Counted from the first letter of the stretch, positions 1-52,526 are shown. The stretch: DNA of 52,526 nucleotides from Octopus bimaculoides (GCF_001194135.2 NC_068999.1:53318683-53371208); one strand, 5' to 3'. Made by a program: numbers and translations. The notes: generated by a model not told the origin, from the letters alone.

Positions 1-626
1 TTACACTTTTTTTATTCGCCGAATAAAATGTAGATGACAATTTAGATCGTGTCTGGGGTTGTTAAGCTGTGTGCGTGTGTTGTCTTTTATCTATATTTCC
101 TCGCTTCTGTGGGAAGCAAAACTCGATTACAAAGAAATCTACTTTATGTTCCCTGCGCGCCTAACTTGTCAGATGACAAACCGCTGGCTGATACAACTAC
201 TAAAGCCGGGTGTGTGTGCATGGGGGGGGGGATCCTACAGTAGTAGTAGTAAAAGCAGCTGAAAATCACCCCCTCTTCCTGCATTACTAGTGTACCGTCA
301 CATATGTGTGTGTATGCATATGTATATATATATATGTATGTATATGTGTATATAATTAAAATCTTAAACTGTCACATGATTCAAGAGCCATTTCTAATTT
401 TATAAAAATTTTCAAAATTTTTCGAATACCGTATGTGATCGCAAAGAAAGCTGAGACTGTCACTGAGTCTTGGTAACAATAGATATTTACTTAATCCTAG
501 TAATCTGGTTTCAGTCAACTCTTTCCGTGACAAGATGTACATAAATTTTTATGTTTTTTTTTTTTTTTATTTGAACTAACACCAACTCCTCATGTGGGTG
601 TACAGTTTTGTCATGTGAAAAACTAC

Positions 627-657
627 TGTGTGTGTGTGTGTGTGTTTCAAGCCGTTG

Positions 658-684
<27 letters not shown>
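627..684. repeat. (TG)n and (TA)n microsatellites
   Basis: Directly visible at 627-645 and 658-684. Confidence 0.95.
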
Positions 685-692
<8 letters not shown>

Positions 693-827
693 ATTAACAG
701 GCTTCATATTAAACTTAATTTAAATGAAACAAAAGACATTCTCCATTAGATATGTGAAAACTTCCAAAATGTTCCGTCTCTACATGTAAGGCACGACTGT
801 CTATTTGCCTTTTAATTTATTTTTTAT

Positions 828-1102
828 NNNNNNNNNNNNNNNNNNNNNNNNNNNNNNNNNNNNNNNNNNNNNNNNNNNNNNNNNNNNNNNNNNNNNNNNN
901 NNNNNNNNNNNNNNNNNNNNNNNNNNNNNNNNNNNNNNNNNNNNNNNNNNNNNNNNNNNNNNNNNNNNNNNNNNNNNNNNNNNNNNNNNNNNNNNNNNNN
1001 NNNNNNNNNNNNNNNNNNNNNNNNNNNNNNNNNNNNNNNNNNNNNNNNNNNNNNNNNNNNNNNNNNNNNNNNNNNNNNNNNNNNNNNNNNNNNNNNNNNN
1101 NN
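828..1102. other. Assembly gap (N run)
   Basis: Ns. Confidence 1.
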
Positions 1103-1446
1103 GCAGAGAAAGCAAGCGACAGATTAAAATGTATTCATCACCTGGTCTTGGTTGTTCAATTGTCAGTTTTGCTAGAAAATTTTCTCATGTTCATTGACGA
1201 AAACAGGGGTCAGATTTACAAAATAGCTTTGTTTTTACCGCTCAGTTTCACTACATAATAACAGCGACGATTTAAGAAAAGGGATGAGTTAAAGCTAAGA
1301 TTTGTTACAAGCAGAAGAAAGGAGACAGTAGCGTGAACATGTATTAATCTCTCTCTCTCATATATACATATATATAAAGTAATGCTCTCCTGTAAAAAGC
1401 ATTATCCGTGGGCAAGATACAAGTTTTCTACAGATTCCTACCCACA

Positions 1447-1865
1447 GTGTGTGTGTGTGTGTGTGTGTGTGCCCATCATTCCAATTGGTTCTTTTGTAGA
1501 ACCGTGCATGTTTGTGAAATATATATTTCAAAAATAGTGCTTCGTTCTTCTGGGCTAATCCTTTTCCTAGTTTCGCCGCCGCCTCCGCCGCCATCACCGC
1601 TGCTACTACTACTACGACCTTCTGTTTTACCGCTGCTACTATCATCCTCATTTCCCTCACTCTTTTTACCTCTGTTCTCGAGCTTACCGCCGCCATCACC
1701 ATCTTGTTCTCACACACACACACAGACATTACTGTCACCACCATCACACATCCGTCTTCCTTGCTATTGCTGTTAACTCGGTTGATACCGGTAGCCAGTG
1801 TGTGTGTGTGTGTGCGCGTGTATATTATACAGCCAGCTTCTTTCTCTCTCTCTCTCTCCCTCTCA
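1447..1865. repeat. Microsatellite/low-complexity cluster: (GT)n, (GCC/CCA/CTA)n, (CA)n, (CT)n
   Basis: Directly visible; ccgccgccatcacc occurs exactly at 1585 and 1687. Confidence 0.85.
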
Positions 1866-2385
1866 TATAGCCGACCTTCCATCTGTCAAGTTCTGTGACG
1901 AAGCTTGCTATCGCAGAATCACTCGCATACACACACGCATTTACAATAAGTAGAAAGGGAAGCGGTTGAAAGCGTGCTTGCTGTCTGTCGCTTTCGAAGA
2001 CTGCATGTTAAAATCCCCTTTTGTCAGAAGGCCAGACCCTAGCCTTGTTTTTGTTTTCGTTTTTTGTTTAGCTGATTCCACGTAGGGAAAAATAAAGTAG
2101 CCTTCTGCTGCTGCTGTTGTTGTGTACAACAGAACAAGTCTCCTCGTCCTCCTCTCCAACCAATATATTAAAGTAATTGCTAATAGGCACCCTCTTCCAG
2201 CCGTTCTCTATGTTCACCATCACCCCCACCTCAACAAACCACCTCTGTTCTCGACACCACCATTACACATCAAGTCTGTTCTCTCCTCCACCGATAAAAC
2301 GAGTCAATGAAGGAAAGCCTTTTACACGGTCGCTCGACCTGCAAGAAATAGCGACCATGTGGCTAACTCAGCTCGTACATATCGC

Positions 2386-2667
2386 TAAAGGCAGGACTGT
2401 CGTGGCTGAAACGCCTATGATAATTCTGCTCATTCAGTGCTGACCGACAGTTAAACAGCTTCCACTGAGTTCTAGTTGTCTTGCGATCAAGATTTAAACC
2501 CCGCTCTATAGCAACTACAAGTAAAGGCAGGACTGTCGCGGCCGAAACGCCTATCATAATTCTGTTCATTCAGTGTTGACCAGCGATGAACAGCTAATAC
2601 TACTTAAAAAGTTCTGTTCGTTGTCTTGCGATCAATATTTGAACCCGACACTATTGTAACTACAAGG
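2386..2667 (+). repeat. Two-unit tandem duplication (about 136 and 146 bp)
   Basis: taaaggcaggactgtcg.ggc.gaaacgcctat.ataattctg.tcattcagtg begins at 2386 and at 2522; both units continue gttgtcttgcgatcaa...aactacaag. Confidence 0.85.
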
Positions 2668-4135
2668 TAAACTCAATGCTATATAGCACACTAACGTTTG
2701 GTAGTGCAGTTTCATAAGGATCAATCTAGTCTGTAAGCCGACATCTCCCAAATTATTTCCTCCGAGTGATTGCAGCAGATTGTAGAAACCCCAGTGTTCT
2801 CTCTCTTCTTGAAACCCCTTCCTGCTCTTTTCCGTGAACAGTTATTCATGTTTTAATATTGTCTTTCCCCTTTTTCTCTCGTACCGTCCGTCCCCTTCTT
2901 GTTTTCCTTTCAATCCAGCCGAGCTGGTGCTTGCCAAAAGTCTCTTTTGTTGGAACTCCTTCGTGGTCTTCTTTTTCTGCCTATTGTTCAATCTGCTGAA
3001 TGTTTCCAGTGTAAAATTTCTTTTTCCCATTCTTCATTCATCCATTAATTGTATTCTATTACAAGAATAACCAATATATCCCCCAACTTTTAGGGTGAAG
3101 AGAATATTATTTTTTTTAACATCTGTAATACTGACAATGACAATTCTGTGGACCTCGTTCCATCCAGTAATTTCTGGGGTGACTGTCGATTGTACAAGAA
3201 GCTGCCGTTTAAGCTGTGGTGATCTGAACTACCAAAGTCGGTACTTCGAAGGCTCTAATGTCCGAGTTCAAATACCACCCAATGTCCCTTCTTGTCTCTT
3301 CCAGATTAATAAGTGATACTTTCTATTATCTCTCCTCTTCCCTATTACATCTTCTAATTGCAATACTGGATGTTGTGAAATAGCGTTGAGTTCTCGGCGC
3401 TTTCCTGAGACTTTTCAAATTCCTGTTGGAGCCGTTGATTTTCTTGTGTGTGTGAGGGGGGGGGAGAAAGAAAGTGTGTATGTGAGTATGAAAGGAGCAA
3501 GAAATGGCATTGACAATTTTCCCCATATCTTGCTACAAGGTTTCCCCACCCCCAACAATAAAAGAAGCTATAATTTATTTCAATGAAATTGAATGTCAAC
3601 GAACATATGGTTGAATTTAATTAAATACTTCATGTGGACTGTCGTATTGTGGCATGTGACTGTCATGCGATCGATGGATGCTGAATTAGAGGCAGGCTGT
3701 GGTATATATTATGGATGACATGTGATAGAATTGGATGCCTGGATAGTGGGATAAGATTTTATGGACATATGCCACTTCCTTTATCTGATGGTTTAATCTG
3801 CTACAAATAGCAACCAGATCTCTCACGGACTACTATATTTTTTATTTAATAAAAAAAAAAACTGACACATTGAATAATGTAGTCAGGGAAATATGCGGAT
3901 GGAATGGCCACGGTTGAAAGATCGTTGATCTGCTCTATCAAACTTCATGCATATTTCTCCTTGGGTGAGATATAACAAACGGTAACTTAGAGCAGCGAAG
4001 CAAAACCAACTCTGAGGAAATGCTTACTTGTAATTATGCTGATTAAACCTGTCGAGAGATCTGGGTGTAAACAGGAAATAACATTGGGGGGTAGAAACAA
4101 CGAGTGAGTAGACAGCTGTTGAGATATGAAGAATG

Positions 4136-4167
<32 letters not shown>

Positions 4168-5299
4168 GATTTCGAATATTCCAGAATTAAATGCTTCATT
4201 TATTTCAGATATATTAATAAAAGCATCGAAAATGTTTGTGCGAGGTTCCATATTGTACGGATTTTAATTCTTAAACCATGCTACTGAATGGATATTAGTG
4301 ACAATATGTTTGCTTATAAATACTATTTAGACAACCGGTATCGTCTTGGCAATTTGACACATGTCACAATTTTTGGCACTTATCATTCAAAAATGTTGTC
4401 ACTCACCACTACTCATTTTTAGTCATGGAAAAAAATGTCACTTTAAAATATACAATTTTTATCAAATCAGAAGTCCTTTTTTTTTATTTCTAAATGTTAA
4501 TGAACATGGTCATTTTCGAGATAATCTGAAGCAAAAACTATCCCTTCTCGCAAGGTATTGCTACTGGAAACCTTGATTCTGCCGTTTCGATTCTTTATAT
4601 ACTGAAAATTAGATGTTCAGTTACAGCAGATTGCTATAAATTATTTTATCAATCGTGCAGCCATGATGAATCTGCAATATCAGCTTAATTTTAATAATAT
4701 ATCTTGCTTTTTTATTCTGAAACACGAGTTCAGTTTCATTATGGGGGAAATTAATTTAGCTTATTCATTACTGCTCCACCAACTTCACTAATAAAGTAAC
4801 ATTGAGTTTTGCAATATAATATTGATGACTTTTTTCCTTCCATTATAGTTCTAGCAAACACCCTAATCCCTAAATGATATATTACCTGTTTTTTTCAGTT
4901 ATGCTGAATGAAGCGTCATAGTACTCTTCAGAAACAATCGTAATAGTCACTCTTTTACAAATGTCATTTTGTAGTCATTAAACCGGCATTTCTATGTCAG
5001 TGCTTTAGAATGATTTAAAAGCTGGTGGAAGTAGCATTGGGTGATATTTATCTTTATAAACGCAATGGCTGTTTCTCTACAGCTGGTGTCTCTCTAACAG
5101 CAGATCGAAACGTCTCTCACGTGATAACCGGCAAAACTAGCTTCACGCTGCTTCATGGAAGGTTTAACTCGATCTCCAGCTCGCTAGAGCTTGTCTATAA
5201 TTTCAGTCTCTTAAGGAGAGGCGCGTGCTTCAATTTCTAGACATGACATAATGCAATTCGATAAACAGATCGCTAATTTAAAAAAAAGCACCAGACTCG

Positions 5300-5383
5300 G
5301 TACTGAAATCGATATTATCGACTGAAACCATTGAAAGCGGTGTCCCTGCATGGCCGCAGTTCAGTGACCCGGAACAACTAAAA
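5300..5383 (+). mobile_element. SINE family C, 3' fragment
   Basis: atcgatattatcgactgaaa...gcggtgtccctgcatggccgcagttcagtgac...gaacaactaaaa. Confidence 0.6.
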
Positions 5384-6986
5384 TATGAGGAAAGCCAGAA
5401 ATGTCATGTCATTTAAAAGCTGAAATTTACTTTTTTTTTTAAATGGAATTTTAAAACTTTAGGGGTTTCAAATGAAGGAGGGTTAGGTGATAGTACTTAG
5501 AGCAGGGTTGAAAAATGAAGATTTTTGCAATTTCCAAAATAGGCCAAGGGAAGAATTCAGAGCTGAACAGTTTTGTCGATCACGTGACTATCAAGACTCG
5601 TGATGAGATCAGAATAATGCAAATGACCAAATATCATTAAATCACCTTTAGAGTCCTCTCTCTCTCTCTTTCCCTTTCGCTCTCCCCACTCCATGGATTA
5701 ATTGGAATATGTTACATCGGTGGAGCCACACTAATGTTCTGATAGTAACATTTTCTATCATAAGTTAAGGGTACAATGCCATGAATTGATGGGAGTGGAT
5801 ATGTTGATTTAATCGTCCTACCTCAGCCCATCACTGGCCCTTTTATCAAACACATACCCCGGGGAAGATTTTTTTTTTTCCACTTATATCTGTTCATTTA
5901 TTTCGAATTTTCTGAGTAAAGACAAGGCATTTAAGCCGAAGATGTACTACAAATCTGGAGACCTGTTTTTTCATATATAGTTGAATATAAAATAGTGAGT
6001 GTGCATTCGTAAGTAGGCTTTTACGCATGGTACATAATTAAAATCTAATTTCTAAAAATTTTTCTTCACGGAATTGGAAGTACTGCTATAGAGCTCGTGG
6101 TAAAAACTCTAGTCCTTTTTCTCCAATGCAGTTTCGATTTCCGACTGCAGTCACCTTTCTCTGTTAAAGGAAAAGCACGAACACCACTCTTTCTCTCTCC
6201 ATCTCTAATATATGAGTTTTGTCACTATTTCAAAGTAATAATTGACAAATTTCGTTTCCTTTTAGTCTTCCCTTTCATTTTTCATTTCCTCCTTTGTTTT
6301 TTTCGCAACCTCTTGTTCCCTCCACTCTCAAAATTCTTAATTACAGTAAATTTCGACAGCAATCTATATATTTAAGCTTGGTAATTACATTTACTGCCAG
6401 AGTTTCTTGGCTGACGGCTGAGAGGAAACGAGATGACAGGGTGTGCATTGATAATGATGATGATTAGATGAGGTTTTTAATTCCTCCATAAATCACTACT
6501 TAACCAACCAGTTTCTATACTCCGTTTGCCTTCCGTGTTTTAACGTTAAACTAAAGCAGCAACGAAATTACACAGTAGCCGAAGCCAATGGATCTCTACC
6601 AGATAAATTAGTTTAGAGTAATAGTAGCGGTAGCGGCGGTGACGCTAGTTGTGGTTTTGGTGGAAACAAGAGAATTTTAAAGCCTAGGCATTAAAGCAGC
6701 ATAAAACTGCTAGTTATAGTTGGTTGCTATAAAATAAAGGCGGCACTTGTTGCTTCTAACAAACTATCACGACTGCCTACAATAGTTAAAATATACCATT
6801 CCACTCACAAACACACTTTTTTTCTTTTCTTTTTACGTTAACAGCTAGCTTCGCCATTAGTTATTGTCTGCCACTTGCTTGATACCACCCACTTAATCTT
6901 GGTTATTATACCTTTTTAAAATTTACTTTTCAACAAGGCAAATTGCTTTATATATACATGTATTGAAATCGCTCATGCCTTTCTAC

Positions 6987-6989
<3 letters not shown>

Positions 6990-7024
<35 letters not shown>
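6990..7024. repeat. (TA)n microsatellite
   Basis: Directly visible. Confidence 0.95.
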
Positions 7025-7028
<4 letters not shown>

Positions 7029-8347
7029 GATGTAGAAATTTTGTATGCAAATATGTATATATATATATATATGCATGTATTCGCGTATGTTTGTGTGTGC
7101 GTTTTAAAGAAGGTGGAGCCAACTTCAGGTCACGCAACCATAGTCTGAAAGGAATTGGTAGTATATCAAACAAGCAGTCGTTATCTAGTAGTGGTAGTGG
7201 AACTAGTAGCTTAGCAGTTTTTCCAGTCTCATCAGTTCTGACACCCGGTTAGTTACATGGCGACAGTAGATTTGATTTGGCGAGGTTTGTGGATGGCATG
7301 ATGGATGAATGTACAGTGGATCGAACTGAGATTGATTACCATAAATGATCGGAGGGTGTTGGTTATACTGGGGATAAAATTATTAAGCTTAGTAGATGTA
7401 GATTATTGGCGGTGGCATTATGTTTGCAGCTATTTAGAGGTATGGTTATTTATTAAATGGTGGGGCTCTCGTGGAGACGGTGTAACGTCAGCGTTAGGAT
7501 GAAATTTTTTATTTTTTATTTTTTATCCCGGCTTATAGTATCTCAACAGGAATGTTAGAAAGGTACAAGGCATTTAAGTGTGGCCGAGTAAATGTTCATA
7601 GTTTTCCATTGCCTTCGGAAAAGCAAGCGGAATAGCTGAATACGATAAAGAATGGAAAGCCGAACCGCGAACTGTTAAGTAGGGGCGAAGCATCAATTCC
7701 ACAACGTCGCTTTTGCACCGTGCCGTTGGAATCGAGGATGGTTCGATTATAATGGTGCGTTGGGGGTGAGGGCGGGGAATGAAAGCTCCCTTTCCTCGGC
7801 TTTGATGGATAAGTTAATAGATGCAGGATTCGTGCCCTGCCTTTTTAGGTAATTTAGGGAGTTTATGGTTGCAAGGTTCATTCTGCCATCTTTAATTTTT
7901 TTTTTTTTTGAAAGATTAAAAAATATTTTTTAACTGAATCTTATTAACAATTAAAAAAAACCGAAATAGTGGACATGTAAATTATATTCAACGAAAATTT
8001 ATATCACGTTTGCATTCGGGAATGTATTAAGGCACGAATTTTTTAAGAATTTGTGCTTTTAATGCCTCGCTCTTTAATGACAATTAGAATTTATTCCTAA
8101 TTCAAGAATCAATCAATTTGAATATTTCAATTTTTCGATTAATTTTGAGGGAAGGGAACTTGGTCAGTGGGAAGAATATAGCCCATGGCTCTTTTCAAGG
8201 CTTCCGAGACTTTAAGGATGGTAGAAAGTTGCCGACTGGCCAAGAACCTGACCTGGATATTTGAAACGGTGTGATCTCTTCTAAAACAACAAACGATCAA
8301 AGTGGCGATGTTAAACAAGGTGACAGACCGAGTGTCCAAGAACACGT

Positions 8348-8477
8348 CCACCAAATTTCACAAGGCTTCGATCGTTCGGAAGCTACGTTTTTAGATGATA
8401 CACTTGTCCAAAGTGGCGTGCAGTGAAATCGATCTCGAAACCACGTAGTTAAAGCGAACTTAACCGCACAACCACGG
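8348..8477 (-). mobile_element. SINE family C, 5' part
   Basis: Minus strand: gtggttgtgcggttaagttcgc...cgtggtttcgag...gccactttggacaagtgt...aagccttgtgaaatttggtgg. Confidence 0.65.
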
Positions 8478-8767
8478 AAGACTCACTCCTTTGACACAGG
8501 AAACAATGACAGTTTGAGTGTTGATGCTTACTCTCTCCCTCTCTTTCACACACTCTCTTTCTTTCACACACACACTAAAAGTATTCCTCTGAGATTGAAA
8601 CTATTTCCTTCAATCGAGAATGGAAATCTACTTGAATATATTTTAATATCCGCTTATCTACTCTTATATTAATGAAACCTCTCAACGAGCTGAATCTACA
8701 TGAAATCACAAGATTTCGTTTAAATTAGTAGTGGCAATCGTATCAAGATTTAATCTATTGTAGTGTT

Positions 8768-8802
<35 letters not shown>

Positions 8803-8986
8803 AGTACACTGTTGCTTCAGTAGAAGCTACAAATTTTACGTTCGTATCGCATTGTTAGCTTAGCATATTTTTGCATATATATCGATTTATTAAGTTGGCT
8901 TCTTCGTTTTTGTTCTTAATATTTCGTAAGTACTTCCTGCTTATAACTTCAATAACACTGTGTGTGTGTGTGTGTGTGTGTGTGTG
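8768..8986. repeat. (GTA)n at 8768-8806 and (TG)n at 8959-8986
   Basis: Directly visible. Confidence 0.95.
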
Positions 8987-9052
8987 GAGAGGTGCACTTT
9001 TCAATTTAATAGTTTTAAACTAATTCATTAAAAAATCAATTGCATATATTCA

Positions 9053-9540
9053 TTCTCTCACTTACACTCTAGGCTCTCGTTCGCTCTTCCTCTCTCTCGC
9101 ACCCACGCTCTCTTACTTTCACTCTCTTACGCGCGGACCCGTGCCCTCTTACTCTCTCGCACTCTACTCTCTCCTCTCACTCGCTCTTATTTACTCTCTT
9201 CTCGCCCACTCTCTTTACTCTCGCTCCTCTCACTCGCTCTCTTTACTCCCTCCCCTCTCACGCTTTCTCTCTCTCTCTCTCTTTTACGCACGCTCTCTCA
9301 ATCGCGCACGCGCACTCGCTCTCACTCTCTCTCACGCTCTCTCTCTCTCACTCGCTCTCTCACTCGCCCTCTCACTCTCTCGCTTTCTCTCCCTCTCTCC
9401 TTCACTCTCTCTCACTCGCGCTCTTTCTCTCTCTCTCTCTATCTCTTTCCCACGCGCTGTTACTCGCTCCTTCCCGCTCTCTTTTGCGCGCGCGCACGCT
9501 TTCTCTTCTTCTCTTACGAAAATTCCCCCTCTTTCCCCTC
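9053..9540 (+). repeat. About 490-bp CT-rich polypyrimidine low-complexity tract
   Basis: Nearly all C/T with interspersed cgc/cac; recurrent cactcgc unit; (GC)5 at about 9486-9495. Confidence 0.9.
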
Positions 9541-10849
9541 GCACAAAATAAGGTCTGGTCAATGTCTTCTACGGCAGCTGGCTTTAAATTATAATTCCGA
9601 CCATTTCCACACACCAAACGGACAATTAGTATTTTATTCAACTACCTACAACTTATCTGTATTTTAAAGTGTAGTGTGATGGCCGGGCGATTTAACTGTA
9701 CGGCCTCTCTATTTAGATTATGTTGCACAAACGTGGCCCTAGCATCGTTCAAATGGCAAAGAAACTGTCGGATGTTGACATAAGTCTCATTTATCAGATA
9801 GCGAAGAAATTGTAAAATAATGACTAGTATCATTTAGCAGATGGTAAAGAAACTGCAATATGGTCATACTAGCAACATTAACATTTGGCAAAGAAATTGC
9901 AGCGGGTTGATAGCACTAGCAGGGTGGTGGTGACACTAGAATATTGTTAGATACAAACATCTTTAGCATTAGCATATGAAGAAAATGGACTTAAGTGGGC
10001 AATCAATATTGATTGTAGACTTTTACTTTCAACTCTCGTCGATGGAGGAAGTTAGCAATTGGCTAAATTTACATAGCTTATGTTTAGCTTGTGCTTAGCT
10101 CTAGGTCAACCCTTATCCAAGACATATGACCAATATACGTTCTAGTCGTGACCGTCCAGTCTAGAATTACCTAATCCTGTCTTTTTTTTTTTTCCTTTTG
10201 ACACTGTAGAGTGTGACTGGAAAGAAATAAAGTTACTGTTACTATAAAATAGCAACCCTGCAGATCAGTCTCAAAGCAAGGTAAAGTGCTGGCTCTTCAA
10301 GGTGCAAAACAGCATGCAGGATTTTCTGAATGGCACACCTAATGAAAAATTACGCTGAATTTATTTCTAATTGCGCAGCCTGCCTAATGATAATCCAGAT
10401 CTCATGCGGTCCGCTTTTCGACAAAGACTGCCTACGCCTAGTCTAGATGCCTTCTCTTCAGCTTTCTTTTATTCTTTTACATGTTTGTCATTTGACTGCG
10501 GCCATGCTGGAGCACCGCCTTGAAAAAAAAATGTAGCATTTCCCATGTGGCTTGTCCAACATAAAATGTTGAAACTTATCTGTTAGTCTCAAGCTTGTGC
10601 ATGAATTGGAATTGACAGACAATATTTTCAAGAATTCAAAAATTGCCAAATTCCTCTTTGTGACTAACAAAATAGTCTACTTCCAGTTCACAGCTGAGTG
10701 ATTACCACTAAGAAGGGTATCCAAGCGTAAAAAAGAAACTTGCTCAAACTGAATGAGAACTTAGTCAATAGTAATGGCTTCAACACTGTAGAAAAATAAG
10801 ATATTATACGAAGAATGAGGAAGTAAACCAACTGCCACTTAGATGATTA

Positions 10850-11078
10850 TTTCTTTATTGTCCACAGAGGGCTAAACATAGAGGACAAACAAGAATAAAC
10901 AAAGCGATTGAGTCGATTACATCGACCCCAGTGCGTAACTGGTACTTATTCAATCGACCCTGAAAGGATGAAAGGCAGAGTCGACCTCGGCGGAATTTGA
11001 ACTCGGAACGTAACGTCAGACGAAATACCGCTAAGCATTTCGCCCGGCGTGCTAACGATTCTTCCAGCTCGCCGCCCT
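10850..11078 (-). mobile_element. tRNA-derived SINE family A, near full-length
   Basis: Reverse complement reads ggcggcgagctggaagaatcgttagc (A box)...ccgagttcaaattcc (B box)...gtcgactctgcctttcatcctttcagggtcgattgaataagtaccag. It is collinear with the copy at 30504. From memory, the central block resembles the Meta/MESC SINE core; this is unverified. Confidence 0.9.
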
Positions 11079-12856
11079 TGTATGATTATTGCACGTGCGC
11101 ACAGCTCCCTTTACCGAATTCATTAATTCTCTCTTTCTGCTACACGCAGATTATTTCTCTAGGTGTTGCTGTACCCGTGCCTGCCGTGCACAGGCGCACT
11201 TATTGCTGCCACCGTCAGAGAAGCTAGTCTATAGCAATAATTGTGCTACTTTCAGCTTCAGGATTCGGAGAATACTGAAATTGAAATTTTTATCGGTTGA
11301 GCCATGAAGTTGTGGCTGTACTAAAAGTGGAACATTATGGGAAATCGATCTCAAGCTATTTCTAGGGAAGTGGGGGCATTAACTTAGTGCAACTTATCGG
11401 GAATTTGTTAGTTGATAATTTACAAAGACCCCTAAGGCAATCTTACTTGAATTCTTGGTTGTTATTCAAATACATAGCTAATGCGTTTCTAAAGTATGCC
11501 ACGCATTTTCATTTACTCGTAAACCAAAATGCCTTGAATATATAATGAATCAATCTGATGTTACATGCAATTTTAGTTTCTATTGAAACTGGCTGTGGTA
11601 TTTATATATAAATTCAAACTTTTCCTCTCATCTACATGCCATCGGAGAAATATTTGTAACGCCTGCATCCACCCATATCTTTCTCTCTCTCGAAACTTTT
11701 AGGGTATTGTGTACAAAAATTCTCGCGGAATCGAATTGCAATGAATAGTAATAAGCCCTATAGATTAACCAGGCCGTGTTCTCTTCTCACGCTAATCCAT
11801 TTATACCCTTCATGGGTACATAAATAGAACGTATTGAATAGGGTCGTGGCGTGAGTTTTTAGTCATTATTGTGCAGAGTCACGGGCAATCTTGAATTTGG
11901 AATTACAAGCTGTTTAACAATTCTGAAAATTAACACTGCCAGTGACCTAGGACAAACTTAAAGCCCAATTGATGCCGGTAATCCCTCTATAGCTTCTAAC
12001 GGAAATCAGTCAATGCACTCATCCTTGACACTGATTCTTCTCAACAGATTATATAACTTGATTTCTACTAACTAGGAAATGTAAATTGGAGGGTTTTAAT
12101 CACTGGTATCTGTTTGACTTTGTTACTACAAGCGTAAGCTTTCCAAACATACCAATGGCGCTAAATCCCACTAATTCCAAGAAAGATTTCCATGCTATTT
12201 ATCAACCCTTCTGGATTAATAAATAGAATTTATATGGTTTCTTAGATCTATACAACATTAGTCTTCAAGATCGGTGTGCGTTCACTCATTCACTCACCCA
12301 CACACACTCGCGTGCATCTAGTTAGAGATTAGCGCCATAAAGCCCTAACGACATTTTTCAACAGAAAGCCAATACTGGATGTGATAGAATCTGGGAGTGG
12401 TTAGCAATGAATTCCAAACGGAGTAAATTTCGAGAGCTCTGACATGTTGGTGTTATGTCAAGAAACTGAAAAATAACCACAGTGGATAATTTTCACTAGA
12501 CATTTTAGAGCCTGATGTGCCCAGAAGAACGGGTTGGGGGAATTAATACTAAAGTTCAAATATGTTCGAAACAATACAACAACGGCAATATTTGACATTC
12601 CTGAGTATTGGCGACTTCCGACGTAATTGGTTTAGTTATAATTCTTACTTCACCCATCTTGCATCATTTTGACTGAATTTTTTGTCACCAAAACTACCAT
12701 GTAAATGGTAATGGGTGACACTGACTTTTAAATATGTTCTACAAAATATCTTAAATATCAGGGGTTTTACTGTAGAAATCTTTCGGCGAGATGTAATCTT
12801 AAAGCCAAAAATCAGTACTTCATCTAATAAACCAGGTTTTACTTTTTGAATCTCAG

Positions 12857-12936
12857 ATGACGTAATCTAACCCATCTTTTTAAGACGGTAATGTGATATG
12901 AATGGAAGATTTGGTTGCTATTTCAAGCAAGTCGAA
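12857..12936. repeat. Dispersed short repeat E (reverse complement of ...cgac(c/t)tgctagaaatagca(g/a)ccaaatct...tcaaatcac...cgtcttaaaaa), at least 12 copies in the window
   Basis: Forward copies near 2335, 3797, 17881, 20245, 35985, 36628, 37650, 37835, 44443, 45650 and 52113; reverse copies at 12857-12936 and 33970-34003. Confidence 0.7.
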
Positions 12937-14720
12937 AAACTGTAGAGCATTTCCTTGCTAGTTCGGATCTTCATTAAGAATTGAGATTAGTGTTATCCAA
13001 TAGACTGAACCTAAAGTCCAAATTGCAAAACTTGTGAGATACAAGAATTGGAGTAAAATCAACCAGGAGTAAATTACAGGTCAATCTGTTCAGAAGTGTA
13101 CTTACAGATCATTTTGTGCTCTTAATGTTCTTGAACACTTCGAAGTTTGATGTATTGTTTGCAATGCCTCAGTTTTTATTCCTATATTTTGTTACAAAGC
13201 CTTGCACTTCTGTTCATTTGGAACAGAATGCTTTCTACAAGATGAGCACTTTCAGACTTTGTACTCCATAGGCCGTGAGTTCAATATCATACTTCAGGTG
13301 TTCTGTTGACTTTGCAACAAGACACTTAATTCTGCCTTAATTTTTCCTAACCGGCGAATTTTCTTTGCTGATGAATTTACCTGCCGTGAGACTAACATCT
13401 TATTTTGATGGGTTTTTAATCATCAGTTTAACGATATGGGAATAGAAACCAGATTTTCTATCTCGTTTAGACATTTTTGCAGTTTCGATTGGAAGTTCTA
13501 AAAACTTTGTCACAGCCACACTGCAATAAATTGTGGAGATCGTGCATAGTATTACAGTGTAACAGCTTGTTCTCGCGACTGTTACGCTTGGTGAACTTTT
13601 GGGAGTCAAGCGAGACAATACTGGATTGTTGGTTGGTTCTTAATACCTGTATTAACTTTCAAGAATAAATTGGATGATATTCAGTAGATGGCAAATCTAC
13701 TTGAGTTATTTGAGAGAATGTGGTTTTCATTGACTACAGATTTAAAGGCACTTTCAAGTTTCTTATCACATTTATATGAATCTAGTTGTTTGATCCAAGT
13801 CGGATTTGAACCTAGCATAGGAAACCTGCGAGAAATTTAATGATGCTGTTCCCACAGCCATTTGGATGATCGTAGCGCCAGTAGCGTGATACGAACTGTA
13901 GACGTGTCTACCGCCACATTCCCATACTGTAATTTTACTCAGCTATTGTATACAAAAGATACTCTCAACGCCTCCGTTCCCCCCCCACACACCCTCTCTT
14001 TTTCTTTCTGATCTGGAAGGTCAACTGGTACTCCGAGTTGAGTGTTACGTCTTCCGCTGTATACTTAAGGAGCCAAGTGTTTTAAAGCAAGGCAAAGTAC
14101 TGGCTCTTCAAGGCGGAAGTGACCCACATTTTGTACCAAACCAAGTCACGAACCAGATTTTGTTTCCCTGCCTTTAGCCAGAAATTATAAACACCAAAGA
14201 TGAGACCGAGAGCAAGAGGTAAAATTCTTAATAAGACCCAATTTGTTGTTGCTTAATTTACAAAATTAATAACCTATCCAACCTACATACCATACAACCT
14301 TCTTCCATATGTTTTTTTTTTTATGACAGAGATCACTTATTCTCGTTTCTAGACGCATACAACTATATTTTAGCCTCTTCAGATGTGTAGGAGTGAAGTT
14401 GTGATAAAAAACTGGGAGTCTGTTATAAAGATCTGTAAAAAAAAAAAGTTTTACCTCTTAGAAACTAGGGTATAGCTTTAAGTCCACTGGAATGGGCCTC
14501 ACAGGAAATGTCAAGCTTTTAGTGGTAATTGCATCAATTATAAGCAATCAGTGTAAATAATTGCTTATTTATCAGAGCTGCTTCATCTAAAGGTGGGGGA
14601 TAAAGGGGAAAATACATTGCTTTATTCATTTTATTTTTTATTTTTACACATTTGAGACTGGAATTTGGAAAGAGGGCGGTAAATGCTCTTTCTAGCCTGG
14701 TTTTGTTTTTTTTTTTTTGT

Positions 14721-14730
14721 NNNNNNNNNN
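14721..14730. other. Assembly gap (10 N inside a poly-T tract)
   Basis: Ns. Confidence 1.
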
Positions 14731-15787
14731 TTTTTTTTTTTTTTTGTTTTGTCTTATGCTGGAGGGGTTGTTAATTTTTTTCTTTCCCTAAAACTTGTTC
14801 TGGTTTCATTGCCATTGTCTTTCACCCACTGTCCTTTCCATTTTTCAGTCCCTTTAAAACCTCTCCTATAACTATATTCAGTAGTCCTGTTAATTTCGCT
14901 TAAGGAACTATGAATGCCAAACGATGATAGACCACAGCCCTACTAGATTTCTATCTAAAATCCATTAGTGTCTTTTACTGTTAACCAAATTGGAAAAGAA
15001 AAAATAGAATTTCGGTCTTCTCGAAACTGAGGGGGTTTTTTTCTATTTTTCTACGGGAATTTGACAGTCTTTTTCCTGCCTTCTAATATAATACATCTAC
15101 ATTTAGTGGAACCATTTTATTTTCAGTTTCAAAGAAGGAACTTTGGTTAGAATTGACGATTTGACCTTTTAGAAGTCAAATTCTACTTTTTCGAAGAATT
15201 ATTTAAAAAGAAAGGGATATCGGTTTTCGTCTGGTTTTCTGAATTTATGGCACTGACAAAATGAGTTTTAGTTTTTTTGTTTTTTTTTCATGCTAACATG
15301 GGTTTATAAATTGACTTCATATCTGACGTGATTGAGCAGTTCCTATAACCAAAGGAATTCTAGATGTGATCATCTGTCCCTCCCCCAAACCCTAGACAAT
15401 GGAATCTAGTATGCTATCCATTCAGTTCCTTCTTTAAGGCAGTGGCGTCTGGTCTGGTATACGACAAATTTCTAGCAGTACGAGCTACCTCGTAGGGACT
15501 CCGGATCTTTTCAGTTTCCCATAGCCTATCCGATTATTTTGAAACTCAGCATAAATGTAATCTTTAACGCTAATTATGAAAATTATAATCATTTGGGGAC
15601 AGAAGTTGAACTTTATGAATTGAAAATTTTTAGGAATTTCAGTCAATCCGATGCGTTCATTTCCGGCTCACCAGAAGTCGTAACTGCCGGGTTTACTCGC
15701 CATTTGTCTTTACTTTAGAAGACCCGTTTGTCTCGCAGTTTTTTTACTCGTATCTTTAATAATTCATTATTTTGTGAGAAAGTAATA

Positions 15788-16782
15788 NNNNNNNNNNNNN
15801 NNNNNNNNNNNNNNNNNNNNNNNNNNNNNNNNNNNNNNNNNNNNNNNNNNNNNNNNNNNNNNNNNNNNNNNNNNNNNNNNNNNNNNNNNNNNNNNNNNNN
15901 NNNNNNNNNNNNNNNNNNNNNNNNNNNNNNNNNNNNNNNNNNNNNNNNNNNNNNNNNNNNNNNNNNNNNNNNNNNNNNNNNNNNNNNNNNNNNNNNNNNN
16001 NNNNNNNNNNNNNNNNNNNNNNNNNNNNNNNNNNNNNNNNNNNNNNNNNNNNNNNNNNNNNNNNNNNNNNNNNNNNNNNNNNNNNNNNNNNNNNNNNNNN
16101 NNNNNNNNNNNNNNNNNNNNNNNNNNNNNNNNNNNNNNNNNNNNNNNNNNNNNNNNNNNNNNNNNNNNNNNNNNNNNNNNNNNNNNNNNNNNNNNNNNNN
16201 NNNNNNNNNNNNNNNNNNNNNNNNNNNNNNNNNNNNNNNNNNNNNNNNNNNNNNNNNNNNNNNNNNNNNNNNNNNNNNNNNNNNNNNNNNNNNNNNNNNN
16301 NNNNNNNNNNNNNNNNNNNNNNNNNNNNNNNNNNNNNNNNNNNNNNNNNNNNNNNNNNNNNNNNNNNNNNNNNNNNNNNNNNNNNNNNNNNNNNNNNNNN
16401 NNNNNNNNNNNNNNNNNNNNNNNNNNNNNNNNNNNNNNNNNNNNNNNNNNNNNNNNNNNNNNNNNNNNNNNNNNNNNNNNNNNNNNNNNNNNNNNNNNNN
16501 NNNNNNNNNNNNNNNNNNNNNNNNNNNNNNNNNNNNNNNNNNNNNNNNNNNNNNNNNNNNNNNNNNNNNNNNNNNNNNNNNNNNNNNNNNNNNNNNNNNN
16601 NNNNNNNNNNNNNNNNNNNNNNNNNNNNNNNNNNNNNNNNNNNNNNNNNNNNNNNNNNNNNNNNNNNNNNNNNNNNNNNNNNNNNNNNNNNNNNNNNNNN
16701 NNNNNNNNNNNNNNNNNNNNNNNNNNNNNNNNNNNNNNNNNNNNNNNNNNNNNNNNNNNNNNNNNNNNNNNNNNNNNNNNNN
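15788..16782. other. Assembly gap (N run)
   Basis: Ns. Confidence 1.
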
Positions 16783-17069
16783 AATAGTGAATCATACTGA
16801 AGGCAAACTCTAAGATTCTGAGTAATATCGACAGAAGTTATCCTAACGGTTTTTGTTTCATTTGAATATCTGAATGCTTTAACTTTTCTGTGATAGCTTT
16901 TCGGTGATAATTCTTAAGATCTAGAATAAGTTCAATCCTGCTGATATATAAACTCTCAAAAGCTAAAAGACATGATTGTATGGTTGAGAAGTTCGCTTTG
17001 CAACTGCGTAGTTTTTGGTTCAGTTCCACTGCGTTGTGCTTCAACTCCGACCGAGCTTGATTGAAAATT

Positions 17070-17281
17070 CACAGAAACCCCATTGTGTGCGCGGGCGCGT
17101 GTGTTTGTTCATGGCTCACCGCTTGCGAGCCATTGTTGGTTTGTTTATATCCCCCGTAACTACAAAGATCGGCAGAAGGAAACTAAAAGAATAAGTACTA
17201 CACTTAAAAGTAGGGGTATCTATTTGATCGGCTAAACCCTTCGAATTGGTATCCTAGGACAGCTGCAATCCAATGGTTGAA
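17070..17281 (+). mobile_element. SINE family C, 3' half, degraded
   Basis: ccgcttgcgagcc...tccccc gtaact...agaataagtacta...tttgatcggctaaa...gctgcaatccaatgg. Confidence 0.55.
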
Positions 17282-18820
17282 TCCTCTGTGTGTGTGTATT
17301 GATTATATAATCACTCACTAACAGACTACAACGAATCTATAGAATTTAAAGCTGGGACGAATTTCAATCGCTTGCATTATGGTTCTAATAAATCATTACG
17401 TACTTTTTTAATTTGCAATTGTGGTATAGAAGTATTTCGGATTACAAATGCGATGATTAAATTTTAACGAGATAAGTTTAAAGCTTCAGTGAACCGGCTC
17501 AACCAAACTAAATTTAATATACAATAGCGAACTTGTTGGATTTTATTGTTCACTTGGTGGCTTAGGTCATGACATAAAGAAATGAGTCAGTCAACATTGG
17601 GCTTTAGCACATTTTGCCAATGCAGGATTGGTAGATGTTTTCTTGTGCTGACTGGAAAAGCATAACAATAGCAGCTTCGTGATTTTATGACTAATAAAGT
17701 TTCAACAGCTAAAATAGTCTATTTACTGGTTAAAGGCCAACGTCTCTTTCCAATTTCAAAAGGTTATCTGAAAATCATTGATCAGCTTTAAATATTGAAA
17801 TTCCAGCTATAATGCAAATTGGTTGGTTAAATCATTGATTAGCCCCCAACATTATCCAGCCACAGGACCTATTTCGTAACTCGACCTGCTGGAAATAACT
17901 GCCAAACCGCCCTCATATCACAGCGTCTTGAACAAATAATCACTAATTGGGTTTGAGATTATGTAAGTTTATAATACAGTTTCGGAATGTTTCAATATAA
18001 TCGTCGAATGAACAACAACAGATAGTAGATTAACTGCTAAGGTATGATGCCTCATTTAACGAATATCTTTAGCAGCCTTATGTTGATTCAAAAGTATTTT
18101 TTTGTAAAAGAAATAAACTGTATAAAAACAAAAATGCTGAACTTATAATTCAGGAATTTGTGTGTGGTTAAAAGGTTGAACCAAACGTTTTGCAACAGCA
18201 ATGAGTCTGTCCATGGGAAAGGCATAACGGCTGAGTCAATTAAAGTTCATACAGTACTCTATCAAGTAGTCGGGGCGAAGTAGTCGTTGAAACATTAGCT
18301 CCGACAGTATGAAAATGTCCAAATTTCATAAATGCAGTCAAATGTTTAAGCAGTTGACCCCAAATGTCAAGGTTCTAGATCACATTCCACAAATTGCAAT
18401 CTCTCTGACAGTTTTTTTTACCGCCATAGCAGGAAATAAGCAGTATTTTTTATTTAACTAGAGAGGCTTTTGAACAAGATTCAGCTGTTGTGAATGAATA
18501 TATGTGCAAATCTATATAACAAGCTACTATTCATTAAAATATATAAATAACCATTAAAACGATATGGTTAATGGTATATTCCCAACAAAGGATTTATTGA
18601 TTGAATAAATACTTGAGATTAGATCAATATGTTGGTTGAATAACCGCCCAGGTTCTCACATTGCAGATGTTTATGCCTAAATGCTTTTCATACAAATTAT
18701 TGATATCATGATGTATCTAATAAGTCAGTATATTCGATTCTTATAAAGTCTCCTTCATATTATCACTGTAAATTTCTCTTCGTGAAGGCTACTAGGTGGT
18801 GAAAGACTTTGACGGTGCGG

Positions 18821-19030
18821 TTTTGTCAGAATGACCTTCTCAAAAATATCGTTCAACACGGTTTCTTATCAAAAATCTTAAATTATCAATTAAATTTACT
18901 AAAACCCAAAGACATTTAGAATGACTACTTTTTGTCAGAATGACCTTCTTCCCAAAATACCTTTTCAGCAAGGCTTCTTATCAAGAATCTTGCAAGAAAT
19001 TGTTTAGATTTATTAAAATCCAAAGACAAT
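18821..19030 (+). repeat. Two-unit tandem duplication, period about 109 bp
   Basis: ttttgtcagaatgaccttct at 18821 and 18930; each is followed by ttcttatcaa.aatctt and ccaaagaca. Confidence 0.8.
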
Positions 19031-20648
19031 AAAACTTAAGGGTTATTAATTAAATGTAGGTTCTCATTGCCTTTTACATTGATTTCCATAAAGTTTTAAT
19101 AAGCGTTTTACCAATCTGTAATGTAGATGATTTCAGAATGGATTTGATTCCTTCTAATAACTCCAAGAATCGAAGGTTCCTTTTGACATGTAAACAAATG
19201 CTGACGGCGACTATCTTCTGGCAAAACACTTGAGCAAATAATGCAATACTCTCTTCTATCGCTGATATTCTTAAATTGTGCTTTATAGTGATATCTGCTT
19301 ACGATCTTAGTCATTCAAGCAAGTGGTGGTAGGGGTGATTCGTTTTCTGAAGTTTGGATTAGTTTCAGGAATGTTTTTATTGTTTGTAATAATGGCAAAC
19401 TTTTACGCGGATGTAAGGTACAAAGTATGAGTGCTCAACAAGCATTATTTTTGCATATGTGTCATTAAAATTAACAATAACACATACTTTAAAATGGCTT
19501 TAAGATATCTTTTCATAATTTTAGAAATGGATTTCGTTCCTTGAGCAGCAGATTGCTTAGATTTAGACAAATTCGATAGTAAAAGGAGCGCCAGTATATT
19601 TGTATTAAGCCAATAAATTCATAATTAAAATTACATCCTTAATAATTAAGAATTCTTTTCATCTTGTCTTTAGCCGAAAATTTATCATGAATCATTAGTC
19701 AGAATATTTCCTTCCGAAAGAGTTGTTTCATTAATTAACATGTTTTCTCATCTGTCTGGCAGTTAATTTACAGCAAAGCTCAATATAAATTATCTTCGAT
19801 TTTAAAACATTGGAGTTTTCATCTCCATTCACAGAAAGGTTTAATCTTCTATTTCTTTCTCCTCTTAGTTTCAAAGTCACACGCTGAAATGCATCAAGAT
19901 TGCGATTGGCGGGAAAAAGAGACATTTGTGTAAAAGTTTACTTCGTCAGCTTTGACGATGACCTATTTCGAGTAATTTCTATTGCCGTCGGAATATGATA
20001 CTTTAGATTATAAAAAAAAAATATTTTTACATGTTTTCTTACACCCCTTACTAGCATGTGTAGAGTGGCTCTTTGAGAATGTCGGTAACTACTATTCGAA
20101 TTATTGGAACAAGTGTTTTTGCAGCTGGACGTCTGTCCGGTTTCCTACTGTTCAATCGCTCAACCATGAAGTGGCAGTGACGTTGTTCTTCCACTCTAGA
20201 ACATAAGGGGGCACGATCCCCAAGAGAACCTCTATTCGTAGCTAGGCCTGGTAGAAATAACAGCTAAATCTCTCTCAAATCCTGTCTTACTGTCTGAAAA
20301 GGACATATTGTACACAATTACCATTGCAGGAATATCTTTCATCATAGATTTAATCAATCAGTAGACTTGGAATTATAAACACCAATCATAGGACAACTAA
20401 GTATCTTTTGCGTGGTCGTTCTACCAGCAAGAAATAGTAATGAAAATTAAAGTGAAAGCTCTACTGCCTTGGGAAGGAATACATTAAATGTAGTTCCTAG
20501 AAAAGAGATGGCCATGGCTTGAATTAATTTGATCGTTGATCTAAATCAATAACGGTTCATATTTTGAGCCAACAAGGAAGTCTTTATTAAGTCGTTCGAC
20601 AAACTATAAGTCGAATCTCCCTCTAGCCACTCTTGATTTGTTTGGGAC

Positions 20649-20949
20649 AGGCATAGACATGTGGTTAAGATGCTCGCTTTGCAACACGTGGTTTCGAGTT
20701 CAGTCTCATTGCGCGGCACTTTGGGTGCCTTCTACTACAGCCCCTGACCGACCAATACCACGTGTGTTGTTGTTAGCCACCACTTCACAACCGGTGTTTG
20801 TTTGCGCTCCACCACCGAAACTTAACAGTTCGGTAAATGACACTGATAGAATAAGTATACGACATTAAAAAATAATACTGGGGTCGATTGTTCGGCTAAA
20901 TCCTTCAAGACGGTGCCCCAGCATGGCCGCAGTCTGAAACCAGTAAAAG
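20649..20949 (+). mobile_element. SINE family C (long tRNA-headed element), degraded full-length
   Basis: gtggttaagatgctcgc...gagttcagtc...ggcactttgggtgccttctactacagcc head; gatagaataagta...ggggtcgattgttcggctaaa...gcatggccgcagtc...aaaccagtaaaag tail; collinear with 23278-23567. Confidence 0.75.
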
Positions 20950-22054
20950 TTATCCCTGGGGATATTTGTATATCCTTAACAAACAAAAAGACACAAATGG
21001 ACTTTCTTTTTTGTTGTTGTTTTTACCGTAGATCTGCTCGGTTCGATTAGTATTGAGCTTTGATACAAAGATACTTCCTTAAATTACTTCCCGTTTTTCA
21101 AAGCTTAAAACTGGGATTAGAAGTAATTTTCCATGGATTAATCAAACCTTCAAATCAGAACTCGAGCATAAGAGCAATTTCCAACAGCAGAGAAGTCCCT
21201 ACGTTTTATTGACTTTATTCTTTGCCTCCTCTCTTTCTCTCCCCTTTCCATTACTATTGGTGCAGCCTTAAGTTAGAGAATATATCTTGGCTGCAAATAG
21301 GTTCGGCTGTTTAGATTTTCCCATGGATAAAACGCTAGTCTACTAGTTTTAAACGAACGGTAAATGTTTACAAAACTATTTATAGTTGAATTCATTTACC
21401 ACCCGTTTTTTTGTTTTTGTTTTTTTTTATGAATACGGTGAAGTGCAAGTGATGTTAAGCATCGAACCGTCTCCTTACTACCAGTAATTTGGTTGGCGCC
21501 GACTTTCCAAGCTTTACGTTGGCATATGAGATTTTGAACTTCTCTATAATTATCACTTAATACATTCAACTATTTTGTATTCATTTTGAAATTAAAGAAA
21601 TAACTTTAACCTCAAAACAAGGAAACTCTAACTGAAATCTTGATACAATTTCTAAATGAGTAAAACAAGATATTCTGCCACCACCAGTATCGTATCTTAC
21701 AGGCCGTTTCATTTCGTTTATTTTTGCTGATGTTTTGGAGCTAAAATTATTTCCTGTACACTTGGACTGTCGTGATATTTTTTCTCATTTTGTAATATTG
21801 GGCTTGTTGCTCTTATGATTTTAAAGTTTTCGTAGTTTATTCATTAAACATTGGCTGAGGGGCATGGTTAAACCTTTTGATTACTCTTACTCTTGCCTTT
21901 TCAATGTCAATAAGTGCTTTCTAAGCATTTTTTTGGAGTTCTGACTGCATTCGATATTCACCGTGATATACTTGTCAGAATTAGAAAAATGGACAGCTTA
22001 TCTTGAAACGTTGAAAACACTAATTCGACTTTTTGAACATACAAAGTACAAACA

Positions 22055-22190
22055 CGAGTTTTGTAGTTGGAAGATTTGTATCCCAACTACATGGTTTCGA
22101 GATAGAATTACCACGAGGTACATTGGATGTCTTTTACTGTCGTCTCCAGTTAACCAATGTCTTGCAAATGGAATTTGGTCTGCAGAAACA
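22055..22190 (+). mobile_element. SINE family C, 5' part, degraded
   Basis: tcccaactacatggtttcgag...tgtcttttactg...aaccaatgtcttgcaaatggaatttggt...gaaac. Confidence 0.6.
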
Positions 22191-23277
22191 CAGATACGTG
22201 CTTCCAGAGAAATAGTTCGATAAAACACCCAGTGGGTACAGAATCGATATGATGGATTAAGCCCGCGAAGGTGGTGCTCTAGCATGGTCTTATTCCAATA
22301 AAATAAACGTGCGTTTAATCAAAAGTTATTTTTAAAATAAAATTCAAATATAAAAACAATTATATTAACCTTCATTAGCAAACAATATATAATCCATATA
22401 TCTATACTCAAAACCTTACAAGTATATAAAGTAGTAAATGTGTGGACCTACAAAGATGAGAAAACATGTTCAATAGTGTTGTATATTCATTCGAGGCGGA
22501 TGATTCACTCCAGTGCTGCTTGGTTTATCGTTCTTTGTTTGTTCGTTCAGGCGACAAAGCAAAAAAAGTAAGATCCGAGTATCAAATCGTCCGCTTCGAA
22601 GCATTATCTTGGTATTCAAATTTACTTCAGTTTTTTTTTGTGTGTCGTACCAATTGAATAAAATAACGGCCTAACCGCTAGTTAATTAACTCTAGCTTTG
22701 TCAATGTTAAAATACTGTATTCCATAGATAAGTTTTAAATGCAAAAGGAAAAAAGAAAAACTATTTTAGCGAAGATATCTATTAACCATTTTAACGTTTG
22801 GCTGCAAGTTGGGATTTGATATTTGATCCATTCTACCGGTGATGGTGGGGGTGGATAGCTCCTTGCAGATTTCAATTACATTCCTTTCAAACATCTGCTA
22901 AAAATTTAAATTCTTCTGCGATACTGAATTCAATTATTCTAAATGCTTAATCCACTATATTAAATTTAAACGGTTTATTCTTCCTACGTTCAAAAAGGAC
23001 GGCTTGCATCTTGGATGGCATAGAAATTGGTGTGTCATATACGTTGAGAGGTTGACTGTTTTTAACATAGCTTCCCAGGAGCCAACCAACTATTGGTACT
23101 GTAGAATAAATCCCTTTATATCGGTGCTCCGCAACCTTTTTCACTTGGGATGCATTTATATTCTTTTCAAAATTCGGCGGCACACTTGAACTAAATAAAA
23201 AATAACTAAAAGTATTGAGAAAAAGCTGACATTCAGGTTTCACTGCGGCAAACCAGTTGCGGAGCGCTGCTTTGTGT

Positions 23278-23567
23278 GTAGAGGCATGGACCTATGGTTA
23301 AGCTCTCTTCAGACACGTATTGTGCGGTCTTAAGTCGAATTGTTGCTCCGGACCGACTAACGCTTTGTAAGGGAATATCTAATGTCTGTGTGTGCGTTTC
23401 TTTGCCTCCACTTCTTGGTTATTGTTGGTTCACGTCCCCGTTAACGTAGCAGTTCGACAAAAAGTTCGATAGATTAGGCAAGGTTTAAAATAAGCAATGG
23501 AGTTTTGTTCGGCTAAACTCTTCAAGGTTGTCCCCCTGTTTGACCACAGTCCAATGGCAAGTAAAAG
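23278..23567 (+). mobile_element. SINE family C, degraded full-length
   Basis: atggttaag head, ggaccgactaacgctttgt, cacgtccccgttaacgtagcagttcg, ttgttcggctaaa, gaccacagtccaatggcaagtaaaag. Confidence 0.65.
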
Positions 23568-24348
23568 AATAACATATGTAGACTGGTACAAATGTCATCC
23601 TTAAAGCGCCACTTGATTTTTTACAGCAACACTGTAAACTTAGCAAAACTCCCGCTAAACTCATTCGGTTTAATCTCTTATCAGACTCCCCGCCTCCTTC
23701 TCCAACCACAGCCTAAACAGCTAACACAATCTGACCTGCCACTCCCAGTTGTAGAATTCTCTTTGGTCTCAGACCGACATATAATAATAGCATAATTGCA
23801 CGTTTCACTCCTTACTGTAATGTTACTCCATATAAGTCGTCAACACTGCTTCGTGGTTTTTTGTTCATTCATTAACAATATGTGTTCAATCCCCACCGAG
23901 GTCAACATAGTATAACTCAATCTGTCGCATGGCTTAAGATTGTTTTCAGCTTAGCTTGTTGCCATATTACAAGGAATGTGAAATTGAAGTGAATGAGCAG
24001 CGATGACAGTCCTCGGAAATACGAAAGAGCCTGTTACGAGAGATTGCTCAATTACGGAATGGAACTTATTGGCTTTCCTTGGAACTTACCACCACAGTGC
24101 AGATGTACAGCAACTTACATCTTCTTATCCATGTATGGTTGCTGGGGTAGATGTGTGTGCATGCATGTCATCGAATTGAATCGATAATCCCAACGCTTTT
24201 TTTCGTTCTCTCCATTTTCGTTTCTTCTCAATCCTTTCTGTCGTCGAGCGTAGGCTCGAAACGTCAGACTTTTTCATTCTTCCCGAACATTAAATTAATA
24301 TACCTGTTGGTCCGTCGCCTGTCTTCGTTTTTTTTTCTTCTGTAAATT

Positions 24349-24351
<3 letters not shown>

Positions 24352-24395
<44 letters not shown>

Positions 24396-24404
24396 CACAC
24401 ACAC
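24352..24404. repeat. (TA)n-(CA)n compound microsatellite
   Basis: Directly visible. Confidence 0.95.
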
Positions 24405-26012
24405 TATATTTCAAATATATATTATATCTAATACAAGAAATTATTTTTAAATATTGAGGAAATATAATTAGAATTTAGAAGCTAATGTTCTACGTCGACA
24501 AAAATCGTTAGTGTATGAGTTTTTAAATATTGAAAATCTGGTTCTAATTGGTCTTTGGTAAGATGTAAGATCAAGCTCTCCTCGTCAGAAAATATAGCAG
24601 CTGGCGTTGGCAATGGCAGGTGAAAAGAAAATAAAAACGTGTTTAGTAGAATATCAACTTTATATTGTCGACATTTCCTTTCCCTTTCTCTAAATTAATC
24701 ACAATCTCCATTTTTTTTTTATTCTTAAAGGAATCGATTATTCTCAATTTGTTATGCTAATGATCCCCCCTCCTGTAATTCTAATTTTTAATGGAATTTA
24801 GCTTATTTTAAAATCAATTCAGTAAAATAAACCGCCGTACATAGCTACTAGGTTCTCTTGCACTGTCGTTTCTGATTTACTAATCCCTTATTGTCATAGC
24901 AACCGTCATTAAATAACAAAATAAACATCTTTATTTTACCTTTTTCGTTTTTTTTTTAAAGGGGGAAAAATTGAATCCTGAAGGTCCTCAAGTGGACTGT
25001 AGAGGTAATGATAGCGGGGGAACAATAGATATAGAACTAGGTTAAAAGTGGAAAGGGGAAGTGTATAGGACTGGTTGCCTGGAGCAGTCCAGAACAAAGA
25101 CTTTGTGTGGGTGCCAGAAGCAATCTGAATCATTTAGAGATTGTGTGTCTGTATAAAGGGGTTATGAAGTGTCAGTAGTCATAGCACTGTGTGTGATGGG
25201 TCGGGAAGATGTACGCTCGTCAAACAATGACATCAACCACTCCCAGTTTTGATTCTGTCTCTCCTGTTCTGCATCCCCAACTGTTAAGCTTGTACTGTTA
25301 AATGACAAAATACAACACAAAAGCTTCCTTAATTCATATAATGTCTATAATAACAGTTCATATATATATGAACTGCGACATTTTTTTTTTTTTATTAAAA
25401 AATGTCTGATAGCATTATACCGAATTTTCTCTAAAAAAGTCATTGAACACAATCTGTGATATTAAACATTAACACCAATTAGACGCATATACAAGAGAAA
25501 CAAACCCATCACTGACTAATATATTGGGACACTGCGTTGATGACATTACTATATAAAAGGCACCAGCCTATCCCTCATCCGAAAAATAATTGTTTTGATA
25601 CAGCCCCTCTGCCTCCTCAAATGATATGCCATGCAAATCAGTAGTAGCTTGGTTCGTGTTAAACAGCTTTGTTGTGCTAGCTCATTTGTTTTCCAATTTC
25701 TTTCCAAAGAAAAAAAAAAAAAGAAAAAACAAATCGGCACAAATTGATTTGATTCAATTCATAGAGAAACACATACACGCGCTTACTTGGTTTCAGCTAC
25801 ACAAACATGTGATTTTTCTTGATTTGTTTTTGTAAAATCAAAATTTTCGTTAAAATTTATATAAAAATGCTCATTCTGTTACCTTATTCGTGACATTCAG
25901 TTTTTAATATTTGCAAGTTACAATTAAGAACCGAATGTAATAATATATTTTAGCGTCCACTTTCCATACTGGCATGGGTTGGACGTACACACAAACTCCA
26001 AACTCAGGGTAA

Positions 26013-26191
26013 TGATTGGTTAGCTCACACTGTCAGCTCTTCCTCCCATCTCTCCCGGCCCTTCACCTTCTCAATCCCCATTTCGCTCTGTGTTTCACTG
26101 CGTTCCCCTCATCTACTTCCTGTTTGTAAAAGGTTTTACTACCTCGTCTGTCTATAAACAAATCGACAAGACGACCACCACGAACTTAGTC
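26013..26191 (+). promoter_or_regulatory. Candidate Pol II promoter motif cluster upstream of the SDR gene
   Basis: TGATTGGT (reverse CCAAT/NF-Y) 26013-26020; ACTTCCTG (ETS core) 26115-26122; TATAAA 26153-26158; Inr-like TTAGTC 26186-26191. Motifs only, no expression data. Confidence 0.25.
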
Positions 26192-27168
26192 AACATTTGC
26201 TGTCTGTACGATAGAGATAAATAGATGTATAATAGACACGTCTTGCCGCACTGCTCTTGGTAGAAATAATGAAAAGCTAGAAGGGAAACTGACTGCGATA
26301 GTTTGCATGTGTGTATAAAGATAGCGGCCGCGTGTGATGAAAAAAAAGGGATATCTTTATTTCTATCCTTAAGGTCCCTAAAAATGTGTTTACGCTCGTG
26401 TGTGTGTGTTACTGATAAATTACGGTCATTATTTTAAAGCAGATTCGAGAATTTAAAAAACATTTACTAATAGTGAGGCTCGATGCTGAAACTAATGAAA
26501 TTTATAAAATTTTATAACAAATTTTACTTGTCTCCTCTTCCAGTAACTGTTTTGTTATTCTTAGGCTTGCTTTAAAATATTAGCTTTTAATTTATCAGAT
26601 GTGTTTGTGTATGTATGTATACATAAGTGCATAGGTGATATACAATTGAATCCCAAAATTATTTTTACACACATGCCCGCGCGTTGGTATTAGCAAACGG
26701 GAGAAGTAGTTTCAATATATGCCTATTATATTTGACTGAACGTTTCGTCAGACGGCTAATGAGATATTCTTCCATGTGGAAAGTCGCTAGTAACGGCATA
26801 CATATAGGATTTCGCTACTTTAAATCGAATCTTTTATAGTTAGTTTGCTGGATTCTCCTCTCCCACTTATGAAAGATATGCAAATTACTGACCAATTATA
26901 AAAAGGAAAAAAACACACAAAACGGATCAATCTGACATCTTGTAGATAAAATCTTTTCGTTAAAAGAAATATACAATTAGATTTAAAACTAGTTGTTTTT
27001 CCCTAAATATACAATTTGGCTTTTGCAAACTTAATCAAATATTTAGTCGACATGTTCTGAATTATAGTTATTGCTTCAGATTCTTAACTACAGAAATGAA
27101 TGTCGCTCCACAAAAATAGCTCCTTTAAGTTTAAGAACTATGGATGGAATTAATTATATATATATATA

Positions 27169-27356
27169 NNNNNNNNNNNNNNNNNNNNNNNNNNNNNNNN
27201 NNNNNNNNNNNNNNNNNNNNNNNNNNNNNNNNNNNNNNNNNNNNNNNNNNNNNNNNNNNNNNNNNNNNNNNNNNNNNNNNNNNNNNNNNNNNNNNNNNNN
27301 NNNNNNNNNNNNNNNNNNNNNNNNNNNNNNNNNNNNNNNNNNNNNNNNNNNNNNNN
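27169..27356. other. Assembly gap (N run) upstream of SDR exon A; could hide a small 5' exon
   Basis: Ns. Confidence 1.
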
Positions 27357-27527
27357 CACACCGATGGGGTGACATAGGCTCGGGAATAGAGAGGGGTGCA
27401 AGTGTTTCCCTTAAAATTTTCTTTGTGGCAATGAACACCCATCTTGGAAAACTTCATCGCCAAAGCGATTTGAACGTCACTTTCTATTGGATTTGTCTGA
27501 TTTGATTGATGTGCAAATATTATTACT

Positions 27528-27748
27528 GAGGCGGCGAACAGACAGAATCGTTAGCACGCTGGGCAAAATGCTTAGTGGCATTTCGTCCGTCCTTACGTTC
27601 CGAGTTCAAATTCTGCCAAGGTCGACCGTTCGTCCCTTTGGGGTCGATAAATTAAGTACCAGTGAATCACTGAGGTCGATGTAGTCGATTAGTCCCCTTC
27701 CTTCAAATTTCAGGCTTTGTACCTATAGTAAAAAGAGATTATTATTAT
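27528..27748 (+). mobile_element. SINE family A, subfamily with ATT-type tail
   Basis: ggcggcgaacagacagaatcgttagc head, gagttcaaattc B box, ggggtcgataaattaagtaccag core, ends in gattattattat. Confidence 0.88.
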
Positions 27749-28874
27749 ACTTGTGTATGTTTTGATATTAAGATTGAATGAAGTCGACCTTGTCCGTAAA
27801 CAATTTTGGATCTGGGTCTGCACCCACTAAGCATATTTTGTTTCTGCGTTTATGAGCATCGGACAAAATACTCTAGTATGTTAATTTGCCTTTCTGTTGA
27901 GCTCACATCTTGTCCAAATTCACTTGTGCCGTGATCGATGGAGATAACTACTGGATTTTGAAGTAATTGGCTTTATGCTAGAAGGAAGTGTTCCGTTATG
28001 ACTATAACCCAATGAGTGAAACCAATTAAATGCTTCCCTCTTCTCTTCTTGTTCGTCAAATATCTCTCAGGCTCCTCGGTTTCAACTTTTACAAATATAA
28101 TATAGTTCTACCTAGTCACACAAATTTAAGCCACATTGCTCTAATTGCACATGACCCCGTATTTAAATAAGCAATTAAATTTTTTGGTTTTGCTAACTGG
28201 TGCAAGCAAGAATGATTATAGAAGACAGTATTAGACTCGGTGATGTGACAAAACATTTGAAGAATGTCAACGGTGTATGAAAGTTCTTCTGAGGCTTATA
28301 TTTCCCATCCCATTCACGTCCGACCAAGGAAGAGAATTTTTTTCTTGGTGTGCTTTTTCTTACACTTAAAGTTTTGGGGATTTTTTTTTTTACCTAATTT
28401 AGACAAATAGCTGATTTTTTTGAAAGTGTGAAATAGTTTCTATATTTTTACCTATCCCTTCAGAATTTTTTTTCTTTCTGTAAACAGCTCTTAAATTTCA
28501 TGACTTCAACAAATACAAAATCTTTCATTTTGCATACGCACGTGTAAGCAAATTCATTCATACATACTATATAAACATAAGGTACAAAGATACAGCAAAT
28601 TTAATAAGCTCAGATAACGATGATCTGTACTAGAAGCAAGGTGAGACCTGAATCTTCTGCGGCAATTGTGGAAGAGAAGTGAACTAAGTTTCTTGCAAGA
28701 ATTAGGCTTGTGAAAAAGCTGACATTACCAAAGTATTAGCTCTTTTGCAAGATCTAGGGTTGTTGGGGGAGGATGGATTCATAATTATCGCTGTATCTTA
28801 ATATTTTACCATGAATTTTTTTTATACGTAAATTTAACTATTTCTGACCTTACAATCTTTTCCTTATTTTTCAG

Positions 28875-29088
28875 TGGTTCTGGTGACTGGTGCATCTGGG
28901 TTTGTTTCTCCTTATATCATCAAGCAACTTCAGGAGAACAGCTATAAAGTGAGAGGAGTGGTGCCAAATGTGGACGACGAGAAAAAGAAAGAGGAGAAGG
29001 TGAAGGCTTTGCAAAACTTATGTCCAGAAGCTGCTAATAAGCTCGAGCTGGTGGAGGTGGACAGCAGTAAATCTGATGCATGGGAAGA
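28875..29088 (+). CDS. SDR coding exon A (Rossmann beta1-alphaB-beta2: VLVTGASGFVSPYIIKQLQENSYKVRGVVP...DAWE)
   Basis: Pyrimidine tract plus CAG acceptor ending 28874; GTAAGT donor at 29089; entered in phase 1, left in phase 2. Confidence 0.93.
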
Positions 29089-32000
29089 GTAAGTATCCCT
29101 GCTAACCCTTAAGGAAATACATCATTAGAGCGTCGGACGAAATGCTTTGCAGTATTTACTCGGTCCCTTTTATACATTGAGTTACAAACTCCCTAAGGTG
29201 AACTTGTCATCGATAAGATATGAACCAGTGAAAAACTAGTCGCCTCTACCCCTCCCTCAAAATGTAGTCTTGTACCAGAGATAGAAATTGTATATTACTC
29301 CATGTCTTCTCATTATCTGTCTGTCTGTCTATCTATCCCTGTTTTCTCTCTGGAGATATAGCGTGTGTCTATTAGCAACAGTTATAGTATTAGTACCTAA
29401 TATCAATCTGTATATCCCACTTAACATAAATATACTGTAAGAAGGCTGAATACTGCGGTATTCGTCATCACAAAGCATCTGTAAGAAGTACTTCAAGACG
29501 AATACTGCAGCATTGTGATGTTCTTATAGTATATTCACGTTAAGTAGGATGTACAGATTGTTGAAGATACAGACCATGAGAAGGGTCTTAATGTTTTGAC
29601 TCGAATATCATTTCAACAGTTACTATAGAGATACATGGATGTGAAAATATTTTTTAACCCTTTAGCGTTTAAAGTTGCCATATCCGGTCCTGATATTATA
29701 CCTGTTCTACGGTCAAACCAGCTAGATCCAGCCTCTCACACCTATCCTACAATGTTATAATAAAAATAAGCAGTCACATCATCAAAATCTCAAAGCTATG
29801 AGATAATGCATTATTAATTGAAAACAGTGTGATTAAATAAGCATTACATTTAGTAATTCGAATACTAAAGGGTTAATAATTAATTGCTCATATCATCTAT
29901 CCATATTTTCTACCCCTGGCAGATAGTTCATCAGATAAGATTAGTATCTGCAATATACAAAGCTCAATTCTATTGAGTGTAAATGTCTTTTGAAAACGTA
30001 TGAAATCCTCAACACCAACTTTCATCACCTAAAGTTTCAGGCTTGCTACTTAAGGAATAAACGTTTACCTTATTTTTTTTTAAATAACATTTTCTTTAAG
30101 ATATGCTCTTAAATGCAACCTGAGGTTTCATTACACAGTCTCAACTCATTTAAAATTCACTTCAAAGCCTAGGGTTTCTGTGACCCTTCCTGCCCCATCA
30201 ATAGGTTTGATCACACAGTTTTCAATTAATAATGCATTATCTCATCGTTTTGAGATTTCTATGATGTGATTGCAATTCTGATACCAATTGGGGCAGGCAT
30301 TTGGATGCTCTCTTTCCTATTTATTGAGCCAAAACTCTGCTGGTACTGAACAGCTGAATCTACTTCAAAATAATAGTTTTCATTTCGGAAAAACCAGTCA
30401 AAAAGCTATGTAAATTCAAAGTATACAATTTCATCTCTGAAAGTTAAGTAATATAAGTTAGTTGATTAAATTGCTCTGGTATTTTGACCCCAGAAAGATA
30501 AAAGGCGGCGAGCTGGCAGAAACGTTGGCATGCCGGGCGAAATGCTTAGCGGTATCTCGTCTGCAATTATGTTCTGAGTTCAACTTCTGCCAAGGTCGAC
30601 TTTGCTTTTCATCCTTTCGGGGTCGATTAAATAAGTACCAGTTATGCACTGGGGTCGATATAATCGACTTAATCTGTTTGTCTGTCTTTGTTTGTCCCCT
30701 CTGTGTGTAGCCCCTTGTGGGAAGTAAACAAATAAGAAAAATAAAAAACATGGTTGGCTTCGATGGTATTTGAACTCAGAACATAGAACTGCAACTACTG
30801 CAAGGTACTTCAATGATTCTGTCAATCCATTTTAATTGAAAGCTTTGTTACTTTCTCTACTGACTACTTGTATGTTTCACAGTCAGATCAATTTTAAAGT
30901 TACTTCTTAGAGGCAGAATTTGAATATGTAAACCTTCTGCAGAGTAAATGACCCAAGTAACTTGAACCATATTGCCTATGTGGCATGGAAAACGAACTTC
31001 TATCAGTGTTGAAATGTTTTGCAAATGTATATTATTGTGCACATCTATTTGGAATATTTTTTAAATGTTTCTCTGATTTTTCTTGGGTTTCTATTTTAGT
31101 TGAACAGCTTTTAAATTTTGCATGAAATATAGGAGCTGGTGTGCTTCAAGGGGAAGGGTGCCTGTTTCAGCTTCTAAATCCAGTTGCTATTGCATTGGAG
31201 ATAAATTGTTCAGTGGACATTTCAAGATTTCTCTTTCGACCAGAGATGAGTTCTGCAGCTTCCAAAACAATAGTATAACTATTTGAATTGGTAGTGCAAA
31301 TCTTTGATTGAACTGTCAGCTCTAAGATATCTAAAGGTAGAAAGGCTAGTTTGGGTTTACCCCTAAAAATAAATTGCAAGAGGTTATGGATGAAAAAGAA
31401 AATGAAATTGCAGACCCTATCAGGTTTCATTTTTAACTCCTTTCTTAGCTCTTGTCCCACAGTTCACTTACAATACATTAAACAAAAATGGCCAGAATAA
31501 TGTTTAAAAAAAAACCTGGATTTAGATAATTCGTTGGAGTGAGTATACTATGGCTAGCAGTCACTCTCCTCATCATCATTGTTTAATGTCTTCTCTCCAT
31601 GCTGGCATGGGTTGGAGAGTTTGATGTGGAGCTGGCTAGCAAGGAGCTGTCTAGAGTCCAACTGTCTGTTGTAGATGCTCTTCCTAACACCAGATGTTTA
31701 TAAAAATAATTAGGGATTTTTTTTGTTTTTGTTTTTTTATGAAGTTTAATATTATACTATAGATCTAGATATCTACTTCAATGTGGAGCAGGTGCTGAAC
31801 TTGGTAACAAAATCACATATATGCTAAGTTCCCCTCTTGACTAAGTTATTTAAATATGTTACTAAAATAACTTTTAAATGTTTTTCATAATAGCTGAATA
31901 TTTGGACTTGAGTGTCTGAAACTGATATTAACCAGCTGGCTGGCCTCCAAACTGGTATGCATCAATGACATCATTGGATCACAGATGTGCTTCATACACT

Positions 32001-35000
32001 GGCTCACGAATTTTCAATTTCAAAGAATGACTAGTTAAATTTCTAATCAAGAATCTTGTGTTTGTATCTAATTAACCCTTTAAACCTGCCATATCCAGCT
32101 CAAATATTCCAGCTGTTTTACATTCAAACTGGGTAGATTCAGCCTCTTCCACCTACCACAATGTCATTCTAAAACAAAACAAACACCACCAAAGTCTTAA
32201 AGCTACAAGATAATGCATAATTACTTCAAAACGATGTAAATAAATAAGCATTACATTTGCAAAAGGTCTAGTCACTCTTATTGTGGTGACTGTGTGTCCT
32301 AATAAACTAGCTTTGTTTCATGTGCAGCTATTCCTTTTGTTTTTGATAGCAACAGATAGGATATATCTAGTAGGAATTAAAACTTTGTATCCATTTCTTG
32401 TAACAATGGATTTTCTAATTATGGTTGCTTCCATTTTTTTTTTTCTTTCAGACCAGTAAAAGGTTGTCAATATGTTATTCATGTCATCAGTCCATTTCCC
32501 AACAAAGAGTCGAAAGATGATAATGAATTGGTACAACCTGCTGTCGATGAGACATTAGCTGTTCTGAAGGCCTGTGTGGCTGCCAAGACAGTCAAAAGGG
32601 TTGTCATGACCAGTTCTTCAGCTGCTATCACATGTAAGTATGATTCCTATCAACTTCTGGAACAAATGTGTATGATATTTTGTCTGAGAAAATGGTGCCT
32701 GGTAAATATATCCTGCTTCTTTATCTGCAAGCAGTGAAATGTTTTGACTATTGTGGTAACAAATATATTTTACAGCTGAATGCTTTAAGCTCACTACATC
32801 GGCCGACTAATTTGCAATAAAATATGAAAAACCTTGTTAATTTTCTAAACTGTATTCTTTGTTTTCCACCATATATTCTTACTTTAACATGGCACCATTG
32901 TTTTACTTAAATGTGTTCTTATTAATTACAGCTAGCTGTTAATGTATGTATATTTATCACCAAGGTTAATAACCACAACATAGCTGACAGAAAATTTGCT
33001 TGAAATGACACGCATACATACAGATAAGCAGTGTGAGGCACATATTCCAAGCTAAACTAACCAGATAATACCAGACATTAAAACAAAATTTTTACATGGT
33101 CGTTAGCTAATGATGTCAACAGTTGCTATTTGCATGTCATTTTCTCTGATGACATAAAGCGGGTTTGTTGAGTGATGACATTCCAGGAAATGGCCATTTG
33201 TGTCAAGAGATATAGTGTCAAAGCTACAAGCCTAAAATATTTCTTATTGAAAATTCCTGACTAGTTATTTTGAGGAGGTGTAAAAAAAGGATGGACAAAA
33301 AAAACAGCCATACAGTTTTTGACTCCACATATTGAAATAATAAACTCTAGCCAACTCCATGAGCATCTGTTAACCATCTCTAAGCTCTAAAGTGGTTGTT
33401 TCCTGAAAGGTTAAAAACTTTATATGATGTGTTTAAAACTTGGAGTTTCCTCTTACAAAGCACTTCTATTTTGGTAATGTTAAAAGGAAGTAACTATTGT
33501 AACTATCCTTTTTTTTCTCTCTTAATCACTTGATGACTTTTTTGATTTCATCACTTGCATTTGGGAAGGAAATACCTATTCACATAGAATTTTAAGTGAA
33601 ACATTTGTGTCAATGTAGCATTCTGTGGAATATGAATTTAACATTTAAAGCTTACATGACTTGTTCCTACAATGACTTAATGCCTGTTTCAGAAAGATAT
33701 CCAAGATTATATACACTGAAGGAGTACAACAGAGCAAGAAGAAAGCTAGCTAAATAACATCTATTACCTCACTACAAGTATATTATAATAACAATAGCTG
33801 CAATACTTACTTAAGGCCCTATCCATTGATTTGTTCTTGTTTAATCAAAGCTCAACCTTGATCAAGGCAACCTATGATCAGAGATATTCCAATCATGTCT
33901 TTAGGGATATGCCCAAGAATATATTGTCCAATATATCCTTTCCCTATTTAAAATGGTAGTGCAGTTATGGAAGATTTGGCTACTATTTCTAGCATATTGA
34001 ATGAACACAGAGGTTCTAGTTGATACAGGTATTGTAGGATATTGTTTTAGTTGTTTGGCCTTTTTAACTTCCTGACCATCATTAAAAATCAATTGTATTG
34101 TTTTCCTGTCGGTGAATTTTAACTTAACTATAACTAGTGTCAAATCAAAGTACTATGGGAATCTACGTTTTAACAAGGCTTTCCCAAATTCTTTATTAAT
34201 GAGCATCACAACTTATTCTTCTATATTTTTGTCTGACATGTTTTTTTCTGTGTAGAAATGTATTACTAAGGCAGTTATTTTTTTTATTGCAGGCCATGGT
34301 GATGCTGCTGGAGATTCAAAAGCTTTCACTGAAGAAGCTTGGTCTGATCCTAGCAAGCTGGATCCTTATGGCAAATGTAAGACCCTTGCAGAAAAGGCTG
34401 GCTGGGAGTACATCAAGGAACTGCCAGGTGAGAAGGCCACTGGTGTCTTTATTGTGAGGGTTGGTTAAGAACAATTGGGAGAGTGTTTTATCAGCTGGTA
34501 GTGTAGTATTGTAAATGGTATATTTTTGAATTGGTGTGGAAATGGTCTAAGAGTTTTTGTTGATGGCAAAAGAAAAGGTGTAAAGTAATCTACTGGGTGT
34601 TTTGGGGCTGATTAATGATGTCTTTGTAGGAAATAGCAAAGTTAGAACTATTTAAGTGGTGTTTTAAAGTAAATTGTTCTGTATTAGACACTAGTCTGGC
34701 ATGCTCAGTCTCTTTCTTTATTTTAAGATCATAGTAAAAATATGAATATAATTTTAGCTCCAGAATCAATACCCATTTCAAATTATCATATAAATGCTTC
34801 TGTGATTTCAAGTATTACAATCATATTTTAAGAAATTGGTTTTGTTGTGCAGATAGGATTTTGCTATGAAAGCTACAGTTTTAAATTTAGTTATATTTCC
34901 CTAAGTGGAGTAGATACAAGGGCCAAAATATTGACTATTTTAAACAATGCATGTCCATGTATTCGTAGAATTTCAGTGAAATAGTTTCATCTTTCTCAAA

Positions 35001-38000
35001 TATTAAGTCCATTTTTTTGTATATTTTAGATGAAGATAAAATAGAGCTTACTGTAATTAACCCTTCATATGTGATGGGTCCAGTACTGCCAGGAACTACA
35101 TGCTACAGTTCAGAGGTATGTTACTTGTTTATATAACATTTATTGACTCTGTACAGATAGAATAATAGTTGTATTAATCTAGGTCCGCCTTTCTATTATA
35201 CATTCCTATTCCCCTGAATTTTCAGTGAGAGTTAACAAGAATGGAATCTATGGCTTATTCACAAAGGCTTCAAAATATTTTTCATGAGATAAAAAACATT
35301 AACATCTTGTCCAATCATCACTCTTATTTTAGCCACTTCTGGCTCATATCAACATCTACCATGAAATACCACATAAAAACTCACACACACTCCTATTTTT
35401 CATATTCTTCTATTCAACACTTTAATAAAATTATTCAATTTCTATAATAATTCTCTTGAAATAACATACTCCAGTGAATCAATAGCTCCAATTTAATTTA
35501 ACAACTATCATTTTAACATCCACTTTTCCATGCTTGTATGGAAGAGTTTTATCGAGGCAGATTTTCTATGGCCAGATGCCTTACCTGTCACCAACTTTTA
35601 CCTGTTCTCAAGTAAGGGAACCAGACATGATCATAGAGAACATTGGGAATGGATGAGATTCCTTGGATGACAGTGGCAATCATTTTACAACTATGATGCC
35701 AAGACAAGAAGACACAAACACATGGAAACTGTGTACAAGCAACACCTCTACATGTAGTTTCTCCATCTACCAAATCCATTCACAAGGTTTTAGTAGATGC
35801 TTGCCCAAAATGCTTCAAAGTGGGACTTCACTCAGAACCATGTGGTTGGGAAGCAAGGGTTCTTACTACACAGACTGCACCTAATGACTACCTGAAATAA
35901 GCTAAAAGCTAGCCGACCCTCCTCACCACTTGGATCAATCAGACTTGATGATTTCTTTCCTCGTGGCATCTAATGTGCTTGCATTGTCTGCTAGAAATAT
36001 CAAAATTCTCTCAAACTTTGCTTCTCTCTTAAAATGACACAGAACAGTATTCACGATATACAAAAGGACTGACATTAGGATGGGGTGGGCATAATTTATC
36101 AGGGCTGGCATATGGCTAAATTAATCAGTTGTGCAGGGGATTTAGTAACCAAGAAAGTAAATGACTCGTTTTATCTGAAATTTTTCTATATTACTCTTAA
36201 ATTGTTTTTAGATTGTTCAAGTGTTGTTGGAGAGAAGCAGTTTGGTCATTCCCAAGTTGAACTTTGCAATTGTTGATGTCAGAGATGTGGCCAGTGCTCA
36301 TGTCAAAGCTATGACCCTGGAGGAAGCTGCAGGTAAGAAGAAATTAAACACTGAAAAATCTTTCTCATCCAACATGACAGCATCCACACACCTGCCTCAA
36401 GTTGCAAGAAATATGAACCGATTAACTTTGAATTATGCCGTTATCTTAATGGTTGAAGAACGGTACATTGGATAATATAGTCATAGATATATTATGTATA
36501 AATAAAATAAAGCATAATCAGTTATAACACCTAAGGGACCATAAAATGTCCTAATAATGTTGGAATGCTCAATCTACACAAGAAGGCAAAAGTTATGAGC
36601 AAATAAATGAGCCTGTACAAAGTCACTTGATCTGCTAGAAATAGTCAATTTGCCTTCAAATCATTCTAGGCTGCCTTAAAAAGGCTGTGTTGCATAAGGT
36701 TGTCTGGATTACAATATTCTGCAAAAAAAATGGTATGATTATGGCTGAAATAGTTATGTCTATTCTCTTGAGCTGACCAGTCAGCTTCAACAACTGATTG
36801 AATCACCAGCATTGGTAGTTTAATTAACCAATTATTTCACACTCAGACCAAAGAACACCAAGCAGTTTCCCCAAAGGGCAATGTTTTGTCTGGGGATTAC
36901 TTTAAAGATGACTGTTTACAGTCTGAAGCTGGTCTGATTGTTGCTGGCACCCACCTAAAATGTGTAGCCTTATATCTATAATTGCTCTTCATAATGAGCC
37001 TAACTGGCACTCTATCAGTTATCATGACAAGGGTCCCTGTTGGTCTGATCAGCAGAACAGCCTGCTCATGAAATAAACATGCAAATGGTTGAGCACTCTA
37101 CAAACATGGGTACTCTTAACACAGTTCCCATGGAGATTCAGCATGACACAGGCTAGTCCTTTGAAATACAAGTACTGAGCAGACTGGAGCAACATGAAAT
37201 AAAGTCTTGCGCAAAAACACCTGCTAGGTATCATGCGAAATAACCTAACCACTAAGCCACACGCCTTCACAATAAGCCATGTCTGTTACTAGATTAATGT
37301 CCCATATTTCATTTTTTCCCCATTTTGACATAATAACCAAGTTATATTTGTTTTCTCTTCAGGAAAACGTTTCATTGTGCACGCTAATGAAATGTGGATG
37401 AAAGATATTGCTCAAGTATTGGCCAAGGAGTTTAAATCTCAAGGTTAGTAACATTTTTATTTTTCTATAATGAAATTTCAACAAATAATCATGAAAGCTA
37501 TCAGTATGTCACAAGTATGAATGAGCATTGGCATTAATGTAGTTCAGTTTTATCTAAAAATTGGTAAAGAGCAGAAGAATAACAATGTATTGCACTGTTA
37601 AGATAGGAAACTGCTGCAAGCCAATGAGGGAGCTTCTACAGGGTTTCTCAACCTGTTAGAAATAGCAACCAGATTTCACTAGTTTCTTAAAGAAAGCATA
37701 CATCAAATGCAGTTTTAAACTTTGGAAAGTAAAAAGAATGGATTTCCATGTTTTGGTTACATATCTGCAAGATCAGAACTGAAATAGGTGAAACTAGTTT
37801 CCTTATTAATGTTGGAACCTCTGCACTGTTACTTGACCTATTAGAAATAGCAACCAGATCTGTAAATCACACGTTGCTGCCTTAGAAATGGATAATATGG
37901 GAGCAAGTGCAGTGTGCCTTGAAGAAAGATTGAATTTAAATGGTTTTGCTATGCTTGCTCAATCGAGGTTAATCCGATACTAAAGGAGACAGTAGTAAGC

Positions 38001-39379
38001 CTTTCAGGGGAAACTAAGTGCAGACAATCAATCTCCTTCTGAAATAATGTACTTAAAGTATTTAGTTAAGGAAGTAAGAAATGCTGTTAAAAACTTTTTA
38101 AAATACATAACGTCCTAATAGTCTTGTCACTGACGGAACACCATTCTTTAAATAAAATGAAGAGCTAAAAATTCACGTTCTTTGAAAATTTTGAGGCATT
38201 AAATTTTTTTTTTTTTTGCCTTTTTACTTGTTCTATTTTTGTTTTTTAAAGGTATTGGGTATGTCATAAAGTGGCTTCCTTTTTCATTTTAGGTTATAAC
38301 GTCCCAACCATTAACTGCCCCAACTTTGTATTGCAACTGCGAAGTCTTTACGATAAAGAAGTCAAGAAATATCTCCCACAAGTTGGTAAAATATTCAAGT
38401 TGGATAATACTAAGGTAACTATGAAATTCCCTTTACTTACAAATATGGTTTTTTCTTCTGGTTGTAGTAAAGTTTAGGAAGTAAGAGTGAGAGAAAGTTG
38501 TGGTGAAAGAGTACAGCAGGGTTCGCCACCATCCCCTGCCAGAGCCTCGTGGAGCAGGTGTTTTCGCTCAATAAACACTCACAATGCCCGGTCTGGGAAT
38601 CGAAACCGCGATCCTCTGACCGCAAGTCCGCTGCCCTAACCACTGGGCCATTGCACCTCCACTTTGTTTACAATATACCTGCAGAATAGATGAAGAGGTT
38701 TTAGCTAAACTGTTTTTAGTCATAAATGTTTTTGATCTGAATTGAGCAGCAATCACAACTTGCAAATATTTCAGAGTGGGGTGTTCAACAATAATTCAAT
38801 GATCGTAAATAGTTTGAAATTAAGAATTCTTTCTTCCATTTGGAACAAGTTTAGTGTCTAGATTAGAAGTGTAACAAGGATTACAGAATGTTAAAAGCAT
38901 TGTGTATATTTTCAATAATTAGTTGTATTGTTGAAATTCATTCATTGAAATATTTAACACTTTTTAAATTTTCTTTTTAGATGAAGGAGACCCTTGGTAT
39001 TACTCCAAAAGAATGTAAAGAAACCATCATTGATATGGCTTACAGTTTAATAGAAGCTGGTGTCATCAAAAAGACCAAGAAGTACAAGGGACAGAATGCT
39101 CAGAATGCTGCAGAGGAGAATGCTGATGCCAAAGAAGATGAAGAAAAGAAGGAAGGAGACAATAGCGATAAGCCAAAGGAGAATGGAGAAGTGAAGGAGG
39201 AAGATAAAGCAGAGAAAGAAGAAACAAAGGCAGAAGAGAAGGCTTCAGAAGAGAAGGCTGAGGAGAAGAAAGACGAAAAAATTGAAGAAGCTGATAAGGA
39301 TAAGAAAGAAGATTCAAAACCAGAAAATGAAGAGAAAGCAGAAGAGAAAAAAGCTGATGAGCCTGAACCAGAAAAATAA
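28875..39379 (+). CDS. Multi-exon gene: extended SDR / NAD(P)-dependent epimerase-dehydratase family protein (aldehyde reductase II / dihydroflavonol-reductase-like) with acidic E/K-rich C-terminal tail; 5' start exon not located
   Basis: Joining 28875-29088, 32452-32633, 34293-34427, 35030-35115, 36212-36332, 37363-37443, 38293-38414 and 38981-39379 (1340 nt, plus 1 nt owed by an upstream exon) gives one uninterrupted frame. All introns are GT..AG with matching phases (2,1,1,0,1,1,0). Motifs seen: VLVTGASGF (Rossmann TGxxG), HVISPFP, KRVVMTSS, YGKCK (YxxxK), INPSYVMGP, VDVRDVASAH, GKRFI, DNTK. Confidence 0.95.
29658..29872. mobile_element. piggyBac-like MITE (215 bp)
   Basis: TTAA|CCCTTTAG ... 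CTAAAGGG|TTAA, i.e. TTAA on both flanks and CCC/GGG termini typical of piggyBac. Related copies at 32076-32266 (same strand) and 30206-30269 (inverted fragment). Confidence 0.75.
30504..30736 (+). mobile_element. SINE family A, full-length, intronic, nested in an older antisense copy
   Basis: ggcggcgagctggcagaaacgttggc...gagttcaacttc...ggggtcgattaaataagtaccag...ccccttgtgggaagtaaac; collinear with 10850-11078. Confidence 0.9.
31571..31693. repeat. Dispersed repeat D (catcatc...ttccatgctggcatgggttgg...gatgc.cttcct); partial copies at about 25948-25985 and 35505-35595
   Basis: The motif tccat(g/a)ctggcatgggttgga occurs at 31597 and 25963; a diverged version with ccagatgccttacctgtcaccaac occurs at 35505-35595. 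Confidence 0.6.
32076..32266. mobile_element. piggyBac-like MITE, second diverged copy
   Basis: ttaaccctttaaacctgccatatcc...cagcctct...aagctacaagataatgcat...taaataagcattacattt is collinear with 29658-29872; the right terminus is decayed. Confidence 0.65.
32452..32633 (+). CDS. SDR coding exon B (PVKGCQYVIHVISPFP...KRVVMTSSSAAIT)
   Basis: T-tract plus CAG acceptor ending 32451; GTAAGT donor at 32634; contains the TSS catalytic Ser motif. Confidence 0.94.
34293..34427 (+). CDS. SDR coding exon C (HGDAAGDSKAFTEEAWSDPSKLDPYGKCKTLAEKAGWEYIKELP)
   Basis: CAG acceptor ending 34292; GTGAGA donor at 34428; YxxxK at 34367-34381. Absent from the ORF track because it is short. Confidence 0.94.
35030..35115 (+). 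CDS. SDR coding exon D (EDKIELTVINPSYVMGPVLPGTTCYSSE)
   Basis: TTTTAG acceptor ending 35029; GTATGT donor at 35116; family motif INP..V.GP. Confidence 0.92.
35755..35881 (-). mobile_element. SINE family C, 5' part, intronic antisense
   Basis: Minus strand: gtgtagtaagaacccttgcttcccaaccacatggttctgag...gtcccact...ttgggcaagc...aaccttgtgaatggatttggtagatgg. Confidence 0.72.
36212..36332 (+). CDS. SDR coding exon E (IVQVLLERSSLVIPKLNFAIVDVRDVASAHVKAMTLEEAA)
   Basis: TTTTTAG acceptor ending 36211; GTAAGA donor at 36333; VDVRDVAxAH motif. Confidence 0.94.
37363..37443 (+). CDS. SDR coding exon F (KRFIVHANEMWMKDIAQVLAKEFKSQ)
   Basis: Pyrimidine tract plus CAG acceptor ending 37362; GTTAGT donor at 37444; G-KRFI motif completed across the splice. 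Confidence 0.92.
38293..38414 (+). CDS. SDR coding exon G (YNVPTINCPNFVLQLRSLYDKEVKKYLPQVGKIFKLDNTK)
   Basis: TTTTAG acceptor ending 38292; GTAACT donor at 38415; phase matches both neighbours. Confidence 0.91.
38476..38662 (-). mobile_element. tRNA(Arg)-like SINE family B (possibly an octopus OR-type family), 3'-truncated, intronic antisense
   Basis: Minus strand reads gtggaggtgcaatggcccagtggttagggcagcggacttgcggtcagaggatcgcggtttcgattcccagaccgggc. A box is TGGCCCAGTGG; B box is GGTTTCGATTCC (variant). About 10-12 differences from the 51284-51531 copy, by eye. Confidence 0.9.
38981..39379 (+). CDS. SDR terminal coding exon H (MKETLGITPK...KKTKKYKG followed by a 95-aa E/K/D-rich tail, TAA)
   Basis: TTTTTAG acceptor ending 38980; phase 0 from exon G; ORF 38981..39379 in the track. 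Confidence 0.93.
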   Translation: MKETLGITPKECKETIIDMAYSLIEAGVIKKTKKYKGQNAQNAAEENADAKEDEEKKEGDNSDKPKENGEVKEEDKAEKEETKAEEKASEEKAEEKKDEKIEEADKDKKEDSKPENEEKAEEKKADEPEPEK

Positions 39380-42300
39380 AAATATTAATAATTATTATGA
39401 TTATAAAAGATAACAAAGGGCGAGGAAAAAAGGAAAAAATGGAAGGAAAAGGAATGAGATATTCACAATTGCTAAACAAAAAAAATATTAACAGAAAAAA
39501 AAAAAAGAAATGAAGATCTGTTTGTGAAGATATCTAGGCAACAGCCATTTCTGATCTTAAAATCTTCGTTGTTGCTTCTTGATACTGGAAGTTTTGATTT
39601 GCTCATTTTTCTATTTCATTTGTCAAAATCTTGTCAGTCAAAAACAAAACATAAAAAAAGATATATGTATAAAACTACTGATGCTCCCAGCCAGCATCAC
39701 TGACTCACTGTCTATTTCTTTCTATTGTATATCTCGTTCTATAATTTGAATCTATTTACTTGCTATCCCTCTTTCTAAAGTTCCTGATGAATATCCTGAC
39801 ATAAATTGATATAACAAAACACATTTACCAAAAAAAAAAAATTCAAAAAAAAAAAACATGGGGGTTTCAACTGAGTTCTTTAAAAGAAACTTTTTTTTTT
39901 TTTTCAATTCACCAAGTTTTGACCAATTACCTACCTTGGTTGTTATATTTTAAATTGAATATAAAGAAATAAAAAAAATGAAATATATATATATATATAT
40001 AAAATTCAAATGAAAAGTTAAACAAGTGATTTCCTTTTTCTGTAATTTGGTGGAAGTGGACGTCAAAGGAAATATATAAATAATTCTGGGGACACTGAAT
40101 GCTAAGAGGAGCATGTGACAGTTTTTTATGGAAAAGCTAACATCTATAAACCATCTTAAATGATTTTGAAAAATGGAAAAAAATTAAAATAAAATAAAAT
40201 TATATTATGAATAATTTGCTAATGGTAATTTCTAGATATGTTTAAGTTTTGATAACTAGTATATTATTAGTTTTCTTTTCTCATTTCAAGAGATTAATTT
40301 CTTGTTTCTGCAGAGCTTACCCAAGATTTCTAACTTAAAATTGCACTATTGTCTTGAGGCGGGTACAGCTATACTTTAATTGAATTAGTATTGAAAAGAA
40401 ATTTCAATTTTAAAATCTTTTGCATTTTGTTTATCACATTCCCAGTAAGCTTATTCTGATAATAGAATTTAACGTTTTTAATTTAATTTTTTCTCTGATG
40501 AATTGTTTGTAAGTGTCTAAATGAAATTCTTCATTTAGAGAAATCAGTAACTTACCTCTCTGTGGGTATTATTGCAAAGACTTTGTATATCATTCCAGCT
40601 TCTTCCACAAAAATGGATGTAACACCCTACCCCAGAACTACACTGCCTCCTTCTTACCATCATCATCACCTTCCTCCTCCACAACACTAAAATATAATGC
40701 CTCTATGACTCTGGACGTTTTTTTTTCCTTTTTCTGTGTTTGGAAGTATCATTTTCCTCTTAATTCCTTTCTTCCCCACCCCAAAGTTTCTTGGTAAAGT
40801 TTTGATTCTAATAGTGGTGCTTGACCATTCAATTGGTTTGAGCATAACTCTTTCTCCTCTTTCCTCCCCAACAATTCTTAGATTTCCCATCATATTTTGA
40901 TGTTTTGTAGAACTCTCTAACTCCACTCTTAAAGAACTAAGGATATTCTATTTCGAGATGCACAGATCTATTTCTGATTGAGATAACAAAAATACGACAG
41001 TGGGTTAGGTGTCGGTTGCCATTTTAAGACTGTTCATCTTTGAATTATCTGCATATTAAAAAAAAAAAACAAGAGGAAGGTGGACAATGTTAAGTGTAAT
41101 TGTTGCTGACAAAGACAGCTTTCTCATGCCAGTGTCACACCTTTTTTGAGCTTTGTTAAATAATTAAGTGGTTGTTAAGGCCAAACTACTAATATAGATT
41201 TTCATCTCTAAGTCAGTGTATAACCAGCTTTCTCCATTGATATTTCTCAAGGCTGGTGCATGCCTGGTTCCTTACAGGTGTGATCTTGATCAGATTAAAA
41301 ATTGGAATTTTTACTAACGGTCATACAAGTTTTGTTTCTGTGTTCACAGATACAAATGGTTATTTCTGTATTAAACTAAAGCTAAGGAGTAGGTTTTCCT
41401 TAATCTGGTGGCTCTTAAGCCGGATCTAATTCTTTGTAGCTATTAATAACCAACATTTCCTGTGATACAGTGATTTTTGCCTTCATTTTCTTATACTTAG
41501 CTTTACACTAAGCCTGTTTCTGTTGCAATTCCCCTAAGTTGGGGAAGCAATTTAAGATCCTGTATTAAATTTGAAGTTATTTAGCAATATTTCCAGTTTT
41601 AACTACTAAACTGAATTTTGTTCTTTCTGTAGGTATGAACAGTTAAACCTTGTTGAAATTTTTTTTTCTTGCAGCATTCCTTAATGTATTTTGGGTTTTT
41701 TTAAGAATTGTGCAACAGATTGTGTTGCTTATGTTCTATATTCTTAACCAAATTTTCAATGTTTTGGTACTACATATGTTCACACTAAGGAAACTGCCCT
41801 GGTCACAATCATTTCATGCCATTGGCCTTTAAAAATAAACAAATTGATACAGCCCCACCAATATTATAATGATTTATTGTCTGAATGTTCATAAGATATA
41901 TATAGATTTATATTAATACTCAATATATATTTGTGTGAGTGAATTTATGCTGAAAAATGGTGATTAGAAATGCTAAAATTTACATTAAAAAATTTTCTAT
42001 ACATACACATTCATTTGTTTCGAAGTATGTTGCAAAGAAAAAAAAATTCAAGACTGTTCCTTTCTCTAACGGAATTTTCATGCTGGTATCTGTTTCTACA
42101 TACCGTTATTTTTGTCACATTATTTCTGGTGCTGTTTCATTACAGTTACCAGACAGCTTCAACTTGTGGGGTGGGGGGTGCGCTTTCAGAGAGTTAATGT
42201 TTGTGTGTATGTATGTGTGTGTGTGTGTGTGTGCGTGCGTAAGTCTGTTTGTGTGTCTGCGTGTGTCGACGTACACACTTCACTGTAGCTATGTCCATCT

Positions 42301-44799
42301 TTCCACAGTGCAATCATGTAAATGCAATGATAAACAGTTCCATAATTATTCCGTTGTCCAGAATCTCCAGTGATGAAATCACTCCAGATTCTTTTTGACG
42401 ATTCCAGATGACTGTATATCTTTTGATGACAGTTCATTCTAAATAGCTATGAAAAATTTCAATAAATGTGAACGAAAAAAAATGAAATAATGTGAAAAAC
42501 AAATGTCTTAGTTCATTTCTTTGTGTTAAGATTTCCTAACGCTTTGAACCCGACCCTACTACTTTCAACATAACAAGCTGGCTTCCATTTCTTACTTTTG
42601 GTTGCTGTCTGGTTTACGTAGCCAACCAGACTATATACATATATATATACTGCAGACATCTGACTTTTTAGTCCATTTAAAGTTGACATCATGGGATAAA
42701 TTTACTCCTAATACCTATTTTGGCCAGTAAATTTTAGCAACCTGTTTCCTGTTTAATCAGGAGTTTGCTAACGTGTGATTCAACTTGTACCTTCTCAACT
42801 TATCTAACCTGTTAATTTTTTTTTATTTTTAAATTAGATATAACATCATTCTAATTGTGATGTTACATATTTACAACTCAAATGGTTCACAGAATTAATA
42901 CTGGACAAGATGCACTGCAGAATTTAGTTATCTAGCAGCTCTTAAACCTATCCTATTCTATACAGCTATTAAGTTTCTTATACATTGATTTTTTTTTTTT
43001 TTTTTCTCGTTGCAACTTGTGTGAAATTCTTTTCTGTTGCAACTCCTGTAAATTAAAGACTATTATGAAAACTGGTGCTATCGTGAAATATAACTCAATT
43101 TCACACTTAAACGTGGCAGCCTGCAGCAGCAGCAGCAGCAGGGAATGCTATTTAAATCCATCAGTTGAAAGGTTTATACCTGTTACAACGATCCAACAAG
43201 ATCACTACCAGAAAAAGCAATTGATATCTTGTCAGAAATAATTCAGTAAGCCCAGTCTTTACAAAGGGAACGTCTCTGCCCTGTCTTTTTCTTTTGACTA
43301 TTAGTACCTAAGTTTTTGTAGTGCTCCATGTGCTGGAGACCTACCCTATCGCCCAGAGAATTTCAAGGTCATTAAAGTTGCACATATCAACAAGCATTCG
43401 ACGTTCCTGGGATAAGGGGCCTGTTCCATGATGTCTATCAATGAGTTTCAGCTTTTGGAATTGAAGTTATCAATCGGTATTACCCTAATGTTTCTTTTTG
43501 ATTCCCTCTGGTATCCTCCGAGCTTTGGTAATGCCTTTTGTTCTTCATGAACTTTAAGGACATACTTGCCGTCGCATCTAACAACGTGCAAATCTGTACA
43601 CAGGACACTATCTTTTACACATCGTTGGTTTTTTTGTGCATAGACATCATCCACATGATTCCAAGAAGCCCCATTCTAGACGTGCACCAATTCTCAGATC
43701 GGAGACTTAAAAATATCCTTCAATGCAAGCATAAATTTAATCCTCATCAGTAGCTTTAGGGACAAACACTATATACAAAGGAAAGTCCTGAAGAACATAC
43801 AATCAATACCTTCAAAGATATAACCGGTAGACTTCACAACCTTTGAGGATTCTCATACTGATTTTTGTGTGTTGTGTATATATGCACGCACACTTACGCT
43901 ACGACCACTTCAGCATCCGACGTGTGGCATACTGTGCACCCGTGCAGGCAATGTCAATTTTGACGGAGTGAACTAATATATACAGCACAAACATTTGATC
44001 ACAAACAGATCATCTGTGCAGGTTATTCAGCAAGACATTGCAGAGCCCTCATCTTCTGTCTGTTACAGGGGAGTCCGTGATATATAAAATCACGTTAAAA
44101 TTCTCTCAAATGCTAGATTTCCTCTACAGGGCCCGAAAATAACTTTATAAAGCTTAAGAACTACTATGCAAATATCCCAAGACCCCAGCTGATCAATAAT
44201 CAGACGTCTCTTTCCCGTACCTCAAATCAATTATTTTCCTTTTAAGACTGCAACCTCCTACCAATGTTCTGATTGAATAGCAACTGTATCAAGCTTACCA
44301 GTCTAGAGAGGGACTTTCAAAAGCTATTGACCTTTTCTTTCTCTGACTGTTCCCCAGAATAGCTATCTTCTTTACGTGTTTTATTTTAATGTTAGTTGTC
44401 AATCGAAACAACGATTCAAACAAGAGGATCTCCACCCAGTTGTTCGACGTGCTATAAATAGCAACCAAACTTTCATAAATTACTGTGCAGGATGATGTAG
44501 TCTCTGAATATGCCTTTAGATCACACCTCTGTTCTATCAGCTTTAAAACAAAAAAATGTTTCCACGCAATAGTTCCCTTTTATATGGCCTTGGCCACTTG
44601 CCATATAAACCATAGTTTGAATTTAGAAGATAAGTTGCTGGCTCACAAATTGCATTTATCCATCTTAAACTTCTCTAGTGTTCGTCCTCACGTCTTAGAT
44701 GGACAGTGAGATATTTTAGATCAAAAAACGTGCCAACTAGTTTGAAAAAGCCTGATTAGGACCCAGCGATGTTTTTTTTGTTTTTTTTTTTTTTTTTTT

Positions 44800-45091
44800 N
44801 NNNNNNNNNNNNNNNNNNNNNNNNNNNNNNNNNNNNNNNNNNNNNNNNNNNNNNNNNNNNNNNNNNNNNNNNNNNNNNNNNNNNNNNNNNNNNNNNNNNN
44901 NNNNNNNNNNNNNNNNNNNNNNNNNNNNNNNNNNNNNNNNNNNNNNNNNNNNNNNNNNNNNNNNNNNNNNNNNNNNNNNNNNNNNNNNNNNNNNNNNNNN
45001 NNNNNNNNNNNNNNNNNNNNNNNNNNNNNNNNNNNNNNNNNNNNNNNNNNNNNNNNNNNNNNNNNNNNNNNNNNNNNNNNNNNNNNNNNNN
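44800..45091. other. Assembly gap (N run)
   Basis: Ns. Confidence 1.
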
Positions 45092-45848
45092 CAAAAGAAC
45101 GGTTAAATATTGATGTCGAACTCTTTAAAATCATGCTTCAGCTAAACTAACGAATACTGCATCACAGGTGGTAAGCTTCCGGAAAGAAAGGCTGTGACGC
45201 AGCTTCAGTCCCTGATAGAAATTATTTCATTTCAATTGCGCCGCTATTGCCATTTTGGAATGGCTTGGTGGTCATAAGGTTGGTTGGTTTGTTTCTTTCT
45301 TTCCTTCCTTGAAAGGTGAGTCTTTCTCCCAAGACAAAAAGTTGTCTCGGTGAAAGTATTCTGCATTATTCGAACATCACAAAAAGCATACTGAGGTTTG
45401 TTTCGGAGTGCTACTATAGAAGTATCTGCTATAGATTAATCGACGAGTCAACTTCACCTCCATTCTAGCTTAACAGGTCCTCAATAACTAGGTCCATCAA
45501 TTTTGTACTTTTCGTCCTTCAAAGGAAATACTTTACGCTAAACGCTACACTCGATCTTTCCGAACTGCAATAGTCACAATTCCATCCTCGCTCAATGTGC
45601 TACTGCTTAAAACTGTTATTAAATTAGTCAACGAGGAAGCCCCAGCGCAGTCGTTCGACCAGCAAGAATTACCGATCAAATCTCTCACAAGTCATAGAAA
45701 CCGCATAAAAAAAAGAATTTTAATTGGATAGTGAACCCAAAAGTATCTGGAACACCTTTGAAACTTAGATGTATTCGATCGAAGCTTAAGCAACTACGCG
45801 TATAAACAAAAACTAACAACTGATTCGTTTAATATTTCTAGAACAAAA

Positions 45849-45951
45849 ATGCCACCTAGGTCGACTTTGCTTTACATCCTTTCGGGGCCGATTTAATCGG
45901 CTTAGCCCTTTTCACAAAGTTGCTGGCCTAGTGCCAAAATTTGAAACCAAT
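45849..45951 (+). mobile_element. SINE family A, 5'-truncated with internal deletion
   Basis: ggtcgactttgctttacatcctttcggggccgat joined directly to taatcgg, then the tgctggcctagtgccaaaatttgaaac tail. Confidence 0.75.
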
Positions 45952-46680
45952 ATTTCCAGAAAGATTCTCTGACTGAATCTCCAGTTCACAAGTTCTGACA
46001 TTTGACGAAAGTCTTTCTCCAGCTGTTATCCCTGGAGTTTGTTTTGTGGTGTTTACCGTAAGACAATTAAAAACTGTAAACTACCTGTTTTTAATATCGC
46101 CAGAAGCTATATTCGAGCTATTATTTTCCTACATCATGTGGCTACATTATCTTTTATGTTAAGGTCACATCTATGAATGCAATTTTTGTCATCCCTATAT
46201 TTGTTGTATTATTTAAAAGGACTACTCGATTTGTCCGTAAGTTATTCTTCCTCATATGAATCTAAAATTATTATATGATTCGGTTTACAATATCATCCTC
46301 TACTTGTGATTTAATTTTTCTTAATACAATTTGTAACGAGTTTGTCATGAGGACAAAACAAGAGGAAATACCCATGGATACATTCTGCATAAAAACCAAG
46401 TAGTAAGGTCTGTACGAAGATGCTTAATGTGAGCCAAGATATTAGAATTAATTAGGATTATTCCTGTGATGAGAAAAACTCGACAATTCTTGTAAGAAAT
46501 GCAAGAGATAACTTCTAAATTTGAATTAAACATAGTATGTGTGCAATGCAGTAGAAGGGTGTCTAATTTTGGTAGTATAGTGACAACTCTGGACATATTT
46601 TGATCTCATTAGACTACCTCAGCAATATCATCAAACAAAGATAACTTATAAAATGCCTTACTGGCCAGAATTAATTATTG

Positions 46681-46882
46681 AAGGTGGTGAGTTGGCAGAA
46701 TCGTTAGAGCGCCGGAAAAATTCTTGACAACATTTCTTTCGGATCTTAACGTTCTGAGATCAAATTTACATTTCATCCTTCCGTGGTCAATAAAATAAAG
46801 TACCCATCAAGCATTGGGGTCGATATAATCGACTTGCTCCTCCCCTCAAAATTACTGAACTTGTGTCAAAATAAGAATTATT
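46681..46882 (+). mobile_element. SINE family A, diverged
   Basis: aaggtggtgagttggcagaatcgttag head, tttcatccttccgtggtcaataaaataaagtacc core, ggggtcgatataatcgac. Confidence 0.82.
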
Positions 46883-47295
46883 AAGCTAATGATTATTTTT
46901 CCTTGTCACCAGTACAATTTCAATAAATTAAAATTTCTGGGGTCGCTCCATTAATACGTTAGCAGCGACCTTACTGTTAAGTCACGAAGATTAATTCTCC
47001 AAAACCTGACTTTTTAGAACGGATGGGATTTACTATGGGTGGATTATTATTCCTTACATGTATCCCCAAAAAGCATTAACATTTTGTTCTGATAGGCGTA
47101 GATTATTTACAAGAAAACTGACAAGTTTGAAGAAACTAGGCGAATAGTGTGTTTAGCCCAAATCCACCCTAATCCAGCAATCAATCTTATGCTCACACGA
47201 GTTCTATCTGTGAACTATGCCGCTTTTTTCTTTTTAGGCAGAATGTATCTAGGACTACACTATCCACTGTCTCTTTCTTTTATAAAAGGCTAGAG

Positions 47296-47551
47296 CTGTG
47301 GTTTTCAACCGGGGTTCATATGGCCCTTGCGGGTCCATATAAGATTTTGTTGTTAAAATTTATTTCCAATAAATTGGTTATACTTTTACAATGCACAAAA
47401 TATTTTAACAATTTTTGTAATACCATTCCGAATGATATTTAATTATAAAAAATATAATACAATTTTTTAGACATCAAATGGCTATGAGGGTCCATCTGAG
47501 CAAAATAGGAACCAAAGGGGTCCATAGGTGAAAAATAGTTGAGAAACACTG
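47296..47551. mobile_element. hAT (Charlie-like) MITE, 256 bp
   Basis: Termini ctgtggttttcaacc and tagttgagaaacactg approximate the CAGTGGTTCTCAACC inverted repeat. Internal gggtccat repeats. The left flank ggctagag resembles the NTCTAGAN target; the right flank tgctaagt is a partial match. Confidence 0.7.
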
Positions 47552-48100
47552 TGCTAAGTTATGATGTGCTTGCCATTTTTGTCAAGCCGAGCGACGACTT
47601 CGAGATTCCCAGAGCGGCCCAAGGCGAATAACTGGTTAATGTTAGTAATAAATGAGTTGGAATGCATGGAAGAAACAAAACAAAACAAAAAAACTGATGC
47701 TTGGAGTAGTGTGGCATACCAGTCCCAAATAGTGTGAAGTTTCGAATGTTACCAAGTACATATCAATGAGAAATCAAATCTGCCACTAGTGCAATTTTTG
47801 CGAACCAGAAAAAAAAAAAAAAAACAACGAACTTAAAAATAAATTGAGAATCTGTACGAAGCGGGTAACTAGATCGAACAATACAGTTAGCATAACCTTG
47901 AAGAGAGCAGCTGGTGCTGGTTAACATGTCTCCTCTGAATGTGTTATAGAACTAAGCTGGCCTCTCTTAACTCGTTTGTTCACCCTCAGGTTTCGGTTCT
48001 CTTTTCGTTCCTTCAGTATGAATAATATAAACATTAATGATACAGAGGAGTCCATTTTGCAAAGAGTTTTCACCATTCCTTGCTTCCAAAGAATTTTTTT

Positions 48101-48312
48101 TTTTACTTACTTCAGTCCTTAAACTGCGGTCATGCTAGGGCCACAGTTTAGTCGAATGAATCGACACCAGTACAAATTTTTTTAAAGGCTACTACTTATT
48201 CTATCGGTCTCTTGTATCGAACCGCTAAGAGGAGGTAAACATATTAACACCAGTTGTCAAGCGGTAGCTGGTGGAACAGACACACACACATATAGACGAT
48301 TTTCCTTCAATC
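48101..48312 (-). mobile_element. SINE family C, 3' half
   Basis: ttttacttacttcagtc...actgcggtcatgctagg...tttagtcgaatgaatcgac...tacttattctatcggtctctt...gaaccgctaag is the reverse complement of the 20800-20949 tail. Confidence 0.72.
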
Positions 48313-48422
48313 TTTCTAAGCCCTGTAAAAGAACTCGGAAAGTTGGGCCTCCAATCAAACCTTTCGCGATACTCTTAAGCCAGATACTTTTCAATACCTC
48401 CTCGTATAGTAGATTCCAGTTT

Positions 48423-48451
48423 ACACACACACACACACACACACAGACACA

Positions 48452-48488
<37 letters not shown>
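48423..48488. repeat. (CA)n-(CT)n compound microsatellite
   Basis: Directly visible. Confidence 0.95.
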
Positions 48489-48581
48489 AGTATCATCACC
48501 ATTCTAAGATCTAAGATTACAATGGGTTGGTACTCCCTTGTATCAACCTCAGTAATTGGCTGGCATTTATTTTATCAACCC

Positions 48582-48853
48582 TAGTCTTGGGCCTGGGAAC
48601 AGAGGGTGCAGGGAATGCAAGCGCCTACCCACCCCACTTAAAATTTTTGTGGGATGCAAAATCAAAATTTGCACTTCTACTTACTTTTCTCAGGTTTAGA
48701 AAACTGAGTAAAAAATGATCTGTAAAAAGTAACTTGAATTAGGTTTCTTCTCAAAGAACAAAAGACAAGTAAAAGAAAAAACATGACCTTATTTGTAAAA
48801 ATCTGGGGGTTTGTGTTTGCACCCCATAAGCAAATTTTGTTCCCCTGACAGTG
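48582..48853. mobile_element. Unclassified MITE-like insertion (about 272 bp); second copy at about 50476-50768
   Basis: Absent from the paralogous segment at 50182-50328. Subterminal inverted gggaac/gttccc and gggtgca/tgcaccc. Both copies share ttcttctcaaagaacaaa and taagcaaatt.tgttccc...cagtg. Confidence 0.65.
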
Positions 48854-49108
48854 ACCCCATTGGAAACGGGAAAGCCGACTAAGGTTGTAAAGAAGGATTA
48901 AGTATTCTATAAAAGAAAAAAATATATACATCAGCGTCTCTAAACACTAGGTGAACCATCCACTGCAATCATGACAGTAGAAGCTCTTTTGATCATTGGC
49001 ATGTGGAGTGTATGAATGAGTGGAAACGACGATCGTCTTCATAACATGCCCCAAACAAAATATCGAAAGACTGGCAGATACATATTCCGTTAAAATATAT
49101 CGTGAAGA

Positions 49109-49325
49109 AAGGTGGTGAGCTGTTAGAATCGTTAGCATGCCGGGCAAAATGCTTAGCGGCATTTCGTCCGTCTTTACGTTCAGTGTTCAAGTTCTGCCGA
49201 GTTCAAATTTGCCTTTAATCCTTTCGCGGTCGATAAAATAAGTACCAACCAGTTGAGCACTGGAGTCGATGTAGTCGACTTACATCCCTCCCTTAAAATT
49301 GCTGGTCTTGTTCCAAAATTTGTAT
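49109..49325 (+). mobile_element. SINE family A
   Basis: aaggtggtgagctgttagaatcgttagcatgccgggcaaaatgcttagcggcatttcgtcc...gtcgataaaataagtacc...gctggtcttgttccaaaatttg. Confidence 0.87.
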
Positions 49326-49611
49326 ATCTCTACGAGATATACTTATTGTCTTTGAGAAGAATGATAGAGCTAATGGGTTCTTTTTTTAATCTTTTCCTTA
49401 CGGATGTAATTTTAATTGATTTATTTGTTTATTTTTGGCTTATTATACTGAATATATTATCCCCCACCCCATAACTATATTTTCTTCAAGCTGTAATCAT
49501 CTTTGGTAAATTTTCTTTGATTAACCAATTTTGAATTGCCTAATCAAGGAATGTTTCCTCAATCTAATCAAGGAAGTCTCGTATATTCTTACAGTTATTA
49601 TAGAGTTTGGT

Positions 49612-49830
49612 AAGGCGGCGAGTTGGCAGAATGATCAGCACCCCAGGCAAATTGCTTAGCGGCATTTCGTCCGTCTTTACGTTCTGAGTTCAAATGTCGC
49701 CGAGGTCGGCTGTACCTTTCATTCTTTCAGGGTCAATAAAATGAGTACCAGTTTAACAGTGGAGTCGATGTAATCGACTTACCCGCTTCCCTCGAAACTG
49801 TTGGCCTTGTGCCAAAATTTGAAACTATTA
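49612..49830 (+). mobile_element. SINE family A
   Basis: aaggcggcgagttggcagaatg...gagttcaaatg...agggtcaataaaatgagtaccag...ggccttgtgccaaaatttgaaac. Confidence 0.88.
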
Positions 49831-50767
49831 TAAAGCTTGGTAGGTAAAAGTAAAATTATGCTTCACTGAGGAGGTTTAATAATACCGAAACATGTCCGAA
49901 AATGTTACTGTATTTACTAAAGATGAATTCATTTCCCATTGCATGCCTTCCTTTAATTTTTAATTATTTTAACTCTCAGAATTGTCTTGAGCATTGTTTA
50001 TATTTTTCTGTTCATTATGCGCGCAATTTTCATTTTAAAACCTTTGGGGCAGGGTACCACATTGATTATGTTAGTCCTATCTGTGCATATGTTACAAACA
50101 ATTGGCAAGGTACTGACCAATTCATTACAACGGTTGCCGTCTCAACCAACTATAACTGAAGCATGCTTAACCAGTTGTGGGTCACCATTGATTTCTGTTA
50201 TAAGATCATAATGGGTAGGTACTCTCTTATACCAATTTCGGTAATTGACTGGCATTTATTTTATCAACCCCATTGGAAACAGGAAAGCCGGTTACGGTTG
50301 TAAATAAGGATTAGATATTCTATAAAAGTGAAAAAGAAAAAAAAAACCCTGAGCTCCAAAAGAAATTATTAAAGGTGTGCCTCTTTCCCAAAGTGGTAGG
50401 TAAAAGTTGATAAAATTCATAAGACAAATCAGCATTCATTTCTCCTGACTACGCGCGCGCGCACACACACACACACACTTATGGGCCCGCACACACACAC
50501 ACACACACTTATGCGCATGCAGGGGTGCATGCGCACCTCCTAAAATTGTTTGGGGACGCCATATCAAAATTTGCATCCCTGCTTACTTCTCTTGTGTTTA
50601 GAAAATGGTGCGTAAAATGTGATGAGTACAAAGTAGCTTAAGTTAGATTTCTTCTCAAAGAACAAAGAAGAAAAAGAATGAATAACAAAAATAATAAAAA
50701 CTTGTTTGTAATAAAAATTTTGGACTTAGGTTTGTATCCCCTAAGCAAATTGTGTTCCCGAACCAGT

Positions 50768-50808
<41 letters not shown>

Positions 50809-50975
50809 TTAATTCATCTGCTACAAATGATCGTGATATCTGGGACTATAAAAATTTGCAAAACCTTCTTAAGATTTAAAGGATAATGGTTAAAACGAAA
50901 TACTTTCCTTCACAACCTTTCTACCAAGAAGGGGGTCGGTCAGAATTAACAAGTGAAAGAGAACATACATACACA

Positions 50976-51283
50976 NNNNNNNNNNNNNNNNNNNNNNNNN
51001 NNNNNNNNNNNNNNNNNNNNNNNNNNNNNNNNNNNNNNNNNNNNNNNNNNNNNNNNNNNNNNNNNNNNNNNNNNNNNNNNNNNNNNNNNNNNNNNNNNNN
51101 NNNNNNNNNNNNNNNNNNNNNNNNNNNNNNNNNNNNNNNNNNNNNNNNNNNNNNNNNNNNNNNNNNNNNNNNNNNNNNNNNNNNNNNNNNNNNNNNNNNN
51201 NNNNNNNNNNNNNNNNNNNNNNNNNNNNNNNNNNNNNNNNNNNNNNNNNNNNNNNNNNNNNNNNNNNNNNNNNNNNNNNNNNN
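50976..51283. other. Assembly gap (N run)
   Basis: Ns. Confidence 1.
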
Positions 51284-51531
51284 ATTCAGCGTGACACAGT
51301 GTGACAAGGCTGACCCTTTGAATTACAGGCACAACAGAAATAGGAAGTAAGAGTGAGAGAAAGTTGTGGTGAAAGAGTACAGCAAGGTTCTCCACCACCC
51401 CCTGCCGGAGCCTCGTGGAGCTTTAGGTGTTTTCGCTCAATAAACACTCAGAACGCCCGGTCTGGGAATCGAAACCGCGATCCTAGGACCGCGAGTCCGC
51501 TGCCCTAACCACTGGGCCATTGCGCCTCCAC
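51284..51531 (-). mobile_element. SINE family B, longer copy running into the N-gap
   Basis: Shares taggaagtaagagtgagagaaagttgtggtgaaagagtacagc...gccctaaccactgggccattgcgcctccac with 38476-38662; (CATA)n adjoins the head. Confidence 0.9.
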
Positions 51532-52256
51532 ACATACATACATACATACATAGACACTGTCACGTTATTTTACGAATTTTATTAAACATATCACTTTCTC
51601 TCCAAACCAACGTTGGTCCCATGGATTTTGTTAGTTTCTGGTTACTTTCCTCGGATCAACAGCTAGTAAATTACTTGTTTTTGGCGACTTTTATCAATAC
51701 AGGAAATACTTGAGACATTCCTTTCACAGAATACTTTGGTATGCTTTTAATACTGGTACTTCCTGTTCATAGATGATCTTTTAAAGTGTCGTTTTTTTTT
51801 TATTATCCAGTTGATCAAATCATTCTTTTCAGTTGTCCCTTTGCTAAACACTACCAAGTTTAAATGTCATAAATGCTATACTCTTAAATTGTCGGTACAA
51901 ATAAGCGCAAGTAGAAAAGGAATAAAGGTGGTAAAAAATACCATGAAAGGCCAATGATGCAATTTGAGTATCAATGGAAATGGTTTCGAAAATATCAACT
52001 GGCGTAATCCAGAGGAAAGTGTGGGAAGGGCGCTATAGCATAGGAATTTCTAACATTGGCATGAAACATGCAATTTGTCGAGTCGACTAGGGAACTTCTA
52101 TATGGTTACCCACCCAGCTAGAAATAACAAATATCAAATCTGTGGTATTGAGCAGAAAATTTGCTGTAGCCCATCTTTTATACCAAGACAAAACAATGTA
52201 CATGATAACATTTCCGGTCAGTTAAGATGAGAGGCCATGAGAGCCACTGCCTGGTA

Positions 52257-52301
<45 letters not shown>

Positions 52302-52302
52302 T
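52257..52302. repeat. (ATT)15 microsatellite abutting a SINE-A head
   Basis: Directly visible. Confidence 0.95.
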
Positions 52303-52303
52303 T

Positions 52304-52503
52304 AAGGCGGCGAGCACGCTGGACGCAATGCTTAGCGGTATTTCGCCCTTCGCTATGTTCTAAGTTCAAATTCTGCCGAGGTCGACTTTGCCCTACTTTT
52401 CGGGGTCGATAAATTAAGTACCAGTGAAACACTGTAGTCGATGTAATCGGCCAGTCCCCTCCCCCCAAATTTCAGTCTTGTGCCTTTAGTAGAAAGGATT
52501 ATT
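52304..52503 (+). mobile_element. SINE family A (ATT-tail subfamily), first of a head-to-tail pair
   Basis: aaggcggcgagc head, aagttcaaattc B box, cggggtcgataaattaagtaccag core, ends in gaaaggattatt. Confidence 0.88.
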
Positions 52504-52526
52504 AAGGCGGCGAGCTGGCAGAATTG
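52504..52526 (+). mobile_element. SINE family A head, cut by the window end
   Basis: aaggcggcgagctggcagaattg matches the family head. Confidence 0.75.

Follow-up and report, generated by a model that had tools for sequence, protein, structure and literature searches.

What does a protein do when its catalytic residues are those of an active reductase and its cofactor site is not? The question is raised by an SDR gene of Octopus bimaculoides that lies in the window analysed here, a stretch of DNA of 52,526 nucleotides. The original prediction had recognised an intact extended SDR of the aldehyde-reductase/flavonoid-reductase type, whose departures cluster in the dinucleotide-binding motifs with Ser-Tyr-Lys retained, and had proposed a cofactor switch, a loss of binding or a non-catalytic role. 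The classification agrees with Pfam and PDB matches, the clustering was confirmed by alignment with homologs, and all of the quoted residues were recovered in place (S at 28907-28909, P at 28910-28912, P at 28964-28966, I at 32486-32488, E at 32549-32551, TSS at 32609-32617, and YGKCK at 34367-34381).

The SDR stretch corresponds to exons 2-4 of LOC106875389, whose full protein has 454 aa. It covers three of the eight coding exons in the window, and the gene continues to a stop codon at 39377-39379:

28875..29088, + strand: coding exon 2, the first in the window, with the product (L)VLVTGASGFVSPY...RGVVPNVDDEKKKEEK...VEVDSSKSDAWE, which carries the glycine-rich loop, V37 and P39 at the end of strand beta2, and the adenine motif D71-S72; supported by translation and by an RNA depth of about 100-230, with loose ends joining 32452
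32452..32633, + strand: coding exon 3, with HVISP (I92), PAVDET (E113) and MTSSS (T133, S134)
34293..34427, + strand: coding exon 4, with PYGKCK (Y166, C169, K170), supported by translation and RNA
35030..35115, + strand: coding exon 5, INPSYVMGPVLPGTTCYSSE, the nicotinamide-side loop
36212..36332, + strand: coding exon 6, with the invariant substrate-domain motif DVRDVA..H
37363..37443, + strand: coding exon 7, GKRFIV...KEFKSQ
38293..38414, + strand: coding exon 8, GYNVPTINCPNFV...KLDNTK
38981..39379, + strand: last coding exon, with the end of the SDR fold (..AYSLIEAGVI), KKTKKYKG and a Lys/Glu-rich, acidic tail of about 100 aa that carries the conserved motif SDKPKENGEVKEED
39377-39379, + strand: stop codon TAA

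The frame and splice sites, described from the start as intact, are so: exons 28875-29088, 32452-32633 and 34293-34427 each have AG/GT borders, and RNA-seq backs every junction (29088>32452; 32633>34293, with more than 160 reads per run; 34427>35030; 35115>36212; 36332>37363; 37443>38293; and 38414>38981). RNA contigs contain the full 454-aa ORF, the exon model is identical to the transcript-derived P0268, and the 3' UTR ends at about 39485, where the contigs finish in poly(A). On the 5' side, an RNA contig reaches beyond exon 2, reading ...ATGGCAGCAGCGAACGACTCTCCAT; the first coding exon (25 nt, MAAANDSP plus one base) is present in RNA and missing from the assembled window. The RefSeq model of the gene is labelled 'partial', and the sequence cluster of its protein comprises O. 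bimaculoides XP_014778984.2, O. vulgaris/sinensis and Argonauta hians. The missing exon and the 'partial' label are what would speak for a decaying gene, an assembly artefact or drift private to octopus, an explanation that is refuted by the complete ORF in RNA, by the confirmed junctions, and by changes that are common to coleoid orthologs at a dN/dS of about 0.05, and that we regard as virtually excluded.

Three of the replaced residues can be read directly from the window:

28964..28966, + strand: codon CCA, Pro39, replacing an Arg found in 97% of canonical homologs
32486..32488, + strand: codon ATC, Ile92, replacing the Ala of HxASP, 99.5% invariant
32549..32551, + strand: codon GAG, Glu113, replacing the Gly of PAVxGT, 98% invariant

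Motif by motif, TGxxGxx(G/A) reads TGASGFVS in octopus, with the first two Gly kept and a Ser at the third position that is found in none of 117 homologs (in decapodiforms the motif is TSASGFIA, without the first Gly); the basic residue after beta2 is lost, G-T-V-R having become G-V-V-P; at the end of beta3, the adenine motif A-D-L is V-D-S, which keeps the Asp; and HxASP (beta4) and PAVxGT (alpha4) read HVISP and PAVDET. V37 (T in 94%), V70 and C169 add to the list originally given. The first 120 homologs have R at position 39 in 116/116, L at 72, A at 92 and G at 113 in 120/120 each, and A/G at position 20 in 117/117. In 192 canonical homologs the replaced positions show 94-99.5% invariance, with Leu in 99.5% at position 72, where coleoids have S, G or T. 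Of the 43 positions conserved to 93% or more in this same set, octopus departs at 7 and close molluscan orthologs at 0-1, and among about 280 homolog domains comparable deviation is seen only in an octopus-congener fragment and in one degenerate mollusc protein. Given this near-invariance across homolog sets, the departures are beyond chance.

The original prediction would have lost its force if the same residues were common in active NADPH-dependent homologs. This is not the case for positions 72, 92 and 113, where the octopus residues were absent from the active homologs and solved structures retrieved, and it holds weakly for position 39, as two otherwise canonical bivalve-type orthologs (P0287 and the Solemya protein P0277) have also lost R39 (R39P or R39L), so that this loss need not disable the enzyme.

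HxASP and PAVxGT are presumably, as in SDR motif tables, structural or active-site motifs that line the cofactor cleft rather than direct NADP ligands, and the structural roles that we assume for A92 and G113 follow SDR motifs and GalE contacts. The Arg after beta2 clamps the NADPH 2'-phosphate, and the key NADP ligands in DFR/FNR/ANR structures are Arg43, Lys50, Asp69, Thr131, Lys177 and Ser215 (PMC10531346). Of these six, only the Arg is missing in octopus. S134, Y166 and K170 are present in every coleoid ortholog, the residue before the Lys being Cys as against Ser in 97%; coleoids are likewise canonical at T133, P197-P203, S212, K46 and D71 and in the substrate domain, as are P197, G202, P203 and S212 of the exon 5 loop in octopus. 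An ordinary NADPH-dependent aldehyde/ketone reductase would require that the substitutions compensate one another (large side chains at 92 and 113 against a small one at 72) and that Lys46 and other residues take over 2'-phosphate binding. The intact triad, the five remaining ligands, the dispensability of R39 in two orthologs, a fold predicted at high confidence and strong purifying selection on the Rossmann part are all compatible with it. It is nonetheless improbable in our view, as A92, L72 and G113 are 98-99.5% invariant among 192 homologs, which range from bacteria to animals, and hold in every solved structure retrieved, T37 and R39 on the 2'-phosphate side are both gone, and an acidic residue, E113, has been added to the cleft.

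The phylogenetic distribution of the changes dates them. T37V, R39P, L72 to S/G/T, A92I, G113E and S169C are common to all octopod, argonaut, cuttlefish and other decapodiform sequences retrieved, and the canonical residues are found in Mytilus, Haliotis, Pecten, Patella, Littorina, a chiton, an annelid, nemerteans, arthropods and echinoderms; the orthologs of bivalves, chiton and non-heterobranch gastropods have a canonical cofactor site. Neighbour-joining trees, which carry no support values, place a single coleoid clade with a long stem within molluscs, and no second coleoid group was found among the retrieved hits. Judged from these sequences, coleoids have one ortholog of a gene that is mollusc-wide, and the octopus gene is that ortholog; the idea of a change private to octopus or to a paralog has to be dropped. 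By the same comparison, the adenosine/2'-phosphate half of the NADPH site was rewritten on the coleoid stem (T37V, R39P, L72 to S/G/T, A92I, G113E), where S169C, adjoining the catalytic Lys, also arose, with later changes of the glycine-rich loop assigned to decapodiforms (G14S) and octopods (A20S, A70V). In unsaturated comparisons between coleoids, the Rossmann part gives a dN/dS of 0.03-0.10, the catalytic part 0.04-0.08 and the tail 0.03-0.04; since these changes, strong purifying selection has acted on the protein as a whole, its remodelled Rossmann part and its tail included, at an omega of about 0.05.

The octopus protein is the coleoid ortholog in an ancient family of Gre2/CCR/DFR-like extended SDRs of animals. 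It matches Pfam Epimerase PF01370 (E=4.5e-19) and, in phmmer against the PDB, its hits are CCR, DFR and Gre2 (1e-34 to 1e-31). The cofactor-free AF2 model (pTM 0.77; 253 residues at pLDDT of at least 90) has the Rossmann and C-terminal substrate domains of the CCR/DFR/Gre2 fold, with Foldseek TM(target) of 0.8-0.9 to CCR/CAD2/Gre2/DFR and up to 0.90 to 4R1U, 5TQM and 4QTZ. Members of the family are marked by the basic motif VKKxKKYKG and by some 100 residues of acidic, disordered tail; in octopus this Lys/Glu-rich C-terminal tail, overlooked by the original prediction, has AF2 pLDDT below 50 over residues 368-453. The protein shows the features of a molluscan tail-bearing orthogroup, the family of the Aplysia 'reductase-related protein' (RRP): about 440-470 aa, an N-terminus MAAxxxSxLVLVT, the SDR body, VKKxKKY(K/R)G and an acidic tail with (E/D)KPKENGxVK. 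KPKENG occurs in 53 of 488 retrieved proteins, and all identifiable ones are from molluscs; a motif scan found it in chiton, bivalves, Haliotis, cephalopods, Aplysia and Lymnaea, among others.

Aplysia californica RRP (NM_001204605; P0407) and its heterobranch orthologs (Lymnaea, the Biomphalaria 'reductase' and the Plakobranchus/Elysia 'reductase-related protein', most of 437-481 aa) belong to this orthogroup by sequence and length, and have the same order of SDR body, basic motif and acidic tail as octopus. The tail motif (E/D)KPKENG(E/D)VK is common to octopus and most heterobranchs, being absent for example from Plakobranchus, Elysia marginata and Bradybaena, and the Aplysia clade keeps EEKPKENGEVKDED. 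This clade has G14D, G17S, R39S, L72P, A92I, S93K, G113A, Y166L, K170V and S212Q. Heterobranchs are therefore altered, like coleoids, at 14, 39, 72, 92 and 113, with an identical A92I, and have in addition lost G17, S93, Y166, K170 and S212, all five of which the coleoid protein keeps, together with three residues of the 204-212 loop. With these losses and the loop deletion, the heterobranch proteins are fully dead enzymes. Since other gastropods, bivalves and chiton are canonical, and the two clades stand apart in the tree, the coleoid and heterobranch degenerations are independent.

This parallel bears on a second explanation, a complete pseudoenzyme that would bind no dinucleotide, with Ile92 and Glu113 filling the empty pocket and with the triad and substrate domain serving as a ligand or partner surface, the SDR body and tail having a scaffolding or regulatory function. 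We consider it possible, if rather doubtful. The five positions altered in the clearly dead clade are altered here too, position 72, elsewhere an invariant Leu, varies freely among coleoids, decapodiforms have TSxxG instead of TGxxG, and Pfam nucleotide-binding families match these proteins weakly. Against it stands the retention in coleoids of Tyr166, Lys170, Ser212, T133, S134, D71, K46 and G17 under that same low omega: as Tyr166, Lys170 and Ser212 were replaced in the dead heterobranchs, their retention here argues that the nicotinamide/active-site half is still used.

The explanation that we favour, tentatively and with somewhat less than even confidence, is that of a functional protein that would no longer bind NADPH in the canonical manner. 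The rewriting on the coleoid stem would have ended canonical binding and left a weakened or re-specified nucleotide/ligand site, most likely one independent of the 2'-phosphate (NAD(H)-like) and using the intact catalytic half. Part of the selected function would be non-catalytic and tail-dependent, a role to which conservation points: heterobranchs changed the same five sites and lost Tyr166, Lys170 and Ser212, yet kept the protein, its length and, for the most part, KPKENGxVK. That the same positions were independently wrecked in sea slugs and snails suggests that the family probably has a second, non-enzymatic job. Some observations sit less easily with this preferred reading, however. The retention of G17, K46, D71, T133, S134, Y166, K170 and S212, which in coleoids spans by our estimate roughly 300 My, would also fit an ordinary enzyme that still uses NADPH and in which packing is compensated; the two bivalve-type orthologs have lost R39 and are otherwise canonical; and complete loss of dinucleotide binding would explain G14S in decapodiforms, and the free variation at 72, better than re-specification does. 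The original prediction named its three alternatives without choosing among them, and the data fit lost and re-specified binding alike.

Expression is fairly high (two runs gave about 150-285 RPKM), and the presence of transcripts in 14 of the 14 indexed RNA-type runs of O. bimaculoides suggests that it is broad. A crystallin-like recruitment, in which the protein would serve in bulk as a structural or refractive component of the lens, the light organ or some other novelty of cephalopods, has a general precedent in the S- and omega-crystallins, and the mRNA levels, together with a depth of about 2,160 for a decapodiform-type ortholog contig in one run, could be taken in its favour. The crystallin analogy nevertheless gained no support and is very unlikely to apply, as transcripts occur in all of the runs, at levels far below those of crystallins, and as the family, the tail and the parallel degeneration are also found in lens-less contexts such as Aplysia neurons, where RRP mRNA is reported to be regulated by serotonin/sensitisation (Zwartjes et al., 1998, as cited in PMC4259342).

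Among systems of known function, yeast Gre2/Ari1/YDR541C and the Sporobolomyces aldehyde reductase II (4PVD, 1Y1P and further PDB entries) belong to the same extended-SDR subgroup (E of 1e-33 to 1e-18; TM of 0.8). These NADPH-dependent aldehyde/methylglyoxal reductases share the catalytic S...YxxxK with octopus; unlike the octopus protein, to which they are about 30% identical, the yeast enzymes have the canonical TGxxGFIA, an R/K 2'-phosphate clamp, D-L, HxASP and AVxGT, and no tail. The NCBI names of the cephalopod proteins derive from these reductases. Plant CCR/DFR/CAD2 (5TQM, 4R1S, 2C29, 4QTZ) are the top PDB matches by sequence and structure and have the same motif architecture, but their cofactor motifs are all canonical, with the Arg that octopus lacks, they have no acidic tail and their substrates are plant-specific. 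Finally, the NmrA-like/HSCARG-type atypical SDRs are redox-sensing pseudoenzymes in which the SDR scaffold has a partly non-catalytic role. They keep dinucleotide binding and have lost the catalytic Tyr, a combination not seen in the octopus protein, where the situation is reversed: Y166 is kept and it is the dinucleotide site that has been remodelled.

The three stretches in which the original prediction had read an intact SDR were translated correctly and all their coordinates hold; each is an exon bordered by AG and GT, and the three follow one another in the gene. Extension of the gene by homology-guided tblastn and splice-site reading gives eight coding exons within the window, the last of which ends in a TAA stop codon.

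Coding exons of the SDR gene and assembly gaps upstream of 28875 (window coordinates)
28875-29088, coding exon
32452-32633, coding exon
34293-34427, coding exon
35030-35115, coding exon
36212-36332, coding exon
37363-37443, coding exon
38293-38414, coding exon
38981-39379, last coding exon, ending at the stop codon TAA
27169-27356, assembly gap
15788-16782, assembly gap
14721-14730, assembly gap
828-1102, assembly gap

All splice junctions are backed by RNA-seq reads and transcript contigs, and exon depth is about 100-450, that is, roughly 150-285 RPKM (about 6% of two runs sampled). An RNA contig supplies a further short upstream coding exon (ATGGCAGCAGCGAACGACTCTCCAT, encoding MAAANDSP-), with which the protein reaches 454 aa and matches, without a difference, P0268, a database protein derived from transcripts. 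From the members of its cluster, the gene is Octopus bimaculoides LOC106875389. This 25-nt first coding exon has no match in the window with up to two mismatches, and no shared k-mer of 12 or more, and probably lies either in an assembly gap (the nearest being 27169-27356) or upstream of the window. In keeping with its absence from the window assembly, the RefSeq model XP_014778984.2 is 'partial' and starts with intron read-through (LTLQSFPYFSV). Near-identical proteins are found in O. vulgaris/sinensis and Argonauta hians, under the names 'oxidoreductase YDR541C', 'phenylacetaldehyde reductase' or 'GRE2-like'.

A-to-I recoding is common in coleoids, and two A>G differences between RNA and genome are candidate low-level recoding sites, both outside the cofactor motifs: 34352 (AGC>GGC, S161G; about 6% in sequencing run X24, 0% in X23) and 36269 (ATT>GTT, I234V; about 16% in X24, 6% in X23). 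One RNA contig of run X6 diverges at 39204, within the repeat that encodes the tail (loose end AGGAGAGAAGAAAGAAGAAGATCAGAAAGA); it may represent another allele or an assembly variant of the low-complexity tail, or else a transcript that is unrelated but also rich in Lys and Glu.

Outside the gene, the window is AT-rich, with microsatellites (CA/GT and TA runs) and six N gaps, and an ORF scan and tblastn revealed no other convincing gene or SDR paralog in the window, 1-28000 and 39600-52526 included. Copies of a very-high-copy interspersed repeat have word depths that reach about 9x10^5 in a DNA-type run, and thousands in RNA runs. Two direct copies (27529-27626 and 30503-30600, with 82% identity) lie on either side of exon 2, in its two introns.

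Repeat features (window coordinates)
27472-27839, copy of a very-high-copy interspersed repeat
30416-30783, copy of a very-high-copy interspersed repeat
about 29680-29863, copy of a very-high-copy interspersed repeat
29770-29837 and 30206-30273, inverted repeat pair

Pfam, a PDB sequence search, an AlphaFold2 model and Foldseek concur in placing the protein among the extended SDRs, in the CCR/DFR/Gre2 branch, as had been proposed. The model has a pLDDT of at least 90 for 253 residues and matches structures of this branch with a TM(target) of 0.8-0.9. The SDR fold ends in ..AYSLIEAGVI and is followed by a basic motif, KKTKKYKG, and a 103-residue tail (30% Glu, 26% Lys, pI 4.65), predicted to be disordered (pLDDT below 50 at residues 368-453). 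This tail did not originate in cephalopods: molluscs, a chiton, a millipede, crustaceans and echinoderms have homologs of about 420-510 aa in which VKKxKKY(K/R)G is combined with an acidic tail. The basic motif takes a variant form in nemerteans and a scorpion (VKKPKPKK, VKKSKKSKK), and a jellyfish homolog is devoid of it. A short motif, (E/D)KPKENG(D/E/K)VK(E/D), is conserved in molluscan tails, and coleoid tails align nearly residue-for-residue. Very long tandem-repeat tails were seen among the homologs P0130, P0140, P0121 and P0123, with (EEPKAEETPV)n in a 784-aa protein and KEEPKKEEL in a 637-aa protein, and a pseudoscorpion gene model fuses two to four SDR units.

The departures from canonical cofactor motifs on which the original prediction was built are indeed unusual. 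Among the first 120 homologs, no change is seen at R39, L72, A92 or G113, position 20 holds only A or G, and 114 of 117 have T37; the solved relatives CCR, DFR, CAD2, Gre2 and aldehyde reductase II all have canonical motifs. Comparable deviation is displayed by only two of about 280 homolog domains, P0144, an exon fragment from an octopus congener (96% identical), and P0136, a single degenerate mollusc protein. Over 43 ultra-conserved positions (at least 93% conserved in 192 canonical homologs), close molluscan orthologs depart at none or one, and every coleoid sequence departs at 37, 39, 72, 92, 113 and 169, with additional departures at 14 (G to S) and 131 in decapodiforms and at 177 in octopods. 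From 173 on, all these positions are kept, including P197, G202, P203, DVRDVA, H244 and R257, the only exception being the conservative octopod change A177G. Clustering of the coleoid-wide changes in the N-terminal half (5 of 19 sites versus 1 of 24 elsewhere; Fisher test, p=0.07) is only suggestive.

With the N-terminal 176 aa as query, no protein came up at more than 54% identity and all cephalopod orthologs were missed (a word-index limit); a C-terminal query found them. These are seven further proteins (P0269-P0274 and P0276 of Acanthosepion pharaonis), 77-80% identical over their full length, and all share V37, P39, I92, E113, C169 and a residue other than Leu at 72. Canonical orthologs are present in bivalves (Mytilus, Solemya apart from R39, Pecten, oysters, Dreissena), gastropods (Haliotis, Patella, Littorina, Babylonia), a chiton, an annelid, nemerteans, arthropods and echinoderms. 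Because the changes are coleoid-wide, these other molluscs are canonical and NJ trees recover a single coleoid clade inside the molluscs, whose stem is long and whose internal branches are short, the pocket remodelling is placed, in an ortholog set without a Nautilus sequence, on the coleoid stem, in the single ortholog of a mollusc-wide gene. No canonical coleoid paralog was found among the homolog-search matches, and RNA runs of another species, organism D, yielded no ortholog.

Several candidates were rejected: P0275, considered as a coleoid paralog or a Nautilus protein, is from Mytilus; P0287, considered as a Nautilus intermediate, groups with bivalves; and a contig of run X15 with SIVDVRDVAA (depth 2,160), considered as an octopus paralog, matches decapodiform orthologs. 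In X15 (from organism C), at 36296-36333, the octopus transcript is present at low depth beside this contig of depth about 2,160 (flanks SIVDVRDVAA.., ..GKRF), which would point to two cephalopods in one sample or to a close ortholog with high expression. R39 alone is lost in P0277 of Solemya velum (R39L) and in the bivalve-like P0287 (SRR27896765; R39P), both otherwise canonical, which suggests that, compared with elsewhere, NADPH-specific binding is under looser constraint in this molluscan family.

The coleoid protein is not decaying. For unsaturated coleoid pairs, pairwise Nei-Gojobori dN/dS on transcript CDSs is 0.04-0.08 over the whole protein; the remodelled Rossmann part has 0.03-0.10, the catalytic/substrate part 0.04-0.08 and the tail 0.03-0.04; since values are low in all parts, the whole protein, including the altered pocket and the low-complexity tail, is under strong purifying selection. 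Octopods and decapodiforms nonetheless differ at positions 14, 20-22, 70 and 72, which are fixed elsewhere, and 72 varies even inside octopods (S or G); this variation indicates that constraint on the adenine and glycine-loop region is locally relaxed or shifted.

A second degeneration is seen in heterobranchs (Lymnaea, Bulinus, Biomphalaria, Plakobranchus, Elysia, Arion, Candidula, Bradybaena and the Aplysia "reductase-related protein", RRP, P0407). Their orthologs are changed at the cofactor site (G14D/E, G17S/N/T, R39S/T/A, L72P, A92I/V, S93K, G113A) and on the catalytic side (Y166L, K170L/V/I, S212Q/T), with a 3-residue deletion in the 204-212 loop, and are unambiguously dead SDRs. Their length and basic motif are nonetheless preserved, and so, in most of them, is the KPKENGxVK tail motif. 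As caenogastropods, vetigastropods and patellogastropods have canonical orthologs, the heterobranch degeneration is independent of the coleoid one; the two have five pocket positions in common and one identical substitution, A92I. According to a passage of PMC4259342 that cites Zwartjes et al. (1998), Aplysia RRP is a neuronal mRNA regulated by serotonin and sensitisation.

In DFR, FNR and ANR, the key NADP ligands are Arg43, Lys50, Asp69, Thr131, Lys177 and Ser215 (PMC10531346). Their octopus equivalents are P39, K46, D71, T133, K170 and S212, and of these six the octopus protein therefore lacks only the 2'-phosphate Arg. An ordinary NADPH enzyme whose substitutions are compensated is nevertheless improbable. 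Together with the motif analysis, the pattern is that of a split site, with an intact nicotinamide/catalytic half, as the original prediction had it for the catalytic residues, and a rebuilt adenosine/2'-phosphate half (T37, R39, L72, A92 and G113, later G14, A20 and A70). A92 and G113 presumably act in packing under the adenosine and in the 'hNhxGT' motif, as we take from SDR motif tables and GalE contacts.

One fact speaks for loss of binding: the same positions change in proteins that certainly bind no cofactor, the heterobranch dead SDRs, which would also fit a complete pseudoenzyme in coleoids. This alternative is possible but rather unlikely: coleoids, unlike heterobranchs, keep the catalytic residues, and retention of residues that heterobranchs quickly lost argues for continued use of the active-site half. 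Weighing this parallel loss against the kept catalytic residues, we favour a functional coleoid protein that would have given up canonical NADPH binding, would most likely keep a weakened or re-specified nucleotide/ligand site independent of the 2'-phosphate, and may perform a tail-dependent, non-catalytic role inherited from the family; taken jointly, these points fall a little short of evenly balanced. The suggested analogy with cephalopod crystallins found no support. A fuller scenario, tentative and rather unlikely to hold as a whole, is that an ancient animal SDR with a basic-acidic tail moonlights in a tail-dependent manner and that coleoids and heterobranchs each dropped canonical NADPH binding at the same five positions. 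The coleoid 'half-dead' state, with the adenosine half-site destroyed and the catalytic half kept, would then have lasted an estimated ~300 My, and the protein would either sense or bind a ligand that contains nicotinamide or resembles the substrate, or be an enzyme with a non-canonical cofactor.

The pattern, which would make the octopus protein an atypical or pseudo-SDR, is solid, lineage-wide and convergent. If the favoured reading is true, this family offers a natural replicated experiment in the exit of an SDR from NADPH-dependent catalysis, through the same five positions in two lineages, one of which halted at an intermediate state conserved for hundreds of millions of years, as well as a testable handle on Aplysia RRP and on a widespread, uncharacterised family of tail-bearing animal SDRs. 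The activity implied by 'YDR541C', 'GRE2-like' and 'phenylacetaldehyde reductase' is probably absent from the cephalopod and heterobranch proteins, and annotation transfer to them needs correcting. The coleoid pattern has no bearing on a long-standing open question.

Literature searches with cephalopod or octopus reductase names, YDR541C and LOC106875389 returned nothing relevant on the cephalopod protein. Its closest named relative is Aplysia RRP, which belongs to the same orthogroup and is more degenerate. Among characterised enzymes, the octopus protein is nearest to yeast Gre2/Ari1/YDR541C and plant CCR/DFR, with which it shares the fold and the catalytic triad but not four defining cofactor motifs. 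NmrA-type SDR pseudoenzymes have kept the cofactor and lost the Tyr; the octopus protein is the reverse.
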